Origin: Patescibacteria group bacterium
GTDB lineage: Bacteria > Patescibacteriota > Minisyncoccia > Phycocordibacterales > JACOZG01
Assembly (NCBI GenBank): GCA_038064435.1
Contig: JBBTTC010000003.1
Span: 9,205 to 73,204 of the forward strand
Length of the DNA: 64,000 nucleotides
Reading direction: 5' to 3'
The number at the start of each line of letters is the position of its first letter. Position 1 is the stretch's first letter. The position numbers and the translations under genes are program-made. Under the pieces are notes generated by a model. It saw nothing but the letters and a program-made list of their open reading frames with translations, did not search any database and was not told the DNA's origin. Of this stretch, positions 1 to 64,000 are shown one piece after another.

Positions 1-528
1 CACCGTCGCCAAACCGTGAGCCTGAACAAAGTTGGAAAAAGCGATCAACCAGCGAGTGGTGAGCGGCAACTCAACGGCCAAACCCTCAAACAATGGCGTG
101 ATTTTGGGCAAAACAAAAAATGATAGTGCTAGGCCGAGAATAAAGGTGGCGATCAAAACGATGGTTGGGTAAATCATCGCCCCGCGCACCTTGGAACGAA
201 AGTCGCGCTCGCGCTCCAACGCTCGCGACACATTTTTTAAATTCTCCGGCAGGGTGCCCGAATTCTCGCCGGCAAAAACCGCGCTGGCAAATAAGCCAGA
301 AAAAATTCGCGGATGCTCGGCCAGCGCGTCACTCAAACTGCGCCCCGAATCCACGGCCCGAAGCAAACCAGCCACCACCGGCTTAAGAGCGCCGGCGGCG
401 GCGACCTCGGCCGTTTTGAGCGCCTCCGACAATACCAGCCCCGACTCCAACATCACCGACAATTGTTTGGCCAACAACGCCCGATCCGTTAAACTAACCC
501 GACCCCAACTGATATCAATATTTTTCAC
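1..528 (-). CDS. pilC: Type II secretion system F / PilC family inner-membrane platform protein (partial; C-terminus lies beyond window start)
   Basis: Reverse-strand translation reads VKNIDISWGRVSLTDRALLAKQLSVMLESGLVLSEALKTAEVAA...IYPTIVLIATFILGLALSFFVLPKITPLFEGL, a typical GspF/PilC domain; the +strand ORF 191..535 is its shadow. GTG start at 528 directly after an in-frame TAG. Confidence 0.6.
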   Translation of the reverse strand, partial: MKNIDISWGRVSLTDRALLAKQLSVMLESGLVLSEALKTAEVAAAGALKPVVAGLLRAVDSGRSLSDALAEHPRIFSGLFASAVFAGENSGTLPENLKNVSRALERERDFRSKVRGAMIYPTIVLIATFILGLALSFFVLPKITPLFEGLAVELPLTTRWLIAFSNFVQAHGLATV

Positions 529-540
529 CAGCTAAATTAT

Positions 541-599
541 ACAACAAAATAAAACCCCGTCAGCCTGTCCGCTTGTGGCGGACCGCGGCGAACGGGGTT
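541..599 (-). terminator. Rho-independent terminator hairpin (ccccgt...acgggg) followed by a U-run on the minus strand, downstream of CDS 685..1263
   Basis: Inverted repeat aaaaccccgtcagcc...gcgaacggggttt; minus-strand continuation reads UUUUAUUUUGUUGU. Confidence 0.5.
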
Positions 600-684
600 T
601 CCAGTGTTAACGTTTTGGAATACGTTTTCCGCCGCGGCGGACCAAGGGTCTAAGGGCTAGTTCTAGGTGACTTAGTCCTAAGTA

Positions 685-1263
685 CTAACTTGCGCGCACC
701 GCCGCAGGGCGGCTGGCATCCCAGTCGACGCCGAGAGGGTACCAGCTCCAGAACCACCTGCCGCCGCCCCAGTAGAGGCAGCGGACGTAGAGGCCGACGG
801 CCGAGTCACGGTAAATGGTTCCCCAGAAGAAGACGGCCCCGTTTTTCCACTCCTCGGGAATGAGCTGGGGGTACTTCAAGAGAAAGTCCAGCATGTTGGC
901 GTTCAAGACCGGCTGGTTCTTGAGAACTGCCCGTAGCTCGTGACCGCCCAGCCACTGGCCATTCTTCTGGCCGTCGGCTAGATACAGGTTGATGAGTGAC
1001 TTGGTCCACTCAAGCTGGCCACCCTGGCGATGTTCTTCCACCCGCCAACCAGCGGGTAGGAACGGGTCGGCGTCGCAGTCGATGATGAGGCGAGGCTCTG
1101 TCACTTGCCCGCCGACTTGTAGGTTGGACCAGCAGGGTCGCTTGGCCAAAAACTTTCTGGCTTCAGCTTCCCACCTATCACCATCTTCACCCAGAAGACA
1201 GTTTTCAAACTGATTGCGCAGTTCACGATGCTTGCGAAGTGCTTGCCTGAGCATGGTATCCAT
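685..1263 (-). CDS. Hypothetical Trp-rich protein (GC-rich)
   Basis: 192-aa ORF, no recognisable motif; terminated by hairpin at 541..599. Confidence 0.4.
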   Translation of the reverse strand: MDTMLRQALRKHRELRNQFENCLLGEDGDRWEAEARKFLAKRPCWSNLQVGGQVTEPRLIIDCDADPFLPAGWRVEEHRQGGQLEWTKSLINLYLADGQKNGQWLGGHELRAVLKNQPVLNANMLDFLLKYPQLIPEEWKNGAVFFWGTIYRDSAVGLYVRCLYWGGGRWFWSWYPLGVDWDASRPAAVRAS

Positions 1264-1401
1264 GGTCAGTGTCCTTTCTTGTAAATGTGCTAACTGGGGC
1301 CAAAATCAACGTGATTTTGGTACTTCCTTACTTCTTTCTTAATTATACACCCAATGGCTAGATGTTGTCAATAGCGTAAAAAGGGTTGGGATAGGGGGGA
1401 T

Positions 1402-1632
1402 TTATAGCTTTTCTAAAATTTTCAGATAATCCGAAACCTGAACATCTAGGACTCGTAAATTGTTGCGAATAACGAAAATTGGTATGGACTTTATTTTGGG
1501 TATAACTATTGGGCGCTTCAAGTCGTCTCTACTCCACACGCGATGATCGCCTTTTTCTCGTGCAAAAACACAGCCAACAAACCTGAGAAATTTTTCAAAT
1601 TTCTGCCAGGTGATTGATTTCAGGCCGGGCAT
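1402..1632 (-). CDS. hicA: HicA-like mRNA interferase toxin (type II TA)
   Basis: 76 aa; KGDHRVW...IVIPKIKSIPIFVIRNNLRVLDV resembles the HicA/YcfA dsRBD-like fold (KGSHxxF...vPxHxKdLpxGTLxsILKQ). Abuts putative HicB. Confidence 0.5.
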   Translation of the reverse strand: MPGLKSITWQKFEKFLRFVGCVFAREKGDHRVWSRDDLKRPIVIPKIKSIPIFVIRNNLRVLDVQVSDYLKILEKL

Positions 1633-1633
1633 G

Positions 1634-1924
1634 TTAGGCCGGCAATGGTATTTTCACCATCTGTGAAGACTGCCCCACCAACGACGGCGGCAACCAACGA
1701 TTAGATGATTTTTGCCAGCCCAAATCGGCAAGAACATCAACCAAGGTGTTCTTCTTGATTGTTTCCTCAAAAAAAATGTCTACGGCTTCGCTAAAACGCT
1801 TTCTAGCTTGCGCCATGGTGCCACCCGAGGTTGAGAGATCGAGCGCCGGCGTGTAGGCGATAAATTGGTCCGCTTCGCGGAGGAATAACACCGGCAAAGA
1901 AACATTTAGTTGACCTTTATCCAT
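1634..1924 (-). CDS. hicB: HicB-like antitoxin
   Basis: 96 aa; FIAYTPALDLSTSGGTMAQARKRFSEAVDIFFEE resembles the HicB/UPF0150 core (vPdLPGChSqGdTleEAlenikEAielyle). 1 nt from hicA. Confidence 0.45.
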   Translation of the reverse strand: MDKGQLNVSLPVLFLREADQFIAYTPALDLSTSGGTMAQARKRFSEAVDIFFEETIKKNTLVDVLADLGWQKSSNRWLPPSLVGQSSQMVKIPLPA

Positions 1925-2019
1925 AGCACCAAACTAACACAGTCTGCGGGTGCTTTCAATTAACCGTAATGTATCGTGGGCCGGGAACGAGATATGTAAA
2001 AGTGTAAAGACGAGATAGA

Positions 2020-3720
2020 TTAAACCTTAACCACGCGCAAGACTTCTTCCAGCGCCGTGGCGCCAGACAAAACTTTCTGCACGCCGTCTTCCAGCATCGT
2101 CGTCATGCCATCACGTCGGGCGGCGGCTAAAATGGAATCGCTGGGCACGCGCGCCACCACTAAAGACTTAACGCTCTCGGTGAGTAAAAGGACTTCAAAA
2201 ATCCCGATGCGCCCAACATAGCCCGAGCCATGGCACACATGGCAACCACCACCGCGATATAAAGTGATTTTGGCCAAGTCGTCGTGGCCTTGGGCGGCCA
2301 AAATCTTTTTCACTTCCAGATCACCGTCAATTGCCTTGATCTCGTCCTCGGTGGGCGCTCGCGAAGCGCGGCAAGAGGGGCACAGGGCGCGCACCAAACG
2401 CTGGCCAATCACCACATTAACGGTCGACGCCACCAAATACGGCTCAATGCCCATGTCGAGAAGACGCGGCAAGGTGGTGGCCGCATCGTTGGCATGGAGC
2501 GTGGAGAGAACAAGGTGACCAGTCATGGCGGAGTTAACGGCGATCCCCGCCGTCTCGCGATCGCGGATCTCACCAACCATAATTATGTCGGGATCCTGAC
2601 GGACAATTGAACGCAAACCGCTGGCAAAAGTTAGACCAGTTTTAGCATTGACTTGTATTTGACTCACTCCCTCCACGCTGTATTCCACCGGATCTTCGAT
2701 GGTGGAAATGTGCACATCACGCTGGTTGAGCACCTTGAGCATGGCATAAACCGTGGTCGTTTTGCCTGAACCAGTGGGGCCAGTGACCAAAATCATGCCG
2801 TGCGGATTGTCTATCGCCTGCCGCACACGCCCTTCGTCGGGCGACTGCAACCCCAAATCAGATAAGGTAAAACGCCGACTGGCTTCCGACAATAAACGCA
2901 AAACGGCATTCTCGCCCTCCGTCACCGGCACAATAGAAATACGCACATCTACTGGTTCGTTTTGAAATTTGAATTGCAGTTTACCGTCCAGGGCCGCGCG
3001 ATGCTCGTCGGTGCGGAGTTTGGCCATAATTTTTAATCGAGCCAAAACCATCTCGCCCAGCGCGCGCGGCAAGGTCAAAACATCGTGCATCACACCGTCG
3101 ATCCGCAAACGCACCAAAGCATGATCACGGTAAGGCTCCAGATGAATGTCGGACGCTTTGTTCTCGTGGCCGTAACTTAAAATAGCGTCGACCAGAGCGA
3201 TCAGTGATTTTTCCTTCTCACTCTCGATCAGGTTGCCACTCAAATGAGCAATTAGTGATTCGACTTCTTTTTTAATTTCTCCGCGATAATAATTGAGGGC
3301 CTCGGCTAATTGTTTGGCTGTGAGATAGTAGCGCTGAACTGGCTGGCCGCTCTTTTTCTCTAACCAGTGACGCATCTCGGCATCGTCTGGGTCGCGCATG
3401 GCCACCCGGAGTCCATCTTTGTCCGAGCGCCAAACAATCAGGCCGCGGCTACGAGCCGCGGCCTCGGGCACAGTGAGCATGGTCTCAACGTCAATTTGCT
3501 CTTGCGCCAGATTAAAAAACTTTACCCCGTAAGCCTCGGCTACTAACTGGCCCAAGTCGGCATCACGAATCAAGTCCTTGCCCACCAGTACGGTGGGCAA
3601 GTCGGTGCCCGCCGTGGCCGCTTCGGCGGCCGCGGCGTCAAACTGCTCGGCGGCAATATGGCCGGGCAACACCAAAAGTTCACGTAGCTTGGTCGGCTCA
3701 AGCATGGAACGGCTGACCAT
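2020..3720 (-). CDS. pilB: Type IV pilus assembly ATPase PilB (GspE family)
   Basis: 566 aa; N-terminal GSPII_E_N-like region, Walker A GPTGSGKTTT, IEDPVEY, GEIRD, C-terminal CxxC...CxxC zinc motif. Confidence 0.9.
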   Translation of the reverse strand: MVSRSMLEPTKLRELLVLPGHIAAEQFDAAAAEAATAGTDLPTVLVGKDLIRDADLGQLVAEAYGVKFFNLAQEQIDVETMLTVPEAAARSRGLIVWRSDKDGLRVAMRDPDDAEMRHWLEKKSGQPVQRYYLTAKQLAEALNYYRGEIKKEVESLIAHLSGNLIESEKEKSLIALVDAILSYGHENKASDIHLEPYRDHALVRLRIDGVMHDVLTLPRALGEMVLARLKIMAKLRTDEHRAALDGKLQFKFQNEPVDVRISIVPVTEGENAVLRLLSEASRRFTLSDLGLQSPDEGRVRQAIDNPHGMILVTGPTGSGKTTTVYAMLKVLNQRDVHISTIEDPVEYSVEGVSQIQVNAKTGLTFASGLRSIVRQDPDIIMVGEIRDRETAGIAVNSAMTGHLVLSTLHANDAATTLPRLLDMGIEPYLVASTVNVVIGQRLVRALCPSCRASRAPTEDEIKAIDGDLEVKKILAAQGHDDLAKITLYRGGGCHVCHGSGYVGRIGIFEVLLLTESVKSLVVARVPSDSILAAARRDGMTTMLEDGVQKVLSGATALEEVLRVVKV

Positions 3721-4096
3721 CCAACCACTCCTTAACCCGCACCACCACCTCTTTCATGTCCACGTTGGATTTCACAAAATAATCCGCCGCGCCGAGTGCT
3801 CGCGCCTTGTCAATATCACTTTCCTGACCAAGGTTGGAAAGAATAATAATCGGTATGTCGCGAGTCTGCGGATCGGCCTTAACTTCGGCCAAAACCTCAA
3901 AGCCAGTTTTCTTGGGCATAATGAGATCGAGCAAAACCAAATCTGGTTTTTCAGCTTTAATTTGCGATACGGCCTCCTCACCATTTAGAGCTCTGACTAC
4001 ACGAAAGCCCTCACGCGCGAGTTTGTCACCCATGGCGGTGGAAAGAAACTTATCGTCCTCGGCCAAGACAATAGTGGGTTGTGGTTTGGTAATCAT
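3698..4096 (-). CDS. Single-domain response regulator (CheY/PilH-like receiver)
   Basis: 132 aa; IVLAEDD...DLVLLDLIMPKKTGFEVL...IIILSNLGQ...KARALGAADYFVK receiver signature. Confidence 0.8.
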   Translation of the reverse strand: MITKPQPTIVLAEDDKFLSTAMGDKLAREGFRVVRALNGEEAVSQIKAEKPDLVLLDLIMPKKTGFEVLAEVKADPQTRDIPIIILSNLGQESDIDKARALGAADYFVKSNVDMKEVVVRVKEWLDGQPFHA

Positions 4097-4470
4097 GCGT
4101 GTAAAAATTTTTTAATATCGTCGGCAATTTGTTCGAGACGAAAATCCGATTTGGTGTAATAACGACTAATACCGAGCGCTTGATATTGCCGCACCATCTC
4201 AGGGTTAGCCGAATTGGAAACAATAAACACCGGCGTTTCATGCCAACGCGGCTCAGATCGCAATTTGGCCAAAAAATCGAGGCCCGTCTCCTTGCCTAAT
4301 AAATAATGATCCAGCCAGACTAGATCAACGACCGTGTCGGGCAAAGCTAATTGCGTGAAAGCCTGTTCAAAAGTGCGTGAGGTCAAAATCCGAAAACCCT
4401 CGCGCGTGAGCTTGTCTTCAATCGCCCGCAGGAGCAACATGTCGTCTTCTAAAATCAGTACCGTGGCCAT
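4093..4470 (-). CDS. Single-domain response regulator (receiver domain, divergent)
   Basis: 125 aa; VLILEDD...LVWLDHYLLGKETGLDFL...VFIVSNS...ALGISRYYTK. Confidence 0.7.
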   Translation of the reverse strand: MATVLILEDDMLLLRAIEDKLTREGFRILTSRTFEQAFTQLALPDTVVDLVWLDHYLLGKETGLDFLAKLRSEPRWHETPVFIVSNSANPEMVRQYQALGISRYYTKSDFRLEQIADDIKKFLHA

Positions 4471-4476
4471 GATTAT

Positions 4477-5667
4477 TTAAGTTAAGCCCTTACTGCCGGC
4501 TTTCTTGATCATTCCCGACAGTGGCAATTCCACACTAAACGTCGTTCCCTTGCCTTCCAGTGAATCAAACCAGATCCGACCGCCGAAATTTTCGATAATT
4601 GACTTCACAATATACAGCCCGAGCCCCGTGCCCTCCGCTTCCTTGTCTCTAATGTTATCAGCCCGAAACAGCTTCGTAAATATTTTGGTCTTGTCGGCCG
4701 CCGGTATGCCATAGCCGGTATCAGACACTGCGATCAAAGCTACCGGCTCGCGACGCGTAATCGAGACAGTTACCGCACCATCGGTCGGCGTATACTTAAC
4801 CGCATTAGATAACAGGTTTTGAAAGACGATCCGGATCAATTTTGGGTCAGCCATGATTGTAGACAATGAAACATCATAATTTTTCTCGATCCGGATCTTT
4901 TTTTCGAGAATTTTGGGCTGGAGTTCCTCGAGCACACTTTCGGCCACTACCCGAAGGTCGGTCGGCTCCGGCTCAACGGCAAAGGTACCGAGATCAATGC
5001 GCGACACATTGAGTAGAGAATTAACCAGATCAATCATGCGCCGGTTAGCCTCATGCAAACTGGCCAAATATTCCTTTTGTTTATCATTTAATCCCCCAAC
5101 GTCTTCATCCAGCAGCATTTCTGAATACCAATTGATGGCCGAAAGGGGCGTGCGCAACTGGTGCGAGGCCAGCGAAACGAACTCAGTCTTAGCTTGGTCC
5201 ACCTCTTTTTCTTTAGTGATATCACGGAGCAAGATAATACCGCCGGACACTTCGCCATCTTTAAGCAGTGGGGCCAACACCATCGCCGCCGGAAACATCC
5301 GGCCCTGGCGGGTTTTGAGTGAAATATTATCCAGCAAACTGATCGTTACAATATTTTTATCCTCAATCGCCTGCCGCAATGGCACCGCCTCGGGCGGCAA
5401 AGGTTGGTCGTCCTTGTAGAAAGAAAAGATTTTGAAAACGTCTTGACCAACAGCTTCTGGCGGCGCCACACGGAGCATCACGCCAGTGGCCTGATTCATC
5501 ATGATAATTTTGAGGTCACGATCAACGGCCACCAAACCCTCGGCCATAGACGAGAGAATGGCATTGAGCTGACTTTGTTGATTATCGACTTTTCCTTCCG
5601 GCATGTCCGTTATTATAGCGCAGATAAAAAAAGCGCTCGACCTAATGGGGCCAAGCGCTAGGGGCAA
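4477..5667 (-). CDS. Sensor histidine kinase with PAS domain
   Basis: 396 aa; PAS-like N-terminus, H-box SLASHQLRTPLSAINWYSEML, N/G boxes LLSNAVKYT, DTGYGIP, GTGLGLYIVKSIIE. Confidence 0.85.
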   Translation of the reverse strand: MPLALGPIRSSAFFICAIITDMPEGKVDNQQSQLNAILSSMAEGLVAVDRDLKIIMMNQATGVMLRVAPPEAVGQDVFKIFSFYKDDQPLPPEAVPLRQAIEDKNIVTISLLDNISLKTRQGRMFPAAMVLAPLLKDGEVSGGIILLRDITKEKEVDQAKTEFVSLASHQLRTPLSAINWYSEMLLDEDVGGLNDKQKEYLASLHEANRRMIDLVNSLLNVSRIDLGTFAVEPEPTDLRVVAESVLEELQPKILEKKIRIEKNYDVSLSTIMADPKLIRIVFQNLLSNAVKYTPTDGAVTVSITRREPVALIAVSDTGYGIPAADKTKIFTKLFRADNIRDKEAEGTGLGLYIVKSIIENFGGRIWFDSLEGKGTTFSVELPLSGMIKKAGSKGLT

Positions 5668-6068
5668 GGTGACAAAAAGTTTCGGGCTGGTAAAATTAGG
5701 GAAACTCGTTGGCCCGACAACAGTTCAAAAACATATTCCGGCGGCACCCGAGCATAGCCAAAACGTTGGCGTAGGTAACGGGCGCGACGAAAAATTACCA
5801 GCGAATCTCGCGCCGAACCATTCTCGACAACGGCACCCAACGGTTGGGCATACACTCGGCGCCTAAATTCGTACCACACCCCAATCTGCAAAGCAGTGCC
5901 GGCCTCTTCGTTAATCACCCGTCGAATCTCTTTATCCTGACCCGGCCCCAACAGATCAAAACAAGTATTAACTCGCGGCATATTGTTCCTCGCTTTCTAA
6001 GAACCGCCCGACCCCATCTTAGCCCCGAGTCAAAAAAAGTAAAGTCAAAAAAACGCTAAGTTCTATTC

Positions 6069-6155
6069 TGGTGCGCGGGAGAGGATTTGAACCTCCAAGC
6101 CCTTACGGGCGCTACCACCTCAAGGTAGTGCGTCTGCCAGTTTCGCCACCCGCGC
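6069..6155 (-). tRNA. tRNA-Leu (anticodon GAG) with long variable arm; CCA encoded
   Basis: Reverse complement GCGCGGGTGGCGAAACTGGCAGACGCACTACCTTGAGGTGGTAGCGCCCGTAAGGGCTTGGAGGTTCAAATCCTCTCCCGCGCACCA; 7-bp acceptor, TPsiC loop GGTTCAAATCC, anticodon loop TTGAGGT. Confidence 0.8.
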
Positions 6156-6167
6156 GTTTGAAAAAAC

Positions 6168-6548
6168 TTACTTGGCTTCAATCGTCGCCTCGGCTTGCTT
6201 CATTTTGCGGCGAATTTCACGCGCTGATTTGTCTCGCGTGTAGTATAGCTTGGCACGGCGCACGCGGGAAGTGCGCAAAACTTCAATCCGATCAATGACC
6301 GGTGAATAAAGCGGGAAGGTTTTTTCGACTCCGACGTCGCCGGACATTTTGCGAACGATGAAGGTGGCTCCGGGTTCGCGACCATGCTTACGGGCAATGA
6401 CCAAACCCTCAAAAGCTTGCAGGCGAGTTTTGTCGCCCTCCTTGATCTTTTGCCACACGCGCACCGTTGCCCCGGGACCAAAATTTAGAGCCAAACGCTC
6501 GGCGTTTGGCGGCGCCATTTCAAAAGTAAATTTTTTCTTCTCGGTCAT
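6168..6548 (-). CDS. rplS: 50S ribosomal protein L19
   Basis: 126 aa; [57 protein letters not shown] is canonical L19. Confidence 0.9.
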
Positions 6549-6569
6549 GATAAAAGCAAGCCCAAACTA

Positions 6570-7322
6570 TCACGCTTTGTTTAAAGAATCAAGCGCCGCT
6601 AACGCGGCTTCAATGTCGGCCGGCAGTTCAGCCTCCAGCGCCAAACGCTCGCCACTCGGGCTGGCGAGCTCGAGGCGCCAAGCGTGGAGAGCCTGTCGAC
6701 CCAAGCCCGGCAAACACGGCCGCCCGGGAGCATAGAGGTGGTCGCAAACAATGGAATGACCAAGCGCCTTGAGGTGAACACGCAACTGATGAGTCCGGCC
6801 GGTTTGCGGCGCGAGCTCCAACCAGCTGTAACCGGGCCAAGTTTCCAACCGTCGATACTTGGTAACGGCGGCGCGCAAACGCCCACTGGCCGCCGGGCCG
6901 GCCGAGCGCTGACTCGGGTGGCGCCGACTGCGGCCAATCGGCAAATCAATAATTCCAATCTGATTTTTGACCTCACCATAAACCAGCGACAAATAAGTTT
7001 TTTTGATTAGTCGATCATGGAATTGTCTCTTCAAATACTCCAACGCGGCGTCGGTTTTGGCCACAATCAAGAGACCACTGGTGTCACGATCAAGACGATG
7101 CACAATCCCCGATCGTTCCGGATCCGAACCAACTTGCCAACCGGCGCAATAGCGCGCCTTAAGCCACGCCACAACAATTGGACTTCCACTGCGAGGTGCG
7201 CCATGCACCAGCCAGCCGGCTGGTTTATTGAGAACCAAAAGATTGCTGTCCTCGTAAATCGGCGCTGGTTCGAGCATAACGATAACGATAATTGATAACC
7301 ACGGCGGCCGCCAGCGCGCCAA
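6570..7322 (-). CDS. rluA: RluA-family pseudouridine synthase (true start probably internal, near 7277, MLEPAPIYED)
   Basis: HRLDRDTSGLLIVAKTDAALEYLKRQFHDRLIKKTYLSLVYG catalytic-Asp motif. Confidence 0.8.
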   Translation of the reverse strand: MARWRPPWLSIIVIVMLEPAPIYEDSNLLVLNKPAGWLVHGAPRSGSPIVVAWLKARYCAGWQVGSDPERSGIVHRLDRDTSGLLIVAKTDAALEYLKRQFHDRLIKKTYLSLVYGEVKNQIGIIDLPIGRSRRHPSQRSAGPAASGRLRAAVTKYRRLETWPGYSWLELAPQTGRTHQLRVHLKALGHSIVCDHLYAPGRPCLPGLGRQALHAWRLELASPSGERLALEAELPADIEAALAALDSLNKA

Positions 7323-7866
7323 TGAAATTGAAAACTAGGTCAAGCGAAGTGTTCCAGTAGCCGCCCACACCAGTCTGATCGAGCATTACCACGGCGGCAA
7401 ACTCGATCATCTCGTTGAACGCGCCCAGCCCCATACCACCAAGCACGATCAGTGGAAAAAGCACTCGCCAATTAATTGTTGTACTCAAATATGGTCGCAA
7501 CAGATGATAAAAAACCAAGGTCGCCACGGCGAAGCCAAAAAAATGAACGAGTTGGTCAAACTTTAGCACCAGTGATTCGCCGGAGCCGAAGAGGTGCAGG
7601 ATCGGCAGTTTGTAAAGCACTTGACCACCGAGACGCACGCCGCCACCAGCCATGTGCATTAAACCCCAAAGCGATAGGCCGCCAAGAATCAAATTATCAA
7701 ACTTGGTGCGAGGCAGAGTAAGTAAAATGAGTCCAATTATTGCCGAGGTTACTAACACGTACCACAAAAATTCGTAATTCCGAATCGATAAATAGTAGAT
7801 GGCGAAGCCGGCAATATACAGGGCATTAATCGTTGCCAACCATTTTTGTGAGGCCGTTAGGGACAT
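7225..7866 (-). CDS. Polytopic membrane protein (hypothetical)
   Basis: 213 aa with about 6 hydrophobic helices; overlaps the annotated RluA 5' end. Confidence 0.5.
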   Translation of the reverse strand: MSLTASQKWLATINALYIAGFAIYYLSIRNYEFLWYVLVTSAIIGLILLTLPRTKFDNLILGGLSLWGLMHMAGGGVRLGGQVLYKLPILHLFGSGESLVLKFDQLVHFFGFAVATLVFYHLLRPYLSTTINWRVLFPLIVLGGMGLGAFNEMIEFAAVVMLDQTGVGGYWNTSLDLVFNFIGALAAAVVINYRYRYARTSADLRGQQSFGSQ

Positions 7867-7880
7867 GTTAAAATCATAGC

Positions 7881-8531
7881 ATGTTTCGTCGCTCGGGTTT
7901 TACTTTAGTCGAACTTCTAGTGGTGATAGCGATTATCACCTTGTTATCAAGCATTGTGATTGCCAGCATGAGCGAAGCTCGGGAAAAGGCAAAAATTGCT
8001 CGAACACAAGAAGAGCTAACCAGTATCAGAAACGCTGTGACTCTACTTCAACATGATACCGGTAAGTGGCCCTGTGGATGCTTGCCGGGCCAATTGATCG
8101 AGCCGGAAGTTTCTATTAACAGCGTCCAAGCGGGATTAAGAACATCGCCACTGCCTGGTTTTCGGTGCCCAGAAGACCTAAGCCCAGAATGCGGCTGGAC
8201 AGCTGAAGATGTTTCCAAATGGAAAGGTCCCTACGTTAATTTTGATCTTGTGGATCCGTGGGAAAATGATTATCGCTACGATTCAGATTACTTTCCGCTT
8301 ATGAATCGGCAGACACCATGCGGTAGCGCGGCCTGCAATCGTTGGCAATGCCCCGATGCTCCAGCCGCAGTATCGGGCCTTGGAAATGGTGATACACCGC
8401 CGCCAAACTGGCGTCGATCGGCAGTATATTCCTTTGGGCCAGCACCTCTGACTCAATTCATTTATGACGCCCCCTGTTTTACCACGGGCGACTGTTACGG
8501 TTGTCGGGAAGTGTACGCACCACTCTATTAA
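7881..8531 (+). CDS. Type IV pilin-like protein with prepilin N-terminal cleavage/methylation motif and Cys-rich C-terminal domain
   Basis: MFRRSGFTLVELLVVIAIITLLSSIV: class III signal (G/FTLVE) followed by a hydrophobic helix; multiple Cys in C-terminal half. Confidence 0.7.
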   Translation: MFRRSGFTLVELLVVIAIITLLSSIVIASMSEAREKAKIARTQEELTSIRNAVTLLQHDTGKWPCGCLPGQLIEPEVSINSVQAGLRTSPLPGFRCPEDLSPECGWTAEDVSKWKGPYVNFDLVDPWENDYRYDSDYFPLMNRQTPCGSAACNRWQCPDAPAAVSGLGNGDTPPPNWRRSAVYSFGPAPLTQFIYDAPCFTTGDCYGCREVYAPLY

Positions 8532-8931
8532 GTTCTATCGCTGTGAGTATTTACGACACCTTCATAACCTATTTTAGCAGAAATCAGACCTGATTACCCC
8601 TTCATCCACCCCTTCATCGGCTCTGCTACCGGATGAAGGGGCAAGAAGGACAATATCTCTAACAAACACGGGAGATTTTGCCCCTTACTCCTCGCAAAAG
8701 CGAAGTCCGACTTCACTACGGAAAGAGGGTCGCTCCGCTCCGGCCTGCTGGCCTCCGCTCCGCGAATGTCGCGGGGGTTGCGTTTGGGTGGCTCGGCCTT
8801 CTCGTTCCGTCCTGCTGTTTCTTTTTGCTCGTCGTGGGGGGGTAATTTAAGACGGGGAAAAAGGAAGGACGGAACGATGAAGGCCTCGGTTCGGGGGTCG
8901 GTTAGGCGTATAATGACAATATAACGCTTCT

Positions 8932-9795
8932 ATGTCAAAACCGCGCTTAAAACCATTTCAACGCTCTGGGGTGGCCGACCCCCTCAAATTGCAGCCCCGC
9001 GACATCGCTCTCCTCCGCGATGTGGCCGAGTTTCGTTTTCTTAACTCTGGGCAGATTCTCGCGCTTCACGAGGGAAGTAAACGCAACCTCCAAGAACGGC
9101 TGACCCGTCTTTTTCAGCACGGCTATCTTGACCGTCCCGTGAGCCAAACCACCGCCAATCTGCCTTCCACTCACATCGTTTACTCACTCGGCCGCAAAGG
9201 AGCGGAGTTCCTCTCCAAGAACGCGGAGGAGCGCGAAGGGATTTATCGCCGCCTCGCCGAATCTGAACGCACGCTTCCCCTGATTGCTCACTCGTTGATG
9301 ATTTCCCAATTCCGCGTCTGTCTCTCGCTCGCGACGAAGCAAAGCGGAGTAAAAGTCGTTCACTGGTTTCAAGGGCAAGATTTAAAAAATCTTTTACATT
9401 CGGTTCACGGCGAAAATCCCTCATTAGTGCCGGACGCATTTTTTACGCTTGAAGAAAAAGGAGATGTTATCAACTTTTTTGTGGAAGCTGACCGAGGAAC
9501 GATGACGACGGAAAGGTTTGTAAATAAATTAAAAACATATTGGTCGTGGCGTAGCGACGACAGGTTGAAAGAGAAACTTCGCCTTGCCCGTTTCCGCGTC
9601 CTCACTCTCACCCCGTCCGAAGGACGGAGCGAGAGTTTACGGAACGCTGGAAAGGGCGGTGACCCGCGAGGAGAAGGAAGTTTGATGTTTTTATTCACGC
9701 CCGAAACTCAATATAATTTATCCGACCCCAAAAAGTTGTTAGAGCCGATTTGGAAGTCGCCGAAAGACGACACATCTCACACGATTTTGGAATAA
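8932..9795 (+). CDS. Replication-relaxation family protein (plasmid/ICE-associated; hedged)
   Basis: 287 aa; N-terminal LRDVAEFRFLNSGQILALHEGSKRNLQERLTRLFQHGYLDR pattern typical of Replic_Relax-family (winged-helix-like) proteins of actinobacterial plasmids/ICEs. Confidence 0.5.
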   Translation: MSKPRLKPFQRSGVADPLKLQPRDIALLRDVAEFRFLNSGQILALHEGSKRNLQERLTRLFQHGYLDRPVSQTTANLPSTHIVYSLGRKGAEFLSKNAEEREGIYRRLAESERTLPLIAHSLMISQFRVCLSLATKQSGVKVVHWFQGQDLKNLLHSVHGENPSLVPDAFFTLEEKGDVINFFVEADRGTMTTERFVNKLKTYWSWRSDDRLKEKLRLARFRVLTLTPSEGRSESLRNAGKGGDPRGEGSLMFLFTPETQYNLSDPKKLLEPIWKSPKDDTSHTILE

Positions 9796-9874
9796 GTGGT
9801 AAAATGAAGTTGTAAGTTTTCTTGGTCGTATGGTCGTGCGACCTTAATTAAGCAGTTATTTAATAAAATCTTAT

Positions 9875-10495
9875 ATGGGATTATTCAGCTTCAACAAAGC
9901 ACCGGAAATTAGGGACGAAAATATCGCTCAAGAATGGTCGCAACTTGTGCTTCAAATGGGAAACAGGGGCGAAGAACTCCTCAAAAGAATCGCTCACAAG
10001 ATTCAGGAGTTAAACTTGCCGCTCGTTACGCTTATGCGAGAAGAAGCGACGCTCGGCAGTTCCAACAATCGCTATAATTTTGTTTCCGTAATGCACGAGA
10101 AGTATCCTGACTACAAGGTTTGGATAGGAGCTATTGACCGAATGGGGCAACTTAAAGTTTCGTGGTTCTTGGTCGTTAAGTTACCGAATGTCATAACCGC
10201 CAAAATGCGGGATTTGAATCGCGCGTCTCGTGGCGGCAAGGAAAGGGTGTTGCGACCGGGACAACGGCTCGGCCGAATGCTCGGAGCAAAACTCTCCGAA
10301 AAGATTACCGGAAAGCCGACTCCGGTTCGTGTGCGTCCCGACGAATTGACGATGGACGATAAGGAAGAATACGGCGTGTTTATGTCGCTCATTCACCAAG
10401 CGACGACCTCCAGTTTGGGGGAGATGATGAACGAGCTTAACTTGGACTTCACCAAAGTGGACACGCACACCGAGGGCTTCGTTAATCTTTCGTAG
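9875..10495 (+). CDS. Hypothetical protein (island cargo)
   Basis: 206-aa ORF, no recognisable motif, low GC. Confidence 0.4.
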   Translation: MGLFSFNKAPEIRDENIAQEWSQLVLQMGNRGEELLKRIAHKIQELNLPLVTLMREEATLGSSNNRYNFVSVMHEKYPDYKVWIGAIDRMGQLKVSWFLVVKLPNVITAKMRDLNRASRGGKERVLRPGQRLGRMLGAKLSEKITGKPTPVRVRPDELTMDDKEEYGVFMSLIHQATTSSLGEMMNELNLDFTKVDTHTEGFVNLS

Positions 10496-10497
10496 TT

Positions 10498-12486
10498 ATG
10501 GATAATGATTTTGTAAAACAACTTCGGAATTTCTTTACGAAGCCGAAGTCCGAGCCGGTATTGCCTATTAAGTCGCAGGAGCCGCTCGTGCGTTCTCGCG
10601 CTCCCAATCCTAACGAGCTTGCTTTAGGTTGGGCGGGAGGCAAAGATGAAACGAACGGGCAGGAAGTCCACCAACTTAAAGGGGTGTCCCAAGAAGTCCG
10701 AGACACTCATTTTTATATTATTGGTGCTTCAGGAAGCGGTAAAACGCGATTTTTAGAAACACTCATCAAGCAAGATATAGAAAACGATTTGGGCTTTGGC
10801 GTAATTGACCCGCACGGCGACCTTACGGAAGACATAAAAGGTTATCTCTATCTCTTACACAAAGACGACCCTAAATTTCTCCAAGAGAATATCGTTTTGA
10901 TTGACCCGACTAACAAGGAACAAGTTGTTGCTTTCAATCCACTTGAAATAACAAAAGGAGAATCGGCCGCGTCCATAGCTTCTGAACTCACGGAAGCGTT
11001 TAAGAAAATCTGGCACGACGCTTGGGGAGCGAGAATGGAGGATTTGTTGAAAAATACCCTCATCGCCCTTATTCAAAATAATCTCACGCTTGCCGAACTT
11101 CCACTATTTTTGACCGATACGGAAGTGCGTCGCAAGATTTTGGGAAAAGTAGAACACGGCGTAAGCCGCCAGTATTTTAATAGGTTTAATAGTTTACCTC
11201 GCAGAACACAGGACGAGTGGGCGGAATCCACGCTCAACAAAGTAAACGCTTTTTTGTTTGATAACAGTATTCGGCAACTGCTCGCTTCACCAAAAAGCTC
11301 TTTCAATCTGCGGGAAGCGATGGACGAGGGCAAGCTGATCCTCGTCAAGCTGGATAAGGGCAGATTGAAAGGAAGTGCTGACTTGTTGGGTTCTTTACTA
11401 CTCGCCAAAATACAGGCGGCGGCGTTCTCCCGAACGGACACGCCGGAACTGCAACGCAAGAAGTTTTATCTTTACATAGACGAGTTTCAAAATTTCGCTA
11501 CCGAAAATTTTATAACTATGCTTGGCGAGGCTCGCAAGTATCGGCTCGCTCTTTTGCTTGCTCATCAAAATCTCGCTCAACTGCCGACGACTTTAAGGGC
11601 TTCCATTCTCTCTAACTGTGGACTTCAAGCATATTTCAGAATCTCACGGGACGATTCCAACATTCTTGCGAAAGAATCTCTTGCCTCAATTTATAACGAG
11701 CCGACCGGATGGGAGAGTTATATCCAAGCACTCCAAGAATTGCCTAGTCGTGCTTGCGTTATTAAAAATAAAGTTGACGGCGGAGTTATCGCCGTTCGGA
11801 CGCTTGATTTGCCGTCTCCTCACGAAGTCGCGGAAACAGAAGAAAAAGAATTTGCGGAGGAAATCGCGGCTTGTGAGATAGGAAAAAAATATCTGCGAGG
11901 ACGAGAGGATATTGAGAGAGATAGCCGAGTAAGACGAGAAACTCTTTTGGCTACCAAAGAGCCAGAGAGCTTTAGAGAAAAGAAAATGACCGAAGATATA
12001 AATTATGAGGAAATTATAAAAGGCGGAGAGAATGACTATGTGGAGTTCAAGTCATCAATCCGATACGACTACAAAAACGGAGGAAAAAGCAAATCAATTG
12101 AATATGTTATCTCCAAAGCAATTTCTTCGTTTATGAATACGGACGGCGGAAGGTTGTTTGTTGGTGTGGACGATTTCGGTGAAATTAGCGGAATAGAAAA
12201 TGATTATGCCGATGTTCACCATAAAAACAAAGACGGCTTTCTACTCCAATTAAACAACATCATTAACCATTATATCGGCAAAGAATTTCACCAGTATTTG
12301 AGAGTTAAAATTATGCCAATCAAAGAGAAAGATGTATGCGTCATTGAGGTAATTAAAAGTAAAACTCCGGTATTCTTGAAAGACGGAGACAAAGAGGAAT
12401 TTTATATGAGAGCGTCCGCCGCTTCACAACCAATGAGCGTTAGGCAAGCCAACGAATACATCAGGACCCATTTTCACGGAAGATAG
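10498..12486 (+). CDS. TraD/VirD4/FtsK-HerA-superfamily P-loop NTPase fused to C-terminal AlbA_2 (Schlafen-like) putative DNA-binding domain
   Basis: Walker A HFYIIGASGSGKTRFL, VIDPHGDL, Walker B YLYIDEFQNF, TraG-D_C-like LLLAHQNLAQL; C-terminal about 160 aa (YVEFKSSIRYDYKNGGKS...FMNTDGGRLFVGVDDFGEISGIEND) matches the AlbA_2/Schlafen fold signature. Confidence 0.6.
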   Translation: MDNDFVKQLRNFFTKPKSEPVLPIKSQEPLVRSRAPNPNELALGWAGGKDETNGQEVHQLKGVSQEVRDTHFYIIGASGSGKTRFLETLIKQDIENDLGFGVIDPHGDLTEDIKGYLYLLHKDDPKFLQENIVLIDPTNKEQVVAFNPLEITKGESAASIASELTEAFKKIWHDAWGARMEDLLKNTLIALIQNNLTLAELPLFLTDTEVRRKILGKVEHGVSRQYFNRFNSLPRRTQDEWAESTLNKVNAFLFDNSIRQLLASPKSSFNLREAMDEGKLILVKLDKGRLKGSADLLGSLLLAKIQAAAFSRTDTPELQRKKFYLYIDEFQNFATENFITMLGEARKYRLALLLAHQNLAQLPTTLRASILSNCGLQAYFRISRDDSNILAKESLASIYNEPTGWESYIQALQELPSRACVIKNKVDGGVIAVRTLDLPSPHEVAETEEKEFAEEIAACEIGKKYLRGREDIERDSRVRRETLLATKEPESFREKKMTEDINYEEIIKGGENDYVEFKSSIRYDYKNGGKSKSIEYVISKAISSFMNTDGGRLFVGVDDFGEISGIENDYADVHHKNKDGFLLQLNNIINHYIGKEFHQYLRVKIMPIKEKDVCVIEVIKSKTPVFLKDGDKEEFYMRASAASQPMSVRQANEYIRTHFHGR

Positions 12487-12915
12487 AGAGAAGCAGGTTT
12501 GACATTATATGAAAGTATGTCATAGCATTCCCAGAACCTTGCCCGTATGGGTAAGGTCTCAAGGGGGTCCGTATGGATTCCCTTGTTCCTTTTTTGGATT
12601 GAAGAAGAACTAAACCGCCCGCCGTTAATAAGGTTCGGACTTAAAAGAAAATTGCGTCTTGCCTTTCCGTTGAAAATCGCGTTGCGATTTCCATCGTCGG
12701 GCTTGCGCTTGCGATTTTCTTTCGCGTCCTTCGCGCCCGACAGAAAAAAGACTTCGCGGACAGCTTTACTCATTGAAAGATCGCTTGGCGATTTTCAATT
12801 CGGCCTGCTCCGCTTTTTTCTTCGGTCGCCATTTATACCCCCACCCAACCACCCTTCCGAGAGCGCGAAAGAATGATTTGATTTATTTTTCCCAATCCAT
12901 CTATACTTTGTATAG

Positions 12916-13236
12916 ATGGATAACGAGGGTGAGAAAAAAGAGATTGATTGGGGTCAAGAATCCGTTAATGCCCTAAACAGAAGTCAGACAAGCAAAACTG
13001 AAAAAGCGAAAGAAATCGCAGAAGTTCAGTTAAAAGCTTATAAACACATAGATGATGTGGTAAAGCATTTCGGGCCTCCAGATAGAGAATTTTTTAATAG
13101 CCTCACGTTAATTACGGGTGTTATTCCGCTACTTTTCGCCCTTCTTTTTTTCGCTAACGCAGACCCGGGGGAAGAATGGGTGGGAGGTCTCCTAATCTTC
13201 GTGGGGATTTATGGATGGTGGTGGTCTATCAAATAA
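12916..13236 (+). CDS. Small membrane protein (hypothetical)
   Basis: 106 aa; C-terminal two hydrophobic helices; palindrome ccatctatacTTTGtatagatgg overlaps start. Confidence 0.4.
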   Translation: MDNEGEKKEIDWGQESVNALNRSQTSKTEKAKEIAEVQLKAYKHIDDVVKHFGPPDREFFNSLTLITGVIPLLFALLFFANADPGEEWVGGLLIFVGIYGWWWSIK

Positions 13237-13458
13237 AACCCTATCCCTATCAATCTTGACTTTTCCCACGATAATATTGTATAACCTTTTTAAGTTTCAT
13301 TACCCCCGCTTCTCCGGCAAAACGGATGTCGCAGGCGGGACGGCTTGGGGAATACGAGCCGACCCCGAACTTTAGGCAATCATTCCCGATTGGTTAAAGC
13401 AGGAATGGACATATAAATAAGTTTGTAGGCACACGACAAGGAGCGAGCAATCGCTCCT

Positions 13459-14961
13459 TTGTCTTTGGAAAAGAAACTACGGGAAACAGTTTTTACTCCT
13501 TTGGACGAACAACATTTAGAAGAAATAGAATCGCTTGGAGAAACGACTTTCAGGGAACAGCGTAGGGCGTTCGGCATAAAGACGAAAGACCGCCGCAATC
13601 ATATCTACATTATCGGTAAAACGGGAACGGGCAAATCTACCTTATTAAAAAATATGGTGATTCAAGACTTGCGCTTGAATCACGGCGTTGCTTTGATTGA
13701 CCCGCACGGCGACTTGGTTGAAGACTTATTAAATTACATTCCGAAAACTCGCACGAACGAAGTTGTCTATTTCAATCCTGCGGACAAAGAAAATCCGGTC
13801 GCTATCAATATTCTTGAAGCTAAAGGCGACGACGAAAAACATCTCGTCGCTTCATCGCTCATTTCTGTTTTTCGTCATTTGTGGCGGGACTTCTGGGGTC
13901 CCCGCCTTGAACACATTTTATACAACTGCGTCTTGGCTTTGATGGACACGCCCGGGCAAACCTTGCTCGGCGTATATCGTATGCTTGTGGACAACGAGTT
14001 TCGGAAACTTATTGTCGGGAATATCCAAGACCCGATTGTAAAAATGTTTTGGGTTGATGATTATGAAAACTATGACGAGCGTTTTCGTAAGGAAATAATC
14101 TCACCCGTTCAAAACAAAGTCGGACAACTTCTTACCAGTCCCCAAATGCGAAATATTGTCGGCCAACCCAAAAGTTCGGTGGACTTCGGTTTTGTTATGG
14201 ACAATAAAAGAATCCTCTTAGCCAACTTATCCAAGGGGAAAGTATGCGGCCTTATCCGGTGCGGAACTTGTGGTATGGGCATTACCGCCGAGCGGAAAAC
14301 GAAATACCAAAAGAACGGGAATGTTCACCACTACACCTATTATCGTTGCTCCCGAAAAAATAAAGCCGTCAAATGCTCCGAGCCGCCCATTCGGGAGGAG
14401 TTGCTTGATAAGCAACTATCAAATCTACTCCAACCCTACAAAATGCCGCCGGATTGGGCGACCGAGATTTCCAAGATGTCCGACAGGGACGAGAAGGAAG
14501 CCATCCAATCCGCGTCCGCCATCGTTCAAGGGTATAAAGCCGAGATACAAGCCATCTCTCAAAAACTCCAACGCCTTCTTAACGCATATCTTGACCAAGA
14601 TATTGAGCGGGAAGCATACCGCTTAGAGAAGGCAAACCTTCTCTCCCGCAAGAAGTCGTTGGAGGAGAAAATGGCCGAAGTCGCAAAGGGGGTATCCGCT
14701 TGGGTTGAACCCCTGCGCGATTGGTTGAAAGACGCGCAAATGCTTAACGAAATACACGAAGACGCCCCTCTTTCTCTTAAAAAATCTTTCGCCAAAAAAA
14801 TCTTCGGGTTGAACCTGACACTTCACGCGCGCGAAGCGCGCGGCGTTGCGGAAATTCAATGGGCTTCCGTTGCGGAAGCCCATCAAAAAATTGGAAAAAC
14901 TGATACTTGTTTGTTCTTGGTGCGCGGTGAGGGACTCGAACCCCCGGCCTACCCGGTGTAA
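13459..14961 (+). pseudogene. Chimeric ORF: N-terminal TraD/FtsK-like ATPase paralog (truncated after Walker A half) fused in frame to zinc-ribbon + coiled-coil tail of a large serine recombinase; reads into tRNA-Val
   Basis: NHIYIIGKTGTGKSTLL...ALIDPHGDL parallels ORF 10498 up to ...LSKGKV, then CGLIRCGTCGMGITAERK...HHYTYYRCSRKNK (recombinase zinc beta-ribbon) and a coiled-coil; last 14 codons translate tRNA-Val sequence. Confidence 0.5.
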
Positions 14962-14993
14962 ACGGGTTGCTCTACCAACTGAGCTAACCGCGC
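14918..14993 (-). tRNA. tRNA-Val (anticodon TAC), CCA encoded
   Basis: RC: GCGCGGTTAGCTCAGTTGGTAGAGCAACCCGTTTACACCGGGTAGGCCGGGGGTTCGAGTCCCTCACCGCGCACCA; anticodon loop TTTACAC. Confidence 0.85.
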
Positions 14994-15012
14994 ATGAACA
15001 AAATTTACCTGA

Positions 15013-15084
15013 TCCCCTCGGGAAGAATCGAACTTCCATTTAGGGATTAGAAGTCCCTGGTTCTATCCATTAAACTACGAGGGG
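15013..15084 (-). tRNA. tRNA-Arg (anticodon TCT)
   Basis: RC: CCCCTCGTAGTTTAATGGATAGAACCAGGGACTTCTAATCCCTAAATGGAAGTTCGATTCTTCCCGAGGGGA; anticodon loop CTTCTAA; C1-G72 acceptor. Confidence 0.65.
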
Positions 15085-15106
15085 AAGTGCCCAAACTATA
15101 TGGCAA

Positions 15107-15424
15107 TCAACGCGCTGGGTCAACGATGACAGATGGCTGACTCTTTTGGCGCTCAAACCCTGCTTGGCGCGCCGCCAACTCGCGGAGAACACGCTCTAGT
15201 TCGTCGGGGTTTAATAATTTATCAGGATCAAGCGATGTTGGAGTCATCACTGTTTGACCAGCAATACCAGCACCCACATCAAGTCCGCGCATAATTATTG
15301 AGGCGGCAACAAACAATCCCGCCACCAAAACCAAAAAGACGTAAATCAACCGGCGCCAGTCGCGAGCTGGGTTAGGTTCAATTTTTTCTTTGTCGTAACG
15401 ACGTTTAAACATTGGGAAATTCAA
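15107..15424 (-). CDS. Small bitopic membrane protein at end of pilMNO operon (PilP-like position; hypothetical)
   Basis: 105 aa, one TM helix; overlaps pilO end. Confidence 0.4.
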   Translation of the reverse strand: MNFPMFKRRYDKEKIEPNPARDWRRLIYVFLVLVAGLFVAASIIMRGLDVGAGIAGQTVMTPTSLDPDKLLNPDELERVLRELAARQAGFERQKSQPSVIVDPAR

Positions 15425-15971
15425 AACCTAATAATTTAGCCTTGAAAGATCCGCGCCAACGTCGGGTGGCCGGCGTGGATGTGCTCGCCGTGGCACTCAC
15501 TCCCTCGGTCGACAATAGCATCTCGTCAAATACAATTTCCAAGGGCCAAGTCTCGATCACAGTTATTAACTGATGAAGCTGGGCAAAGCTGCCAGTGGCA
15601 TCAAACTGAAGGTCTAGATACCCACCAGCGGCATTGGGCTCCACGACTCGAACACTAAACACAACCCCACTACCACCAAGCACCGACTCAAGCTGATCCA
15701 AAAAGCCGGCGATCTCGGGCCGATCGTCGGTAATAAAATTATTAGCGAGCGTGGCGCGGCCGGCGGCCGTGGCCGTGGAGATCTCAACCAAACGCTGGAA
15801 ATATCTGGCCTTTTCTTCACCAATAGTGATCTCAGTGGCCAAACCACCAATACGGCCCCACTCTTTTTGCCCCAGCCAGATCAAACCGATCAAAATAGCC
15901 AAACCAAAAACATTAAAGCCAAGCATGGCCAGCAGACTGGGGCGGAGACTAATTGATTGATTAAGTTTCAT
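15405..15971 (-). CDS. pilO: Type IV pilus assembly protein PilO-like
   Basis: 188 aa, N-terminal TM then coiled-coil; operon position after PilM/PilN. Confidence 0.5.
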   Translation of the reverse strand: MKLNQSISLRPSLLAMLGFNVFGLAILIGLIWLGQKEWGRIGGLATEITIGEEKARYFQRLVEISTATAAGRATLANNFITDDRPEIAGFLDQLESVLGGSGVVFSVRVVEPNAAGGYLDLQFDATGSFAQLHQLITVIETWPLEIVFDEMLLSTEGVSATASTSTPATRRWRGSFKAKLLGFEFPNV

Positions 15972-16528
15972 GGTTGGTGAGTAACCGGCACCCTCACGTC
16001 GAGCGTAATATCAAAGTCAACCTGGCGATTTTTAATCAGGTCCGACACTGGTGACTCAATATTACTAAATATCGGCTCCGACTTGAGCGCCGCCACCCAA
16101 TCTAGTAAAACCGCCCGCGTCGTAGCTTGACCCGACATCTTAATCTCCCCCTCCACGTCAGAATGACGTAAGTAGTGGATGGACCCAAGACTAATACCGG
16201 CAGGACGCAAGCTGATCAATTTAGTTAGTAAAGCTGCCGTTCGATGATCACTCTCCAGCCATTGGCGAAAGGTGGTGAGACGTTTCGCCGATTCGGCAAG
16301 TTCAACCCGCAAACGATCAAAGCGTTGCACGTCAACTACTCCCAGCACTTGCGCCAACTCTCGTTCTAGCTGCCGACGCTCGGTGACTATCCGCAAATAA
16401 AATGACCCCACCATCAAGCTAGCCAACACCAAGAGCACTGCCAACAAAAATCCGGCCAAAATAAAACGGCGGCGGCGATAATCGCGGCGGCGAGCTAGAC
16501 GATCAATCGGCAACAATAAGTTAATCAT
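15968..16528 (-). CDS. pilN: Type IV pilus assembly protein PilN
   Basis: N-terminal INLLP motif (MINLLLPIDR), basic stretch, single TM, coiled coil. Confidence 0.7.
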   Translation of the reverse strand: MINLLLPIDRLARRRDYRRRRFILAGFLLAVLLVLASLMVGSFYLRIVTERRQLERELAQVLGVVDVQRFDRLRVELAESAKRLTTFRQWLESDHRTAALLTKLISLRPAGISLGSIHYLRHSDVEGEIKMSGQATTRAVLLDWVAALKSEPIFSNIESPVSDLIKNRQVDFDITLDVRVPVTHQP

Positions 16529-17616
16529 GAAGTGAGGTGGAAACGACGCAACGCCAAACCGAGCGAAGTTGCGTAACGCAAGGATTGATTAAGATTAATA
16601 CTCGGGATATATTCATCGAGCGAAAATAAATTAGTCCACACATTGCCCAGAGCCACCGGTAAACCTAAACTCAAATTAAGATAATCGACCAAGCCGGGTA
16701 AGGTAGCTTGCCCGCCGCACAAGATGACGCGCCCAATTTTATTGGTCGACGTAGCAGTGGCACTTTGGTGAGTCAACCAATAACTTAACTGCTTGTTAAT
16801 CTCATCGCGCAACACCGAGACCAACGGCACAATCGCAAAAAAAGTTTCGCGATTGGCGGCCGAAGGCAAAAAACCACGTTCGACCTTGTAGCGTTCCGCC
16901 GTGTTGTAATCAGTGCCGAGTGTTTTCTCCAGTGCATGAGTAATATCTTCCCCTCCAATGTTGTTGACGGTTGACGTCCAGAGCACCTGCCGACCGCGCG
17001 TGACAAAAAAACTGGTCCGTGTTTTGCCAAAATCTACCACCATCACCAAATCACCGGCGGCCGATGTTTGAGCCACCACCGCTCGCACCACCGCTTGCGC
17101 CTCAATCTCCATAGCCTCGGCCACCAACCCGCCGGCGGCCACCACCCCAGCATAGGCGGCCACGATTCTCTTCGGCAAGGCCGTCACGGCCACCTCCAGC
17201 TTGGCTCCGCGCGAAACAATTTCATAATCAAAAACCGTATCGGCGACAGCGAGCGGAATATGCTCTTCCAACTGCAATTCCAAACTGCCACGAACATCGG
17301 CCTCATCCATGAGTGGTAGGGCCAAGCGCACCAAATACGCTTCCTCCTCTGGCAAAGACACGGCCACCTGACGAAAGCGGGCCCGTCGACTCAAGGCCAA
17401 CAACACCTTAGCCAAAACTTCAGGTTGCTTAATTTCTCCGGCCTCCACGGCCCCGGCCGGCACTGCCTCGTCACCATAATCTATGAGACGCAGGCCGGCC
17501 GGCCCGTAATTTAGTCGCACAAATTTAACTGACCGATCAGAGATGTCAAGACCCACCGCCGCCGGCGCCAAATAATGCGGCGGCGGGAACAAACGCAAAA
17601 ATTTATCATGAGCCAT
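16525..17616 (-). CDS. pilM: Type IV pilus assembly protein PilM (actin-like ATPase fold)
   Basis: 363 aa; VGLDISDRSVKFVRL N-terminus, FtsA/PilM-like glycine motifs (DFGKTRTS, ILCGGQA). Confidence 0.8.
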   Translation of the reverse strand: MAHDKFLRLFPPPHYLAPAAVGLDISDRSVKFVRLNYGPAGLRLIDYGDEAVPAGAVEAGEIKQPEVLAKVLLALSRRARFRQVAVSLPEEEAYLVRLALPLMDEADVRGSLELQLEEHIPLAVADTVFDYEIVSRGAKLEVAVTALPKRIVAAYAGVVAAGGLVAEAMEIEAQAVVRAVVAQTSAAGDLVMVVDFGKTRTSFFVTRGRQVLWTSTVNNIGGEDITHALEKTLGTDYNTAERYKVERGFLPSAANRETFFAIVPLVSVLRDEINKQLSYWLTHQSATATSTNKIGRVILCGGQATLPGLVDYLNLSLGLPVALGNVWTNLFSLDEYIPSINLNQSLRYATSLGLALRRFHLTS

Positions 17617-17636
17617 GACTCTTTAGTATAAAACGA

Positions 17637-18020
17637 TTACGGCCGTCGCTCCAGATAGTTTCGCAAAATCAATGACGCCGCGCGGGCATGACTGTTATCA
17701 TCAACAATTTCTCGATCAGCTTCGACGCTTGTTAAATCTTCGCGCTCCCAAATTACCGGCAAATTCAACTGCTGCTCCAATTCTAATTTAAATTTGACTA
17801 CCGCCGCAGTAATGTCGTTGGACTGACGGGCTAAATTGAGAGCGTCACCGAGAACAATTTGCTCCACCTGTTCATTCCTCACCAGCTTTACAATTTGCGA
17901 CAATGTCGTCGACGAATTGGCAATCACGCTATGCGGCTGAGCAATCGTGCCACTTGGATCAGAGAGTGCCAAGCCGATGTGTTTGCTACCGTAATCAATA
18001 CCCAGAATTCTCACCCCCAC
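17637..18020 (-). CDS. ruvX: Holliday junction resolvase-like RuvX/YqgF
   Basis: RILGIDYGSKHIGLALSD...IVLGDALN RNase H-like YqgF signature. Confidence 0.85.
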   Translation of the reverse strand: MGVRILGIDYGSKHIGLALSDPSGTIAQPHSVIANSSTTLSQIVKLVRNEQVEQIVLGDALNLARQSNDITAAVVKFKLELEQQLNLPVIWEREDLTSVEADREIVDDNSHARAASLILRNYLERRP

Positions 18021-18055
18021 ATCATACCACCGTAACCAAGTTGTGCTAAAATAGA

Positions 18056-18319
18056 ATGATGATTGATCTGCAACACTGGGATGAAATTAATGCCTTTGTG
18101 GAAGCCAACTGGTTACCGCTTCTAATTTTCACCATCTGGACATTGACCTGGAAGGGCTGGGCTCTGTGGCGCGCAGCTCATGACGAGCGCCGAGGTTGGT
18201 TTGTGGCCATCCTACTGCTTAACACGCTCGGCATCTTGGAAATTTTTTATCTCGGCTTTGTGGGTCGACGGCAAAAACCGTCAGCCACCAGCTCGACTTC
18301 GATCGAGGCCGATGCTTAA
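18056..18319 (+). CDS. Small membrane protein (hypothetical)
   Basis: 87 aa, two hydrophobic helices. Confidence 0.4.
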   Translation: MMIDLQHWDEINAFVEANWLPLLIFTIWTLTWKGWALWRAAHDERRGWFVAILLLNTLGILEIFYLGFVGRRQKPSATSSTSIEADA

Positions 18320-18328
18320 ATAAAACTG

Positions 18329-18364
18329 GAGGGGTGGCAGAGTGGTCTATTGCACCGGTCTTGC
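18329..18364 (+). repeat. 36-nt direct repeat = orphan copy of tRNA-Ser 5' half (positions 1-36, ends at anticodon TG)
   Basis: ggaggggtggcagagtggtctattgcaccggtcttg identical at 18329..18364 and 18630..18665; followed by two GC hairpins (cccgcc-aga-ggcggg; tccgcc-tcc-ggcgga). Confidence 0.75.
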
Positions 18365-18629
18365 CCGCCAGAGGCGGGTCCGCCTCCGGCGGAAAAACCA
18401 TGGCCTGCATCTACATTCTACATAGCAGAAGCGCCAACAGATTTTATGTCGGTTCGAGCCGAGAAGATGGGCCCGCCCTCAGACTAGCCGCGCACAATGC
18501 CGGTAAGACCAGGTCGACAAAAGCTTATCGGCCTTGGATTCTGATAAAATGTGAGGACTTCCCTAACTACACCGTAGCGCGAAAAAGAGAGAACTTCCTG
18601 AAGTCGGGTCAGGGGAGAAAATGGATTAA
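18329..18629 (+). mobile_element. About 300-bp insertion cassette (tRNA 5'-half repeat + hairpins + GIY-YIG nuclease gene) immediately 5' of tRNA-Ser
   Basis: Structure tRNA[1-36] - insert - intact tRNA[1-88]. Confidence 0.5.
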
Positions 18630-18666
18630 GGAGGGGTGGCAGAGTGGTCTATTGCACCGGTCTTGA
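18401..18666 (+). CDS. GIY-YIG family nuclease (free-standing, about 88 aa)
   Basis: MACIYILHSRSANRFYVGSSRE...LAAHNAGK...YRPWILIKCEDFPNYTVARKRENFLKSGQG: GIY...YVG, R, HN, E motifs of COG2827-type GIY-YIG; ORF terminates on the anticodon TGA of tRNA-Ser. Confidence 0.7.
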
Positions 18667-18717
18667 AAACCGGAGTCCGCCTTGTGTGGACCGTGAGTTC
18701 GAATCTCACCCCCTCCG
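18630..18717 (+). tRNA. tRNA-Ser (anticodon TGA), long variable arm
   Basis: GGAGGGGTGGCAGAGTGGTCTATTGCACCGGTCTTGAAAACCGGAGTCCGCCTTGTGTGGACCGTGAGTTCGAATCTCACCCCCTCCG; anticodon loop CTTGAAA. Confidence 0.85.
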
Positions 18718-18725
18718 TCTTTGTT

Positions 18726-19751
18726 TTAATTCCCCGCTTCTACCTCCGACCACGGAGTGGAAACTTGCGGGGCGGAAATTTCCGCCGGTTGATTATAGCT
18801 AGCGGCTGACCAATCAAGTTCGTATTTACCGTTTAGTTGATAATCTGGCTGGTCAGGTAAACCCTTAAATAAGCCGGTGAGAGAAAAACGGTAGGGTAGG
18901 TGATCTTTTTGGCCAATCCAAATCTCGCCCGACGGTAAAGAAATTTGCCCCAGCAATGTTTTAAATTCCTCAACTTCCTCCGGGGCCAAAGCACCCTGCT
19001 GACCAAGGGCAGCAGCTAAACCATCCACCCACCTTTGCCACGACTCACGATTAACCTCAATTTGAAAATGATGGGCCGATACACCCTCGATTTTCCCGCC
19101 CGGCAGGCGCGCACCAGCGCGCAATAATTCCGTTAGCTTAATATTACCCAAGGCCTGTGGCAAAGCAACGGCAATGGGATCAAGCTTAATCCAACCAACA
19201 TCAAGAGCCCGATTCAAAACTAACCAGTTATTTTCTGGCCAGCGCTTAAGACGAAAATAAGAATCGGCGCCCAACAAACGGTACTCGACCTCAGCCGTGA
19301 TGGACGACGAAGTAGCCGCAACCAAGTCACCAAATGGTAGACCAAATGTTTCCAATTCCACCACTCCGGAATGTCGATCAGGGTAAACTGTGTTAAAGCT
19401 GGCTCGCAAGGCAAGCAAAAGGTTGTCCACCGAGCCAGCGGCGGCGGCCAATCGATCATTTTTACCCACCGCCTCAACGCGCAACTCAAGCTTGGACTGC
19501 CGTGCCGTTAGCTGACTCTCGGCCGCGGCCATTTTGACCATCACGGCCTCCGGCGCCTGCCATAGGGGCTCGAAATAGAAAAAATAGGCCGCGGCACTAA
19601 TCCCCGCCACTAAAAATAAAAACAATACAAAAAATATCCAGCCACCGCCGGGGGCCGGCTTGGCCGCGGCACTAGCGTTCTCAGCCGCGCGCATCAGTTC
19701 ATCAAGTGACGGACTAGGATTGGGAGCTGGCTTAGGTGCATCTTCAAGCAT
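18726..19751 (-). CDS. Membrane-anchored hypothetical protein (Pro/Ala-rich N-terminus, one TM)
   Basis: 341-aa ORF; 3' end abuts tRNA-Ser. Confidence 0.45.
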   Translation of the reverse strand: MLEDAPKPAPNPSPSLDELMRAAENASAAAKPAPGGGWIFFVLFLFLVAGISAAAYFFYFEPLWQAPEAVMVKMAAAESQLTARQSKLELRVEAVGKNDRLAAAAGSVDNLLLALRASFNTVYPDRHSGVVELETFGLPFGDLVAATSSSITAEVEYRLLGADSYFRLKRWPENNWLVLNRALDVGWIKLDPIAVALPQALGNIKLTELLRAGARLPGGKIEGVSAHHFQIEVNRESWQRWVDGLAAALGQQGALAPEEVEEFKTLLGQISLPSGEIWIGQKDHLPYRFSLTGLFKGLPDQPDYQLNGKYELDWSAASYNQPAEISAPQVSTPWSEVEAGN

Positions 19752-19762
19752 AACTACTTCTA

Positions 19763-20254
19763 TTGTATAATGGATGCAAATTAATGACCACGCCGGAAGT
19801 GTTAATTAGTTGGCAAACACACGAGTACCATCATCGACCGCGGTCGAGCCGATGGTTCCTCGTTGTTGGCGGCCTTGCGGCCGCCCTCACCGTTGGTGCC
19901 CTGTGGTTCAATAATTTTTTGCTGGCCATTATTTTGGTCGTGGGCACCATCACGCTATTTATTTACAGCCAGCGCCAGCCCGAGGAAATCACCTGCGCCA
20001 TCACCACTGGCGGCGTGCTGATTAAAGACAAACTCTATCCTTTTTACTCGCTTCAATCATTCTGGCTCCACCACGGGCCGGTGGCGCCGCAAGTCAGTCT
20101 CAAATCGGATCGAGTGTTTTTTCCGAAAATTATTTTACCCGTCAGTGCTACGGTGGAATTGGAAGAATTGCGCGAGCATTTGCTTGCCTTTCTCGACGAA
20201 GACAGGCATGATGTGACATTGCTTGAGGCCCTGGCCGACTATTTAATTCACTAG
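19763..20254 (+). CDS. Hypothetical membrane protein
   Basis: 163 aa, two TM helices. Confidence 0.4.
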   Translation: MYNGCKLMTTPEVLISWQTHEYHHRPRSSRWFLVVGGLAAALTVGALWFNNFLLAIILVVGTITLFIYSQRQPEEITCAITTGGVLIKDKLYPFYSLQSFWLHHGPVAPQVSLKSDRVFFPKIILPVSATVELEELREHLLAFLDEDRHDVTLLEALADYLIH

Positions 20255-20257
20255 CTT

Positions 20258-20329
20258 GTCCCCGTAGTTCAACGGATAGAATATGAGCTTGCGGAGCTCA
20301 CGATCGAGGTTCGATTCCTCGCGGGGACA
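20258..20329 (+). tRNA. tRNA-Arg (anticodon GCG, unusual)
   Basis: GTCCCCGTAGTTCAACGGATAGAATATGAGCTTGCGGAGCTCACGATCGAGGTTCGATTCCTCGCGGGGACA; anticodon loop TTGCGGA; short variable loop (4 nt). Confidence 0.6.
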
Positions 20330-20338
20330 CAACGAAAT

Positions 20339-20581
20339 TTACTTAGTTTTAACCACCAACCGCGCTAGTTGCGACTTGCGCCGGGCGGCAGTGCCGGCCT
20401 TGAGAACGCCGCGTTTAACGGCCTTGTCGATGGCCTGATAGGCTTGAGACAAAGTTGCCACACTAGGCGTTTGCTTGGCGGCACGCGCGGCTACACGCAT
20501 CGCTTCTTTGCGATGTAAATTAAAAACACGGCGCCGCTTGGCCACCCGCAGAGCTTTAATCGCTGATTTAGTAATCGGCAT
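20339..20581 (-). CDS. rpsT: 30S ribosomal protein S20
   Basis: MPITKSAIKALRVAKRRRVFNLHRKEAMRVAARAAK...IDKAVKRGVLKAGTAARRKSQLARLV typical S20. Confidence 0.85.
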   Translation of the reverse strand: MPITKSAIKALRVAKRRRVFNLHRKEAMRVAARAAKQTPSVATLSQAYQAIDKAVKRGVLKAGTAARRKSQLARLVVKTK

Positions 20582-20644
20582 AATTAACGGGCTAAGACTA
20601 GCATCAATTTGGCGGTGAGGCAAATTTAGTTATAGAATGGCGAC

Positions 20645-21226
20645 ATGATTGCCCGACTCCATGGCCAAATAGCTTGGCGGGATGATAAAACTGTTATCCT
20701 CGACGTAGCAGGCGTTGGTTATCGCGTTCACCTGTCCACTAGCGGCCAGGCCGCCGTGACTAATCAAGAAACCGTAACCTTGTGGACCTATCTGGCCGTG
20801 CGCGAGAACGCCCTTGATCTCTTTGGCTCGCCCGACAAGGCCGAGATTGATTTCCTGGAACTGCTGATTACTGTGCCGGGCATCGGCCCCAAAAGCGCTC
20901 TAGCTATTTTGTCTTTGGCACCGCCGGCCACATTGCGCCGAGCCGTGTTAGAAGAAAATGTCAGCTACCTAACCCAAGTCTCCGGCATCGGCCGCAAAAG
21001 CGCCGAAAAAATCATTGTTAACTTAAAAGACAAGGTGGGAGTGGGCGCACTGGAACAAACCGGCGAACTGGGCGCCACCGGCGACCTCTTAGCCGCCCTG
21101 CAGGCGCTCGGCTACACCCTAGTCGAAGCTCGGACAGCAATTAAGAATTTGCCGGCCGGACTGGACGACGATCGGGCTCGCCTACGTGAAGCACTAAAAA
21201 TTCTTGGTCGACCGGCAAAATCGTGA
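20645..21226 (+). CDS. ruvA: Holliday junction DNA helicase subunit RuvA
   Basis: MIARLHGQIAWRDDKTVILDVAGVGYRVHLS...LITVPGIGPKSALAILS (HhH motifs). Confidence 0.85.
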   Translation: MIARLHGQIAWRDDKTVILDVAGVGYRVHLSTSGQAAVTNQETVTLWTYLAVRENALDLFGSPDKAEIDFLELLITVPGIGPKSALAILSLAPPATLRRAVLEENVSYLTQVSGIGRKSAEKIIVNLKDKVGVGALEQTGELGATGDLLAALQALGYTLVEARTAIKNLPAGLDDDRARLREALKILGRPAKS

Positions 21227-22443
21227 TCACTTTTCTTAAAAAAATTATCCCGACTGACCTGTTTCGTTGGCTCCAGCCTATTTATCACTATAAACTGGCC
21301 CTGCTTGGCGCGTTGATTTATCGCTTCCCGTCTCGCCAGCTGTATGTTATCGGCGTTACCGGCACTAAAGGCAAAAGCTCGGTGGTAGAAATGATCAATG
21401 CCCTACTGGAGACTGCCGGCCGGCGCACGGCCGCGGCTTCGACTATTCGTTTTAAAATCGGCCCGGCCAGCCAACGCAATTTGTATAAAATGACTATGCC
21501 CGGCCGACTAGTACTCCAACGTTTTCTCCGCCAAGCAGTGACGACCAGCTGTACTCACGCCATTATTGAAATGACCTCCGAAGGTGCGCGGCAATTTCGC
21601 CACCGTTTTATTGATCTTGATGCGTTAATTTTTACCAATTTATCACCCGAGCATATTGAATCACATGGTTCAGTGGAAAAATATCTGGCCGCCAAATTGA
21701 GTTTAGCCCGAGCGTTGGCCAGTTCACCCAAAACCAATAAATTGCTGATAGTTAATGCTGATGATGCTGTGAGTGAAAAATTTGTCGCCACGGCTGGGCC
21801 AAAGGTGAAAGTAATAAAATTTTATCCGTCTCGCGACAATGAGCAAATTGCCTCTCCCCTGCCTGGTGACTTTAATCGCGCCAACTGGCTAGCGGCTCTA
21901 GCGCTCGGACGAGAATTAAGTGTAACCAATGATGCCACCCGAGCGGCGATAAAAAAACTGACCGTCATCCCCGGCCGGGTGGAAGAAGTAGTAGCGCAAC
22001 CATTTCGCGTTATTGTTGACTACGCCCACACCGTTGATTCACTAACCAAACTCTACCAAGCCTTCGCCGATCAGCGAAAAATTTGCGTTTTGGGCGGTAC
22101 CGGCGGCGGGCGTGATCGCTGGAAGCGGCCGCTGATGGGTCAGCTAGCCAGCGCTCATTGTGACCGCGTAATTTTTACCAACGAGGATCCGTACGATGAA
22201 GATCCGGTGGCCATCGTGGCTGAAGTGGCGGCCGGCGCCGAGCGCACTAACCACGAAACCATCCTCGACCGCCGCGCCGCCATCGCCCGCGCCATTACCC
22301 TCGCCCAGCCGGGCGACGTGGTTTTAATCACTGGCAAAGGCACGGACCCCTACATCATGGCAGCCCAAGGCCAAAAAATACCGTGGGATGACGTCCGCGT
22401 CGCCCGCGAAGAACTAACCCATGCCCGAACTGCCGGAAGTTGA
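21223..22443 (+). CDS. Mur ligase family protein (MurE/MurT-like)
   Basis: P-loop VIGVTGTKGKSS, Mur ligase middle-domain DxDALIFTNLSPEHIESHGS, C-terminal domain. Confidence 0.55.
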   Translation: MITFLKKIIPTDLFRWLQPIYHYKLALLGALIYRFPSRQLYVIGVTGTKGKSSVVEMINALLETAGRRTAAASTIRFKIGPASQRNLYKMTMPGRLVLQRFLRQAVTTSCTHAIIEMTSEGARQFRHRFIDLDALIFTNLSPEHIESHGSVEKYLAAKLSLARALASSPKTNKLLIVNADDAVSEKFVATAGPKVKVIKFYPSRDNEQIASPLPGDFNRANWLAALALGRELSVTNDATRAAIKKLTVIPGRVEEVVAQPFRVIVDYAHTVDSLTKLYQAFADQRKICVLGGTGGGRDRWKRPLMGQLASAHCDRVIFTNEDPYDEDPVAIVAEVAAGAERTNHETILDRRAAIARAITLAQPGDVVLITGKGTDPYIMAAQGQKIPWDDVRVAREELTHARTAGS

Positions 22444-23284
22444 AACAATTAGGCGCGAGTTGAAACCGGTTATTATCGGCCGGCGAATCGAGCGAGTCAA
22501 AGTACTCTGGCCAAAAACTGTGGCGCCAACTTCAGCGCGCCGCTTCCAAACTAGCTTACGCGGCCAAACCGTCACCGGCCTGGGGCGGCGCGCCAAAATT
22601 TTATTAATCAAACTGGCTAACAATCTAACTCTAACCATTCATCTCAAAATGACCGGCCAATTAATTTACCGCCACAGCGAATATCAAATCGTCGGCGGTC
22701 ATCCACAGGCCGGCGGCGCCGACAATTTACCCAATCGTTTTACTCGTCTGGTATTAGATTTTGATAATCGCGGTCAACTGTTTTTCAACGACGCGCGCAA
22801 ATTTGGCTGGAGCCGACTACTCACTGGCGCTGACCAAGCCGAGCTAATCAGGCATTTTGGCCCCGAGCCACTGACACGAGATTTTAGCCAGAATTATCTG
22901 GCCCAATTAGCGGCCCGCTACCCCCGCCGGCCAATCAAGGCCCTACTGCTGGATCAAACATTAATCGCCGGCCTCGGCAACATTTACGCCGACGAAAGCT
23001 GTTTTCGCGCCGGCCTGCAGCCGGCGCGGCTGGCCGGCAGTTTAAAACCAGCAAACACTGCTCGCCTGCATCAAGCCATTCAACAAATATTAAAACTGGC
23101 TATCAGCAAAAAAGGCACATCGGCGCGTGACTATCGTCGGCCCAACGGTCAACAGGGTAATTTTGCCGACCTGCTTCAAGTGTATGGTCGAGGTGGAAAA
23201 CCCTGCTTGGTCTGCCGCCAAATCGTCATCAAAAATCGTCTGGTTAGACGCGGCACCCACTCCTGCCCAAGATGCCAACACTAA
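22421..23284 (+). CDS. mutM: Formamidopyrimidine-DNA glycosylase (Fpg/MutM)
   Basis: N-terminal MPELPEVETIRR, H2TH region, C-terminal zinc finger CLVCRQ...CPRCQ. Confidence 0.85.
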   Translation: MPELPEVETIRRELKPVIIGRRIERVKVLWPKTVAPTSARRFQTSLRGQTVTGLGRRAKILLIKLANNLTLTIHLKMTGQLIYRHSEYQIVGGHPQAGGADNLPNRFTRLVLDFDNRGQLFFNDARKFGWSRLLTGADQAELIRHFGPEPLTRDFSQNYLAQLAARYPRRPIKALLLDQTLIAGLGNIYADESCFRAGLQPARLAGSLKPANTARLHQAIQQILKLAISKKGTSARDYRRPNGQQGNFADLLQVYGRGGKPCLVCRQIVIKNRLVRRGTHSCPRCQH

Positions 23285-23767
23285 TTAGCGATCAAACCAG
23301 CGAAATAAGGCCACCGCCGTGGCCACCACCACATTAAGTGACTCCTTACCACCGCGCATTGGAATTTCTACTATCGTATCGCATTGCTTCAAGATGGCCG
23401 GATCAACGCCTCGTAACTCGTTGCCAATAATTAATGCCGCGCGCTCGGTCGGGAGAAATTTTTTGTAATCAACTGAACGCGCGCTCTGTTCGAGAGCCAC
23501 CAGTTGATAACCGTCGCGACGCAAAGTGGCGAAGAGTGATCCAGGACGCGTGAGCCCCGACCAGGTCACCAGCCGCTCGGCCCCCAAAGCGGTTTTGGCT
23601 ACTTTTTTATTGATCCGCCCATAGCGATCAATGGGTCGCGGCGTGTAGCCGGTCAAAAATATTTTTTCCGCCCCAATGGCGTCAGCTAAGCGAAAAATTG
23701 CCCCAACATTATGCGCGCCTCGGAGGTTATGTAGAATCAAACAAAATTTTTTTGTCTTTGTAACCAT
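23285..23767 (-). CDS. SpoU/TrmH-family RNA 2'-O-methyltransferase
   Basis: HNVGAIFRLADAIGAEKIFL...LIIGNELRGV...EIPMRGGKESLNVVVATAVALF SPOUT motifs. Confidence 0.75.
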   Translation of the reverse strand: MVTKTKKFCLILHNLRGAHNVGAIFRLADAIGAEKIFLTGYTPRPIDRYGRINKKVAKTALGAERLVTWSGLTRPGSLFATLRRDGYQLVALEQSARSVDYKKFLPTERAALIIGNELRGVDPAILKQCDTIVEIPMRGGKESLNVVVATAVALFRWFDR

Positions 23768-23787
23768 AGCTGTGCTAGGATAGCAAG

Positions 23788-24111
23788 ATGCTAAATCCTT
23801 GGCCAGAGCTTCTGACTTTTGGACTAGTGGCTCCCCTTGGGCTACGTTTAGTGGCCGGCTTGGTCTTTGTTAATAGTGGCTGGCAACAAATTAAAACGTC
23901 TAATGAAAAATTAATTGGTCTCTGCAAACTGCTGGGTGGCGGCCTGATTACACTCGGCCTGTTCACCCAACCGGCAGCGGCCCTTTTGGGTTTATGGTCG
24001 CTCCGCGACTGGAAAACAAAAAGAGGGTCGCAGTACCCGCTACTGGCGGCCATCTGTCTGTCTCTGCTTTTCTCCGGTGCCGGTTTTTTTGCCTTCGATT
24101 GGCCGTTGTAA
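23788..24111 (+). CDS. DoxX-family small membrane protein
   Basis: 107 aa, 3-4 TM helices, RLVAGLVFVNSGWQ DoxX-like; opposite-strand ORF 23775..24134 judged shadow. Confidence 0.5.
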   Translation: MLNPWPELLTFGLVAPLGLRLVAGLVFVNSGWQQIKTSNEKLIGLCKLLGGGLITLGLFTQPAAALLGLWSLRDWKTKRGSQYPLLAAICLSLLFSGAGFFAFDWPL

Positions 24112-24126
24112 ATTAAATTTAATATT

Positions 24127-24199
24127 GCGCCCATAGCTCAGTTGGTAGAGCAGCTGCCTTTTAAGCAGACGGTCGCAGGTTCAACTCCTGCTGGGCGCA
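24127..24199 (+). tRNA. tRNA-Lys (anticodon TTT)
   Basis: GCGCCCATAGCTCAGTTGGTAGAGCAGCTGCCTTTTAAGCAGACGGTCGCAGGTTCAACTCCTGCTGGGCGCA; anticodon loop CTTTTAA. Confidence 0.8.
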
Positions 24200-24203
24200 C
24201 ACC

Positions 24204-24881
24204 CTACAACTCTAACACCCACCGCTCAAGGGCTAAATCAAGATCGCGGCGACCGAGATGTGCTTCGTGGTAAAGTTTAACCAGCTCCCACGACAAACTC
24301 TGCAATTCGTCGGCGCGGTAATGCGCCGCACCACCACGCGCCTTGTCCAAAACAAACGGTTTCAAGCTGGCCGGCGCCAGCGGCGAAGTTTTTACCAACA
24401 ACATATTTTTTATCGGCCAAAATAATTTCCAAAAAATTTCCTCCGGTTGGAGACCGGCCGCGCGCGCGGCTAAGAGTTCCAACCACAAGCCCCGCCGATC
24501 GCGGCGCAAGCAAGCATCCGCTAGCGCGAAAATATTAAAATTATTTTTCGCCGCCGGCCGCGGTTTTGCTTCCACTATCCGGCCGGCAACATCTTTGATT
24601 TGACGCACGAGCTCGGCCGAGGGTGAATCTTCGCGCCAGACAAAACGATGAGGTGAAGCGGCCATGGTAGACAAATGGTTGACCACCGTCTCTAGAGCCA
24701 AGGGCGTCGACGCAATCTCCTCCAACACCACTAGTCGTGGCCGCGACCACAAATCGCCACCCACTATCGCCTGCTCTAAATCCAATAATGAAATATCGGG
24801 GCCGCGAAAACGAAAAATTTCACCGCTGAAGTTTTCTTCTGTCTGACTAATGGCCTGACCGCCGCACCATAGTTCGATCAT
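24204..24881 (-). CDS. holA: DNA polymerase III delta subunit (HolA)-like, short
   Basis: 225 aa; C-terminal helical domain pattern LWLELLAARAAGLQPEEIFWKLFWPIKNMLLVK; weak. Confidence 0.45.
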   Translation of the reverse strand: MIELWCGGQAISQTEENFSGEIFRFRGPDISLLDLEQAIVGGDLWSRPRLVVLEEIASTPLALETVVNHLSTMAASPHRFVWREDSPSAELVRQIKDVAGRIVEAKPRPAAKNNFNIFALADACLRRDRRGLWLELLAARAAGLQPEEIFWKLFWPIKNMLLVKTSPLAPASLKPFVLDKARGGAAHYRADELQSLSWELVKLYHEAHLGRRDLDLALERWVLEL

Positions 24882-25660
24882 AAATCTAATATTAAGCCCA
24901 CCGGCGCATGATCCGAGCCCAACACATCACTTAAAATAAAAGCATCGCGAACTTTGGGCACTAGGTCGGCACTGACAAAAAAATAATCAATCCGCCAACC
25001 AACGTTGCGATCACGAGCCCGTGTCTTCTGGTCCCACCAACTATAGTGGTCACCGCCAGTTTGAAATAAACGAAAAGTGTCGACGAAACCAACGGCCACA
25101 AATCGATCGAGCCACTGCCGTTCCGCGAGCAAAAAGCCGGAAGTGTTAGCATTTTCTTTCGGACGAGCCAGATCAATTTCCTTATGCGCCGTGTTAACGT
25201 CACCGGCAAAAATCACCTGCCGGCCAGAGCGCCGTAGATCACCAAGATAATCAAGGAACTGTTGATAAAAATCTAGTTTGTATTTAAGTCGCGCCGGGCC
25301 CGATCCGCCATTGGGAAAATAAATATTGAGGAAAATAAAATCACCATAATCCAGTTCGAGCATGCGCCCTTCGCGCGCCAAAATATCATAACGGCCAAAA
25401 GTGGTACTCACTCGCGCGGGCACCGGACGGCTGTACACAACCACTCCGCTATAGCCTCTCTTTTCGCTGGCATAATCCCAAGACGAGCGGTAACCATCAG
25501 GTTGGATCAATTCCGCACTCAGCTTGGTATCGCGCGAAACCTTGGTTTCTTGCAAAGCCACCACATCATACTTTTCCCGACCTAACCACGCCACAAAACC
25601 CTTCTTCTCGATCGCTCGTAAACCATTAACGTTCCAGGAAACTAGTCGCCATTGGCCCAT
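24878..25660 (-). CDS. xth: Exodeoxyribonuclease III (Xth/APE family)
   Basis: WNVNGLRA...VVALQETK...FAGDVNTAHKEIDL...GSDHAPV. Confidence 0.85.
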   Translation of the reverse strand: MGQWRLVSWNVNGLRAIEKKGFVAWLGREKYDVVALQETKVSRDTKLSAELIQPDGYRSSWDYASEKRGYSGVVVYSRPVPARVSTTFGRYDILAREGRMLELDYGDFIFLNIYFPNGGSGPARLKYKLDFYQQFLDYLGDLRRSGRQVIFAGDVNTAHKEIDLARPKENANTSGFLLAERQWLDRFVAVGFVDTFRLFQTGGDHYSWWDQKTRARDRNVGWRIDYFFVSADLVPKVRDAFILSDVLGSDHAPVGLILDL

Positions 25661-25719
25661 GGCGTGATTATAACAAAAACCCCCGCCGTGGCGGGGGGTT
25701 TTTATCTAGAGAAATGATC

Positions 25720-25959
25720 TTACTGTTGCGGCACCTCAACACCCACACCGGCATCAACACCAGCTGAAGCGGCGGGCAAAGTCTCGGCCGGCACAGCGGC
25801 TGTTGGCGCAGCCGGAGCCATCGGCAAACCCAATTCATCATTGGTCGGGGTTGGGCCCGTATTGCCATCCGAAGCGGGTGCCTCATCTTTGTTGCCCAAC
25901 CAAGCAAAACCAATCACCAGCAAAATGACGATGATGATAAAAATTACAAAACCTTTCAT
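25720..25959 (-). CDS. Small secreted/membrane protein, Ala/Pro-rich tail
   Basis: 79 aa, N-terminal TM. Confidence 0.35.
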   Translation of the reverse strand: MKGFVIFIIIVILLVIGFAWLGNKDEAPASDGNTGPTPTNDELGLPMAPAAPTAAVPAETLPAASAGVDAGVGVEVPQQ

Positions 25960-26028
25960 GATATTCTGACAACTAATTCTGGTAAGCCCTCGACCTTTAT
26001 CATTAAGCTGGATTTGATAATAAAGATA

Positions 26029-26817
26029 TCACGACCATAAATCAAGTTGGCCGGATGATTTTGCTGGGGATAAGGCGACACCCACGGCCCGGCGATAAGC
26101 GCAAAAATCACAATCGGCTGCGGCGGCAGGCGGAACCGCGGCCTCAAGACAGCGACGTGCCGCGCCAAGCGTCACCTCAATCCAATCACGACTGCCAGCA
26201 TGAGAAATAATCTTCACCCTAAACTCCAACCGACCATCAAGCGCCTCGCGGTCACGGCGACCGTTGAGATAAACAAAGTAGGCGGCCGGCGCCACCGCGT
26301 GACCATTGCGCTCCAGCAACCATTGATAAAATTCCACCTGTCGCTTGTAGCCGTTCTGCCACTCAGCATCGAGCGTTACCTCCTCGTCTTTACTCGTGGC
26401 CTTATAATCCACCACCAAAAGTTCTCCGGCCAAATTGACCCATATGTCGTCCACTGCCCCCGTTAGAATAAAATTGGTTGGCGTATGATGCCAACGGATG
26501 CCTTCAAAGTTCTCGCGCCAGCGATCGAGGTCGGGATGGACAAAAGGCACGGCCGCGATTTTGTGTTCCACCATCCACGGGTGTGGCTGGCCCAAACTGC
26601 GGTAATGATCGAACTCTTTTTTGAGAAGAAAATCAACGGCTGAGTTGAGATTGAGTGGGAAACCGGGCGGCGTACCCACACCCAAACGCCGATCGAGATA
26701 AAAACAAAATGGGCACTTGAGAAACAGGTCTACTTTTGAACGGCTCAAGCGAAACGGCTCCACTGAGTCGGGGTTGAAAAGCTGGCGTTGCCGCTGAGGA
26801 CGATAATAATCAGACAT
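26029..26817 (-). CDS. PD-(D/E)XK nuclease family protein, Cas4/RecB-like (DUF83) with 4-Cys cluster; stand-alone
   Basis: N-terminal LKCPFCFYL Cys, catalytic LVVDYKATSKDE (D-EXK), C-terminal CDFCAY Cys triad, the Cas4/AddB-type Fe-S arrangement. No CRISPR nearby. Confidence 0.65.
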   Translation of the reverse strand: MSDYYRPQRQRQLFNPDSVEPFRLSRSKVDLFLKCPFCFYLDRRLGVGTPPGFPLNLNSAVDFLLKKEFDHYRSLGQPHPWMVEHKIAAVPFVHPDLDRWRENFEGIRWHHTPTNFILTGAVDDIWVNLAGELLVVDYKATSKDEEVTLDAEWQNGYKRQVEFYQWLLERNGHAVAPAAYFVYLNGRRDREALDGRLEFRVKIISHAGSRDWIEVTLGAARRCLEAAVPPAAAADCDFCAYRRAVGVALSPAKSSGQLDLWS

Positions 26818-26887
26818 GAAAATAATTCTAACAAAAATTCACCTGCTCTTCATCATTATATTCAGCGCCGTCCCCGAAGATTAAAAG

Positions 26888-29209
26888 CTAATTCAGCTCT
26901 GCCCAATTTGTACCGGAAGAAGCGTTGATGACTAGCGGCACCGTAGTTTCAATCGCTTGCTCCATGAGTGTTTTAATCTCCGGTTTAACGCGAGCCAGTT
27001 TGCCAATGGGTAATTCGTAAATTAGTTCGTCATGCACTTGCAAAAGAAGATGAACCTCGGCGGCTAAACCGGCCGTCGTGAGATACTCGTCCACCTTGAT
27101 CATGGCAATCTTAACGATGTCAGCGGCCGTGCCCTGGAGCGGCGCATTAATGGCCATGCGCTCGGCGGCGGCGCGCAAGGCCGGCAAGGGTGAATTGATG
27201 GCCGGCAAGTAGCGGCGCCGACCAAACAAAGTACGAGTGTAGCCCGTTTGTCGGGCAATTTGTTTGATCGACTCAAAATAATTTTTAATCTGGGCGAAAG
27301 CGGTAAAGTAGTGATCATAAAATTCTACCGCCTCTTGTCGACTAACACCCAAGTTCTCACGCAAGGCGTTAATGCCCATACCATAGATAATGCCAAAATT
27401 GATTACCTTAGCTCGGCGACGCATTTCCTTGGTCACTTCATTCTCTTTAACACCAAAAACGCGGGCGGCCACGCCAGCGTGAATATCGGCGCCAGTGGCA
27501 AAAATTTTGTTCAGTCCCGCATCACCCGAAAGCAAGGCCAAAACCCGCATTTCAATTTGCGAGTAATCAAAAGCGGCTAACACGTGTCCCGGCCGAGCCA
27601 CGAAGGCTTGCCGCACCGCCCGCCCCAGCTCACCACTGACCGGAATGTTTTGTAAATTGGGGTGACGTGACGATAGTCGGCCAGTGGTAGCACCACACTG
27701 ATCGAACGTGGTATGCAACACCCCGTCTTCGTCAGTCAGAGCGGGTAAATTATCAATGTAGGTAGAAAGTAATTTTTGTAATTCGCGGTACGGCAACAGT
27801 TCCGCCACCACCGGATGAACGTCGCGCAACTTAACCAACTCCGACTCACGCGTCGAGCGCGCGCCGCCAGCCGTTTTTTTGAGGCCTTTGTAATTTAATT
27901 TCAATTCATCAAATAGTATTTGCGCCAGTTGTTTGGGCGAATTGAGGTTGAAATCGTGGCCAACTAGCTTAAAAATTTTTTTACTCACGACGGCCAACCG
28001 ACGATGATAATCGGCCGACAGAACCCGCAAGTAATCGAGATCAAGCGTAATGCCGCGGCGCGTGGCTCGTTCCAAGATTGGCCAAAGTGGCAATTCAATT
28101 TGACGATAAACCGTATCGAGACCCTGCTCCTTGAGACGCGCCGCCAGATTGTCTTTGGCGGCCAGCAACTGTTCATCAGTTGGATCGCTCCGTTCCGGAT
28201 CCAGTAAGCATGCAGCGATACGTAAACGCGCCCGCTCTTCAGTGGTAAAGACAATGTTTGGTGTGCCGTCCGCCACGGTGGCCGCGCCCGACGCATCAGA
28301 CCACAGTGCACCAACCCGCCCAAGCAAACTCTTGAAGCCTAGATCGTTCAGTAAACGATTAACTGATTCGCGATTGACTTCCTGGCGCCAATCCAAAGCG
28401 GGCTGGCGCCAACTAACCGGAGCATCACGCCGAATAGTGGCTAAAGTTTTGGAAAACAGAGCCTCTTCTTCGCCGGCTACCAACAATTTAATTACGCGCT
28501 CGGTCAAACCAACCTTTAAAAATGGCCCGTGGCCAGACTTTAATTTAAGGTAAATTTGCTCGATCGAGCCAAAATTTTGAATTAATATCGCAGCCGTTTT
28601 TTCACCAATACCCTTAATGCCAATGATATTATCGGATGGGTCGCCACGCAAACCCTTATAATCCGGCATCAGCTCGGGACCAAAACCGAAGCGTTGCCGC
28701 ACCGCCTCCTCATCATAAATTATTGTCTCATTAAGACCGCGTTTGAGCGTAAAGACGCGCACCCGTCGCCCGCTCACCAATTGCAAAGTATCCATATCAC
28801 CAGAGGCAATAATCACTTCCAGTTCTAGATCGTCGGTTGTTTGCGCCACCAAGGTGCCAATAATATCATCGGCCTCAAAACCGGCGGCATCAAAAGTGGG
28901 AATATGAAAAGCGGTTAAAACATCGCGAGATCGTTTAATTTGCGCCACCAATTCCCGGTCGGCCGCCGGCCGACCGGATTTATAGTCCTCATAAATTTCA
29001 CGGCGAAAAGTGGGTCCGGGCAAATCATAGGCGGCGATCAAATAATCGGGAGAAAAATCAGAAATAATTTTTGTCAGCATTGATACCAAACCATACAGGC
29101 CGCCGGTTGGTTCGCCGGCGGCGGAAGTGAAGTTGGGCAGGGCATGATAAGCCCGATGGATAATCGAGTGAGCATCAAGTAAAATTAATTTTTTCTTTTT
29201 GCCACTCAT
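26888..29209 (-). CDS. polA: DNA polymerase I (5'-3' exonuclease + polymerase domains); start at MSGKKKK
   Basis: LILLDAHSIIHRAYHALP 5' nuclease N-terminus; polymerase motifs RRRAKVINFGIIYG, LQVHDELI. Confidence 0.9.
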   Translation of the reverse strand: MSGKKKKLILLDAHSIIHRAYHALPNFTSAAGEPTGGLYGLVSMLTKIISDFSPDYLIAAYDLPGPTFRREIYEDYKSGRPAADRELVAQIKRSRDVLTAFHIPTFDAAGFEADDIIGTLVAQTTDDLELEVIIASGDMDTLQLVSGRRVRVFTLKRGLNETIIYDEEAVRQRFGFGPELMPDYKGLRGDPSDNIIGIKGIGEKTAAILIQNFGSIEQIYLKLKSGHGPFLKVGLTERVIKLLVAGEEEALFSKTLATIRRDAPVSWRQPALDWRQEVNRESVNRLLNDLGFKSLLGRVGALWSDASGAATVADGTPNIVFTTEERARLRIAACLLDPERSDPTDEQLLAAKDNLAARLKEQGLDTVYRQIELPLWPILERATRRGITLDLDYLRVLSADYHRRLAVVSKKIFKLVGHDFNLNSPKQLAQILFDELKLNYKGLKKTAGGARSTRESELVKLRDVHPVVAELLPYRELQKLLSTYIDNLPALTDEDGVLHTTFDQCGATTGRLSSRHPNLQNIPVSGELGRAVRQAFVARPGHVLAAFDYSQIEMRVLALLSGDAGLNKIFATGADIHAGVAARVFGVKENEVTKEMRRRAKVINFGIIYGMGINALRENLGVSRQEAVEFYDHYFTAFAQIKNYFESIKQIARQTGYTRTLFGRRRYLPAINSPLPALRAAAERMAINAPLQGTAADIVKIAMIKVDEYLTTAGLAAEVHLLLQVHDELIYELPIGKLARVKPEIKTLMEQAIETTVPLVINASSGTNWAELN

Positions 29210-29655
29210 GGCGATAGACGAATACGTCGAGCTTGCTCCGGTAACACCCCAAACGCCACTTCGTGCGCGCCGGCCGGCAGGGCCGACGCCACTCGTTCGG
29301 CCCATTCTACCAATACAAACGCACCCGGATCAGCAATAATTTTTTGCCAACCAAGCGCCTCCAGGTCAGCCGAGCCAGCCAAACGATAGGCATCAAGATG
29401 ATACCAAAAACGCCACGGCCAATAATCACTTTTGATCTCGTACTTTTTGAGCACCACGAAGGTTGGGCTGGTGATAGCTGCGGTCAGGCCCAGGCGCCGA
29501 CCAACAGCTTGAGCTAGAGCCGTTTTGCCAGCGCCCAACTCACCACGTAGCCCCACTACCGTGGCCGCCCCGCTCGGCTGGTGGTCTCGCCAACGCTCTA
29601 GCGCCTGCCCGGCAAATGCTTCTAGGTCAGATAAGTTGCTAATTATGACCTCCAT
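29206..29655 (-). CDS. tsaE: tRNA t6A biosynthesis ATPase TsaE (YjeE)
   Basis: VVGLRGELGAGKTALAQAV...TSPTFVVLKKYE...WYHLDAYRL. Confidence 0.8.
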   Translation of the reverse strand: MEVIISNLSDLEAFAGQALERWRDHQPSGAATVVGLRGELGAGKTALAQAVGRRLGLTAAITSPTFVVLKKYEIKSDYWPWRFWYHLDAYRLAGSADLEALGWQKIIADPGAFVLVEWAERVASALPAGAHEVAFGVLPEQARRIRLSP

Positions 29656-29742
29656 GGCCTCATCTTAACACAGCAATTTGTTTTTCCACTGCCATGATTA
29701 GGTGTTTTAAAATTAGTATGATAGGAATGTTATTAAGCCGAC

Positions 29743-31437
29743 ATGCTGGAATTTAAAGAGGAAAAACAATTACAAAAAGTTAACGAACTTCACTATAAAG
29801 AAGCAGAAGATCTGGCCCAAATCCTCTCACAAAAATACCAGCTCCCCTACATTGACCTCACTAAGTTTGCCGTCAATACCGATGCCCTGCGTTTAATCGA
29901 CGAAAATGACGCTCGAGCTGGCCGTTTGGCCGCCTTTAAGCTGGTGGGTAAAAATATTTATATTGTCACCACTTCGCCCGAACAAGAAACAGCACAAAAA
30001 ATATTGGCGGGGCTTAAAGATAAGGGCTACCGACCGGAGTTACACCTAGCATCGGAGGCCAGTTTGGAGCGCGCTTGGAGTCGCTACGAGGAAATTTCTC
30101 ACGCCACGCGCACCGAGGCGGGGATGATTAATCTGTCGCCAGATCGCATCAAAGAATTTCTGTCAGCCATCACTGACCTGAATAGTTTTAAAGATAAATT
30201 TGCCACCATTACCGCCAACCCCGAGGCGGGTGGTACTTCTGATATTCTGGAAATTATTTTGGCCGGCGGTTTGGTTACCGGCGCTTCCGACATTCACTTT
30301 GAACCCGTAGAAAACAGTGTGCGTCTGCGCTACCGCCTCGATGGTGTTTTACACGACATTACCTTCCTCCAGTCGGCCACCTATCACCGACTGCTCTCGC
30401 GAATTAAATTAATTTCCGGTCTCAAGCTTAACATTACTAGTGCCGCGCAAGACGGTCGTTTTAGTTTAGTTCTGCCCGATACCGAGATCGAATTCCGAGT
30501 ATCAATTTTGCCGGGCGCCTATGGTGAATCGGTCGTCACGCGCATTCTCAACCCGGATTCCATCCGCATCGGCTTCGATAATCTCGGCCTCGACGAGCAC
30601 CTGCAAACTATCCTTGAGCGACAAATCCGCAAACCCAACGGCTTACTCTTACTAACCGGCCCCACCGGCTCGGGTAAAACCACCACGCTCTACGCCCTGC
30701 TCAACCAGATCAATTCTCCCGACACCAAAATCATCACTATCGAAGATCCAATTGAGTACCATCTGGCCGGAGTGAATCAAACACAAGTCAATCCAGAGAA
30801 AAATTATACCTTTATAGACGGTCTGCGTTCGGCCCTACGTCAAGATCCCGATGTGATTATGGTGGGCGAAATTCGCGATGGCGAAACAGCTAAAATTGCC
30901 ATCAATTCCGCTCTCACCGGCCACTTGGTGCTTTCCACCCTGCACACCAATAACGCGGCCGGGGCTATCCCACGCCTGGTGGATCTCGGCGTCAGTGCCA
31001 AAATACTTGACTCGGCGCTAGACATCAGTCTGGCTCAACGTTTGATACGACGTCTATGCCCCGATTGCCGCCGCCTGGCGCCACCGACGGCTGAAGAAAA
31101 AAAGTTGGTTGAACAAATTGCCGCCGGCATCAGGAGGCGGCGACCCGACTGGTCGCCGCCAGCAGATTACCAGCTGGCGGCACCAGCCGAGGGTGGTTGC
31201 GCCACTTGCCACCATACTGGCTTTCGCGGCCGGATCGGAGTTTTTGAAGCCATCATAATGGACGCGGCCGTGGCACAACTATTGGTCGATAATCCCAGCG
31301 AGCGAGAAATCGCCCGGGCGGCCGAACCGCAAGGCATACTGGCCATGGCCGAGGACGGATTACTTAAGGTCCTAGCTGGCACCACCTCGCTCGCCGAACT
31401 GGCGAGAGTGGTTAATATCGAGAATCTAAACCTCTAA
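29743..31437 (+). CDS. GspE/PilB-family secretion ATPase (second paralog)
   Basis: 564 aa; GSPII_E_N-like N-terminus, Walker A LLLTGPTGSGKTTTLY, IEDPIEY, GEIRDGET, Cys4 zinc motif CPDC...CATCHH. Confidence 0.85.
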   Translation: MLEFKEEKQLQKVNELHYKEAEDLAQILSQKYQLPYIDLTKFAVNTDALRLIDENDARAGRLAAFKLVGKNIYIVTTSPEQETAQKILAGLKDKGYRPELHLASEASLERAWSRYEEISHATRTEAGMINLSPDRIKEFLSAITDLNSFKDKFATITANPEAGGTSDILEIILAGGLVTGASDIHFEPVENSVRLRYRLDGVLHDITFLQSATYHRLLSRIKLISGLKLNITSAAQDGRFSLVLPDTEIEFRVSILPGAYGESVVTRILNPDSIRIGFDNLGLDEHLQTILERQIRKPNGLLLLTGPTGSGKTTTLYALLNQINSPDTKIITIEDPIEYHLAGVNQTQVNPEKNYTFIDGLRSALRQDPDVIMVGEIRDGETAKIAINSALTGHLVLSTLHTNNAAGAIPRLVDLGVSAKILDSALDISLAQRLIRRLCPDCRRLAPPTAEEKKLVEQIAAGIRRRRPDWSPPADYQLAAPAEGGCATCHHTGFRGRIGVFEAIIMDAAVAQLLVDNPSEREIARAAEPQGILAMAEDGLLKVLAGTTSLAELARVVNIENLNL

Positions 31438-31573
31438 GCAAACCTTTCAACATGACATTAAAAGTTAGGCTGGCCTTTGGGGATAGCCCCCGCCAACCCC
31501 CGCAAAGAGGAAAACCGGAGCGTCCCCTTCGGCAACCCGATTAAGCCCGAGGACTTAGTTGCTTAGAGGTTTA
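31423..31573 (+). repeat. Long-range 15-bp inverted repeat (taaacctctaagcaa / ttgcttagaggttta) enclosing about 120 nt with internal hairpins; candidate structured leader upstream of ruvB
   Basis: Perfect arms at about 31423..31440 and about 31559..31573; internal ggggatagcccc hairpin. Confidence 0.35.
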
Positions 31574-31619
31574 GGGTCTCGATAATTGGTAACCACCTCC
31601 AGACTAGCATAAAAGAATT

Positions 31620-32645
31620 TTGATGTCAAGAGAAAATAAGGATAGTCCGGCGCCGGTCTTGGATGACCGCTTTTTAGACAGCGCCCTTCGGCCAACAGTT
31701 TGGGGTGACTATGTGGGCCAGCAGAACATAAAAAACAATCTGCAGATCCTGCTTCAAGCAGCCAAAGAACGTGGCCAACCGCCAGAACACCTTCTGTTTT
31801 ACGGTTCGCCCGGTCTAGGCAAAACCACCTTGGCCTACCTGATTGCCAAAGAGCTGGGGGTGCAAATTAAAATCACCTCTGGACCAGCGATAGAAAAGGT
31901 GGGCGACCTAGCTTCAATTCTCACCAATCTGGCAACCAACGATATTTTATTTATTGACGAGGTGCATCGTCTCAATAAATTAATCGAGGAAGTTTTATAT
32001 CCGGCCATGGAGTCGGGCGTGCTCAACATCATCATTGGCAAGGGACCCGGGGCGCGCGTAATCCAGCTCGACCTGCCACCATTTACCCTGATTGCCGCCA
32101 CTACAAAAATTGCCGCCCTATCGGCGCCACTACGTTCACGCTTTTCCGGCGGTATCTTCCGTCTCGACTTTTATACCAACCGAGAAATCGAAGAGATTGT
32201 TAATCGGTCAGCCCGCGTGCTCGGCGTAACGGTGGCCGCCGCGGCCGCGGCGGCTGTGGCGACGCGTAGCCGCTTCACGCCACGGGCCGCCAATCAACTA
32301 CTCAAACGTTGCCGCGACTTGGCCCAGATCAAACGCCGCGATATTGATGAGAGCATAGTGGTCGAAACACTGGAATTGCTCGGGATCGACAAGCTGGGAT
32401 TAACTGCCGCTGACCGTCGAGTGCTGGAAGTTATGATTGATAAATTTAATGGCGGACCGGTGGGCTTAAACACCTTGGCCGCAGCCGCGGCCGAAGAAGA
32501 GGCCACAATTGAAGAAGTATACGAACCCTATCTTCTGCAACTGGGCTTCATCGAACGCACGCCACGCGGCCGCCAAATCACACCGGCCGCCCACGCCCAC
32601 TTGGGTCGTTCTAACGCTAAAACAAATTTGTTTAACCAAAAATAG
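31620..32645 (+). CDS. ruvB: Holliday junction DNA helicase RuvB
   Basis: [15 protein letters not shown] Walker A, FIDEVHRL Walker B, C-terminal winged helix. Confidence 0.9.
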
Positions 32646-32660
32646 ATTAGAATAAGCAAT

Positions 32661-33194
32661 ATGTCTGGGCACAATAAATGGTCGCAGATCAAAAATAAAA
32701 AAGCCGCCAGTGACGCCAAAAAGAGTCAGCAGTTTGCCATGCTAGTGCGCAACGTCGCTCTCGAGGCGCGACGCACCGACGGCAATCGCCAAGCACCGGG
32801 TCTGCGCGCCGCCATTGAGCAGGCCCGAACCGCCAATATGCCCAACGAGAACATTGATCGCGCTATCGAAAAAGCTCTTGGCACCAATGGTGAAAATTAC
32901 GAAGAGGTGATCTACGAAACCTACGGGCCGGGCGGTGTAGCCATGATCATTGGTGGATTAACCGGTAATAAAAATCGCACTGGGCAGGAAATAAAACATC
33001 TGCTTAGCGACTTTGGTTTGACCCTAGCCGCGCCCGGCGCGGTGACCTGGGCCTTTGTTTCTCGCGACGGTAGGTGGCAAGCTAAAACCGAGACCGAAAT
33101 AACGCCGGCCGAGCACGAAGAATTAAATCGAATCACCGTTGCTCTTGAAGCTCACCCTGACGTCAAAAAAATTTATGATAATTGTCGGCGTTGA
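32661..33194 (+). CDS. YebC/PmpR-family protein, C-terminally short (177 aa)
   Basis: MSGHNKWSQIKNKKAASDAKKSQQFAMLVRNV is the canonical YebC N-terminus; ends early where ruvC begins. Confidence 0.65.
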   Translation: MSGHNKWSQIKNKKAASDAKKSQQFAMLVRNVALEARRTDGNRQAPGLRAAIEQARTANMPNENIDRAIEKALGTNGENYEEVIYETYGPGGVAMIIGGLTGNKNRTGQEIKHLLSDFGLTLAAPGAVTWAFVSRDGRWQAKTETEITPAEHEELNRITVALEAHPDVKKIYDNCRR

Positions 33195-33675
33195 TCCGGG
33201 CTATGATCGACTGGGTGTGGCAATAGTCGAAGGCAACGTGGTTCGATATTCGGTTTGCCTGTCCACCGATCGCCAACTTGATTTTGCCAGTCGCCTGCAA
33301 CAACTAGGACAGAGTTTCACCGCCCTGCTCAATCAGCATCGACCCGAGGCATTGGCGATCGAAAAAATTTTTCTTGAGCGTAATCAAAAAACAGCCATGA
33401 TGGTGAGCGAGGTACGAGGCGTAATTTGTTATTTGGCCGGCCAGCATGGTTTACCAATTTTTGAATACACGCCATTGCAAATTAAACTAACGGTTACCGG
33501 CTTTGGCCGAGCTGACAAACGACAAGTCACCGGCATGGTTAAACGTTTAGTCACCATCAATCAGCCGATCAAACATGATGACGAATTTGATGCCATTGCC
33601 ATTGCCCTCACCGCCTTGGCCCACACCCCGCACTTGGCTTTATCCACAACTCGGCCGCCGGTGGTTGCAAAATAA
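33175..33675 (+). CDS. ruvC: Crossover junction endodeoxyribonuclease RuvC
   Basis: MIIVGVDPGYDRLGVAIVEG...AIEKIFL...DEFDAIAIALTA RuvC catalytic residues. Confidence 0.8.
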   Translation: MIIVGVDPGYDRLGVAIVEGNVVRYSVCLSTDRQLDFASRLQQLGQSFTALLNQHRPEALAIEKIFLERNQKTAMMVSEVRGVICYLAGQHGLPIFEYTPLQIKLTVTGFGRADKRQVTGMVKRLVTINQPIKHDDEFDAIAIALTALAHTPHLALSTTRPPVVAK

Positions 33676-33902
33676 TTTGGGTGTGCTAAAAATTACCTCC
33701 GTGGTTAATTAAAGGTCGTTATATTTAAATTTTTGTAGAAAATGGACGATATAATGATGGAAGGTGACATGGAGATGGACACGACCGAGGATGAAACCGA
33801 AGAGGAGAACGAAGTAGAAGATAAGGAGGTCGGCGGCGATGACGATGATGATGCCGATGACGATGAAGTGAGCGACGAAGAAGAATAAGAGAAGTAAAAA
33901 AA

Positions 33903-33949
33903 ATAAAAGCCCGTCAGTTCGCCGCGGCGAAATGGTGGGCTTTTATTTA
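33903..33949. terminator. Bidirectional intrinsic terminator (aaagccc...gggcttt hairpin flanked by A-/T-runs) between ruvC side and tyrS
   Basis: aaaaaaataaaagcccgtcagttcgccgcggcgaaatggtgggcttttattt. Confidence 0.5.
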
Positions 33950-35098
33950 TGCCTTAAGTGTAATCTGGGCGAAGCGTTTCTTGCCGATCTTAAGCTCTAG
34001 GGGGCTGATCAATGAGTGGTTCGGGTCGGCAATTTTTGTCCCCGATATTTCTTCCACGGCGCCAGCAGTCACCAAGCGCCGCCATTCACTTTTTGATTTA
34101 ACCACTCCGGCCGTCACCAAGACATCGCCCAACTGTACGCCGGGGCGCACGTTGAGCTTGAGCACATCGGCTGGTAAACCATGTTGCTGAAAAGCTCTTT
34201 GCCACTCGCGCTCGGCCACTCGCGCTCGGGTGGCGCCAGCGGTCAGCGCCACCACCTCGCGCGCCAAACGCATCTTGGCGTCGCGCGGCGGCATAATCAA
34301 AACGGCTTCGCGCTCGGCCGAGGTCAGGCGAGTCAAAAGTTCCAACGCCACCGCGAGCCGCTCGTCCGGCCAACTCATAATTTGCCCGTAGATGGCGGCC
34401 GGACCATCGTTTAAGCGTGCCATGTTGCCGTCAGTCTTGCCCATTTTTTTCCCGCTGCCGTCGGTCAAGAGTTTTAGGGCCATAACAAATTTTTCCTGCC
34501 CATGATTTTTTTGCAGATCTCGACCCATCAGCATATTAAACGTCTGATCATTGCCGCCCAATTCTAAATCAACGGCCAGATGCCAAGAGTCGTAAGCCTG
34601 GAGCAGGGGGTAAAAAAACTCGTGCACGTAAACTGGTTCGCCGCGATCGAGCCGCGAACGAAACATGTCGCGCTCGGAAAGTTGTGACACCGTAAACTGT
34701 GCGGCTAGCACGAGGAGTGAGGCGGCATTGAGTTTGCCCAGCCACCGACTGTTGTACATCACCTCGGTCTGACGCAAATTCAAAAATCGCCCAAGCTGGC
34801 GCCGATAGGTTTTGAAATTGGCTTTGACTTCGGCCGCGCTAAGCTGGCGGCGCGCCGCTAACTTGTCGGTGGGATCACCAATACGAGCAGTAAAGTCGCC
34901 GATCACTAAAATTACCTGGTGACCAGCTGTTTGGAAATCTCGCAGTTTAAGCAACATCGCCAGATGGCCAAGATGAAGATCCGGACCAGTGGGATCAATC
35001 CCCCAATATAATCGCAGTGGCCCCCGACTCAAGCGCTCGGCCAACGCCTCGCGTGATGGGTAAAGGCGCTCAACGCCGCGATTTAACAATTCTTCCAT
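33947..35098 (-). CDS. tyrS: Tyrosyl-tRNA synthetase
   Basis: HIGH motif region GPDLHLGHL, KMSKS-like KKMGKT, C-terminal S4-like domain. Confidence 0.85.
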   Translation of the reverse strand: MEELLNRGVERLYPSREALAERLSRGPLRLYWGIDPTGPDLHLGHLAMLLKLRDFQTAGHQVILVIGDFTARIGDPTDKLAARRQLSAAEVKANFKTYRRQLGRFLNLRQTEVMYNSRWLGKLNAASLLVLAAQFTVSQLSERDMFRSRLDRGEPVYVHEFFYPLLQAYDSWHLAVDLELGGNDQTFNMLMGRDLQKNHGQEKFVMALKLLTDGSGKKMGKTDGNMARLNDGPAAIYGQIMSWPDERLAVALELLTRLTSAEREAVLIMPPRDAKMRLAREVVALTAGATRARVAEREWQRAFQQHGLPADVLKLNVRPGVQLGDVLVTAGVVKSKSEWRRLVTAGAVEEISGTKIADPNHSLISPLELKIGKKRFAQITLKA

Positions 35099-35150
35099 CT
35101 CTTGAATTTATCATACTTTACCGACTGCTTCTACGTGTTAGGATAGGATT

Positions 35151-37607
35151 ATGGTCAAAAAATTATTATTAATCGGCTTGGTGATGGCCTTCTTTGGCGC
35201 CGGCAGCGTGATGCTTTGGTTCACCACGCTCGACATCCCCGACTTCCGTTCTTTCAATCAGGATCGACTAATCACCGAGTCAACCAAAATTTATGACCGG
35301 ACGGGTAAAATTGTGCTCTATAGTCTGCACGAAAATGTCGAACGACAAGTGGTGGATTTTGATCACATCTCACGCTTTGTTAAAAACGCCACCGTAGCAA
35401 TTGAAGACGACCAGTTTTACGAACACTATGGAGTTAAGCCGATGGCCATTCTTCGGGCTTTTTTTGTTAATTTGGGCACCGCCTCCTTTCGCCAGGGTGG
35501 TTCCACCATCACCCAACAATTAATCAAGAACTCGGTCTTAACTCAAGACAAAAAAATATCACGCAAGATCAAAGAACTGGTCTTGTCCATCAAGGTAGAG
35601 CAGGTCTTGAGCAAAGAGGAAATTTTAACTCTTTATCTCAATGAAACACCGTATGGGGGTAATTTGTATGGCATCGAGGAAGCTAGCCGATCTTTTTTTG
35701 GCAAAGCAGCCGCTGATCTCAATTTAGTCGAATCGTCCTATTTGGCGGCCATACCCAAAGCCCCCACTTTTTATTCTCCCTACGGCAACAACCGCGACAA
35801 GTTAGAAGAGAGAAAAAATCTGGTTCTGGAACGAATGCTGGCCCTCAACTTCATCACCGCCGAAGAAAAAACGGCCGCCCAGCAAACAAAAATAACCTTC
35901 CAGCCAGCGGCTGATCGAGGCATTAAAGCGCCGCACTTTGTGCTTTGGGTGCGCGACTACTTGGAAGAAAAATATGGCCCCGACGTGGTGCGGCGACGCG
36001 GTTTGAAAATTACCACAACTCTAGATTGGGAATGGCAAAAAAAGGCCGAGGCTGTTATTCGCGAGTTTGCGCCGGGCAATGAAGAAAAGTTTAGAGCCAA
36101 AAATGCCGGCATGGTGGTGATTGATCCAAAAACCGGCGACATCTTGGCCATGGTCGGCTCGCGCGATTATTTTGAAACCGAAAATGACGGTAACTTCAAC
36201 ATTACCCTGGCTCACCGTCAGCCGGGTTCGGCCTTTAAACCCTTTGTTTACGCCACCGCCTTTAACAAGAGCTACACACCGGAAACCGTACTATTCGATC
36301 TGGAAACTCAATTTGACACTAATTGTGACACCGACCCCACCCGTTGCTACACGCCCGGCAACTACGACAACAATTTTCGCGGCCCGATGACCTTGCGACA
36401 GGCCCTTGCCCAGTCAATTAATATTCCGTCCATCAAAGCTCTGTATTTGGCCGGCATCCGCGATTCGATTGAGACAGCCACCGCCATGGGAATTGAAAAC
36501 TTGGGTGACGCCAATCAATATGGTCTGCCCTTGGTGCTGGGCGGCGGTGAGGTGTCACTCCTCGACATGGTCAGCGCCTACGGTGTGTTTGCTAATGACG
36601 GCGTCCGTCACCCTTATCGTCGCCTGCTAAAAGTGGAAGATAATGATGGTCGGGTGCTGGAAGAATCCGCCATCAGCGGACGCCGCGTTTTGCCCGAAAA
36701 CACCGCTCGCCTAATCAGTGACATTTTGTCCGACAATGCCGCTCGCTCACCGACTTTTGGCGAAAACTCCCTGCTCCACTTCCCCGGCCGCGACGTAGCG
36801 GTAAAAACCGGTACCACTAATGATTATCGTGACACTTGGATCATTGGCTACACGCCCGAGGTGGCCGTCGGCGCCTGGGTGGGTAATAACGACAACACGC
36901 CACTGGAGAAAAAAGTGGCCGGCTTGATCGTGGCACCATTGTGGAATTCCTTCTTCCGTCAGATTATGCCCGAGCTGGCCGACGAACGCTTCCCCGATCC
37001 ATTACCGGCACGGAAAGACATCAAGCCGGTTCTGCGCGGCATCTGGCAGGGTGGTGAAAACTATTTTGTGGATCAATCGTCCGGCAAACTGGCCACTGAC
37101 TACACGCCACCGGAATTACGCCAAGAAAAAGTGGTGCCGGCCGTACATTCGATTTTGTATTGGCTAGACAAAAATAATCTGCACGGCCCACGACCGAGTA
37201 ATCCCGAGCTTGATCCGCAATTCAAACTCTGGGAAGAACCGGTGCGTCGCTGGGCCGCGGCGCGTGGTTTGACCGACAGCACCTTGGCCGTTGCCCCGAG
37301 CACCGAGGATGACGTCCATCGACCGGAATACAGACCGGTACTTTCTATCTCTGGACCCACTGGGCCGCAAACCAAAGATCAGGTAATCAGCGTGGAAGTG
37401 CGAGCCGAATCACGTTTCCCCCTAGCTCAGGTGGACTTTTTTCTCAACAATTCCTTCTTGGGTTCCGCCACCGCCGCCCCGTTTAAAATTTCCTTCCGGC
37501 CATCCACGATTGAACACTTGGCCACCAACAACGAGCTCCGCGCCGTCGGCTACGACCAAGTGCGCAACCAAGGCGAAGCCAAAATGACCTTGGAGATTAG
37601 GGAGTGA
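35151..37607 (+). CDS. mrcA: Bifunctional penicillin-binding protein 1A (glycosyltransferase + transpeptidase) with C-terminal extension
   Basis: GT51 motifs EDDQFYEHYGV, RQGGSTITQQL; transpeptidase SAFKPF, KTGTT. Confidence 0.85.
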   Translation: MVKKLLLIGLVMAFFGAGSVMLWFTTLDIPDFRSFNQDRLITESTKIYDRTGKIVLYSLHENVERQVVDFDHISRFVKNATVAIEDDQFYEHYGVKPMAILRAFFVNLGTASFRQGGSTITQQLIKNSVLTQDKKISRKIKELVLSIKVEQVLSKEEILTLYLNETPYGGNLYGIEEASRSFFGKAAADLNLVESSYLAAIPKAPTFYSPYGNNRDKLEERKNLVLERMLALNFITAEEKTAAQQTKITFQPAADRGIKAPHFVLWVRDYLEEKYGPDVVRRRGLKITTTLDWEWQKKAEAVIREFAPGNEEKFRAKNAGMVVIDPKTGDILAMVGSRDYFETENDGNFNITLAHRQPGSAFKPFVYATAFNKSYTPETVLFDLETQFDTNCDTDPTRCYTPGNYDNNFRGPMTLRQALAQSINIPSIKALYLAGIRDSIETATAMGIENLGDANQYGLPLVLGGGEVSLLDMVSAYGVFANDGVRHPYRRLLKVEDNDGRVLEESAISGRRVLPENTARLISDILSDNAARSPTFGENSLLHFPGRDVAVKTGTTNDYRDTWIIGYTPEVAVGAWVGNNDNTPLEKKVAGLIVAPLWNSFFRQIMPELADERFPDPLPARKDIKPVLRGIWQGGENYFVDQSSGKLATDYTPPELRQEKVVPAVHSILYWLDKNNLHGPRPSNPELDPQFKLWEEPVRRWAAARGLTDSTLAVAPSTEDDVHRPEYRPVLSISGPTGPQTKDQVISVEVRAESRFPLAQVDFFLNNSFLGSATAAPFKISFRPSTIEHLATNNELRAVGYDQVRNQGEAKMTLEIRE

Positions 37608-37618
37608 CAACTGTCTTT

Positions 37619-37879
37619 TTACTTATACAAATTGCTGTGGCTATCAATATCGTCAAACTCAACAACATCCTCGGACAAAAAGATAAAAATCGCTCGAATA
37701 TCGCCAGTGATGTTAATACTGCGATAACTGGCATAACGACCCTTGAGAGTGTGATTATTTAGTTCGGGACTAAAGGGATAGAGGGAAAACAATTTTAGCT
37801 TCAGTTGAAAAGCTTTTTTTATTTTGGGATTCAGTTTCTTGAATTTCTTTTCGAAGTTACGGTGAAAGAAAATTTTCAT
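37619..37879 (-). CDS. relE: RelE/ParE-family toxin (YafQ/RelE-like mRNA interferase)
   Basis: FEKKFKKLNPKIKKAFQLKLKLFSLYPFSPELNNHTLKGRYASYRSINITGDIRAIFIF...IDSHSNLY matches RelE/ParE consensus. Confidence 0.7.
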   Translation of the reverse strand: MKIFFHRNFEKKFKKLNPKIKKAFQLKLKLFSLYPFSPELNNHTLKGRYASYRSINITGDIRAIFIFLSEDVVEFDDIDSHSNLYK

Positions 37880-38154
37880 AGCGCCGCAAGATGTTTGATG
37901 GCCTCACTGGCGGTGAACGGGCCGGAGATGTTTTTCTTAGCTTGGCGATCAGCTTCAATGGCCGCTAGAGTGGCTTCCAGCTCGAGAGTCATTTGCGGGA
38001 CAACAGAAAAAGTCACTTCTTCGGTTCGAATCAATTGCTTCAAGAAAGAGTTGATGATGGTGGAGAGTGGCACACCCAAACGCTCGGCAATGTGTTGCGC
38101 CTGCTTCTTGACCTGCTTGTCGGCCTTGATGTTGATAACCGTTTTAGTATTCAT
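37876..38154 (-). CDS. RelB/DinJ-family antitoxin (start at internal MNTKTVINIK)
   Basis: MNTKTVINIKADKQVKKQAQHIAERLGVPLSTIINSFLKQLIRTEEVTF, DinJ-like RHH; overlaps toxin by 4 nt. Confidence 0.65.
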   Translation of the reverse strand: MNTKTVINIKADKQVKKQAQHIAERLGVPLSTIINSFLKQLIRTEEVTFSVVPQMTLELEATLAAIEADRQAKKNISGPFTASEAIKHLAAL

Positions 38155-38189
38155 ACTAACTATTGTATATACAACGGTTAAATAGTCAA

Positions 38190-38490
38190 CCCACTGTACC
38201 AACTCCGCACGATCGTGAATTAGTGGGACAATGCCCGCATCCGAAGTTCGACTTCCAACACGAGGCTCGAAAATGTGTTGTGATTTTTGCTCGCCCGCGG
38301 CCAAGGGCGCTATTGTCAAGGACTGTCCTTGCCAGTGGGATTAACTAGAAACAAAAACCCATTGTACCAACTTTTTCCGATCGTGAAGAGTTGGTACAAT
38401 GAAAATAATCAAAGCAAAACTATAAGCAACGCCCGAAGTTCGACTTCCAGCACGGCGCGCACTGTCAAGGACGATCCTTGACAGTGGGTG
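38190..38490. repeat. Two tandem degenerate copies of an about 130-170-bp unit containing ccgaagttcgacttcca(a/g)cacg, a ttgtaccaa palindrome and a perfect 12-bp-stem hairpin
   Basis: cactgtcaagga-cga-tccttgacagtg at 38461..38487; imperfect copy at 38313..38340; ccgaagttcgacttcc at 38242 and 38434. Confidence 0.5.
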
Positions 38491-38528
38491 GCACAAACCC
38501 CCAAGGTGACACTTGGGTGTGTTCGGTA

Positions 38529-40418
38529 TTAAGGTGTTCTAGACTGAAATCCGTAAGCTTCACTTGTCAGATATATGAATTCTCCAAGCGGGCCATCATC
38601 ATCTGGATCGAGCACCAAAACTGGCCCCTGAGATGTTGTAAAAAACCCGGAAGACTTCATCAGATAGGCGGAATCAGGAGCGGTGATATCGTACTTATCA
38701 AGCATTTCATTTCCACCACTAGTATAGTGCCGCAGGTAAAGACGGCCCACCGAGGAGAGGCCTAGTGATCCACCAACGCTGGCCAGATTGGCAAGAGTAA
38801 AACGTTCTTTAATTTGGGTCGGCGATTGATATTCCAGAAATACAAGCCCGGATAACGTAGAAATAATCACGTTATTGCGCCAAAGGTTCATTTTTCTACC
38901 CACAACCTGTGGTATATCAAGCACAAAACTAATGAGTGGACTAGTTGGGATGCGAATGTCTACTACCTGCATTTTTGTACCACCATCGTGAACGATTAAT
39001 GCTTCCGAATTCACTTGGATTAGATCGGGCACATGGCCCAAAAGAAAAGTGCCTAGGGGGAGTTCTTTGCCAACGATAGGGCTCGAAACATTAGTAATGT
39101 TTATGGGAAATATCTTGAAAGCAGCCAGAGCGAAAACGTGACCCTTGACCGCACCCACACGGGAAATAGAGGTTGAACCTAACTGTTGGGGAGAAACGTG
39201 TGAAAGTAAAACAAAATTGTCTGGGTCAGCACGATAAATATCGAGACCTCTTGTCCCGCGAGCAAGATACAGTAGACCATCAGACAAAAACATTTGGATG
39301 ACCTCACTGATCTCAGTTACCGGCATAAGACGAATGCGCGGCAGAGAATAGGGATTACTTAAATCAGCGAGGCCCAGACGATCGTTGCTGCCAGACATCA
39401 ACCAAACCTTATTGCCTTCAATAACATAATTCTGATTGGCACGAAATGAAATAATTTCGTTAGTTACTGGATCAATCGGTGGATACATCCTTGCAATAAA
39501 ATCCATACTTGTCGCCACATGCACCGTCTTGAACACCACATCAGAAACATAGGGGTTGTTCCTTCGCACAGTCAAACTTACTTGTCTCTGAACATTCGGA
39601 TCAGGAAATTGATATTCAACTACGCCAGGTATGATTCGTGTACCGCCGTAGGGTAGGCCCCAACTGTCACGATCAAACTGGCCGACGGATGAACGAGCAT
39701 CGAGTCTTACCTTCAGACCCAGTTCAATCTGGTCATGGCTAGCGTCAGTGTCATCATCCTGCAAATCGATCTCCTCCCACACCTTACCGTCAGCACAAGT
39801 GCCATGAGTCGGTTCAGCATTTGTGCTGGCTAGACGGTAGGCGGTGTAGTTGGCAGTTAAGGTAGCATTGGCTGGGTCGGGGGTGACAGTGATGGGTAGT
39901 TGATCGATCGTGGTAATGATGCCGTTTTGCGTAACTTGGAGAATTGGCTGGTAGTCACCAGGCAGAGAGTAGATATGCGACCAGTTAATAGCGGTGCCGG
40001 GGGTGATTTTACCGCGCCGCACAGTGCAATCGCCAAAGCGCCATTCGTAGGTGGAGTCAGGTGAATAGCCAGCCGTGGCTTGGGTGAAGTTAGCTGGGCT
40101 ACCGTGAGGAATGGTGCTGATGTTGGTGGGCGCGGCAAAAGCGTCGAGGAAAGCGATGATGTCGTCAATGTCGATGTCTTTGTTGCCCGGACAAGGCGCA
40201 ATGTCGCAGTCGGGACAAGAGGTGTAGCCGTTGGCGAAAGCGTCGGTTAGCTTGAGGAGATCGTCAAGGTCAATGTCGCTATCGTGGTCGAGATCGGGGG
40301 TGGGGCAGTTGTTAGAGGCGGCTAATTGAGTGCCAGTATTTAAGTTAGTGTTAAAAGTAAAAGTTATCAGAACAAGAATAGCGGCTACACCAAAAGGCAG
40401 AGTGAGGAACTTGAGCAT
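38529..40418 (-). CDS. Secreted cell-surface protein: signal peptide, dockerin-like Ca-binding repeats, PKD-like domain, LVIVD-repeat beta-propeller region
   Basis: N-terminal signal MLKFLTLPFGVAAILVLITF; DLDHDSDIDLDDLLKLTDAF and NKDIDIDDIIAFLDAF dockerin-type repeats; later GLDIYRADPDNFVLLSHV / MQVVDIRIPTSP LVIVD-like repeats. Confidence 0.55.
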   Translation of the reverse strand: MLKFLTLPFGVAAILVLITFTFNTNLNTGTQLAASNNCPTPDLDHDSDIDLDDLLKLTDAFANGYTSCPDCDIAPCPGNKDIDIDDIIAFLDAFAAPTNISTIPHGSPANFTQATAGYSPDSTYEWRFGDCTVRRGKITPGTAINWSHIYSLPGDYQPILQVTQNGIITTIDQLPITVTPDPANATLTANYTAYRLASTNAEPTHGTCADGKVWEEIDLQDDDTDASHDQIELGLKVRLDARSSVGQFDRDSWGLPYGGTRIIPGVVEYQFPDPNVQRQVSLTVRRNNPYVSDVVFKTVHVATSMDFIARMYPPIDPVTNEIISFRANQNYVIEGNKVWLMSGSNDRLGLADLSNPYSLPRIRLMPVTEISEVIQMFLSDGLLYLARGTRGLDIYRADPDNFVLLSHVSPQQLGSTSISRVGAVKGHVFALAAFKIFPINITNVSSPIVGKELPLGTFLLGHVPDLIQVNSEALIVHDGGTKMQVVDIRIPTSPLISFVLDIPQVVGRKMNLWRNNVIISTLSGLVFLEYQSPTQIKERFTLANLASVGGSLGLSSVGRLYLRHYTSGGNEMLDKYDITAPDSAYLMKSSGFFTTSQGPVLVLDPDDDGPLGEFIYLTSEAYGFQSRTP

Positions 40419-40445
40419 ATTAAAAATTGTACCATATTCATAAAA

Positions 40446-40703
40446 TCACAAAATATCAATCGGGGCGTGGCGATTGAGAGTGGCGGCGAGACGCTGGAGA
40501 ATTTTGCTTTTCTGGACAAAAATTTCACCACGGACTAGCGGCGAAATTTGTAAGTACACGCGCCGACCGCTGACTTTTATTTGCTCGGACTTAAGCTGGT
40601 AACCACTAAATTTAAAAACTGTCTCAATAATGGCCTCCTTTAGATCCTGATGCGGTTTTTTCCAGTCGGCAAACTTAGCCAAAAAATCACCGAGGTGATT
40701 CAT
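40446..40703 (-). CDS. DUF721/DciA-like small protein immediately downstream of dnaN
   Basis: 85 aa; IKVSGRRVYLQISPLVRGEIFVQKSKILQRL resembles DUF721 core; conserved synteny with dnaN. Confidence 0.45.
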   Translation of the reverse strand: MNHLGDFLAKFADWKKPHQDLKEAIIETVFKFSGYQLKSEQIKVSGRRVYLQISPLVRGEIFVQKSKILQRLAATLNRHAPIDIL

Positions 40704-41812
40704 AGGGCCGGATTAAGAAGCGGCATAATCAAGTAAGTAAAACTAGCATCACCCACCCCGGTCATAATTACCGGTTTATTGGCGCCATTAAGCTTTAAAT
40801 TAATCGTATTGGCCATCAAGGACGTCATGGCTTCAAGCAAATATCGGGCATTAAGACTCACCGTCACGGGATCACCGGTAATTGTGGCCGTTAACTGACT
40901 TTCTTGATTACCGATCTCGCTATCGCGGCTCATTAATTCGATTTTTTGTTGTTTAGGATCAATGTTTAAGCTAATTTTACTAAGTTTATCGGCAAAAATA
41001 TTAGCCAACTTGAGCGCATTAACCCAATCCTGACGTAAAATGACCACTTCGGTCTCGTGCTGACGGGGAATAATTTGTTGGTAGTCGGGAAAATTACCGT
41101 CAATCAAACGAGTGGTGAAGTAAATTTCGCCGCCCACGATAACTAATTGATTTTTATCAAAGCTTACGGCCACCGAGCCAGTTTGATTCTCAAATGAGCG
41201 AATAATTTCGAGAGTATTGCGAGCCGGAACAATCAAGCTTAAACCTTTGATGTTAGTCGGGCTTAAATTAATCTTTTTTTCCGCCAAACGAAAGGAATCG
41301 GTGGCCGCTAAGACGAGATCCACACCGCTCTGATGCCAATAAACGCTATTTATTTCGGGTTTAATGCCGGAAGTTGAGGCGGCGTACCACACAGCCCGTA
41401 AACCTCCAATTAAGTCCTCTGCTGGCAATTCCAGCGTCTCACTGGTCTTGATGGTTGGCAAAGTGGGAAAGTCACCGCTGGGGTAACTTTTTATCGTGGC
41501 GGAATTAGTCGGCGTAGTAATTGTTAGATTATCGTTATTTAAAGACAAAGCAACCTTGTCTTTACCACTTAAATGGCTTAAAAACGAGTTCAAAATTGAA
41601 CCCTTAACAACGGCAGTGCCCGACTGGGAAACACGGGCATTAATGGTAATTTCTATACCTACTTCCAAATTAGTAGCGCGAACAGTGATTTTATTATCCT
41701 TCGCCCCCAAAAACACGTTGGCGAGCAACGGCAAGCTAAGATTTTTGCCAGTTGCTTTGTCAGCTAAACTAATCGCTCGACTTAATCCTTCAATAATGAC
41801 CTCGGCTTTCAT
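40700..41812 (-). CDS. dnaN: DNA polymerase III beta sliding clamp
   Basis: 370 aa three-domain clamp; MKAEVIIEGLSRAISLADKATGKNLSLPLLANVFL. Confidence 0.9.
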   Translation of the reverse strand: MKAEVIIEGLSRAISLADKATGKNLSLPLLANVFLGAKDNKITVRATNLEVGIEITINARVSQSGTAVVKGSILNSFLSHLSGKDKVALSLNNDNLTITTPTNSATIKSYPSGDFPTLPTIKTSETLELPAEDLIGGLRAVWYAASTSGIKPEINSVYWHQSGVDLVLAATDSFRLAEKKINLSPTNIKGLSLIVPARNTLEIIRSFENQTGSVAVSFDKNQLVIVGGEIYFTTRLIDGNFPDYQQIIPRQHETEVVILRQDWVNALKLANIFADKLSKISLNIDPKQQKIELMSRDSEIGNQESQLTATITGDPVTVSLNARYLLEAMTSLMANTINLKLNGANKPVIMTGVGDASFTYLIMPLLNPAL

Positions 41813-41879
41813 GTTATGAATCTCTATTTAATCTTACTTAAAGAATTTGATGGCAATAATTATCCTGTTGATATGTTAA

Positions 41880-42007
41880 TAACTCGATCTTAACTTTATT
41901 TTTAGCCGTTTTTTGGATTGAGGCCTGTGGATAAGGTCTGATCAGATTATGGCTAGAGAGTTGACTATTTATCAGCATTCACGGCCTATCCACTGCTTAT
42001 CCACAGG
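41880..42007. promoter_or_regulatory. DnaA-box cluster / candidate oriC element between dnaN and dnaA
   Basis: Perfect TTATCCACA at 41997..42005 (+) and 41926..41934 (as TGTGGATAA), 7/9 box cTATCCACt at about 41986; AT-rich tract 41881..41920. Confidence 0.6.
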
Positions 42008-43378
42008 TTATACCTCGTTGTACAGACGGTTACGGATTTGCTCTAATTCTTGAACTAAAGAATTATTGCTCTTCAAGTCCTGTTTGATCTTATCATAGGC
42101 ATGAATAACCGTGGTATGGTCGCGGCCGCCCAACTTTTGTCCAATATAGGGGTAGGAACTATTGCAATCCTCACGCAAGATATACATTATCATCTGGCGT
42201 GGCTTAACCACCTCCTTTTTTCGGGTTTTGTCATAGAGCATACGCTCGTCAATATTGTAAAAGTCGGCCACGACACTGGTGACATTTTTAATTGAGACAG
42301 TTTTTTGCGGTTTAATGTTGTTTTTTAGTAAACTTCTCACCTCCCCCATATTCAGCTCGCGTTTTTTAAGATAGGCCTGGCAGACCACGGCATTAAGTGC
42401 GCCCTCTAGTTCGCGGATATTCTCCTGAACCACGGTGGCGATGTATTCGATTATTTCATCTGGCAAGGAAAAGTTAAGACTTTGGGATTTAGATTTAAGA
42501 ATAGCCAATCGTGACTCAAATTCGGGCTTGGAAATACCAACGATCATGCCGCCTTCAAAGCGCGATTTTAGGCGATCTTCCAAATTGGGTATAAATTTTG
42601 GTGATTTGTCAGACGAAAAGATGATTTGTTTGTTATTCTCGTAAAAATTATTGAACAAGTGGAACAATTCGTCTTGGGTTCGATCTTTATTAGCCAAAAA
42701 TTGCGTATCGTCCATGATTAAAACATCGTATTTGCGATATTTTTCCTTAAAACCGTTAGTTTTGTTGTTTAAAACCGAATTAACGTAATCAATCGAAAAG
42801 CGTTCAGCGCTAACGTAGTAGATTTTTTTATTGGCATTAATTTTCTTAAGATGATTGCCGATCGACTGGATTAAGTGGGTTTTACCTAAACCAGTTGGCC
42901 CGTAAATAAAGAGCGGGTTATAGACCATGCCGGGATTTTTAACTACGGCTTGCGAGGCGGCATGGGCCAACTCGTTAAAAGTGCCAACCACGAAGGAATC
43001 AAAGATGTATTTAGAGTTAAGGTTATCGTCTTTGTTGATATACAGATCGTTGAGCCCTAGTTGTTGGTTAAGTGATGGTTTTTCTCCCATCACCTCTTCT
43101 TTGGTCGGTGATTTAGGCTTATCGTCATTGGTTTTTTGGATAATATACTCCAAACTGCGCACCTCGGGACACAAATTACGAATGGTTTTTATAATCGACA
43201 AATGGTATTTGCTGGCCAGCCATTCTTTAGCGAAGGAATTAGGCACACCAACGTACATCACGCCAGCTTCCTGTTTAATAATATTGGTATTACGGAACCA
43301 AGTACCGAAAGTAGCACGAGAAATTGTTAATTCAATCTCGGTTAGCACATCAGTCCACAATTTTTTGTGGTCAGTCAT
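42008..43378 (-). CDS. dnaA: Chromosomal replication initiator DnaA
   Basis: AAA+ YNPLFIYGPTGLGKTHL, VLIMDDTQFL, C-terminal DnaA-box-binding domain. Confidence 0.9.
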   Translation of the reverse strand: MTDHKKLWTDVLTEIELTISRATFGTWFRNTNIIKQEAGVMYVGVPNSFAKEWLASKYHLSIIKTIRNLCPEVRSLEYIIQKTNDDKPKSPTKEEVMGEKPSLNQQLGLNDLYINKDDNLNSKYIFDSFVVGTFNELAHAASQAVVKNPGMVYNPLFIYGPTGLGKTHLIQSIGNHLKKINANKKIYYVSAERFSIDYVNSVLNNKTNGFKEKYRKYDVLIMDDTQFLANKDRTQDELFHLFNNFYENNKQIIFSSDKSPKFIPNLEDRLKSRFEGGMIVGISKPEFESRLAILKSKSQSLNFSLPDEIIEYIATVVQENIRELEGALNAVVCQAYLKKRELNMGEVRSLLKNNIKPQKTVSIKNVTSVVADFYNIDERMLYDKTRKKEVVKPRQMIMYILREDCNSSYPYIGQKLGGRDHTTVIHAYDKIKQDLKSNNSLVQELEQIRNRLYNEV

Positions 43379-43486
43379 GGGCCTAATTATATTCTCTCGA
43401 GACGGAAGAGCAACTTGTGATACTGCCGTTGGTTAATTGAAATAAAAAATGTTTTCGGCTAACATACCAATACAGCTAAATACACG

Positions 43487-43621
43487 ATGTCGCAAACTTA
43501 TCAACCCAAAAATCGCAAACGCAAGCGCACTCACGGTTGGCGCCGGCGCCAGTCTACGGCCGGTGGCCGGCGTGTGGTGGCCGGCCGCCGGCGAATTGGC
43601 CGCCGGCGCTTGACGGTCTAG
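43487..43621 (+). CDS. rpmH: 50S ribosomal protein L34
   Basis: [44 protein letters not shown] (44 aa; below ORF-track cutoff), divergent from dnaA. Confidence 0.85.
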
Positions 43622-43636
43622 GCGCCAGCTAGATCA

Positions 43637-43984
43637 ATGTTGCCTCTGGCCCTAAGATTGGGGCGCGATCAGGCTACACAAGTGCTTAAACTTGGCCGAC
43701 CGTGGTCGGGCGCCTACCTCTCGGCCCGCATCTTGAGGTCGAGTGACCATTTGTTGCCCTCGCGTTTTGCTTTTGTTGTTTCTAGTAAGAACGTCAAGCG
43801 CGCCGTTGACCGCCACCAACTTAAGCGTCGTGGACGTTCGATTATCATTAACCAGCGCGAGCATCTAGCCCCCGGCTACTGGGCGATGATTTTCTTCAAA
43901 GCCAGTGCGCGGGAGTTAAATTTTGCCAGTTTAGAAAAAGACATGCTAAATTTATTGACGGCGACCAAGTTATTAATTAAATGA
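43637..43984 (+). CDS. rnpA: RNase P protein component
   Basis: RLGRDQATQVLKLGRPWSGAYLSARIL...FAFVVSSKNVKRAVDRHQLKRRGR. Confidence 0.8.
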   Translation: MLPLALRLGRDQATQVLKLGRPWSGAYLSARILRSSDHLLPSRFAFVVSSKNVKRAVDRHQLKRRGRSIIINQREHLAPGYWAMIFFKASARELNFASLEKDMLNLLTATKLLIK

Positions 43985-44721
43985 TTGCCAATCTTTTTAA
44001 TACGATCTTTTTTGAACCGCTATACAATGCTCTGGTTTTTATCAGTAGCGTTTTGCCGGGCCATAATCTAGGTTTGGCCATAATTATCTTAACCTTGATT
44101 GTCAAACTCATTCTTTTTCCCCTCTATCATCGGGTGGCCACTACGCAAAAAAAATTAAAAACCCTTGAGCCGGAACTAAAAAAAATAAAAGATGAACACC
44201 GCGATAATCGTCAACGTCAAGCGGAAAAAATAATGGAGCTCTATCGTCAGCATGGGCTTAATCCCCTGTCAGGCTTATGGATTATGCTTATCCAGATTCC
44301 CATTCTGCTGGCCTTATTTTGGGTGTTTCGCGATAGCGTGACCTTGCGGCCAGAATTGTTGTATTCGTTTGTTAAGCCGCCGGCGACGCTCAACAGTTAT
44401 CTCGGTTTTATTGATTTAACTCAAGCCAGTTATTTGCTGGCTATTCTCACTGGCGCGGCCCAATGGTTGCAAATGCAACTCTCCATTCCTCCTTTGCCGG
44501 CATCCGATCCCCAGACGGCTAAGGGCTTTAGTCAGGACTTGGCCAAAAGTATGAATATTCAAGCTCGGTATGTTTTACCCGCGATGATGCTAGTTTTTTC
44601 TCTCGGTTTACCCGGAGCCATTGCTTTGTACTGGCTGGTGGGTAGCTTATTTACTATCGCCCACGAACTTTTAGTTAAGAGGCAGACGAAGGCGCTTTTA
44701 GGGGCAGAGACCATAAACTAA
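43981..44721 (+). CDS. yidC: Membrane protein insertase YidC (short form)
   Basis: AIIILTLIVKLILFPL...KKLKTLEPELKKIKDEH...QAEKIMELYRQHGLNPLSG. Confidence 0.85.
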   Translation: MIANLFNTIFFEPLYNALVFISSVLPGHNLGLAIIILTLIVKLILFPLYHRVATTQKKLKTLEPELKKIKDEHRDNRQRQAEKIMELYRQHGLNPLSGLWIMLIQIPILLALFWVFRDSVTLRPELLYSFVKPPATLNSYLGFIDLTQASYLLAILTGAAQWLQMQLSIPPLPASDPQTAKGFSQDLAKSMNIQARYVLPAMMLVFSLGLPGAIALYWLVGSLFTIAHELLVKRQTKALLGAETIN

Positions 44722-45883
44722 GATCAGCTCGATGGCGGAAGAAAAGCTTTTGGCCATCAGTACTAATTAGTAAATCAATCATATCTAAATTGCTGGTCGC
44801 GGTTGGCAAAGACAGTAAGTCGGATGCGCCGGTGATGGCATCAACCGACCACACTTGATCGCTGGTGGTGAGGTCGCCGCGGTGCCAATCACCGAGTGGC
44901 CAACGGTCCGGCACAGCACAAATTAGGCCGGCGGAATTATTTTGCCAGCGGCATTTTGGTGGAATGGTGGCAATGGCCAGAACTGAAGTGGTTTGTTTTT
45001 TGAGGTCGTAAATATAGGTGACCGGACCCTGGCCCGAATTCTGGCTGTAGATAATTTTTTCTCCATCCGGACTGATTAGGGTCTCTAGGCCGCGGATGTT
45101 GCGCAAAATGGGACGCAGTTCTTTGGTCGTTGGGTTTAGAAAATAAAGAAAGCCGTTCAAATTGCTAGCTGGTTTGGTGGTGAGGGCAATAATTTTCTCG
45201 GTTGGCCAGTCTACCAACCAGTCGTCAAGTGGCGAAGAGAAAAGCGTTTGACCGTCATTTTGGTCCGCCGGCCACTTGGTTGCTACACCCTCGGTTCCAG
45301 TTGTGCCAGACTGGAGAAAAAAAGCCTTATCGCCGGCAAAGGTCCAGTTAGTGACGTTGTTGCCAAGACGAACGGGTTCGCGCGCCGCCTCGTTCCGATC
45401 TAGCGGCCAAGCGGCCAGCCAGGCGCTCGTGCCCGTTTCGGTGTGTTGACGCATAAAGAGACGCAATTCGTTGGATGTGGTTTGCCAGACTGTTTGTTGA
45501 ATGCCGGGGAGAGTGAAATTTGATAAACGTTCCGGCTGGCCATCTGGGTTGAGAGTATAAACGTGGCCCGTGGCGCTCTCTTGGTAAAAAATTTGTTGGC
45601 CCATGGCGGTAAAACCACTAATAGGGCCAGAAATCAATTGCTGGGGTCGACTATTGTCGTCGGAAATTGGTTCGGTTGAATCACCGATGATTGGTGTTGG
45701 CGCAAATGCTTCGGGCTCGGCAATGTTTCCACTAGAATCGATCGGAAAGGCGTCACTGACCGTTTCGTCCTCTGGTGAGTTGGCTGATGGTGACGATGAA
45801 TTGTTGCCGCCCAGCCACCAGATTACACCGAGAGCCGCTAGTGGCAAAAGAATCAGTACGCCAACAATAATTTTTTTATTCAT
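44675..45883 (-). CDS. Secreted beta-propeller (TolB/PD40-like repeats) protein; first gene of T4SS-like cluster by position
   Basis: Signal peptide MNKKIIVGVLILLPLAALGVIW; repeated ISPDGEKIIYS / STDGQKLFF PD40-like motifs. Confidence 0.45.
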   Translation of the reverse strand: MNKKIIVGVLILLPLAALGVIWWLGGNNSSSPSANSPEDETVSDAFPIDSSGNIAEPEAFAPTPIIGDSTEPISDDNSRPQQLISGPISGFTAMGQQIFYQESATGHVYTLNPDGQPERLSNFTLPGIQQTVWQTTSNELRLFMRQHTETGTSAWLAAWPLDRNEAAREPVRLGNNVTNWTFAGDKAFFLQSGTTGTEGVATKWPADQNDGQTLFSSPLDDWLVDWPTEKIIALTTKPASNLNGFLYFLNPTTKELRPILRNIRGLETLISPDGEKIIYSQNSGQGPVTYIYDLKKQTTSVLAIATIPPKCRWQNNSAGLICAVPDRWPLGDWHRGDLTTSDQVWSVDAITGASDLLSLPTATSNLDMIDLLISTDGQKLFFRHRADLSLWSLPLKAPSSAS

Positions 45884-46314
45884 TTGCCAGATGTTAGATC
45901 GGGGAAGCTCAAATTTACCAAATCAGGATTGATTTCGTACAAAATCAAATAAGCGGCCAGGGCGAGCAAGAGGCCCAGCACAATGCCGGACATGCGGCCT
46001 TTAACATCAGCTTTGACCCCGGGTAAGCCACTGGCGGCATAGCGCACTCCCTCCAGTACCAGCATGACGATGGCGGCCACAATGGTGAAGCTGATCAGCA
46101 CCTTAAACAGACCCTTAAGGTAATCAGTTAAGTTGCTGGCTTGATCGAGGCTGGCAAAGCCGCTGTTGGCATTAGACAGGGCATCATTGGTCGGTGGTTG
46201 ATTATTCGTCGTGCCGAGAGGGACAACGCCGGTGTCATTGGCTGTAACGATGGTGGTGCCCAGGACACCGAACAGAACAATCATTAGAATGACCAACAAT
46301 AGCTTATTAATCAT
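45880..46314 (-). CDS. Small signal-peptide + two-helix membrane protein; VirB2/TrbC-like pilin candidate
   Basis: 144 aa; signal/TM, polar linker, then two hydrophobic helices (LISFTIVAAIVMLVLEGV; IVLGLLLALAAYLILY). Confidence 0.35.
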   Translation of the reverse strand: MINKLLLVILMIVLFGVLGTTIVTANDTGVVPLGTTNNQPPTNDALSNANSGFASLDQASNLTDYLKGLFKVLISFTIVAAIVMLVLEGVRYAASGLPGVKADVKGRMSGIVLGLLLALAAYLILYEINPDLVNLSFPDLTSGK

Positions 46315-47020
46315 AATGCAGAGCGATTTTTTTCTCGGCGGCCTGACGAATGGCCGCGGGATTTTTTACCGCCAAATTAATCTCGGTTTGATCAAATGGC
46401 CCAGCGGCCTCAAAGATCATTAGCCGGCCGCCCCAAAACGGCGAACTGACCACTTGTTTATGGCCGTCTTGCGTTACCGTCCAGTTATAGACCAGCTGAT
46501 TCAGGGCGGAGCGAGAAAAATTAAAAGGTTCGGCCAAGATTGATAGCGACGATTGATCAAGCCGTAAGGAAGAAGCTAGTGCCTGCTGGTAATGTGGTCC
46601 AACGAGGGGCGCGCTGGCGTAAAAAATAACTTGCGGTAAAACTAGATTGATATCAACTCGGGCATCAGTGAGCCGCCGGCCACCTTGATCACTGATGGTA
46701 ACTTTGATTTGGTGACGAGCTAAAGACGGAGCAGTTTGGAAAGTGAGATTGGAGCGGCCACGGCCGGAGAGGGCCGGCAGAGATTTGCCATCCTTTTGCC
46801 AATTAAAATTAAGGTTTGCGCTACCGCCGCTCACCATGGCCACCACCCTCACTTCGCTGCCCGGTACGGCCTGGCTGTGCCCACGGTAAAATGGTGGTTG
46901 ATAGGTCTCGGCCGACCAGAGCAGGTCAACAGTTAAATTACTGCGTTGGGCAAGCGCTGGGGTGGTGACACCGAGCGCCAAACCAATAATTATTAGATTA
47001 ATAATCTTCATTATTGCCAC
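46307..47020 (-). CDS. Secreted hypothetical protein (T4SS-like cluster)
   Basis: 237 aa, signal peptide MAIMKIINLIIIGLALGVTTPALA. Confidence 0.4.
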   Translation of the reverse strand: MAIMKIINLIIIGLALGVTTPALAQRSNLTVDLLWSAETYQPPFYRGHSQAVPGSEVRVVAMVSGGSANLNFNWQKDGKSLPALSGRGRSNLTFQTAPSLARHQIKVTISDQGGRRLTDARVDINLVLPQVIFYASAPLVGPHYQQALASSLRLDQSSLSILAEPFNFSRSALNQLVYNWTVTQDGHKQVVSSPFWGGRLMIFEAAGPFDQTEINLAVKNPAAIRQAAEKKIALHYD

Positions 47021-47348
47021 GAACGATTTTTTCAGCTTTTTGACTAAGCAGGGTGGTAGCTATCGCAATGGTCCAGCCCGGGAGGATGTTTAAAAACGGC
47101 ACGGCTTCGATGAGGGCGGCCACCGCTAGGGTGGCTTGCCGTTTAAATTGCCTTTGCACTATTCCCGACCAGCCACTGACCAGTATAAACCAGACAAAAA
47201 AAGTTAACCACGCTATCACGTCAATCGGAATGGTAAAGAGCGCGCCCGCTCCAGTTAAGCTTAATAAAAATTGAATGGCGTCAAAACATAAAGCCACGGC
47301 CACCATGGCGGCTTTGATAACAAAATTAATGTCGCGCGGTTTGCTCAT
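46998..47348 (-). CDS. Small polytopic membrane protein (T4SS-like cluster)
   Basis: 116 aa, 3-4 TM helices; overlaps neighbours. Confidence 0.4.
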   Translation of the reverse strand: MSKPRDINFVIKAAMVAVALCFDAIQFLLSLTGAGALFTIPIDVIAWLTFFVWFILVSGWSGIVQRQFKRQATLAVAALIEAVPFLNILPGWTIAIATTLLSQKAEKIVRGNNEDY

Positions 47349-49188
47349 TGTTGCTGGCCTGGTTTAGGTCTTGGCGAGCTTTTTTTATAGCCAGAATCTG
47401 CGACGGGTCGGAGGTAATGATTTGGTCTTCGGTGTATGAAGCAATGATCTTCATGGCCACATGTTTGAGACCAGCAAAGAAAATTCCTTCGCCGACCGCC
47501 GACTCAAGCAGGAGATATTTTTCCTCATCGGTGAGCTGGAAAGTTTTTTGCACTAAGTCGATGGAGGCCGGTGATTGCTTGAGGAGCAATTGCAAAGACG
47601 AGTTGGTAATGATGGGCAAGCCGTAATCGGAGCGCAAGAAGTCACCCACATCTTGAGTGATGGTGGCCACGCCTAAATAATATTTGCGGCCGCGTTTAAC
47701 GAGCGAGAAAAGGAACGAAGCTGTGTCTTTGGACTTCATCATCCACCAAGCCTCATCAATTACCAACAGGCGTTTCTTGAGTGTGCGGCGGATGGCGTTC
47801 CAAATGTTGTGCATAACAATGTACATAGCCACCGGCTTGAGTTCATCTTCCATGTCGCGCACCGAGAAAACCACAAACTTTTTGTTAATGTCGACATTGG
47901 TTGGCCGGTTGAGAAAATTTGCCCAAGTGCCTTGGGTATATTTGAGCAAGCGTTGCGCCAGCGAAGCACCACCCTCCATGCCAGCCAAGACCAGCTCTAG
48001 GTCGGAGAGTAGGGGCGCCGGCTTGTGGCCAAAGTCGGTGTCGGCGGTGATATCTTTTAGAGCGTAAGTTTCGGTAATGGCGCTGTCGATAATGGCATCC
48101 TCTTCCGTCGTTAGTCCGCCCAACATGATGCGAAACAGTCCGACTAGGTTGATGATGTGTGAGCGCAAAACATCGGCCGGCGATTCGTCCTCGCGAGGAA
48201 AAGGTAAATCAAACGGATTGATGTGATGCTCGGAGGTGAGGGAAATATTAAAATAACGTCCGCCTACCGCCTCGGCCAAAAACTCGTATTCCCGCTCCGG
48301 GTCGATGACGATCACGTCAGTGTCGAACATCAAGCTACGCAAAATTTCTAGCTTGGTGGTGTAGGATTTGCCGGCGCCAGACTTGGCAAAAATCACCGAG
48401 TTGTAATTTTCTAGCGAGAAGCGATCAAAGAGCACTAGACTGGAATTGTGGCGATTGATGCCATAGAGAATACCGCGATTGGACGTTAGGTCAAAAGAAA
48501 CAAAGGGAAATAAGCTCGAGAGCGGCGCCGAATTGAGCTTGTAGTTAATTTTTAGCAAGTCATTGGCCGCTGGCAAAACGCTTTTAAAACCCTCGGCTTG
48601 TTGAAACAAAGCCGGCTTGAGATAAACCAGCTTGGCGTCAAGAATAGATTTAATTTCCGCCTCGGCGCGGTCAAGCTCGTCGTCGCTTTGGCCGTAGATA
48701 GTGATGTACAGGCCAACATCAAAAATGCGCTCGCGCGCTTGCTGGAGTGAGTCGCGGAGTTTCTCGATGTCTTCGTGGGCGGTGTCGAGCACCGGATCGC
48801 GCACCATCCCCCGTTCTTCCTTCAGACTAATTTGGCTTTGCACCTCGGCCACCTTTTTTTCCAACTGGCGCAGGGCGATGGTGGTGTCGATCGGGTGAAT
48901 AAAAATGGAAACGTCAAAAACCTTGTCCAAATTAATGACGGGTGAAAACCAATCATCAGTTAGAAACCGCGGATAAGAAATAACAAAAAAGGTGCGAGCT
49001 AGCTTATCGCCGAGATGGAGACGGCGGGGTGTGATCTCCAGAGCCGATGGCGCGACAATATCTTTGAGCTCTAGGACGCCCAATTGGTAAATATCTTTGG
49101 GTAGAATTGGTGTGAGATTGCCGGCCGATGTGGTTTTTGCTTTCGAGAAGATCGCCATGTTAAACGGCCGTGGGCGCGGCGACCTCAC
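47326..49188 (-). CDS. virB4: VirB4/TrbE/PrgJ-family T4SS ATPase, ATPase portion
   Basis: Walker A VIFAKSGAGKSYTTK, VIVIDPEREY, Walker B LLVIDEAWWMM, TQDVGDF. Confidence 0.8.
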   Translation of the reverse strand: MRSPRPRPFNMAIFSKAKTTSAGNLTPILPKDIYQLGVLELKDIVAPSALEITPRRLHLGDKLARTFFVISYPRFLTDDWFSPVINLDKVFDVSIFIHPIDTTIALRQLEKKVAEVQSQISLKEERGMVRDPVLDTAHEDIEKLRDSLQQARERIFDVGLYITIYGQSDDELDRAEAEIKSILDAKLVYLKPALFQQAEGFKSVLPAANDLLKINYKLNSAPLSSLFPFVSFDLTSNRGILYGINRHNSSLVLFDRFSLENYNSVIFAKSGAGKSYTTKLEILRSLMFDTDVIVIDPEREYEFLAEAVGGRYFNISLTSEHHINPFDLPFPREDESPADVLRSHIINLVGLFRIMLGGLTTEEDAIIDSAITETYALKDITADTDFGHKPAPLLSDLELVLAGMEGGASLAQRLLKYTQGTWANFLNRPTNVDINKKFVVFSVRDMEDELKPVAMYIVMHNIWNAIRRTLKKRLLVIDEAWWMMKSKDTASFLFSLVKRGRKYYLGVATITQDVGDFLRSDYGLPIITNSSLQLLLKQSPASIDLVQKTFQLTDEEKYLLLESAVGEGIFFAGLKHVAMKIIASYTEDQIITSDPSQILAIKKARQDLNQASNNEQTARH

Positions 49189-49801
49189 CCGGGTTAAACA
49201 TTTTGAAATAAATCTCGACCAGTTCTTCCGTACCCAAAGTGGCTACTCGCACGCCAAAGCGGCTTAGGCCTTGGTTCACCACTCCCACCCGCTGTTCCAG
49301 CTGTGATCGCCGTTCGTCAAATTGATCTGTTGGGCCGCCCGTCGCGGCAGATCCCCTTTTGTTGAGTATTCGTCCTAGCCAACCACTTTTGACCGGCATG
49401 ATGGGCGGGTCATATGGTACGACCACGAAGAAGTTTTTGGTCATGATGTCGGTGGAGTCGGTAAAGTTTTTAATGAACTCGACGTACTCGCGAGTTTGGA
49501 TCTTGATCAGGTCATTAACCTGATCCTTGCCTAGGCCTTCCAGCATGGCGATGTAGGGCTTGATGTCGAGCTGGCGGGACTGAATAAAGAGTTGAATATG
49601 AAAATCGAGAGAATTGAGAAAATTTTGGTATTGAAAAATGATCGCCTCCTTCTCTTCCTCCGACTTGAGGGCGAAGTTAAGAGATGAGGCGATCAAAATT
49701 ATGCGCAGGCCACCGTTTTTTAAAACGACGACACCATCGCGGATCTCGGCGATCTCGACAAAATCTTGAGTGGGTCTACTTTCTACCGCCATGTTCCACA
49801 A
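49160..49801 (-). CDS. VirB4-family N-terminal domain as separate ORF (overlaps ATPase ORF by 29 nt in a different frame)
   Basis: FVEIAEIRDGVVVLKNGGLRIILIASSLNFALKSEEEKEAIIFQYQNFLNSL resembles VirB4/TraE N-terminal (CagE_TrbE_VirB) region. Confidence 0.55.
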   Translation of the reverse strand: MWNMAVESRPTQDFVEIAEIRDGVVVLKNGGLRIILIASSLNFALKSEEEKEAIIFQYQNFLNSLDFHIQLFIQSRQLDIKPYIAMLEGLGKDQVNDLIKIQTREYVEFIKNFTDSTDIMTKNFFVVVPYDPPIMPVKSGWLGRILNKRGSAATGGPTDQFDERRSQLEQRVGVVNQGLSRFGVRVATLGTEELVEIYFKMFNPGEVAAPTAV

Positions 49802-49830
49802 ATTGTAACATGACTGGCCACTTTTAAGAA

Positions 49831-50232
49831 TCAGTTAATCTTTTCGCGAACATCGAGACTCCAAGATAGATCTTTGAGTTTGCTTTGCGACAGCTTGGGG
49901 ATCAGCACTGGCCGTTCGGCGTTGACGAGCGCCTCGGCGGTGACGATTTTTTTGTCCGTTTTTTTCCATAGATATAGTTTGTGGTTGGCTAAATAGCGTG
50001 TGGCGGCCTCGGCCAAAAAGATCAAGGGTCGATTGTTGACTTTGTAAAAAGCCAAACCGAGGGCGCTGACGGCGATGGCCATCATGGGGATAACGGCTAA
50101 ATAAAACGGCAAGTAAGCGTAAGCGAGAAAAGCTCCGCCGGCTCCGCCGGCCAAGTAGACGAACTGCTTGAAGGTTAGCGGCCCGAAAATCTTATCTTCA
50201 ACTTCAATAAATTGTGGGACTTGGAAGTTCAT
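49831..50232 (-). CDS. PrgI-family / VirB3-like small membrane protein
   Basis: MNFQVPQFIEVEDKIFGPLTFKQFVYLAGG N-terminus followed by two TM helices; immediately upstream of VirB4 as in Gram-positive T4SS. Confidence 0.6.
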   Translation of the reverse strand: MNFQVPQFIEVEDKIFGPLTFKQFVYLAGGAGGAFLAYAYLPFYLAVIPMMAIAVSALGLAFYKVNNRPLIFLAEAATRYLANHKLYLWKKTDKKIVTAEALVNAERPVLIPKLSQSKLKDLSWSLDVREKIN

Positions 50233-50705
50233 TTAATGTTGGGATCAACTGATTCGTGGTAGGGGTCGGGCAGATCCACTTCTTCGCGCGGCAAACGGAA
50301 GAGCTTAGACATTTTTTCTTCAAACACGCCGGCTTGGCCGGCCGGAGCTTTGGCGGCGGCGGGCCCGGGCGCGACGGGCGGTGGCGGCACAACGTGGAGT
50401 TTTTTCAGCGACTCTTGAATTTGGGCAAAAATCAGACTATTAACGTCGGCAGTGATGGTGGCCACCACCGCCGGCGCGAGGCCAAGGTCACGCGCCACGT
50501 CGGCACCGTAGGTGGCTAGTGGTTCCAAGCCCATCATTACTAAGGCTGTGCGATCAGCCAAGAGACCAAGCTGATCCAGATGTAGATGATGCTTGAGGCC
50601 GATCTCGCCCAAAGCACCGGCCAAATCCAGCTCGGCAATGGCCTCCTTAACATCCTCCGGCAATCCACTAAACGCTTTAGCTAATTGTTCATTGGTGTGT
50701 TCCAT
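50229..50705 (-). CDS. Hypothetical protein (T4SS-like cluster)
   Basis: 158 aa, Pro/Ala-rich segment. Confidence 0.35.
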   Translation of the reverse strand: MEHTNEQLAKAFSGLPEDVKEAIAELDLAGALGEIGLKHHLHLDQLGLLADRTALVMMGLEPLATYGADVARDLGLAPAVVATITADVNSLIFAQIQESLKKLHVVPPPPVAPGPAAAKAPAGQAGVFEEKMSKLFRLPREEVDLPDPYHESVDPNIK

Positions 50706-50707
50706 GA

Positions 50708-52633
50708 TTAGGTAGTTGGCGTTGGAGGAGCGGGTGGTGATGTTTGGGCGGGTTTTCTCATGCTGTCGAGGCGTTCTTCTAGGGTGGCAATCTTAGTGGC
50801 AATGTCTCTCGCTGCTGGAGATGTTGGGTCAGAGGTTTCCTCTAGTTCTTTTTTAAGACCGTCGATAATCTCGCCCAATTTTTTGGCATCGACTTTTTTA
50901 TCTCTAATTCTTTTCATGTTGATCCGTTCTTCTTCTGGCAGCGCAACCTCAAATCTCCTAATTACTGTTCCCAAGTGTTGGTTTTTAGCGTCGATCTTTA
51001 GAGCCCCAGTTTCTCTCTCTTTCATTATTTCCTCTTCCTGTTTCAGTTCTTCCTGTTTCTGGGCCATTTTTTGGATGTCTGCTTCGTTCCGGCTGATTGA
51101 TAGATCGTCTATTTCTTTCTTTATTTTATCAATCTTGCGCAAAGAAATTTGATCAGTGGAATGCATCCCAATTCGATCGGCATCAACATCGGACTTTATA
51201 TATTTTTCCACACCTTCTCTAAGTTTAACGCGTTGTTCCGCTGACATTCTGGCGTAGATTTTTTCCGCTGCCTGTGGGTGAAGACGACGGATTGAGTCAA
51301 TGTATTGGGCCAGTTTAACCGGATCATCCTTAAATTCGTCAGCTTGCTTTACCAGCCGATCAACTTTTTGGTCGTATCCTTCTTTGGAACCAAACCCGGC
51401 CTTGGCAACCGAACCAATAGTGTTTTTTAAAGCGAATCCAGCCAATGGGTGTTTGGCCATTTGATCTTTCACCCACTCACTTTCGCCGGCCTTGCGGGCC
51501 AGGCGTCCAATGGTTTCGCGGCCCATTAGGCCAGTGAGGCCGTAGCCGGCCTGTTTGCTCTTTTTGCTCAACCAATTCGAAGCCGTACCGGCCATTTTTT
51601 CTCCCAGACTATTGGCAATAATCAACGAGCCCAGCATCATGGCGATAGCAATGGCAAAATAAATCGAAACAGCAAAGACCCCGGAATCATTTTCGGCTAG
51701 CACGGTTAGGGTGTTGGAACCGAGCAGGTAGAGAGTAAAATAAACGCATAAAAGGTATAGTGGCGCGTAAATAGATTGGCTAAATAGTTTATCTTTCCAC
51801 TGATCAAAATACTTATTTAAGCCGGGTGCGGCGTAAGACAAGAAAGCCAGTGGAGACAGGATTATTAGGGCAATCAAAATAATGCCGCGTTTTAATAATA
51901 AGATTGCACCGACGGCAAAAACGAAAACAGCGAGCAGAATCATAATGGTCGCGCCAGAGGTGGCCGCCAGGGCTTGGGCTGGACTACCGCCGGAGTTGGC
52001 AAATTGTTCTTGTAAATCTAGGCGGGCCATAAACATATCGGTCAACCCTTTGGTTTTATTGGGATTATTTTGGTCTCGGCCAATAATTTGTGAATAAATT
52101 TGTTTAGACGCCAAATTGGTTATTCGGATCGCCTCTTTGGCAATCACGCCGCTAAAGTTGATCAGTAGGGCGATCACAATGACGTTAACCAGCAGCTTTT
52201 TTTCACCGCCGCCAATATTGAGGATCATCCTGATGGCGATGTATAAAATGATAAAAATAAAAAACAGGTTGCTGATGTCGCGCAGGGCTCGCCAGGTTTC
52301 GGTGACCCCGGGACCGTTGGCATATTGATCAAAATTAACAACCGCGAAATTGAGTGAGGCATCAAATCCCCACCCAGCTAGTTTTAGAAATTGCCCAGTT
52401 AGCCAAAGAATTTTGTCGCCAACAAAAAGAATTACCGTTTCTGCGGCTTTAGCCACCCATCCTTGATTTTCTGCCACGGCCTTAGCCTCTTCGGCTTCTA
52501 GTATTGGAGTGGCCGGCTGGTAATAGTCAGGAGCAATTACGGTGTTGAACGGCTCCTGCGCCTGTGTGGTGAATGGCAGAACGGCTGAAATCGCTAGTGT
52601 TAAGATGGGTATCAGTGAAACAATTTTTTTCAT
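50708..52633 (-). CDS. VirB6/TrbL-like polytopic membrane protein with C-terminal coiled-coil
   Basis: 641 aa; signal peptide, at least 6 TM helices in first 400 aa, then charged coiled-coil and PAPPTPTT tail. Confidence 0.5.
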   Translation of the reverse strand: MKKIVSLIPILTLAISAVLPFTTQAQEPFNTVIAPDYYQPATPILEAEEAKAVAENQGWVAKAAETVILFVGDKILWLTGQFLKLAGWGFDASLNFAVVNFDQYANGPGVTETWRALRDISNLFFIFIILYIAIRMILNIGGGEKKLLVNVIVIALLINFSGVIAKEAIRITNLASKQIYSQIIGRDQNNPNKTKGLTDMFMARLDLQEQFANSGGSPAQALAATSGATIMILLAVFVFAVGAILLLKRGIILIALIILSPLAFLSYAAPGLNKYFDQWKDKLFSQSIYAPLYLLCVYFTLYLLGSNTLTVLAENDSGVFAVSIYFAIAIAMMLGSLIIANSLGEKMAGTASNWLSKKSKQAGYGLTGLMGRETIGRLARKAGESEWVKDQMAKHPLAGFALKNTIGSVAKAGFGSKEGYDQKVDRLVKQADEFKDDPVKLAQYIDSIRRLHPQAAEKIYARMSAEQRVKLREGVEKYIKSDVDADRIGMHSTDQISLRKIDKIKKEIDDLSISRNEADIQKMAQKQEELKQEEEIMKERETGALKIDAKNQHLGTVIRRFEVALPEEERINMKRIRDKKVDAKKLGEIIDGLKKELEETSDPTSPAARDIATKIATLEERLDSMRKPAQTSPPAPPTPTT

Positions 52634-52636
52634 AAT

Positions 52637-55600
52637 CTAGCGTGTGATATTCACCTCTTTAATCACCTCCTCGCCCGAGCGCGCGGTGCAGCGGAGTTGA
52701 TAATTAAGCCGCGGCTTGATTAGCAGTTGGCCGTCATCACCACTGGATTGGTAATAAAATTCATAGGCGTTTAATCGTTGGGCGAGAGCGGTGGTGCCGG
52801 TCTGGAGCGCCTCAATTCTCTGACGAAACAGATCCACCACGCGAGTGGCTGTTGGCGGATTAATCTGTCCCCGTCCGCCGACAACGATCGATATTGGTCC
52901 ATTTTGATCGGCGATTACTAGACGGTATTGATCGTCAATGCCGATCGAGCCGGTGATAGCTGGGTTTATTTGTCGTCCATTCGCGAGCATCTTTGGGTCG
53001 GTAATCGCCATCGCCGGTAGATTAATCGTTAATTTATTGGCAACACGCACCGCCGTGATGGATGGTAACTGAATGGGGTGGCGAATAGGTTTTTCGCCAA
53101 TTAGTGACACCGCGTCGCCAGTGGCCAATGACTCGTTCCCTTTTCGTGCTCCCCACCAATGATTGAGCGCCGTGCAGGCGTTGGTGCGGGTGGTTTGCCA
53201 AGCAATTGTGCTGATGTTGGCGATAGGATTGATCAGTGCCTGTTCTAAACTTGGTGTTTGGACGCTCATTATCACAGTTGGTGGTACCGAGCCGGTGGGA
53301 GTGCCAGATTCGCTGGGACTGGTCGCTCGATCAAGCAGGAAGTCGATAATAATTTTTATGAGATTTTCCTGCGACATTTGGTCGGTGTTGGAACGTCGAG
53401 GAAGATTGGTAAATTGATCGAGATCGGATAAAATGTCGGTAATCTCGATGTTTAGAACATTCTCCATTTCACTTGGCGCCACGCCGGTGATTCGTTCCGG
53501 TAGATTGGTGGCTAGGTGATCGCTAATGTTGTTGGCAAAGGTTTGATCTATCCCCGGCAGACCAGTTAGGGTGCCGGGCAAGCCGCCCTCGATGCCGCGA
53601 CGAATGTTGTTAGCCGGCAGTTCGCCTAGTTCTGGCGGGGTCACCGGTTGACCCGAGCTTTTTCCCCAGCCGCTTTTGGGGCAGGGCCCCGGCGCTGGGC
53701 ACGGATCCTCGGTTTCAAAAATGCTGTCGCCGGCCGCGTCGTCGTAGGTTTCCAATCCGGTGTCGGACTCCAATCGCAAATTTTTAACTTGTCGCCCGGC
53801 CACGGCCAGCTCGTCAATGATAAAATCTTCGATCGCTTCGTCTCCTTGTTCGGCCTGACGCAGGGGTGAAGTGACTAGTGCTTCGGTGTATTCACCGATT
53901 GTCGATCCTGGCACCAGAGTTCGCCACTTGAGGCAAAAGCCCTTCGAACTTTTTTCCACGCACTCTCGAATTGGCAGGTAGCCTTGACCCTCGGTTCTTT
54001 CTTGTTCGGCAATTTGTCGGGCCCGACTCTTGGCTTGATCCAGATCGTTGCGGACAATGTTTTCTACGCCACGTGGATTGTTTTTGTCCTGGATAATTTT
54101 GAGCCAAGCATCCCAGCCGCCCTCATTCCAATCGCCGACAAAATCGTCAAATTCCTGTTTGGTAAAATCGGAGGCCAGCTTCTCGCCGTAGGTGGCCGTT
54201 TCTTCACGAGCCAAATTTTCGTGAGCAGCGGCCAGATGCGGATACTTGTTGGTGTCTTGAGACAGACTTTCTACTTGTTCGAGAAAACCGCCACTGGCGT
54301 TGGTGATCGCGTCTTCTACATATTGTTCAGAATCGGTAACATAAAGTGGTTGTTTGTTGTCGCCACTGGCTCCGATTACGGCGGCCGGCATCTCGTAGCC
54401 ACGATTTAGGGTCTCACGAATGAATTGATTTTTATGATCATTCAGAGCGCGTGCTGAGGCCTTGCGACTGTCGGAGTCGAGAGCGAATTCTTTTTCTTCA
54501 AAATTTAGTTGGATGCGGCGGATTGATTTGAGGTGGGTGCAAATTTGAATTTGCAAGTCTTTAATTTGCGACGTGAGTTCTTGGGTTTGTTCTTCGATTG
54601 TTTTGATCTGGCCAGTGGTATCGCTGATGTTTTGAGTGGCGTTAAGCAGGCCGCCAGTCTCCACCACCGGCACGGCCAGCGCTGATGCGGCCAGACCGGT
54701 GGGGTCGTTGAGCAAATTGCCCCCGGCCGCCAGTGGGCCGAGAATGCTATTTGGTCCGCCAGCCGAAAAGCCGTTAACCAATTCACTCATATTGCCAAAA
54801 CCGCTTTGCGACATCAGGGTGTCAAAAGTGCCACCGGCATTGGCGACTTGGGCCAAAGTGCCGGGCAATTCGGACAAATTGCCCAGGTCGCCAATGCTAT
54901 TAAAGGCCTGACCAAAACTGTCAAAACCACCAACAATGTCATCCAGCCCAGCCCCGAGCTTACTGGCTTGGCCCAAAACATTGGTCATGTCGCCCAAATT
55001 GTTGATTGAACCGGCCGAGTCGAAAAAGTTTTTAAAGTTACCGAATCCGCCCAAAATATCACCGGCCCCACCCCCCAAATTACCTAATTGGCCGAGCATG
55101 GCTGGCATACTGGATAGTCCTCGAACGTTACCCAAGCCACCGAGCAAGCTGTTAAAACCACCAAAGCCGCCAGTGAGTTGGCCAAAGGTCGCGTTCAGGT
55201 TTTTAAATTGCCCGAAAGCGCCAGCTAAGCTATTTAGATCACCTATTTTCCCAAAGCTACCAATCAATCGGTTGAAACCGCCAGCTCCTCCCAATATGGC
55301 ACTGAAGTTGCCACCCAGATTATTAATCTGACCGAAGGAATTAGCCAAGCCCATTAAATCGCCGGTACCATTAATCTGGACCAGCAGGTTGCGCAGACCA
55401 TTTGAGCCGCCGAGTACAACATCGAAACGGCCACCCAGATTTTGCACTTGGCCAAAAACTTCAGCGAGACCACTCACATTTTGAATACGAGTTAGATCAG
55501 AAACGGTTTGAAAACTGGCAGATACTTGCCCCAGATTACCGCCCATCGCTTCGATTTCACCAACAAAACTAGTCAAGTCCCGAGAAAATCCGTTCTGTGT

Positions 55601-56077
55601 TAAGGCCAGACGCAAACTGCTAAGTGAGCCAAAGCTATTAAGCGATCGATTAAGAATACTCGTTTGGGCCTCGGCTACCGGAGCCAACCACGATTGGGGG
55701 TTAAACCAAGCCAGTTTTGATGTGGTGTGACGAAAACTAATATCTACTTCATCCAATATGCCTGAAGGTGGACCACCGGGCTCGGGCGTGCGAATGGTGG
55801 CCGGCACCAGCGGCGCGGGATCAATATCGGGGTTAACGACACCGCTTGAATCGCCGCCCAGGAGGTCGGTTGGGTTAAAGCCGCCGCCTTGCTCGGCTTG
55901 GCAGGCTTGCTCGTCTTGTTCCAGCTGGCTGTAATCTTGCCGGCGCTCGCCCAATGCTTGTTGAGTGGGACCACTGCCACCACCGCCGAGTGACTGGAGA
56001 AATGTCGGCGTTACGGCTTGCCCCCAACTTGGCGCCAGTAGGGTGGCGAGAGCGATCAGGCTGACAATTTGTCTCAT
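52637..56077 (-). CDS. Giant secreted protein (1146 aa) with about 12 tandem Gly-rich about 20-aa repeats
   Basis: Signal peptide MRQIVSLIALATLLAPSWGQA; repeats of form GxLxxLAxxFGQ(I/V)xNLGGxFxxxLGGxGGFNxL between aa about 170-470 (DNA about 54650..55600). Confidence 0.6.
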   Translation of the reverse strand: MRQIVSLIALATLLAPSWGQAVTPTFLQSLGGGGSGPTQQALGERRQDYSQLEQDEQACQAEQGGGFNPTDLLGGDSSGVVNPDIDPAPLVPATIRTPEPGGPPSGILDEVDISFRHTTSKLAWFNPQSWLAPVAEAQTSILNRSLNSFGSLSSLRLALTQNGFSRDLTSFVGEIEAMGGNLGQVSASFQTVSDLTRIQNVSGLAEVFGQVQNLGGRFDVVLGGSNGLRNLLVQINGTGDLMGLANSFGQINNLGGNFSAILGGAGGFNRLIGSFGKIGDLNSLAGAFGQFKNLNATFGQLTGGFGGFNSLLGGLGNVRGLSSMPAMLGQLGNLGGGAGDILGGFGNFKNFFDSAGSINNLGDMTNVLGQASKLGAGLDDIVGGFDSFGQAFNSIGDLGNLSELPGTLAQVANAGGTFDTLMSQSGFGNMSELVNGFSAGGPNSILGPLAAGGNLLNDPTGLAASALAVPVVETGGLLNATQNISDTTGQIKTIEEQTQELTSQIKDLQIQICTHLKSIRRIQLNFEEKEFALDSDSRKASARALNDHKNQFIRETLNRGYEMPAAVIGASGDNKQPLYVTDSEQYVEDAITNASGGFLEQVESLSQDTNKYPHLAAAHENLAREETATYGEKLASDFTKQEFDDFVGDWNEGGWDAWLKIIQDKNNPRGVENIVRNDLDQAKSRARQIAEQERTEGQGYLPIRECVEKSSKGFCLKWRTLVPGSTIGEYTEALVTSPLRQAEQGDEAIEDFIIDELAVAGRQVKNLRLESDTGLETYDDAAGDSIFETEDPCPAPGPCPKSGWGKSSGQPVTPPELGELPANNIRRGIEGGLPGTLTGLPGIDQTFANNISDHLATNLPERITGVAPSEMENVLNIEITDILSDLDQFTNLPRRSNTDQMSQENLIKIIIDFLLDRATSPSESGTPTGSVPPTVIMSVQTPSLEQALINPIANISTIAWQTTRTNACTALNHWWGARKGNESLATGDAVSLIGEKPIRHPIQLPSITAVRVANKLTINLPAMAITDPKMLANGRQINPAITGSIGIDDQYRLVIADQNGPISIVVGGRGQINPPTATRVVDLFRQRIEALQTGTTALAQRLNAYEFYYQSSGDDGQLLIKPRLNYQLRCTARSGEEVIKEVNITR

Positions 56078-56745
56078 AAATTAAAACTCGGATGCAAGTT
56101 AATTTTTTCCTCACTCGAAAAAACAATCTCGCGATCGAGGAAATACTGATTAATTTTAGCAAATATTTGCCAAAGTTCACTGTAATGTTGGGGATAGATT
56201 CGAGCGTTCTCTAGAGCCAGGATTGGCTGATCGAAAATTTTCTCCATAGCAAAATCAAGTTCTGCCAGCCGAAGTATGGTATTTATTAATTGCAGGTGGA
56301 TATCAGCGGCGTCTTCTGGTGTCACCACGTTCACTAGTTGCCCAACGGCTTGTTGTTGGCGAAGCCGTTGGGCAACAATCATCTTAGCTGCTAGCGCGTC
56401 GTCATTTTTGATGGCGCGCACGGTTAGCGCCATTTCGTTTTGCCACTCTGGTTCGGCATAAAATCTCAAGATGTTAGCTAGTTCTAGCCCATAAGCCCGA
56501 ATGGCCGAGGGCTGAGTGGTGGCTGAAATTGTGATGTCGCTCGGCGAATATTGCCAAGCCGGTTGGGATGGTGTTGGCGCAGTGATGAGCGGTGCTGAAT
56601 TGTTGGCCCGAGCCACTAAGCTGATCAGTCGAGTATCGTCGGGCGAAAGTTTGTTGGCTACGCCACCGAGATACCACAAAAAACCCATTACGCCCACGGC
56701 CACCAACAGTCCGCCCGCCAGCAACCACATCGTTACCCGAAACAT
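56074..56745 (-). CDS. Membrane-anchored hypothetical protein (first gene of T4SS-like operon by position)
   Basis: 223 aa, N-terminal TM MFRVTMWLLAGGLLVAVGVMGFLWYL. Confidence 0.4.
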   Translation of the reverse strand: MFRVTMWLLAGGLLVAVGVMGFLWYLGGVANKLSPDDTRLISLVARANNSAPLITAPTPSQPAWQYSPSDITISATTQPSAIRAYGLELANILRFYAEPEWQNEMALTVRAIKNDDALAAKMIVAQRLRQQQAVGQLVNVVTPEDAADIHLQLINTILRLAELDFAMEKIFDQPILALENARIYPQHYSELWQIFAKINQYFLDREIVFSSEEKINLHPSFNL

Positions 56746-56791
56746 TCATTTATTATACAAGATTAGATGATCGGCGTGTTATACTTTTGTC

Positions 56792-57133
56792 GTGAAATCA
56801 ATATTGTTGGCCGTTCTCTTTTCCTTATTACTAATTGTGGTGGCGCATTGGCAGAGTCGGCAGTCACAGGCGGCCGGCTTTTTGCCGTTTGGTGGACGTG
56901 TGGCCACAGCGCTCCCCTGTTGTAATGGTTATATGATCACGGTTACCGGACCGCGCCCGGGTAGTTTCCTTTTTGGTCCCGGTTCGGTCGCGTATAAGAA
57001 TTACCAACACCTAGTTCCAGGGTCAAACGTGCTTGGTATTGCCTCACCGGGTGGTTTTTGCCAGAGCGTCTTTGGGCGCTGTGCGCCCATTCCCGTTAAT
57101 GGAACCATACTCAAAATTGGCAGCTCGCTTTAG
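56792..57133 (+). CDS. Small secreted Cys-containing protein (hypothetical)
   Basis: 113 aa, signal peptide, 5 Cys. Confidence 0.35.
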   Translation: MKSILLAVLFSLLLIVVAHWQSRQSQAAGFLPFGGRVATALPCCNGYMITVTGPRPGSFLFGPGSVAYKNYQHLVPGSNVLGIASPGGFCQSVFGRCAPIPVNGTILKIGSSL

Positions 57134-57138
57134 AGTGT

Positions 57139-57167
57139 TTGACACAAAAAAGCACATGTGATATACT
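57139..57167 (+). promoter_or_regulatory. Consensus sigma70-type promoter: TTGACA - 17 nt - TATACT
   Basis: ttgacacaaaaaagcacatgtgatatact. Confidence 0.5.
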
Positions 57168-57173
57168 CGGAGA

Positions 57174-57262
57174 ACCACTAACTAGTTTCTGGGGGTGCCT
57201 TGGGGAAAGGGGGAGAGGCCCCGGTTGTTGTCTTAAATGACGCAGCCGGGGCTATTTTTTTA
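57174..57262 (+). ncRNA. Candidate small RNA (about 90 nt) between consensus promoter and intrinsic terminator
   Basis: Transcript ...gggggtgccttggggaaagggggagaggccccggttgttgtcttaaatgacgcagccggggcUAUUUUUUU; terminator hairpin gccccgg/ccggggc at 57218..57252 + T7. Confidence 0.35.
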
Positions 57263-57692
57263 TCTTGTCGCCAACTTTAAGGCCAAAACGTTCAATCAAA
57301 CCGGCGTTTATTTCTAAAACATACTTGATTGGTGTGGGCGGTGAAACGGTGTTGGGGTAGCTGGCCGGCGATAAATTGGGGGTGATGTGGACAATCTGCC
57401 AATTGTCGTTCAGCCAAATGATGTCGAGCGGGAAATTCATATCTTTCATCCAAAAGGCCGGCTGTTCTAGCGCAGGAAAAACAAAAAGCATTCCCCCGCC
57501 GATGGCTAGTTGGTCCCGACCGCTAAGGCCGCGCTCGCGCGCGGCCGGCGTAGTTGCCGTTTCGACCGTAATTTTATGACCGTTTAAATTTAATGGAGTG
57601 ATTGAATTGAGCGATCGATAGCCAACAATCAAACCCAGAATCAGCCCAAGACCAATTCCAAGCTTTATATTTTTTGTGCTAAACATAACCAC
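57252..57692 (-). CDS. DUF192 (COG1430) family protein
   Basis: 146 aa; N-terminal TM, conserved MLFVFP...FWMKDMNFPLDIIWL core. Confidence 0.6.
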   Translation of the reverse strand: MVMFSTKNIKLGIGLGLILGLIVGYRSLNSITPLNLNGHKITVETATTPAARERGLSGRDQLAIGGGMLFVFPALEQPAFWMKDMNFPLDIIWLNDNWQIVHITPNLSPASYPNTVSPPTPIKYVLEINAGLIERFGLKVGDKIKK

Positions 57693-58438
57693 TGTTCTAA
57701 TTTTAATTCTTCAGCTCGGGCTTGCGGCCCCACGCCGCCGGCCAGCAGTATTTCTTCCGAACAAGCCAAATTGCTTTTGAGCAGTTTGCGTTTGTGGGCA
57801 AAACCACGACTGATTAAGTCAAAAAAATGTTTTCCCCCCACTTCATGCAAAAGTTTGTCCGTGATATTTTCAATTTTGATGATCGCCGAGTCAACCTTGG
57901 GTGGTGGCGAAAAACTGCCGGCTGGGACGGTGGCCACGAGCCGAGGTTGACCATAAACTTTAACCGACAGTGACAGCAGGCTCTCGCGGCCGTCGGCCGC
58001 GATGATGCGCTTGGCTACTTCGGCTTGGACCATGATCACCATTTTGTTTGGTTTAATGGCGGCCGTTAAGAATTGGCGTAAAAATTGGCCAGTGAGGTAG
58101 TACGGTAAATTGGCCACGATACTGTAACTGTTATTTTTTAACCCGACCGACGACAATCCGAGGTCGCGAATATCAGCTTCTACCAGTTGCAGTTGGCCGG
58201 AGCTGGTGGCGGCGGCAAATTTTTCAGCCAGTAAAGGAATGAGTCGGCGGTCTTTTTCTACGGCGACCACTCGGGCGCCCGTGGCCAGCAGGGCGTTGGT
58301 GAGAATGCCTCGCCCCGGACCAACCTCAAGCACCGTTTCGCCTGATTGGAGGTCAGCGGCCGCGATAATTTGCCGAAGCACGCGCGCGGAGCGTAAGAAA
58401 TGTTGGCCCAATAATTTTTGCGCTGGCGGTTGGTCCAT
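57665..58438 (-). CDS. rsmA: 16S rRNA (adenine1518/1519-N6)-dimethyltransferase
   Basis: LGQHFL, SAM motif VLEVGPGRGILT, NLPYY. Confidence 0.85.
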   Translation of the reverse strand: MDQPPAQKLLGQHFLRSARVLRQIIAAADLQSGETVLEVGPGRGILTNALLATGARVVAVEKDRRLIPLLAEKFAAATSSGQLQLVEADIRDLGLSSVGLKNNSYSIVANLPYYLTGQFLRQFLTAAIKPNKMVIMVQAEVAKRIIAADGRESLLSLSVKVYGQPRLVATVPAGSFSPPPKVDSAIIKIENITDKLLHEVGGKHFFDLISRGFAHKRKLLKSNLACSEEILLAGGVGPQARAEELKLEQWLCLAQKI

Positions 58439-58440
58439 GT

Positions 58441-60357
58441 TTAAAAGTCGATGATTGATTCGTCGGTTACTAACGCAGAGTTTATCAGGTCGGGATCAAT
58501 GTCGACCAAAAATTCGGACGGCAGATTAACTTGCCGCTGGCCATAAATGGTGCGCGTTTGGGCGTAAGACAAGTGTAAGCCATACCGCGCGCGAGTGATG
58601 GCCACATAGCACAGTCGCCGTTCTTCCTCGCTGTCGCGTTCGACTCCATCTCGACCAGCGCGTGGCGCTTGGGGAAATAGGTTTTGTTCGAGGCCGGTGA
58701 CAAATACTTGATCAAACTCAAGACCCTTGGCGGCGTGGATAGTCATAAGTTTAACGCGGTTGGTGGCGATAGTTCCCAGTTCATCTTGATCGGCGGCTAA
58801 GGCGGCCGCGGTGAGCAGTTGATTGATTCCCTCGGTTCCCGGCCAAGCATCATATTTGGTGGCCAAGCTGACGAGCTCTTTGATGTTTTGTAGGCGTTCG
58901 AGATCTTCGCCATCGCCTTTTTCCAACATTTCTTCCCAACCGGTGATGTGTAAGATTAATTTGAGCAGATTTGCGGCCGTGTGGGTCGTGGTGGCTGTTT
59001 TAATTTGTTCGAGCACAGCCGTAAATTTGTCCCACTTTTGTTGGGCCGCGGTGCTTAATGTTCCGGCTTGAGCGGAAAAAACCTTGGCCAAGGTGGCTGG
59101 TCCGATGCCCCGCGGCGGTACGTTGATAATGCGTTTAAAACTTCCTATATCTTCCGGATTCATGGCCGCTTTGACGAAGGCGAGGACGTCTTTAATTTCT
59201 CGTCGTTCAAAAAAACGTGTACCCACCACTTGGTAGGGTAAGTTGGCGTGCAACATGGCTTCTTCCAACAAGCGGGATTGAAAGTTGGCGCGATAGAGAA
59301 TAGCCACTTCACCCAACACTTGGCCGCGTTCGGCCAGCGTCGCGATGGCGTTGGCCACCGCCGCGGCCTCGCCGGTTTCGTCGAGTGTCACGCGTAAATT
59401 AATTTTCTCTCCCGGCGGGTTGCGGGTAAAAAGTTCTTTGGGTATGCGCAGATTATTTTTACTGATGATCTGCCCGGCGGCGGCGATAATATTTTGACTG
59501 GAGCGATAATTTTCTTCTAGGCGCACAATGGTGGCATCGGGATAATCTTTTTCAAACCGCATCAAGTTGCGAAAGTCGGCTCCGCGCCAAGCATAAATAG
59601 ATTGATCAATGTCGCCTACTACACACAGATTGCGATGTTTCGCCGCTAGCAATTTGACGATCTCGTATTGGGCCGGATTGGTGTCTTGATACTCGTCAAC
59701 GTGGAAGTGCGTCCAGCGTTCTTGATAGTGATGCAAAACTTCGGGATGATGGCGCAACAGCTCGAGGGTTTTGAGTAGCAGATCGTCAAAGTCTAAACTA
59801 TGTTCGGCGGCGAGCTGACGCTCGTATCTCTCCCAGATCCCGATCACCAGCCGGGGCCAAAATTCTTGGCCGATGGTTGACTGGTAGGCCGTCAGATTTG
59901 TTCCCTGTCCTTTGGCGCGGGAGATGGCGCCGAGAATTTTGCGCGGCTCAAACCGTTTGCTGTCCACACCGGCCTCACGACTGGCCAGCTTAATGGCCGC
60001 CAAGGAATCGTCTTTGTCCAGAATAGTAAAATATTTTTTCAATCCCAATCGATGGCCGTCGGCTCGCAGAATGCGCACGGCCAAAGCGTGAAAGGTCGAA
60101 ACTATGGGCATCGTGTCGTCGGGGTAAGTGTTGGCCAACAGCTTTTTCACCCGCTGATTCATTTCCTCGGCGGCTTTGTTGGTGAAAGTGATGGCCACAA
60201 TTTTGTCGGGTTCTAAGCCACGCTCGATTAAGTGTTTGATGCGATGGACGATGGCTTTGGTTTTGCCGGCGCCCGCGCCGGCGAGAACGAGTAGTGGGCC
60301 GGACTGGTGCTCGGCTACCCGTTGTTGGGCCGGATTCAGCGCTTGATTTTGCTCCAT
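58441..60357 (-). CDS. UvrD/PcrA/Rep-family ATP-dependent DNA helicase
   Basis: Motif I LVLAGAGAGKTKAIVHRI, motif II FHVDEYQDTN, motif VI VAITRAR. Confidence 0.85.
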   Translation of the reverse strand: MEQNQALNPAQQRVAEHQSGPLLVLAGAGAGKTKAIVHRIKHLIERGLEPDKIVAITFTNKAAEEMNQRVKKLLANTYPDDTMPIVSTFHALAVRILRADGHRLGLKKYFTILDKDDSLAAIKLASREAGVDSKRFEPRKILGAISRAKGQGTNLTAYQSTIGQEFWPRLVIGIWERYERQLAAEHSLDFDDLLLKTLELLRHHPEVLHHYQERWTHFHVDEYQDTNPAQYEIVKLLAAKHRNLCVVGDIDQSIYAWRGADFRNLMRFEKDYPDATIVRLEENYRSSQNIIAAAGQIISKNNLRIPKELFTRNPPGEKINLRVTLDETGEAAAVANAIATLAERGQVLGEVAILYRANFQSRLLEEAMLHANLPYQVVGTRFFERREIKDVLAFVKAAMNPEDIGSFKRIINVPPRGIGPATLAKVFSAQAGTLSTAAQQKWDKFTAVLEQIKTATTTHTAANLLKLILHITGWEEMLEKGDGEDLERLQNIKELVSLATKYDAWPGTEGINQLLTAAALAADQDELGTIATNRVKLMTIHAAKGLEFDQVFVTGLEQNLFPQAPRAGRDGVERDSEEERRLCYVAITRARYGLHLSYAQTRTIYGQRQVNLPSEFLVDIDPDLINSALVTDESIIDF

Positions 60358-60547
60358 AGGGCTGATTCTACTATAAATTACTCGCTTTCATCTTATCCAC
60401 AGACTACCGGGAGATGCCTTGCTTGGTCGCCGCTGGTGGTTATAATAGACAGCACTCGGCTTGACGGCACGGATGAAGTTTTCGGGAAGTCTGCTTATCT
60501 GAATCCGGCTTATTTTTTCAACACTTTTTGATTATTGTCGTCGATAT

Positions 60548-61537
60548 TTGTCTTTTTTTACCGGCCTAGCCGTTCTTTTTTTGTTGTTAATAGCCCACTC
60601 GGCTGAGGCGGGTATCGCTTCTTTTGTTGAGGATCTTTTTGAGCTAAGGGCCGTTTATTCGGCTGCCGCCATTCAACCCAATTCGCAAACAATCGAATTG
60701 GTTGAGGGGCCGCTTAACGCTGGCCATAGTCGCGCTCGCGGCGGCGGCGAGGCCACTATTGTTGAGGATAGCGCTATTTTGGCGGACATTAGTCCGGCCT
60801 ATGGTGGAGCGCTCGATGAGTCGGCCAGCGACGAGATCAGTGTCTACGTGGTGCGCACTGGCGATACTCTGTCCGAGATTGCCGACATGTTTAATGTTTC
60901 GGTCAATACTATTTTGTGGGCCAATGATCTAAGGCGCAGTGATTTGGTGCCGGCCGGTCAAACTCTCGTGATTTTACCCATCTCTGGTGTTCAGCATCGG
61001 GTGATAAGTGGCGACACCATAGCGTCTATCGCCAAAAAATATCATGCCGATGCGGTGGAGATCACTGATTTTAATGGTTTAATTGTCGGCCAAACCCTAA
61101 TGGTGGGTGAGATTGTGATGGTGCCGGACGGTGAACTGATTATTGATGTGCCGGTAGGTAAACCAGCTCCCGGGGGTGGCGGCAAGAAATATGCTGGCTA
61201 CTATTTGCGGCCGATTAGCGGGGGGGTCAAAACTCAAGGCTTGCATGGTTACAATGGCGTGGATCTAGCCACTTATCTCGGCGCGCCAATTTATGCTGCG
61301 GCTGATGGCGAGGTGGTGATCAGCAAATCCAGTGGCTGGAACGGTGGTTATGGTCAGTACGTCGTGATCCGTCACGCTAACGGCACACAAACTCTCTATG
61401 CTCACAATAGTCGGAATCTGGTACGAGTGGGGCAAAAGGTGACGCGCGGCCAGGCCATTGCTCAAATTGGCTCCACCGGTAAGTCCACCGGCCCGCATAT
61501 CCACTTCGAAGTCCGCGGCGCCGCTAATCCGTTTTAG
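60548..61537 (+). CDS. LysM-domain peptidase M23 (secreted murein endopeptidase)
   Basis: Signal peptide; two LysM (YVVRTGDTLSEIADMFNVSVNTILWAN; HRVISGDTIASIAKKY); M23 motifs HNGVDLA, HIHFEV. Confidence 0.8.
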   Translation: MSFFTGLAVLFLLLIAHSAEAGIASFVEDLFELRAVYSAAAIQPNSQTIELVEGPLNAGHSRARGGGEATIVEDSAILADISPAYGGALDESASDEISVYVVRTGDTLSEIADMFNVSVNTILWANDLRRSDLVPAGQTLVILPISGVQHRVISGDTIASIAKKYHADAVEITDFNGLIVGQTLMVGEIVMVPDGELIIDVPVGKPAPGGGGKKYAGYYLRPISGGVKTQGLHGYNGVDLATYLGAPIYAAADGEVVISKSSGWNGGYGQYVVIRHANGTQTLYAHNSRNLVRVGQKVTRGQAIAQIGSTGKSTGPHIHFEVRGAANPF

Positions 61538-61570
61538 CTAAGTTTGACCTAATTCATCGGGCCTGATAGA

Positions 61571-61822
61571 TTGTGGCCAATGAATTACTATACTTATCGC
61601 ACAATTATTGAGCCGGACGGCAAGAAATTTCATGGTTATGTGCCAGCCTTACCGGGTTGCCACACTTTTGGCCGGACCATTCCTGAAACCAAAAAACATC
61701 TGCGCGAAGCCATCGAGCTTTATCTCGATGAGATTATGGCCGGTGGTGAAAAGGTGCCGGCCGACTCTAGTTTTGAATCTTTTGAAACAATCGCTCTGAT
61801 TGATCGTAGGGTTCGTGTCTAA
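61571..61822 (+). CDS. hicB: HicB-family antitoxin
   Basis: YTYRTIIEPDGKKFHGYVPALPGCHTFGRTIPETKKHLREAIELYLDE is canonical HicB/UPF0150. Confidence 0.75.
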   Translation: MWPMNYYTYRTIIEPDGKKFHGYVPALPGCHTFGRTIPETKKHLREAIELYLDEIMAGGEKVPADSSFESFETIALIDRRVRV

Positions 61823-62036
61823 ACAACGTCAGGTAAAAGCCGATCAATTAGTTAAGGCGTTGGCGAAAAATGGTTTCAGCAAACTCCGCACGCGCGGAAG
61901 CCATTTATTGATGGGCCACAGTGATGGTCGTAAAACGGTAATACCGATGCATGGCGGCCGCGATGTTCCCACGGGAACTCTCAAGGCCATACTTAAGGAT
62001 ATTAGTCTAAGCTTTAACGATTTATTTAAAAAGTAG
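61800..62036 (+). CDS. hicA: HicA-family toxin
   Basis: VKALAKNGFSKLRTRGSHLLMGHSDGRKTVIPMHGGRDVPTGTLKAILKDI is canonical HicA/YcfA. Confidence 0.75.
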   Translation: MIVGFVSKQRQVKADQLVKALAKNGFSKLRTRGSHLLMGHSDGRKTVIPMHGGRDVPTGTLKAILKDISLSFNDLFKK

Positions 62037-62077
62037 CTCCTATTTTTACCATGAGGGTTCCCTTTGGGGAGTTCACA

Positions 62078-62722
62078 TTAAATTGAGGCGTTGGGGTTTG
62101 TGTTGGTGGGGGTCGGATCGTGTTCTTTAATTCTGGCTCGGCACAGGCTCTCGATTTGGTACGGGCGTTCTATTTGGATCATGCCTATTTCGTCAGGAAC
62201 GTAGCGCTCTGGCCTATTTTTTTGACTCTTGTAGTGTCCAGTTCTCATGGCCAAGTTCACATTACCAAGATTTTCGTTTCCCGAAACTGCCACATCACCA
62301 TTAAATTGGTCCCAGTCAATCGAGCGACTGCCGCCTTTAGTATAAATGACTAGTCGATTGGGAGTTCCCGCAAACCAGGCATCACCCCCAAAGATTCCCC
62401 GCAACGAGATCCAAAGCAAGAAAAGCCCAATTAGGTCAAATAGAGCTGGAAACAGGAGTATCAGGCCCGGTTTAGTGGCAGTTCTGGGTTCACCGTTTAG
62501 TTCGTAATGTATCTCGCCCCCGGAGAACAATTGAGTCACGAAAATATAGGTCATAAAACCACTGATTGTTAGCCAGACGATCGCGAAAAACAGCATCATT
62601 ATGCTTCCACCCAATGGTGTAGCTCTTTTGGCGTGTGCTACGAAATCTGGCTTCTCGCCGCCCAGCAATTCTTCGATTGGTGCTGCGATATTGGCCATGG
62701 TTTGGTAATGATTATGGCACAA
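62078..62722 (-). CDS. Hypothetical membrane protein
   Basis: 214 aa, 3 TM helices. Confidence 0.4.
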   Translation of the reverse strand: MCHNHYQTMANIAAPIEELLGGEKPDFVAHAKRATPLGGSIMMLFFAIVWLTISGFMTYIFVTQLFSGGEIHYELNGEPRTATKPGLILLFPALFDLIGLFLLWISLRGIFGGDAWFAGTPNRLVIYTKGGSRSIDWDQFNGDVAVSGNENLGNVNLAMRTGHYKSQKNRPERYVPDEIGMIQIERPYQIESLCRARIKEHDPTPTNTNPNASI

Positions 62723-63611
62723 AGTTCACTATTTGGTCTATCGTGTTGTTGTTTTCGTTACTCTCGGTGACTTTGTTGTCGTAATCTAATGCAAAATGGA
62801 CATTTTTTGGGCCCGGTGTGGCATCTCCAGTTAATAGTAGATAGCCAGAGTAAGAAATGGTAAAACGTTTTGTTTCTCCGGGGGCAATTGTGCCAGTTAT
62901 AAAACCTGTTTGCTCGGCGGATTTCTTAGTTCCGATAAGCGCTTTAGTGTTAATAGAACCGGTGAATGTCTTGGTGCCATTATTCTTAAAACGGGCCTCA
63001 ATTTTTACGGTTTTATCACCAGCTTTGGGTGGTGATGGTGTAACTTGTATATCCATCACCATCAAATCAACCTTACCATTAGTGGTTGGTTGAGGGGCAT
63101 TTTGTGTATTTGCTGGTTGACCAAATGAGCGTTGAATCGAAGCCGGAAAATCTAATTTCCACACCCCGTTTTCATTTGAAAACACGTAGTCCCCGCTGGC
63201 ATGGTCTCCATCTTCATCAACACAGTCGCCGGTGACAATAATTTGGTTACCGGCCTCAACCTCTTTTTCATAAGTCATATCCACACAGCGCAAACTAAAA
63301 TCCGGGGTGGAAATCATTTGTTGTGAGCCAGCCGTAAAATATTTTGCCAAATTATTAAGCGGTAGTTTTTGTTGAATCCCGAGTCTGATTTGTTCAAAAG
63401 CCAACTTAGCTCCACTGGCCCCAATGTTTTCTGCTGGCTGTGTGGGAGCGGAACCCCCCATTTCTGTTTCGGTGTTTCTTTCGTCGGTAGCGGTCGGTAT
63501 TGGCGATGGCGCTTTAGATTTTTGCTGAAAGTAAACCCCGCCACCAACTACTACTAGCACAATAATTATAGCGACAAGCATCTTTTTCATATACGAACAA
63601 TCATACCACAC
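62712..63611 (-). CDS. Secreted protein with C-terminal CARDB-like domain
   Basis: N-terminal TM/signal; C-terminal VDLMVMDIQVTPSPPKAGDKTVKIEARFKNNG...ESNENNNT resembles CARDB (ends E.NE.NN). Confidence 0.5.
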   Translation of the reverse strand: MWYDCSYMKKMLVAIIIVLVVVGGGVYFQQKSKAPSPIPTATDERNTETEMGGSAPTQPAENIGASGAKLAFEQIRLGIQQKLPLNNLAKYFTAGSQQMISTPDFSLRCVDMTYEKEVEAGNQIIVTGDCVDEDGDHASGDYVFSNENGVWKLDFPASIQRSFGQPANTQNAPQPTTNGKVDLMVMDIQVTPSPPKAGDKTVKIEARFKNNGTKTFTGSINTKALIGTKKSAEQTGFITGTIAPGETKRFTISYSGYLLLTGDATPGPKNVHFALDYDNKVTESNENNNTIDQIVNFVP

Positions 63612-63626
63612 CCCACTTCGTTGTTT

Positions 63627-64000
63627 CTAATTTTTTATTTTTGGGCGGTATTGGAGGGCTTCGAGCAGGTGGTCGTCGGCGATGTCGTCGGCTTCGGCCA
63701 GGTCGGCGATGGTGCGGGCAATTTTTATGAGACGATGGTAAACGCGGGCCGAGAAATTGAGTCGGGCGGCGGCGTCATTCAATAATTTTTGACTACTTGG
63801 GCCGAGCGGCGCCACCTGTTTTAACATTTTGGGCCCCAGTTCGCTGTTGGCGCGGATGGGCAAGTTTAGCGCCCGCGCTCGAGCATTTTGCCGGGCGCGG
63901 GCGCTGGCCACGCGGCGGCCGATGGCCGCCGAACTCTCTTCGTTGTCGCTCGGTGCCGAGAGTTTTTCCGGCGCCACGGGCGGCACATCGAGCCATAGAT
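63627..64000 (-). CDS. YifB/ComM-family Mg-chelatase-like ATPase, C-terminal fragment (N-terminus beyond window end)
   Basis: C-terminal [35 protein letters not shown] is the conserved ComM/YifB tail. Confidence 0.6.

Follow-up and report, generated by a model that had tools for sequence, protein, structure and literature searches.

Among the described systems closest to the locus analyzed here are REP elements and BIMEs. REPs occur in high copy, typically at more than 100 per genome (PMC2817692), the palindrome of most of them has a GTAG or CGTC tag, unpaired, at one end (PMC3733652), and RAYT (Y1) transposases are associated with many of them (PMC2817692; PMC3733652; bioRxiv 10.64898/2026.03.23.713779). 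Where they lie in a 3'UTR between co-directional genes, REPs bring about partial termination and stabilize the mRNA (PMC2817692; PMC3733652; bioRxiv 10.64898/2026.03.23.713779). The repeat described here is similar in that its palindromes alternate in orientation around a conserved linker, occur in tandem and lie in a 3'UTR between co-directional genes; moreover, the terminator/stabilizer role of REPs is the one proposed below for one of its copies. It differs, however, in consisting of two units at one locus with a gene-bearing homolog elsewhere, in having neither a tag nor a RAYT in the approximately 105 kb sampled, and in the length of one of its palindromes (H1, 42 nt), which exceeds that of a typical REP. 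MITEs share with our unit a size of 130-150 nt, short inverted ends and an intergenic position, but the unit shows no target-site duplication, dispersal or parent transposase, and its interior shares homology with the flanks of a gene. A third comparison is with remnants of small genes of the TA type (HicB/UPF0150-like): the unit keeps a non-coding 5' region (motif M and a decayed extended -10 box) together with the last codons and stop, its intact paralog is HicB-like, and it adjoins another TA module. Here, however, the putative relic is present as a tandem duplicate and its ends appear to have been turned into perfect palindromes; the intact paralog, in turn, differs from HicB antitoxins in lacking both a HicA partner and a DNA-binding domain.

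The repeat occupies a 374-bp spacer between the gene for a 629-aa PKD-domain protein (38529-40418, minus strand) and the relB/yafQ TA operon (37619-38154, minus strand), within a window of 64 kb (the whole stretch of DNA that was analyzed). The original prediction placed a degenerate tandem repeat between a TA module and a surface-protein gene; both flanks were confirmed, as was the two-copy repeat with its indels, and every sequence feature that it quoted was found in place. Copy 1 (38188-38339) and copy 2 (38356-38488) are each formed by three parts, in the order palindrome H1, motif M and palindrome H2. The units are 133-152 nt long, their modules are 76-95% identical, and the offsets from copy 1 to copy 2 (168, 192 and 149 nt for the three modules) are unequal, indicating indels between modules; with only two such units, the earlier view that this is not a CRISPR array is upheld, since such an array would have at least three nearly identical direct repeats of 23-50 nt, with unique spacers of similar length between them. 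Exactly two occurrences of the M motif, CCGAAGTTCGACTTCC, were found in the window (38241 and 38433), and none of 100 shuffles had three or more matches to it at up to three mismatches. Three further features had escaped the original prediction: the ends of the unit are inverted over 8-9 nt (CCCAYTGT...ACAGTGGG); H1 and H2 are related palindromes, with outer arms and a GATCGT center in common; and the perfect hairpins are confined to copy 2. H1, with a 5' CCC tail, and H2, with a 3' GGG tail, flank M in alternating orientation in the spacer after the PKD gene.

In copy 1, read on the plus strand, H1 (38188-38233; AACCCACTGTACCAAC..CGATCGTGAA..ACAATG; palindrome span 38192-38233) has kept its left arm, but the right arm is degenerate and the hairpin is lost. 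It is followed by M (38241-38262; CCGAAGTTCGACTTCCAACACG), which contains a 5-bp inverted repeat, GAAGT/ACTTC, by a promoter relic (38263-38284; AGGCTCGAAAATGTGTTGTGAT) that includes TGTTGTGAT at 38276-38284, and by H2 with a relic stop codon (38311-38344; tattgtcaagga-ctg-tccttgccagtg GG GAT TAA, the TAA being at 38342-38344); the H2 stem, at 38311-38337, has one mismatch and two T.G positions. In copy 2, also on the plus strand, H1 (38356-38401; palindrome span 38360-38401, 42 nt) forms a perfect 13-bp stem, CATTGTACCAACT/AGTTGGTACAATG, with three further pairs, a CGATCG center and an apical region of 10-16 nt; directly 3' of it on the minus strand lies a U-tract, GGG-UUUUUGUUUCU (38347-38357). 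The spacer that follows (38402-38432; AAAATAATCAAAGCAAAACTATAAGCAACGC), 24 nt of which are missing from copy 1, mostly aligns to sequence just upstream of M at a second locus (locus B; see below). M (38433-38454; CCGAAGTTCGACTTCCAGCACG) and H2 (38460-38488) complete the unit, the latter with a perfect 12-bp stem and a 3-nt loop (cactgtcaagga-cga-tccttgacagtg, 38460-38486) and then GG. The perfect 12-bp stem and the ttgtaccaa...ttggtacaa palindrome reported earlier thus hold for copy 2, but not for copy 1. Between copy 2 and the PKD stop codon (38529-38531) lies a small hairpin, CCCAAG-gtgaca-CTTGGG (38500-38517).

The promoter/operator of relB/yafQ lies outside the repeat, at 38155-38189 on the minus strand (TTGACT-16-TACAAT with a TAACCGTTGTATATACAATAGTTA palindrome), and abuts the end of copy 1. 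Homologs of the TA module in other contigs (YafQ 78-79% and RelB 74% identical) share only this segment, TTGAC-N6-TAACCGTTGTRTATAYAATAGTTA-ATG, and nothing of the repeats; three groups of TA homologs conserve it, with the similarity ending at the -35 box, which argues against the suggestion that the repeats are an operator of the TA genes. In several public assemblies relB has been called as a protein of 142-147 aa across copy 1; this is a recurrent gene-calling error. The TA module sits in varied contexts in other contigs. On a larger scale, the locus is in a zone where the GC skew turns, near dnaA and dnaN and 3.4 kb from two perfect DnaA boxes (41926 and 41997) in the dnaA-dnaN spacer. In GCA_964356735.1, the window contig is CAYHIJ010000001.1. 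All eight contigs of the window strain are 99.8-100% identical, so that strain variation is uninformative, and the closest DnaN match, at 47-49% identity, comes without alignable orthologous intergenic DNA.

The origin of the unit is suggested by locus B (L115 and L122-L125), which was recovered from the same Hainich samples as the window locus. There, a paralogous PKD gene is followed, tail-to-tail, by an intact 69-aa HicB-like ORF. The PKD proteins of locus B (MEK7610416.1) and of the window (MEK7610266.1) are 27% identical overall and about 80% identical over the N-terminal 60 or so residues, with 78% identity at the DNA level over 174 nt. Judging from accession proximity, shared samples and equal coverage, the two loci apparently belong to the same Patescibacteria genome or MAG, that of a groundwater bacterium; the search for further copies was negative in the 85-kb contig, but yielded a homologous locus apparently within the same MAG. 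The 5' region of the locus-B ORF (M and an extended -10 box) and its 3' end (the right arm of H2 and the stop codon) correspond to the unit, without change of order or orientation. M at locus B, CCGAAGTCAGACTTCCAACCTG, is homologous to that of the window, with the arms kept and the loop changed (TCG vs CAG), and lies about 22 nt upstream of the extended -10 box, TGTTATAAT, to which TGTTGTGAT in copy 1 corresponds and from which a leaderless transcript is predicted at locus B. M and the promoter of copy 1 are 83% identical to locus B over 47 nt (blastn, E 2.5e-7), the right arm of H2 is 95% identical over 20 nt (blastn), and the unit matches with an E of 5e-6 (nhmmer). A collinear local alignment of copy 1 with locus B scored 58, against 18 +/- 2.7 for shuffles, and the tails of both copies aligned to the end of the ORF with scores above those of all 500 shuffles (for copy 1, H2 right arm plus TAA, 33.5 against a shuffle maximum of 24). 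The ORF ends in ..PCQWN* and copy 1 in ..PCQWD*; the right arm of H2 in copy 2 is likewise homologous to the 3' end of the ORF. In a three-way alignment, locus B is without the 33 nt that make up the loop and right arm of H1 and without the left arm of H2; each palindrome is present there as one arm only, and locus B folds no better than shuffles. The homologous stretch runs from about CCACT to about AGTGG; beyond copy 2, 12 nt (GTGGCACAAAC) also match the end of the PKD gene of locus B, but this match is not significant on its own.

The 69-aa ORF is a real gene, with a family of 295 cluster representatives at E<=1e-3. The family profile matches PDB 2yzt (TTHA1756; E 1.3e-6) and, weakly, HicB chains (E 0.19-0.57); Pfam HicB_lk_antitox (PF15919) is matched by five of 44 family members, and the locus-B ORF itself has no Pfam match. 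It is similar to the HicA-partner protein encoded in the window (E 3e-5) and, by its similarity to the HicB N-terminal domain, falls within the HicB-like/UPF0150 family. No hicA adjoins the ORF, which abuts the stop codon of the PKD gene; elsewhere, the genome has several HicAB pairs. A single-sequence AlphaFold model of the ORF was of low confidence (pLDDT 61) and is not used as evidence. M as an operator common to the family was ruled out, as the motif is absent upstream of a 68%-identical homolog in another organism. In the window, no ORF is left in either copy and the ORF body is wholly gone: the 30 nt between the promoter relic and H2 in copy 1 have no significant similarity to it (739 of 1000 shuffles score as well). 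The possibility that ATGAAAATAATC in copy 2 represents the 5' end of the small ORF was rejected, since the three-way alignment puts that spacer upstream of M.

The two copies differ markedly in their folding. Copy 2 folds much better than shuffles (z = -7.2 on the plus and -4.7 on the minus strand), whereas copy 1 does not on either strand (z = -1.4 and -2.0). H1 of copy 2 reaches -22.8 kcal/mol on the plus and -19.8 kcal/mol on the minus strand (z = -7.9 and -5.4), and H2 of copy 2 reaches -25.5 and -18.7 kcal/mol, respectively. The strand preference is mixed, H2 favoring the plus and M the minus strand, on which alone the extended M stem forms; one pair of this stem is changed on both sides, being U-A in copy 1 and at locus B and C-G in copy 2. 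All eight differences within the 13-bp H1 and 12-bp H2 stems of copy 2 break pairing in copy 1, and none does so in copy 2 (P about 0.004 under equal neutral rates). In addition, CTTTTTC near the H1 loop of copy 2 matches locus B, and CTCCGCA of copy 1 is the derived form. Copy 2 thus appears to be maintained and copy 1 to be decaying, which we take as support for the relic model. In a supposed relic, two palindromes without a mismatch would not be expected, unless selection keeps them or templated (quasi-palindrome) mutation has made them recently. Quasi-palindrome, or template-switch, mutation converts imperfect inverted repeats into perfect ones; it is a mutational mechanism rather than an element family, but it would explain the passage from a single arm, as at locus B, to a perfect two-arm palindrome, as in the window, in the absence of selection. 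Perfect stems need not be a sign of selection.

From these comparisons, the repeat probably represents two tandem, ORF-less relics of a cassette of the locus-B type, palindromized locally. The full explanation, a relic of a small HicB-like gene cassette with the history proposed here, is in our judgment reasonably likely. The ancestor would have been a PKD-domain surface-protein gene arranged tail-to-tail with a small convergent HicB-like gene that had its own promoter region, an arrangement that would now persist at two loci, with the small gene intact at locus B. In the window, palindromes would have arisen by inverted duplication from a single upstream segment (H1) and from the 3' end of the ORF (H2), the cassette would have been duplicated in tandem, and the body of the ORF would have been lost from both copies. 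Copy 1 would now keep the decayed promoter and the stop codon, with its hairpins eroded, and copy 2 the perfect hairpins. Loss in the window, and not gain at locus B, is the direction of change that we infer; alternatively, the ORF may have been inserted at locus B, or the two loci may represent a cassette with cargo and an empty one. M lies in a promoter-proximal region, which would belong to the small gene lost from the window and not to the neighboring genes; the earlier idea of an operator region was thus right as to a promoter-proximal position, if by accident, but not as to the genes concerned. The locus is most likely a case of ordinary decay of a genome rather than a novel RNA or mobile element.

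The present role of the repeat may be at most that of a terminator or insulator on the minus strand, through the hairpins of copy 2, because its H1 precedes a U-tract on the transcribed strand; we put this forward tentatively, as a possibility somewhat short of even. On the strand of the flanking genes, H1 of copy 2 (-19.8 kcal/mol) is followed by GUUUUUGUUU, and the combination reads as a candidate intrinsic terminator for transcripts of the PKD gene. The hairpins of copy 2, chiefly H1 followed by UUUUUGUUU, could end and stabilize the dnaA-dnaN-PKD transcript and could shield the autoregulated relB/yafQ promoter from read-through. As in intrinsic (Rho-independent) and tandem terminators, a stable hairpin with an immediate U-tract is found after a gene and before the next promoter; in contrast to them, H1 of copy 2 has an AU-rich stem base and a large apical region, and is preceded by two more hairpins that have no U-tracts. 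Intrinsic-terminator-like sites are modestly enriched in this genome; a scan for consensus terminators called none here, the loop and stem of this H1 lying outside the rules of the scan.

The hairpins could instead belong to a structured RNA of the minus strand, a 3'UTR-derived sRNA or a cis-regulatory element with H2 and M stem-loops, a U-rich single-stranded stretch and H1 as terminator, functional in copy 2 and decaying in copy 1. Copy 2 is indeed laid out like a typical bacterial sRNA, with two 5' hairpins, a U/A-rich linker and a terminator hairpin with its U-tract; its stems have been kept perfect, and the extended M stem, restricted to the minus strand, has the pair changed on both sides. 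However, a single compensatory pair among many changes is anecdotal, and the energies are not consistent for one strand. An Rfam scan of 37000-39500 at E<=10 gave no family match (the best, sX14, had 16.1 bits against a gathering score of 80, with E = 7), no promoter-like site was found upstream on the minus strand, and no homolog was present in any of the collections searched. Moreover, at locus B, the only homologous locus found, each palindrome has one arm only and the structure is absent. We therefore regard a structured RNA as unlikely, and the pair of small RNAs envisaged by the original prediction is not supported and fails by the refuting condition that this prediction had itself set.

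A miniature mobile cassette, or a selfish element of the MITE or REP/BIME type with short inverted ends, would have been inserted or amplified beside the 3' ends of PKD genes, carrying the HicB-like ORF as its cargo at locus B, with empty copies in the window. The inverted unit ends of 8-9 nt, the related palindromes in opposite orientation on either side of a conserved M, a layout shared with REP dimers and BIMEs (PMC2817692; PMC3733652), the homologous blocks at two loci with boundaries near CCACT and AGTGG, and the varied contexts of the neighboring TA module would all suit such an element. Yet there is no target-site duplication (the flanks are AGTCAA and ATTAAC for copy 1 and CAAAAA and TGGCAC for copy 2), and the ends left unpaired, CCC and GGG, bear neither a GTAG nor a CGTC tag. 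The element is known from only two loci in about 105 kb of this genome, with no other copy in the 85-kb contig and no H1-type palindrome elsewhere in the 105 kb. No transposase, RAYT or reverse transcriptase was found among scanned ORFs and called genes of the window and its flanks, nor was there a match to Y1_Tnp among those of the window, flanks and locus B. Probes of GTDB genomes (185,579 species), JGI metagenomes and IMG/VR, which needed exact matches of 18-20 specified bases and would miss diverged copies, gave only chance matches in coding DNA: 23 for the M 19-mer in GTDB genomes, encoding KFDFQH and none from Patescibacteria, and six for the H1 probe in JGI metagenomes; three IMG/VR probes gave no more than chance matches, and blastn searches of plasmids and phages gave none. 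In addition, the flanking PKD genes are themselves paralogous at a similar DNA identity (78%), so that duplication of the whole locus explains the two sites without mobility. A mobile element, including the MITE-like one originally proposed, is accordingly improbable. We give even less credence to a mixed account, in which the M...H2 unit would be a small mobile or recombination-prone cassette private to an unexplored Patescibacteria lineage, landing at PKD 3' ends, sometimes carrying a HicB-like gene, and exapted as a stack of hairpins that defines the 3' end of the mRNA for the surface protein and insulates the TA promoter.

Another proposal is that the palindromes and M are double-stranded binding sites for proteins, as operators for a regulator of the PKD gene, the lost small gene or the TA operon, or as centromere-like or origin-associated sites. 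M is an inverted repeat with conserved arms and a spacer that differs between loci (TCG vs CAG), at locus B its distance of about 22 nt from the -10 box is normal for an operator, and the position of the locus near dnaA and dnaN, 3.4 kb from DnaA boxes, would suit an origin-associated site. Nevertheless, the gene that M would regulate is lost from the window, the 68%-identical homolog of the small ORF has no M, and the TA homologs have a conserved operator of their own without repeats; inside the repeats, no DnaA box was found at up to one mismatch, and the center of H1 is not a parS match. The perfect self-complementarity over 12-13 bp, with inner sequences that differ between H1 and H2, suggests hairpins and not a common recognition sequence; binding sites are thus a rather remote prospect.

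That the repeat encodes small proteins or an N-terminal extension of RelB is very improbable. In its favor, a minus-strand frame is open over almost the whole spacer and in frame with relB, which has been called at 147 and at 142 aa; copy 2 is covered by a 51-aa ORF on the minus strand; and on the plus strand a Cys-rich ORF of 23 aa (38273-38344) preserves the frame in which the lost gene started and stopped, ending in ..DCPCQWD*, as the locus-B ORF ends in ..SPCQWN*. Against it, the differences between the copies are not biased toward third codon positions, the 147-aa call includes the conserved TA promoter and homologs of RelB begin at the ATG of the 92-aa form, neither RelB nor YafQ has similarity to the repeat (a QHI..E.R.G resemblance of copy 1 to RelB is not significant at the DNA or protein level), the plus-strand ORF read from the ATG at 38231 has no Pfam match, and the decayed -10 box would fall inside the mini-ORF. 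Also rejected were an oriC with clustered TTATCCACA-like DnaA boxes beside an AT-rich unwinding element (none with up to one mismatch in 38188-38488, the boxes being in the dnaA-dnaN spacer), a parS- or attC-like H1, whose sequence appears to fit neither consensus, and a DGR template/variable repeat pair (the gene lists contain no reverse transcriptase, and both copies are intergenic).

The reading of the repeat as a gene relic removes a false lead, the locus being neither an RNA family nor a CRISPR-like array, and neither a MITE family nor an origin element; it also corrects the gene-calling error that extends relB over copy 1 in several public assemblies, and separates the real relB/yafQ promoter/operator at 38155-38189 from the adjacent relic. 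Beyond annotation its significance is little. It offers, however, a small worked example of how the sequences flanking a small gene can outlast it, be duplicated and turn into perfect palindromes, which may then act as terminator hairpins; if transcript data showed that copy 2 ends the PKD transcript, the locus would illustrate, in a modest way, how a regulatory structure can arise from the relic of a gene in a reduced genome.

The spacer (38155-38528) between the gene for a 629-aa PKD-domain surface protein (38529-40418, minus strand) and the relB/yafQ toxin-antitoxin (TA) operon (37619-38154, minus strand) contains two tandem copies of a unit formed by three modules: the palindrome H1 (copy 1, 38188-38233; copy 2, 38356-38401; 76% identity), the conserved motif M, CCGAAGTTCGACTTCCARCACG (38241-38262 and 38433-38454; 95% identity) and the palindrome H2 (38314-38339 and 38463-38488; 88% identity). 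The offsets between the copies are unequal (168, 192 and 149 nt for H1, M and H2, respectively) and thus indels separate the modules, which confirms the degenerate two-copy tandem unit of the original prediction. The perfect 12-bp hairpin and the ttgtaccaa palindrome, also predicted, were found in copy 2 (a 12-bp stem with a 3-nt loop at 38460-38486, and a 13-bp palindrome at 38360-38401), but only as eroded forms in copy 1. Likewise, copy 2 folds far better than shuffled sequences (z -7.2 and -4.7), whereas copy 1 does not. Two Logan contigs, L026 and L027, end inside the perfect H2 palindrome of copy 2 (at positions mapping to 38464 and 38461); from these breaks, the palindrome or the repeat may disturb short-read assembly.

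The sole homolog of the window PKD protein (P0002, 27% identity) is encoded on another Hainich contig, and the DNA downstream of its gene matches the repeat (blastn, 83% over 47 nt, E 2.5e-7, and 95% over 20 nt; nhmmer, E 5e-6). Longer versions of this second locus, locus B (L122-L125), were recovered from the samples that also yielded the window locus. Its PKD protein has a variant, P0243, which clusters with P0002 at 90% identity and is NCBI MEK7610416.1, 150 numbers apart from the window PKD protein, MEK7610266.1; from the shared samples and the proximity of the accessions, we infer a single MAG as the source of both loci. The two PKD genes (38529-40418 and L122:2937-4916) are, on sequence comparison, mosaic paralogs: the N-terminal ~60 aa, rich in Cys and Asp, are ~80% identical, DNA identity reaches 78% over 174 nt, and the remainder of the proteins is 20-27% identical, with diverged middles and C-termini that are alike by eye. 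Evolution of the central part of these proteins may be fast or diversifying. Next after locus B comes a third PKD/Calx-beta protein, of 871 aa.

At locus B, a 69-aa ORF lies on the strand opposite to the PKD gene, tail-to-tail and with abutting stop codons; its strand is the counterpart of the window plus strand. Read along this strand, locus B has a sequence resembling the left arm and loop of H1 (CCACTTTTCC...AACTATCG); M, with its arms kept and the loop TCG replaced by CAG (GCCAGCAT-CCGAAGTCAGACTTCC); a putative extended -10 box (AACCTGAAGCTCGGGAATGTGTTATAAT) six nt 5' of the ATG, the position of which suggests a leaderless mRNA; the ORF; and, at its end, the directly duplicated right arm of H2 (...GGACAGTCCTTGCCAGTGG-AGTCCTTGCCAGTGG-AAC-TAA), which encodes SPCQW-SPCQW-N-stop. 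Copy 1 has GCCCGCAT-M, in the order of locus B, followed by ...GCTCGAAAATGTGTTGTGAT, in which two A-to-G changes have decayed the -10 box, then 29 nt of unrelated sequence, the H2 left arm and GGACTGTCCTTGCCAGTGG-GAT-TAA. The collinear alignment of copy 1 with locus B scores 58, against 18 +/- 2.7 for shuffles, and the tail alignments of both copies score above all 500 shuffles. In a three-way alignment, locus B lacks the 33-nt loop plus right arm of H1 as well as the H2 left arm, and the 31-nt spacer of copy 2 is the counterpart of the sequence upstream of M at locus B, which itself folds no better than shuffles. The final 15 nt of this ORF (AGTCCTTGCCAGTGG), present as a direct duplicate at locus B (L122:4917-4960; SPCQW-SPCQW), form an inverted duplicate, H2, at the window locus; this 3' segment seems prone to duplication.

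The 69-aa ORF is, judging from its relatives, a real gene. Residues 1-55 match 295 cluster representatives (E<=1e-3), and the tail overlapping H2 is private. A profile built from 44 relatives matched PDB 2yzt (TTHA1756; E 1.3e-6) and, weakly, HicB antitoxins, and five of the relatives match Pfam HicB_lk_antitox. Its closest relative in the window is the 96-aa partner of a HicA toxin (E 3e-5). Two HicA genes are present in the window, each with a small antitoxin-like gene ahead of it: the 96-aa gene, with no Pfam match (pair at 1402-1924, minus strand), and an 80-aa HicB_lk gene (pair at 61580-62036, plus strand). M is absent upstream of a 68%-identical homolog of the ORF on an unrelated contig, and is thus private to this genome.

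The best interpretation of the repeat is a pair of relics with internal deletions, both derived from a convergent small-gene cassette such as that of locus B, which was inherited together with the PKD paralog. Each window copy has both palindromes and locus B has neither, from which we conclude that they formed at the window locus, by inverted duplication of one arm, prior to the tandem duplication. Because the -10 box has decayed and the in-frame stop codon is still present, we favour loss of the ORF at the window locus over its gain at locus B; the residual spacer of copy 1 shows no similarity to the ORF body, so that this direction is not proven. The repeat is a real feature with a largely explained, ordinary origin; it belongs to a known kind, the intergenic gene relic.

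That the unit is, instead, a private cassette that targets PKD genes at their 3' ends and was exapted to form the 3'-end structure of an RNA is very improbable. The search for additional copies returned none: the window and the flanks of the 85-kb contig hold no other, a 16-mer of M has only two sites in 64 kb, both in the repeat, exact-match probes of 185,579 species genomes, JGI metagenomes and IMG/VR gave only chance matches in unrelated coding DNA, and blastn against plasmids and phages gave no match. All contigs of the window strain are 99.8-100% identical to one another, and the nearest DnaN is only 47-49% identical, which leaves no orthologous intergenic DNA for comparison. The repeat would work in the manner of a tandem terminator or of a 3'UTR hairpin array of the REP/BIME type, but it belongs to neither family: its copy number is minimal, the GTAG or CGTC tag of REP/BIME elements is absent (PMC2817692, PMC3733652), and no RAYT was seen in the window and its flanks. 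The MITE-like nature also envisaged is contradicted by the lack of target-site duplication and of dispersal.

Nor does the repeat act as the TA operator, as had been proposed. TA homologs on other contigs (YafQ 78-79%, RelB 74% identical) have in common a 26-35-nt promoter/operator, TTGAC-N6-TAACCGTTGTRTATAYAATAGTTA-ATG, 88-96% identical over 24-33 nt on unrelated contigs (L057-L071, L116-L119), with no shared sequence upstream of the -35 box; 38155-38189 (minus strand; TTGACT-16-TACAAT overlapping the palindrome TAACCGTTGTATATACAATAGTTA) is thus the regulatory region of the TA operon, and the repeats lie outside the module. Since this operator is conserved on unrelated contigs with quite different gene contexts, the TA module looks horizontally mobile. 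Several public assemblies give relB a TTG start and a length of 142-147 aa (37876-38319, minus strand), a call that spans copy 1; the sigma-70-like promoter (38189-38162) lies within this extended call, and its conservation and the homologs show that the true start is the ATG at 38154 (92 aa). One minus-strand frame of the spacer is open and continues into relB, but the differences between copies have no codon-position bias, and a coding repeat was rejected; no similarity to RelB or YafQ was found. An Rfam search of 37000-39500 matched no family (best match 16 bits, threshold 80).

The contig derives from a Hainich groundwater Patescibacteria MAG (ENA Hain_H41 contigs; NCBI GCA_964356735.1, contig CAYHIJ010000001.1), and the repeat lies within the origin region (gene order rnpA-rpmH, dnaA, dnaN; dnaA 42008-43378 and dnaN 40700-41812, minus strand), where the GC skew turns between about 37 and 44 kb. 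The dnaA-dnaN spacer (41813-42007), with AT-rich stretches and two perfect DnaA boxes in opposite orientations (41926-41934, minus strand; 41997-42005, plus strand), is likely oriC; the repeats, with no DnaA box at up to one mismatch, were therefore rejected as such. Just past rnpA and yidC lies a type-IV-secretion-like cluster (44675-52633, minus strand). Among its genes are those for a T4SS pilin (45880-46314) and a VirB4/TraG-like ATPase (47326-49188), together with a TraC-like (49160-49801) and a PrgI-like (49831-50232) gene; their strand is in each case opposite to the sign of the local GC skew. A low-GC segment (8900-15100; 43-46%), ending at tRNA-Val and tRNA-Arg (14918-15085), encodes a relaxase (about 8932-9795) and two TrwB/TraG-like coupling proteins (about 10498-12486 and, with a recombinase zinc-ribbon, about 13459-14961), and resembles an integrated element of the conjugative or mobilisable type. 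A long hairpin unrelated to the repeat is found at 56335-56378 (TAGTTGCCCAACGGCTT-10 nt-AAGCCGTTGGGCAACAA; 17-bp stem, one mismatch).

Eight differences fall within the perfect 13-bp and 12-bp stems of copy 2; all eight break pairing in copy 1 and none in copy 2, and near the H1 loop the copy 1 changes are derived, with locus B as the outgroup. Thus, the copy 2 hairpins owe their persistence either to selection or to renewal by templated mutation. The strand preference of the modules by folding energy is mixed, and a consensus scan called no terminator in the repeat. On the minus strand, that of all flanking genes, H1 of copy 2 (-19.8 kcal/mol) is directly followed by GUUUUUGUUU, between the PKD stop codon and the TA promoter. 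Canonical terminators are modestly in excess in this genome; a textbook bidirectional intrinsic terminator at 25680-25697 (CCCCCGCC-GTGG-CGGGGG, T-tracts on both strands) indicates that the organism uses them. From the hairpin with GUUUUUGUUU on the gene strand, its position and the terminator excess, we propose that copy 2 would end and stabilise the PKD transcript and insulate the autoregulated TA promoter, in the manner of the REP arrays in Escherichia coli 3'UTRs (bioRxiv 10.64898/2026.03.23.713779).

Follow-up and report, generated by a model that had tools for sequence, protein, structure and literature searches.

The closest described relatives of the locus analysed here are the T4SSs of the Patescibacteria clade (Quinonero-Coronel et al. 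2025, PMC12102498; SEML1_0006-0019 of Southlakia epibionticum, Wang et al. 2023, PMC10633639), a clade that descends from the monoderm MPF-FATA conjugation machinery. For the Saccharimonadia only, the Tn-seq study of S. epibionticum gives the T4SS genes, including the pilins, as essential for epibiotic growth (PMC10633639), in contrast to comEC and the homologue of the coupling protein, which are dispensable (PMC10633639, summarised in PMC12102498 and PMC12857230). The Paceibacteria T4SS and its closeness to dnaA have been described as well, and import of DNA or macromolecules has been proposed as the function of the Patescibacteria T4SS (both PMC12102498). These 2023 and 2025 papers already describe the same T4SS that we treat below, down to its absent relaxase, its TrsD and pilins, and its position close to dnaA, dnaN, rnpA, rpmH and ksgA (PMC12102498; PMC10633639; PMC12857230). 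Our analysis adds the conservation of VirB4 relative to DnaA, four unannotated core parts, and the nature of an island at 8.8-15 kb of the window, by which we mean the whole 64,000-nucleotide stretch of DNA that was analysed.

An origin-adjacent chromosomal T4SS operon

By ORF calls, the minus strand of the window at 44675-56745 holds 11 tightly packed genes, and since adjacent genes overlap or lie no more than about 30 nt apart, the block looks like a single operon. Besides a PrgI/VirB3 protein and a split VirB4 ATPase, it encodes a tentatively assigned VirB6-like protein, a single VirB2-like pilin and six further proteins that are accessory; none of the 11 ORFs is disrupted, and the G+C content equals that of the surroundings. 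The cluster is an origin-adjacent chromosomal T4SS of ultra-small Patescibacteria (CPR), as the first-pass annotation had suggested and as had already been published (PMC12102498). Every ORF named in that annotation was recovered in place on the minus strand, and its gene list lacked p237, p158 and p223. Pfam and NCBIfam HMM searches together with neighbour annotation found neither a relaxase nor a coupling protein inside the operon, in agreement with the first reading. No VirB8-like protein was found, and no VirB1-like protein inside the operon, nor were outer-membrane core proteins seen within the 64-kb window; the rest of the genome may hold further T4SS genes.

The operon sits between ksgA-uvrD and yidC-rnpA-rpmH-dnaA-dnaN. 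On the latter side, yidC (43981-44721), rnpA (43637-43984) and rpmH (43487-43621) lie on the plus strand, and dnaA (42008-43378) and dnaN (40700-41812) on the minus strand, so that the origin neighbourhood recognised at first pass stands, with dnaN added to it. The dnaA-dnaN spacer is probably oriC, marked by two perfect DnaA boxes (41926-41934 and 41997-42005), and the GC skew changes sign at about 37-40 kb. The conserved upstream neighbours comprise DUF192, ksgA and uvrD (minus strand, within 57252-61537) and, on the plus strand, a LysM-LysM-M23 peptidase (60548-61537), which is a candidate for a VirB1-like cell-wall hydrolase; the LysM-M23/uvrD/ksgA order is repeated in locus L159. The operon is transcribed in the direction of oriC and so meets the replication fork head-on, which is hard to reconcile with the 'super-expressed location' argument in the literature.

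Like the Patescibacteria-clade T4SS, this locus has VirB4, a separate TrsD, PrgI/VirB3, VirB6 and a VirB2-like pilin (PF18895), is chromosomal and has no relaxase or coupling protein nearby, and as in the Paceibacteria form dnaA, dnaN, rnpA, rpmH and ksgA adjoin it. It carries one pilin gene against the 6-gene array of S. epibionticum, and the conserved 'grey' genes of the Patescibacteria T4SS can here be named p237, p402, the p1146 core, p158 and p116. Unlike most Patescibacteria, the source genome belongs to a small minority that also has a MOBC relaxase beside a coupling protein. When the MPF-FATA monoderm systems were compared, with pGO1 Trs and pCF10 Prg/Pcf as references, we found that this VirB4 belongs to the CD1110 family (NCBIfam NF045971, 364.7 bits against a cutoff of 325), that PrgI is common to both, and that a TrsD-like N-domain protein is shared with pGO1. 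However, the operon lacks the coupling protein, relaxase, oriT, VirB8-like protein and VirB1-like hydrolase, contains a VirB2-like pilin that is absent from monoderm conjugation systems, and occupies a fixed chromosomal site instead of a plasmid or ICE. The DNA-import systems Helicobacter pylori ComB and Sulfolobales Ced likewise work without relaxase or coupling protein. ComB retains VirB2/3/4/6-like parts, and its outer-membrane parts are not applicable to a monoderm, while the CedB and CedD profiles reach 34.9 and 13.3 bits on this locus, far under their cutoffs of 700 and 600. A further difference from these systems is that in S. epibionticum the essentiality of the T4SS and ComEC-dependent competence can be separated.

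The gene order uvrD-ksgA-[operon]-yidC/rnpA-dnaA-dnaN is held across relatives from dozens of species. Among the related Paceibacteria loci with enough flank (n=55), dnaA lies at most about 10.5 kb from virB4 in 53 and yidC is present in 54; ksgA was present in 43 of 54 loci. This fixed order and the nearness of dnaA indicate that the operon is not an ICE or prophage, which bears out the chromosomally conserved position proposed at first pass: HMM matches for the apparatus are present, and the locus lies outside any ICE or prophage in relatives. On the basis of synteny across relatives, the operon is inherited vertically at a fixed origin-proximal site. Moreover, VirB4 identity is higher than DnaA identity in 54/54 genomes, by a mean of 20 points, and exceeds that of DnaN, KsgA and YidC by 38, 31 and 36 points, respectively; the exported or surface parts of the system are 24-40% identical. 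These data bear on the idea that the cluster is a non-functional, decaying ICE remnant that lost its relaxase and coupling protein. Its conjugative ancestry, seen in the CD1110-family match of VirB4, would fit such an origin, as would the relaxase, coupling protein, VirB8 and VirB1 missing from the operon, but the intact and tightly packed ORFs, the preserved Walker A and B motifs, the synteny over dozens of species, a constraint on VirB4 stronger than that on DnaA and the unremarkable G+C content effectively refute it, and we give it hardly any probability.

Components of the operon

The VirB4 ATPase (47326-49158, minus strand; 610 aa from the ATG at 49158) was assigned from profile and PDB matches and from its Walker A (KSGAGKS) and Walker B (LLVIDEAW) motifs; it scores 90 bits with P-loop_TraG, and its match to the VirB4 C-domain structure 4AG5 has E=1e-42. 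It has more than 8000 homologues, the best 120 of which share 79-89% identity with it and in most cases have a length of about 600-625 aa (range 579-625), and the named taxa among these best 120 are all Patescibacteria or unclassified 'bacterium'. The first-pass annotation had the identity of this protein right but not its extent as a single ORF, since the N-domain of VirB4 is detached as a TrsD-like protein of 213 aa (49160-49801, minus strand). Positions 3-116 of the CD1110 VirB4 profile fall on this ORF, and positions 185-732 on the VirB4 ORF. The TrsD-like protein scores 30 bits with VirB4_plasma and 21 bits with TrsD (NF041427), and the junction of the two ORFs reads TAA-C-ATG. A frameshift as the cause of the split was rejected, the two-ORF arrangement being conserved in relatives; by tblastn, the TrsD-like ORF is found at about 210-220 aa in 79/80 loci. 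The small membrane protein encoded at 49831-50232 (minus strand) is PrgI/VirB3-like, as claimed, matching PF12666 at 43.5 bits (cutoff 27), and tblastn detects it in 76/80 loci with a median identity of 51%.

Two small proteins had been called pilin-like, and one of them, encoded at 45880-46314 (minus strand), is a VirB2-like T4SS pilin with a signal peptide, a two-helix hairpin and a conserved INP motif. Its own PF18895 score of 23.4 bits is under the cutoff of 26.6; among its syntenic homologues, PF18895 is matched by 20/22 and TrbC/VirB2 by 4/22, and HMM searches detect it in 55/58 loci. A low-confidence structure model has helices at 59-94 and 102-128, and fold comparison of this model gave no match. 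The other, p116 (46998-47348, minus strand; ORF call and alignment), has no pilin support: hydropathy gives this small protein three or four hydrophobic segments, and D23, E81, P84 and P90 are conserved in it; Pfam and PDB searches gave no match, and HMM searches find it in 28/58 loci, each time immediately after virB4. At 50708-52633 (minus strand) lies a polytopic membrane protein with a signal peptide, at least five hydrophobic segments and a long charged C-terminal extension, which was found in 56/57 loci. The earlier VirB6 assignment of this protein survives as a weak one made from its sequence, as both profile scores are below cutoff (TrbL 15.5 bits against 25.9, pLS20_p028 18.7 bits) and TrbL is matched by 2/32 homologues (best 6e-5).

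Four proteins that carried no annotation are core parts of the system, namely the Ig-like p237, the TolB-like p402, the p1146 helical domain and the small DPYRE-ending p158. The Sec-signal protein p237 (46307-47020, minus strand), found in 58/58 loci, consists of two Ig-like repeats here, whereas most relatives are about 320-350 aa long and appear to hold a third; its family profile matches Hoc 3shs (E=4e-5) and phage Ig-like decoration proteins. The last operon gene encodes the N-terminally anchored p402 (44675-45883, minus strand; 402 aa), also found in 58/58 loci, and its 3' end overlaps that of yidC by 47 nt. In line with the first reading, p402 is probably a TolB/PD40-like beta-propeller, its family profile matching TolB 7mx5 at E=2e-4, with PD40 matches in 2/43 family members. 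The 1146-aa p1146 (52637-56077, minus strand) is a Sec-signal surface protein by ORF call and sequence features. Degenerate repeats rich in G and N, each about 40 aa long, occupy aa ~190-420 and are followed by a coiled coil (aa 485-545) and a core domain that is conserved; the C-terminus is variable, and the family ranges from 309 to 1353 aa in relatives. This protein had been described as a repeat protein, which holds at the protein level, but a search for tandem repeats in the DNA of the gene found none. The core domain (aa ~571-750; 53828-54367, minus strand), a helical bundle plus beta-hairpin with two invariant cysteines, has no match among known families or folds and was found in 53/57 loci. 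One p1146 homologue contains a Phage_lysozyme domain. The soluble p158 (50229-50705, minus strand) has a conserved N-domain of about 105 aa, joined by a Pro-rich linker to a C-terminus whose DPY(R/H)E motif is kept in nearly all homologues of the alignment; Pfam and PDB searches gave no match, and tblastn finds it in 43/80 loci. Finally, the first operon gene encodes p223 (56074-56745, minus strand; ORF call), with an N-terminal membrane anchor (one hydrophobic segment, aa 8-26) followed by a probably helical ectodomain; it has no match in Pfam or NCBIfam, and homologues occupy the same position in 13/80 loci (tblastn).

The several Sec-signal proteins of the operon could be substrates or tip factors of a machine that exports effectors or toxins, either into the host or onto its surface, like the coupling-protein-free Bordetella Ptl or Brucella VirB. 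T4SSs that export proteins without a coupling protein are known (PMC12102498; PMC12857230), and Wang et al. suggest protein export or an alternative role (PMC10633639). However, Pfam and NCBIfam searches revealed no recognisable effector, toxin or immunity pair in or beside the operon, and the exported products all look like structural parts, conserved and found in nearly every relative. We consider protein export unlikely as the function of this system.

A decayed mobilizable island

The island at 8.8-15 kb, 33 kb from the T4SS cluster, is a mobilizable element in a state of decay. It carries a MOBC relaxase, two paralogous coupling proteins, a serine integrase that is truncated and an oriT-like hairpin of 97 nt that shows covariation, and it has no mating-pore genes of its own. 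The hairpin (8792-8888, plus strand; DNA fold -28.9 kcal/mol, z=-7.1) lies 44 nt upstream of the relaxase gene and is a candidate for the oriT of the island; it recurs with compensatory stem variants in 13/15 related elements, and at 2 loci the homology stops at the loop. The MOBC-type relaxase candidate (Replic_Relax; 8932-9795, plus strand) matches PF13814, which corresponds to MOBC (PMC5357655), at 94.8 bits and has 72 related metagenome loci. It is followed on the plus strand by the ORF p206 (9875-10495) and by a VirD4-type coupling protein that bears a fused AlbA_2 domain (10498-12486), as judged by matches to TrwB_AAD_bind (42 bits), TraG-D_C (29), SLFN_AlbA_2 (64.5) and conju_CD1115 (49.6), the CD1115 family being the best NCBIfam match. 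Its Walker A motif is GASGSGKT, and inspection by eye showed no obvious N-terminal transmembrane segment. Comparison with intact relatives revealed that the ORF at 13459-14961 (plus strand) is a chimera, in which the first 262 residues belong to a second paralogue of the coupling protein and the remainder is the C-terminal half of a large serine recombinase, the catalytic domain being absent, and that it terminates within tRNA-Val (14918-14993, minus strand). The intact counterparts are a 443-aa paralogue and a 514-aa recombinase in locus L097, and a 499-aa recombinase ending at tRNA-Asn in L121.

We liken the island to the class 8 streptococcal integrative mobilizable elements, which have a MOBC relaxase, a VirD4 coupling protein and a serine integrase (Coluzzi et al. 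2017, PMC5357655). The PF13814 relaxase, the VirD4-type coupling protein, the large serine recombinase of the intact relatives, the lack of mating-pore genes and a large inverted repeat that precedes the relaxase gene are shared, whereas the two coupling-protein paralogues (one AlbA_2-fused), the lost integrase catalytic domains and the Patescibacteria host are not. A second close system is the TraX/TraW/oriT2 module of pAD1.

Having no mating-pore genes, the island would need a T4SS supplied in trans, and the presence of a relaxase, coupling proteins and an oriT-like hairpin elsewhere in the window weakens the earlier inference against conjugation, of which the fixed site and the relaxase-free cluster still stand. 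The T4SS could then be mainly a conjugation or mobilisation pore that moves DNA between Patescibacteria, with relaxase, coupling proteins and oriT provided in trans by small elements. The relaxase, the CD1115-like coupling protein with its second paralogue, and the compensatory changes in the hairpin before the relaxase gene favour this, as does the recurrence of the relaxase-p206-T4CP-T4CP' module, without mating-pore genes, in at least 15 metagenome loci, where the adjoining tRNA gene varies from locus to locus and several loci also have a large serine recombinase that is intact; one related element is flanked by 138-nt direct repeats 11.1 kb apart. The CD1115-family VirD4 and CD1110-family VirB4 of NCBIfam are named for Clostridioides difficile loci, which we take to be neighbouring locus tags in one conjugative transposon; this would likewise speak for such a pore. 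Coupling-protein relatives 78-80% identical bear names from another class (Curtissbacteria, Levybacteria), but such labels on short binned contigs are unreliable. Moreover, relaxases occur in just 103 of 3035 genomes versus VirB4 in 2417 (PMC12102498), the T4SS of S. epibionticum is essential while its coupling-protein homologue is not, the conservation of VirB4 beyond DnaA at a fixed origin-proximal site would be unusual for a transfer-only pore, and the catalytic domains of the integrase have been lost from the island of this window. A pore devoted mainly to DNA transfer thus seems to us quite improbable.

A proposed role in the epibiotic lifestyle

We favour, with somewhat better than even confidence, the reading that the locus is a vertically inherited, origin-proximal Patescibacteria T4SS in its Paceibacteria (Parcubacteria) form, serving the epibiotic lifestyle. 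A host-interaction role would follow by analogy from the Tn-seq results for Saccharimonadia, a different class (PMC10633639). The cytoplasmic VirB4 ATPase, encoded by two genes as a TrsD-like N-domain and a 610-aa ATPase, would dock at the membrane via PrgI/VirB3 and the VirB6-like polytopic protein, as homology and gene order suggest, and by analogy with VirB systems may power the extraction of the Sec-exported VirB2-like pilin and its polymerisation into a pilus or conduit. Five envelope proteins, p237, p402, the p1146 core with its variable extensions, p223 and p116, would make up the part that spans the wall and contacts the host; their fast evolution fits diversifying pressure at the cell surface. 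Such a machine would operate without a dedicated coupling protein or relaxase and would not be a self-transmissible conjugation system, and mobilizable elements equipped with no more than relaxase, coupling proteins and oriT may secondarily borrow it as a mating pore. In the epibiotic lifestyle it would most likely serve as a contact-dependent conduit between cell and host, in which uptake of macromolecules from the host seems to us somewhat likelier than export of effectors.

Composition of the T4SS operon

The T4SS operon comprises eleven minus-strand ORFs at 44675-56745, which overlap or lie no more than about 30 nt apart and are transcribed in the order p223, p1146, a VirB6-like protein (641 aa), p158, PrgI (133 aa), a 213-aa ORF, VirB4, p116, p237, a 144-aa pilin and p402, the p numbers giving the lengths in amino acids of the accessory products. 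The first-pass annotation had described a T4SS-like block next to dnaA-rpmH-rnpA-yidC, and this description held: PrgI and VirB4 scored above their HMM cutoffs, and the flank was confirmed to carry yidC, rnpA, rpmH (43487-43621), dnaA and dnaN. PrgI/VirB3, encoded near virB4, matched PF12666 with 43.5 bits against a cutoff of 27. VirB4 matched P-loop_TraG (90 bits) and AAA_10, and reached 364.7 bits against a cutoff of 325 for NCBIfam NF045971 (VirB4-like ATPase, CD1110 family), covering only positions 185-732 of that profile; the closest solved relative of the ATPase is the C-domain of Thermoanaerobacter VirB4 (4AG5, 1e-42). The upstream 213-aa ORF matched positions 3-116 of the same profile, as well as VirB4_plasma (30 bits) and TrsD (21 bits). 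This ORF covers the N-terminal profile positions and the junction between the two reads TAA-C-ATG, and VirB4 is therefore encoded as two polypeptides. A frameshift or pseudogene as the source of the split was rejected on the grounds of this junction, of the size of the homologues, mostly about 600-625 aa, and of a separate TrsD-like ORF of 210-220 aa that precedes virB4 in 79/80 loci of our comparison set, which was drawn from species-representative genomes and searched with every protein of the window.

More than 8000 homologues were found for the 610-aa VirB4. The best 120 share 79-89% identity with it, and most of these measure about 600-625 aa (full range 579-625); those among the best 120 that carry a name belong to Patescibacteria (e.g. 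Vogel-, Nomura- and Paceibacterota) or are unclassified 'bacterium'. Judged by its nearest neighbours, this VirB4 thus appears to have its closest relatives inside the Patescibacteria clade, which has been reported to be monophyletic and nested in MPF-FATA, with TrsD as the most abundant protein accompanying VirB4 and with PrgI/VirB3, VirB6 and the VirB2-like pilins PF18895 and PF04956 as further components (Quinonero-Coronel et al. 2025, PMC12102498). The window shares with the T4SS of that clade VirB4, a separate TrsD, PrgI/VirB3 and a VirB2-like pilin, together with a chromosomal site near dnaA and a cluster without relaxase or coupling protein.

Two small membrane proteins had been put forward as pilins, of which ORF 45880 gained support while ORF 46998, encoding p116, did not. 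The former combines a signal peptide with a pair of hydrophobic helices, and scored 23.4 bits for PF18895, just below the cutoff of 26.6; among its syntenic homologues, PF18895 was matched by 20/22 and TrbC/VirB2 (PF04956) by 4/22. The structure prediction suggested for this ORF in the first-pass annotation yielded a single-sequence model of low confidence (pLDDT 63) for which Foldseek found no match, and for this reason the assignment of a VirB2-like pilin near virB4 rests on the family-level HMM matches. In p116, hydropathy indicates three or four hydrophobic segments, D23, E81, P84 and P90 are conserved, and profile searches returned no pilin, Pfam or PDB match. Its neighbour p237 is a secreted protein with Ig-like repeats whose family profile matches phage Hoc at 4e-5; it has two repeats in the window, most relatives are about 320-350 aa long with an apparent third repeat, and a homologue search with the single p237 sequence returned only itself. 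The length of these relatives raised the possibility that p116 and p237 are one split gene, which we rejected because the extra length corresponds to the third Ig-like repeat and because the p116 homologues are separate ORFs. The proposed secreted beta-propeller gained support in p402, which carries an N-terminal anchor and whose family profile matches TolB propellers at 2e-4.

The VirB6-like protein scored 15.5 bits for TrbL and 18.7 bits for pLS20_p028, both below cutoff, and TrbL was matched by 2/32 homologues; topology and gene position fit VirB6, but the sequence match is weak. The length of p1146 ranges among relatives from 309 to 1353 aa; what is conserved is a core of some 180 aa, encoded directly upstream of VirB6, in which two cysteines are invariant. 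This core was found in 682 representative clusters at E<=1e-3 and matches no Pfam family. In p158 (50229-50705) a conserved N-domain is followed by a variable Pro-rich linker and by an extreme C-terminal DPY(R/H)E kept in nearly all homologues; its profile had no Pfam or PDB match, and the DPY(R/H)E end might serve to dock the protein onto a partner, for example an ATPase. No VirB8-like or VirB1-like product was detected in the operon by Pfam and NCBIfam sequence-family searches, nor in PDB-sequence profile searches of six accessory families, p223 being covered by Pfam and NCBIfam only. Beyond uvrD-ksgA, 3.8 kb outside the operon, a LysM-LysM-M23 peptidase is encoded at 60548-61537, an arrangement also found in the related locus L159. 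This enzyme is a candidate for the VirB1-like cell-wall hydrolase that the operon lacks.

A conserved site beside the replication origin

Across the 80 related loci, the operon recurs in the order uvrD-ksgA-[operon]-yidC/rnpA (opposite strand)-dnaA-dnaN. The chromosomally conserved position claimed in the first-pass annotation was corroborated: among loci with enough flank, dnaA was present in 53/55, yidC in 54/55 and ksgA in 43/54. Using profile HMMs built from relatives, we obtained detection rates of 58/58 for both p237 and p402, 55/58 for the pilin, 56/57 for VirB6, 53/57 for the p1146 core and 28/58 for p116; single outliers apart, neither position nor strand differed between loci for any of these parts. 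No integrase was found in or beside the operon, and with the housekeeping synteny fixed in 53-54/55 loci we rejected the reading of the operon as an ICE or prophage. The absence of HMM matches, or a prophage or ICE location, would have spoken against the first-pass interpretation, and neither was observed. Family searches also agreed with its statement that the cluster has no relaxase or coupling protein, none being found within 44675-56745 and the nearest lying 33-36 kb away on a separate element. A self-transmissible MPF-FATA system was likewise rejected, as no linked coupling protein, relaxase/oriT, VirB8-like or VirB1-like part was found. ATPases of the CedB/CedD type were not detected by the NCBIfam equivalogs either (NF041017, 34.9 bits against 700; NF053655, 13.3 against 600).

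The dnaA-dnaN spacer contains two perfect DnaA boxes within 41926-42005, and the GC skew switches sign around 37-40 kb and is positive to the right of oriC, which is probably located at about 41.9 kb, at these boxes. Proximity to the origin may give the T4SS operon a higher gene dosage. The block at 44.7-60.4 kb (44675-60357), comprising the operon with DUF192, ksgA and uvrD, is on the minus strand; its transcription runs in the direction of the probable oriC and so collides head-on with replication, and its orientation relative to dnaA is identical in all syntenic loci. Head-on orientation is not the usual preference for heavily expressed genes, and it is a small caveat on the argument that the operon occupies a 'super-expressed location'.

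The surroundings of the operon also contain less conserved genes. Adjoining dnaN, the stretch 38529-40418 encodes a secreted PKD-domain protein of 629 aa; with a counterpart in 0/80 related loci, this surface protein beside the origin is specific to the lineage. Between the operon start and DUF192, a plus-strand ORF at 56792-57133 encodes 113 aa with a signal peptide and several cysteines, matched no family and was detected in 5/80 loci. In locus L159, ksgA is separated from the T4SS operon by genes for a TraT-like protein and an apolipoprotein N-acyltransferase (Lnt), at positions 5526-7988 of that locus; both are absent from the window. An Rfam search returned tRNAs only.

A decayed mobilizable element in the same genome

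The separate island at 8792-14993 bears on the first-pass question of whether its ATPases could act as the coupling protein: a VirD4-type protein with a fused AlbA_2 domain is encoded at 10498-12486 (TrwB_AAD_bind and TraG-D_C; best NCBIfam match, CD1115 family), accompanied by a truncated second paralogue. The latter forms a chimera at 13459-14961, in which the first 262 residues of the coupling-protein paralogue are joined to the C-terminal half of a large serine recombinase, represented by its zinc-ribbon and coiled-coil half only; the ORF ends inside a tRNA-Val. A 287-aa Replic_Relax protein at 8932-9795 matches PF13814, the MOBC relaxase family (PMC5357655), with 94.8 bits. The island also has a small membrane ORF. 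It splits a neighbourhood of type IV pilus genes, of which a pseudopilin gene lies at 7881-8531 and pilM/pilN at 15968-17616; further upstream, 2020-5667 encodes a PilB-type ATPase (T2SSE), two response regulators and a PAS histidine kinase, as annotated from the identical locus L081.

At 8792-8888, 44 nt upstream of the relaxase gene, lies a 97-nt hairpin with a DNA fold of -28.9 kcal/mol (z=-7.1), which is present in 13/15 elements with compensatory stem changes and which we read as a candidate oriT. RNAalifold on MAFFT alignments missed the long stem, which per-sequence folds show, because indels shift the arms out of register. When loci L093 and L108 were aligned with 13 other element loci, homology started exactly at the hairpin loop, the left arm being unrelated DNA, and many contigs start at or near the hairpin; together, these breaks and contig starts suggest that recombination or nicking takes place there, or else that assemblies tend to break at this site.

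A module of relaxase, p206 (the island ORF at 9875-10495) and the two coupling-protein paralogues was found in at least 15 metagenome loci, in varied contexts and beside different tRNA genes, combining a MOBC relaxase and a VirD4-type coupling protein without mating-pore genes. In relatives, both the paralogue (443 aa) and the serine recombinase (499-514 aa) are intact, and the cargo includes defence-type genes. In locus L157, 138-nt direct repeats at 32-169 and 11173-11310, 96% identical and spaced by 11,141 nt, bound a complete element, which encodes a Dam-type methylase and an AAA_15 ATPase in addition to the serine recombinase, the relaxase and two coupling proteins. Immediately outside that element there is a paralogue of the AAA_15 ATPase with 73% identity, and the arrangement looks like tandem accretion of two elements. 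The window's island shares with class 8 elements (MOBC, VirD4 and serine integrase; PMC5357655) a relaxase and coupling protein without mating-pore genes, but differs in having no functional serine integrase, and a search for flanking att repeats found none. We conclude that the island is a decayed integrative mobilizable element of a family without its own mating pore; its G+C of 0.36-0.47, below that of the flanks, is in keeping with this reading.

Conservation pattern and function of the T4SS

VirB4 (47326-49158) was more conserved than DnaA (42008-43378) in 54/54 comparable genomes, by a mean of 20 identity points, and exceeded DnaN by 38, KsgA by 31 and YidC by 36 points, figures that are somewhat inflated by the ranking of loci by VirB4 identity; this bias is too small to explain gaps of such size. 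The conservation of TrsD and PrgI tracks that of DnaA, and for the exported or surface proteins identity is only 24-40%, even in genomes in which that of VirB4 reaches 85%. This pattern fits an indispensable motor driving surface parts under diversifying pressure, from which we infer support for a role in host contact.

The first-pass interpretation was largely right and its observation was confirmed, though its argument against conjugation stood in part: the cluster does lack a relaxase and a coupling protein, but the same genome carries an element needing a T4SS in trans, which makes that argument weaker than it appeared. In Patescibacteria, relaxases have been found in only 103/3035 genomes, coupling proteins are mostly distant from virB4, and DNA uptake through the T4SS is a published hypothesis (PMC12102498). 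It is possible, although we consider it rather unlikely, that the near-universal Patescibacteria T4SS retains DNA transfer as a shared mating pore for widespread small integrative mobilizable elements, with a MOBC relaxase, two coupling-protein paralogues, a serine integrase, a covarying 97-nt oriT hairpin and often defence-gene cargo, which would parasitise an essential host-interaction machine and cross Patescibacteria lineages. If this were true, some relaxases thought missing from CPR would merely sit away from virB4. We favour host interaction as the function that the T4SS would serve, because the T4SS is near-universal and relaxases are rare, because the coupling protein is non-essential in S. 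epibionticum, and because of the contrast in conservation between VirB4 and the surface parts. As to the direction of transport, we lean towards uptake, and mobilisation would be a secondary, parasitic use.

The Tn-seq results of Wang et al. [quoted passage not shown] In Paceibacteria, dnaA, dnaN, rnpA, rpmH and ksgA are abundant around virB4 (PMC12102498). Because the first-pass finding repeats the picture drawn in these two papers, we rate it as already known: it restates what is published. Our modest additions are a concrete list of conserved, unannotated core parts for structural work and figures that set the extreme conservation of the motor against the fast evolution of the surface parts. 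The relaxase, coupling proteins and oriT-like site elsewhere in the same genome provide a worked example that tempers the inference that such a T4SS cannot move DNA. The Patescibacteria T4SS is the sole T4SS known to be essential to its own carrier cell, a case already in print, and, as has likewise been argued in print with origin proximity included, it may provide ultra-small epibiotic bacteria with the means of tapping their hosts.

Follow-up and report, generated by a model that had tools for sequence, protein, structure and literature searches.

The DNA analyzed here (hereafter the window) is a 64 000-nt stretch from the genome of an uncultured Patescibacteria (CPR) bacterium recovered from the Hainich groundwater wells, of which H41 and H51 yielded ERZ1292624 and related assemblies. 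The element under study occupies positions 57139–57262, where a promoter-like sequence, a G-rich tract, a hairpin and a run of seven Ts follow one another on the + strand. To its right lies the uvrD-ksgA-DUF192 operon, transcribed toward it, and to its left a short + strand ORF of 113 codons, beyond which stands a cluster encoding a VirB4/TraC-like ATPase and large hypothetical proteins (Table 1). The DUF192 and KsgA proteins are identical on ENA contig Hain_H41_01um_R3_334 and in several Logan assemblies, and the 600 bp around the element are 100% identical in at least seven independent assemblies; the element is therefore no assembly artefact.

Table 1. Coordinates, strand and supporting evidence for the features at and around the element (positions in the window)
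Feature	Position	Strand	Evidence or remark
VirB4/TraC-like ATPase and large hypothetical proteins (cluster)	47326–56730	−	left of the element
113-aa gene, small secreted or membrane Cys-containing protein	56792–57133	+	273 homologues; uncalled in public annotation
−35 hexamer TTGACA	57139–57144	+	promoter scan
Extended −10 TGaTATACT (TG 57159–57160, hexamer TATACT 57162–57167)	57159–57167	+	17-nt spacer
Predicted non-coding transcript, ∼88 nt, ends inferred	57174–57261	+	start from promoter rule, end from U tract
Unstructured 5′ part, candidate pairing region (nt 1–43)	57174–57216	+	fold, G tracts
Terminator hairpin, ∼15 bp, 6-nt loop	57217–57253	+	−28.2 kcal/mol, z = −6.3
U7 tract of the terminator	57255–57261	+	equals Lys-Lys codons of DUF192 on the − strand
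DUF192 gene, last of the uvrD-ksgA-DUF192 operon	57252–57686	−	Pfam PF02643, E = 7e-31
ksgA/rsmA	57665–58438	−	right of the element
uvrD-like helicase	58441–60357	−	right of the element

Gene neighborhood and promoter usage

An exhaustive HMMER search with the 113-aa ORF recovered 273 representative homologues (E ≤ 1e-3) in full-length alignments, and a word-indexed protein search with the same ORF returned no matches. Members of this widespread family are 110–130 aa long and have an N-terminal hydrophobic segment, conserved cysteines, no Pfam domain and the motif FGGR..CCNG..GPPRPG..PG..VLG..GG.C...GTI..GTS(G)L; the window's ORF terminates at the family's usual C-terminus. ENA and Logan annotations show no gene at this position and leave a 521-bp gap between DUF192 and a 218-aa gene, itself an orphan for which the protein search returned only the query. 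The original prediction had placed the element between convergent genes, which is true only because the 113-aa ORF is a real gene facing DUF192 on the − strand. The 113-aa gene adjoins the type-IV-secretion-like cluster and may encode a pilin-like or secreted component.

Shine-Dalgarno-like motifs precede only 8 of 59 genes in the window, and many genes carry a −10-like box (TGTTAnAAT, TAGAAT, TACAAT and similar) just 5′ of the start codon. Such hexamers peak 7–8 nt from the first base of the start codon, a spacing seen at 16 of 60 genes, so that most operon-leading genes would be leaderless, and the genome appears, from its sequence, to be largely leaderless and Shine-Dalgarno-poor. Boxes of this kind lie at 25667–25675 (−) and 56777–56785 (+), and 5′ of the ORF starts at 26817, 29655, 32661, 35151, 40418, 43378, and 60357. 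Upstream of the 113-aa gene, a TGtTATACT box ends 7 nt ahead of the GTG, and its mRNA is therefore probably leaderless as well.

Promoter, terminator and predicted transcript

The TTGACA-17-TATACT promoter of the original prediction lies where it had been placed and additionally carries the TG of an extended −10. In the full form TTGACA-17-TGaTATACT (57139–57167) it has 11 of 12 consensus matches plus TG and comes out at the top of a promoter scan of the 64-kb window. Sequences of the form TTGACA-N16-18-TATANT occur twice in the 64 kb, both strands counted, against 0.04 expected from shuffles, the second copy lying ahead of a protein gene (1342–1371, − strand). The site begins 6 nt past the stop codon of the 113-aa gene, and the chance of an 11/12-plus-TG match inside the 86-nt spacer 3′ of that gene is ∼3e-5. 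Only three TGNTATAMT boxes are present in the window, and the other two abut the start codons ATG 25660 and GTG 56792 of leaderless genes. The candidate transcript would thus be served by a predicted promoter of its own, one whose fit to the promoter grammar of its own genome is supported in silico.

Both the promoter and the G tract sequence are unique within the window by repeat search, and a repeat or mobile element was therefore set aside. The same search showed an exact 36-nt direct repeat elsewhere (18328–18363 and 18630–18665); its second copy forms the 5′ part of tRNA-Ser(tga) (18630–18717), and the first, 302 nt upstream where no tRNA is called, may be a tRNA fragment left by integration or rearrangement.

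The hairpin had been described as gccccgg(N21)ccggggc followed by a U7 run. Its arms are found at 57218–57224 and 57246–57252, 21 nt apart on the + strand, and the T7 is present, but the true hairpin is longer, with ∼15 pairs over the interval given in Table 1. When the 50 nt before every T≥6 run were folded on both strands of the whole window, this hairpin/T-run ranked first of 151 by folding energy. On the − strand, the T7 overlaps the end of DUF192, namely its final two Lys codons and its stop codon, the latter sitting within the hairpin base.

The hairpin is strongly biased in orientation. Its folding energy is −28.2 kcal/mol on the + strand versus −19.3 kcal/mol on the − strand, 9 kcal/mol weaker, because G-U pairs turn into A-C mismatches there. 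The sequence 3′ of it on the − strand is CUCUCCCCCUUUCCCC, with no U run, so the U runs on both strands that mark a bidirectional intrinsic terminator are absent at 57217–57253. With the better hairpin and the only U tract both on the + strand, this is a module for ending + strand transcription, a Rho-independent terminator on the strand of the promoter. Promoter and terminator scans found no other terminator-like site on the − strand from DUF192 to the next − strand gene, and no sense gene lies 3′ of the terminator on the + strand, where the next 3 kb are antisense to DUF192, ksgA, and uvrD.

This bias bears on a − strand explanation, in which the C/U-rich tract CCUCUCCCCCUUUCCCCAAGGCACCCCC after the DUF192 stop codon and hairpin would serve the uvrD-ksgA-DUF192 operon as a Rho-loading or 3′-end element, and the + strand would be G-rich only as its mirror image. 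Rho prefers C-rich, G-poor RNA, and an operon whose hairpin lacks a U tract would need another termination mechanism; moreover, the block conserved in a related lineage (see below) runs from DUF192 to ∼65 nt past its stop codon, beyond which homology collapses. However, the G-U pairs favor the + strand hairpin by 9 kcal/mol, conservation of the block is not above neutral, and the promoter would be left unexplained, making a − strand element an improbable account of the locus.

Because the 113-aa ORF is a real gene, the hairpin and U7, 86 nt past its stop codon, are the sole terminator available to it. The terminator belongs first of all to this upstream gene and is not private to any small RNA; the mRNA of the 113-aa gene must end at the same terminator as the candidate sRNA, and the two would therefore have a common 3′ end.

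The window's best promoter match and its strongest terminator share a strand and follow one another in the expected order, with 50 nt between promoter and hairpin. Applying the genome's rule, by which leaderless start codons lie 7–8 nt after the −10 hexamer, places the transcript start at 57174–57175. The sequence there is AACCACUAA and contains no start codon, which, in a genome whose promoters normally abut start codons, supports a non-coding product. The predicted RNA of 88 nt, ending at ∼57261, agrees with the roughly 90-nt G-rich transcript originally proposed. It overlaps the DUF192 coding sequence by only 10 nt.

Folding, which had been suggested as a check, divides the RNA into two parts. 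Nucleotides 44–80 form the −28.2 kcal/mol hairpin, followed by U7, and the 43 nt before it are unstructured: their minimum free energy is −8.6 kcal/mol, with z = +1.25, i.e. less folded than shuffles. This 5′ part contains GGGGG-UGCCUU-GGGG-AAA-GGGGG-AGAGG, with G tracts at 57191–57195, 57202–57205, and 57209–57213; nowhere else in the window do three G≥4 runs cluster. A G-quadruplex was set aside, as the copy in the window and that in the related lineage each have only three G≥3 tracts. Shine-Dalgarno mimicry, considered because AAAGGGGGAG resembles the complement of the canonical 16S 3′ tail, was downgraded in view of the rarity of Shine-Dalgarno-like motifs (8/59 genes).

No conserved reading frame was found in the predicted transcript. 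Its longest wholly internal ORF has 13 codons (GTG 57195), and the 33-aa ORF listed for the region begins at the −35 box, upstream of the transcript start; the earlier statement that no ORF fits between promoter and terminator is thereby confirmed, all the more so as indels in the related lineage break the frame.

Known RNA families and conservation

A cmscan search of the whole window against Rfam 15 returned only tRNAs at the gathering score. A permissive search of 56900–57500 (E ≤ 10) added only F6 (RF01791; 17 bits against a gathering score of 46, E = 3.3) and sok (RF01794; 13.7 bits against 59, E = 1.4), both chance matches to the hairpin, their likeness to the candidate being a G+C-rich hairpin that resembles the terminator stem. 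The element therefore matches no known family in Rfam at either threshold. ARAGORN called six tRNAs and no tmRNA in the window, and with no Rfam family reaching the gathering score at the element, the earlier judgment that the element resembles none of 4.5S, 6S, or tmRNA was borne out. One of the ARAGORN calls, tRNA-Leu(gag) at 6069–6155 (−), is absent from the Rfam gathering-score table.

Other copies of the element were sought in several collections. Phage and plasmid collections gave no BLAST match, and IMG/VR gave two exact 17-mer chance matches, inside genes or unrelated sequence and neither followed by a hairpin. The DUF192 homologues returned from GTDB genomes and JGI metagenomes (160 loci) are ∼40–55% identical and too distant to be informative; nhmmer and blastn did not find the element at 80 genome DUF192 loci, and neither did a covariance model, built from two copies only (the window and the relative described next), at all 160 (best non-self score 19 bits, E = 0.03). 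Apart from its two source copies, the model found no relatives of the element at 171 Patescibacteria loci.

A single intermediate DUF192 relative, P0002 (84% aa), was present in a large protein database. Its contig, L172, is Hain_H51_01um_R2_483083 of sample ERZ1292627, is 699 bp long with 1.5× coverage and comes from well H51. Identity to the window is 87% over the ksgA 3′ end and 88% over DUF192 overall (83% at third codon positions), and 90% (64/71, with two indels, +A and −GA) over 57190–57262, the interval comprising the G tract, hairpin and U tract, before falling to ∼40% upstream of ∼57186. Over the G tract and hairpin, the 90% does not significantly exceed the 83% third-position rate (p = 0.08), whereas the upstream drop is highly significant (p ∼6e-13). 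From the 5′ part of the transcript, GGGGTGCCTTGGGGAAA is identical in L172.

L172 has neither the promoter nor the first ∼12 nt of the transcript. In their place stands coding sequence without homology to that part of the window: an ORF whose product is homologous to the C-terminal end of 113-aa family proteins (..VPIITVG..TMLIGTTTVTSASR*) ends at a TAG one base before GGGGTGCC. Since the family ORF fills the upstream space, the G tract and terminator are plain 3′ UTR there. At three distant family loci, the gene is again followed by a convergent gene, with anything from a 16-nt spacer to a 6-nt overlap between them and no sRNA; at one of these (L174), the convergent partner is again ksgA. Judged from these sequences, the gene arrangement is old, and the spacer and promoter are not.

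The homology breakpoint against L172 at ∼57180–57190 is itself sharp. To its right, DUF192 and ksgA are ∼88% identical; to its left, the 3′ end of the 113-aa family gene can barely be aligned, L172 having an insertion and a C-terminal extension. From this pattern, the secretion-cluster side seems to have evolved fast or to have been replaced.

On conservation, a check proposed with the original prediction, the candidate fared poorly: promoter and body are not conserved together in relatives, as the sole diverged relative lacks the promoter, the body changes at approximately the neutral rate, and the covariance model finds no copy at 171 other loci. The case for a conserved function of the element is thus weak, and that for an independent short transcript, made in silico from its anatomy, is good.

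The comparison with L172 also weighs on two coding or regulatory alternatives. A micro-peptide, e.g. MPWGKGERPRLLS translated from GTG 57195, can draw on the existing 13-codon frame, but in L172 all short frames are shifted by the +1 and −2 indels, leaving an unrelated 43-aa one, which argues against a peptide, and the predicted transcript start offers no start codon in a mostly leaderless, Shine-Dalgarno-poor genome; we find this explanation hardly credible. A ligand- or protein-controlled attenuator of riboswitch type would have the G tracts compete with the CCCCGG arm of the terminator, read-through then running antisense to DUF192, ksgA, and uvrD. CUGGGG (57189–57194) and the GGGG tracts can indeed pair with the 5′ arm, and a fold with the 3′ arm removed uses these pairs. 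Yet the leader, only ∼43 nt long, is less stably folded than its shuffles (z = +1.25 and +1.30), providing no structured aptamer, no Rfam riboswitch or leader matched even at E ≤ 10, and no sense gene to be regulated lies downstream. In addition, the first ∼12 nt of the leader are not conserved in L172, though the competing G tracts are, leaving an attenuator very unlikely.

More weight falls on the possibility that there is no functional sRNA at all. The hairpin and U7 would then do no more than end the 113-aa mRNA and keep the convergent genes apart, and the promoter-like site a recent, neutral feature of an A/T-rich 3′ UTR behind a probably highly expressed gene, possibly active but producing at most noise. 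The 113-aa gene needs a terminator, and this one is kept in L172, where there is no promoter and a single nucleotide separates the ORF from the G tract. The transcript body is conserved at a neutral level, homologues are missing elsewhere (covariance model; viral, phage and plasmid collections), and distant relatives lack the spacer. Against this stands the quality of the promoter: with a 17-nt spacer, 11/12 matches and TG, such a site would be expected 0.04 times in a window of this size and has a probability of ∼3e-5 in the spacer 3′ of the 113-aa gene, and it matches the TGNTATACT form of the neighboring gene. On balance, we consider the absence of a functional sRNA rather unlikely.

A candidate base-pairing RNA and its possible role

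The reading we favor, with a probability of about 0.5, is that the element is a stand-alone non-coding unit, its 3′ end common with the 113-aa mRNA, which most likely acts by pairing through its G-rich strand. The proposed sRNA candidate is upheld as a promoter-to-terminator unit of ∼88 nt that is non-coding and belongs to no Rfam family; it is weakened by poor conservation and by a terminator that the upstream 113-aa gene uses as well. In our reading, it may be a young, lineage-specific sRNA that arose when the 3′ UTR of the 113-aa gene gained a consensus promoter. Its apparent youth is suggested by the absence of the promoter and first ∼12 nt from the one available sister lineage.

Under this model, the near-consensus sigma-70 promoter would initiate an RNA at ∼57174 that ends ∼88 nt on, at the terminator of the 113-aa mRNA. 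An unfolded, G-rich 5′ part of 43 nt joined to a terminator hairpin would be the minimal build of a base-pairing RNA, and pairing of the G-rich single strand with C/U-rich RNA is its most likely mode of action. In trans, the best complementarity within the 64-kb window consists of 10-mers, which is chance level. The only partner demonstrable from the sequence would be in cis, namely the antisense read-through RNA of the convergent uvrD-ksgA-DUF192 operon: since no U tract follows the hairpin on the strand of the operon, RNA reading through it would include the exact complement of the sRNA. Such pairing, combined with head-on transcription driven by a strong promoter, might cut off this read-through, which could otherwise run antisense across the 113-aa gene and into the − strand secretion-gene operon beyond. 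Both the 113-aa gene and the secretion-gene operon would thereby, we infer, be shielded from the housekeeping operon.

Among known arrangements, the candidate comes closest in several respects to 3′UTR-embedded sRNAs. DapZ and MicL are enterobacterial representatives that have their own promoter and use the terminator of the parental mRNA. Like them, the candidate has a predicted promoter near the end of the upstream gene, a 3′ end in common with its mRNA, and an unstructured seed region followed by a Rho-independent terminator. Unlike them, it has its promoter 6 nt past the stop codon rather than within the coding sequence, bears no sequence relation to them, has a G-rich seed, is conserved no further than one sister lineage, and is a predicted RNA; no Hfq or other chaperone is known for its organism.

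Convergent-pair cis-antisense RNAs of the excludon-like kind offer a second parallel, since here too a strong promoter faces an operon without a proper intrinsic terminator and the predicted RNA would be perfectly complementary to any read-through RNA. In contrast to such arrangements, the candidate overlaps only 10 nt of DUF192 and is stopped by a strong terminator, so that it cannot silence the body of the operon and could at most act on read-through. The likeness to protein-titrating RNAs of the CsrB/RsmZ type lies in several GGA/GGGA motifs within a short RNA, but the candidate has only two or three of these, outside hairpin loops, and no Rfam match, and no CsrA is known in its genome.

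To our knowledge, almost nothing is known about small RNAs in Patescibacteria, and our search of the literature on the subject found nothing relevant. With most recognizable promoters of this genome abutting start codons, its mRNAs thus leaderless and Shine-Dalgarno motifs rare, the textbook mode of sRNA action, masking of the ribosome-binding site, cannot apply in it. If verified, the candidate would show what form RNA regulation takes in a leaderless, Shine-Dalgarno-poor CPR genome and would provide a clean example of an sRNA born through promoter gain in a 3′ UTR. A genuine CPR regulatory RNA, one that either recognizes C/U-rich targets through a G-rich seed without the aid of a chaperone or insulates a type-IV-secretion-like cluster from a housekeeping operon by head-on transcription, would, if true, give a first handle on RNA-based regulation in Patescibacteria, though that stronger claim is a long shot. 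The candidate is of a very common kind, an orphan sRNA candidate, and is restricted to one population; its value would lie mainly in being a first testable sRNA in such a genome, and for now it is one poorly conserved candidate.

A role as a replication-origin or R-loop primer was set aside, since the GC-skew minimum is ∼20 kb away. The cumulative GC skew is lowest at ∼36–38 kb and G+C falls to 0.44–0.47 at 38–44 kb, where a 456-aa ORF (42008–43378) is located; the replication origin may be located in the stretch from ∼36000 to 44000.

A strongly structured intergenic element was observed elsewhere in the window, at 31405–31600 (+), between the ORFs at 29743–31437 and 31620–32645. A 26-nt inverted repeat (31416–31441 and 31559–31584, 92% complementary) closes a structure of ∼170 nt, the minimum free energy is −72.1 kcal/mol (z = −4.9), and none of 200 shuffles is as stable. 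The element includes the window's sole cluster of C≥4 runs (31487–31527) and has no Rfam match at the gathering score. As a structured-RNA candidate, it may be better than the element at 57139–57262.
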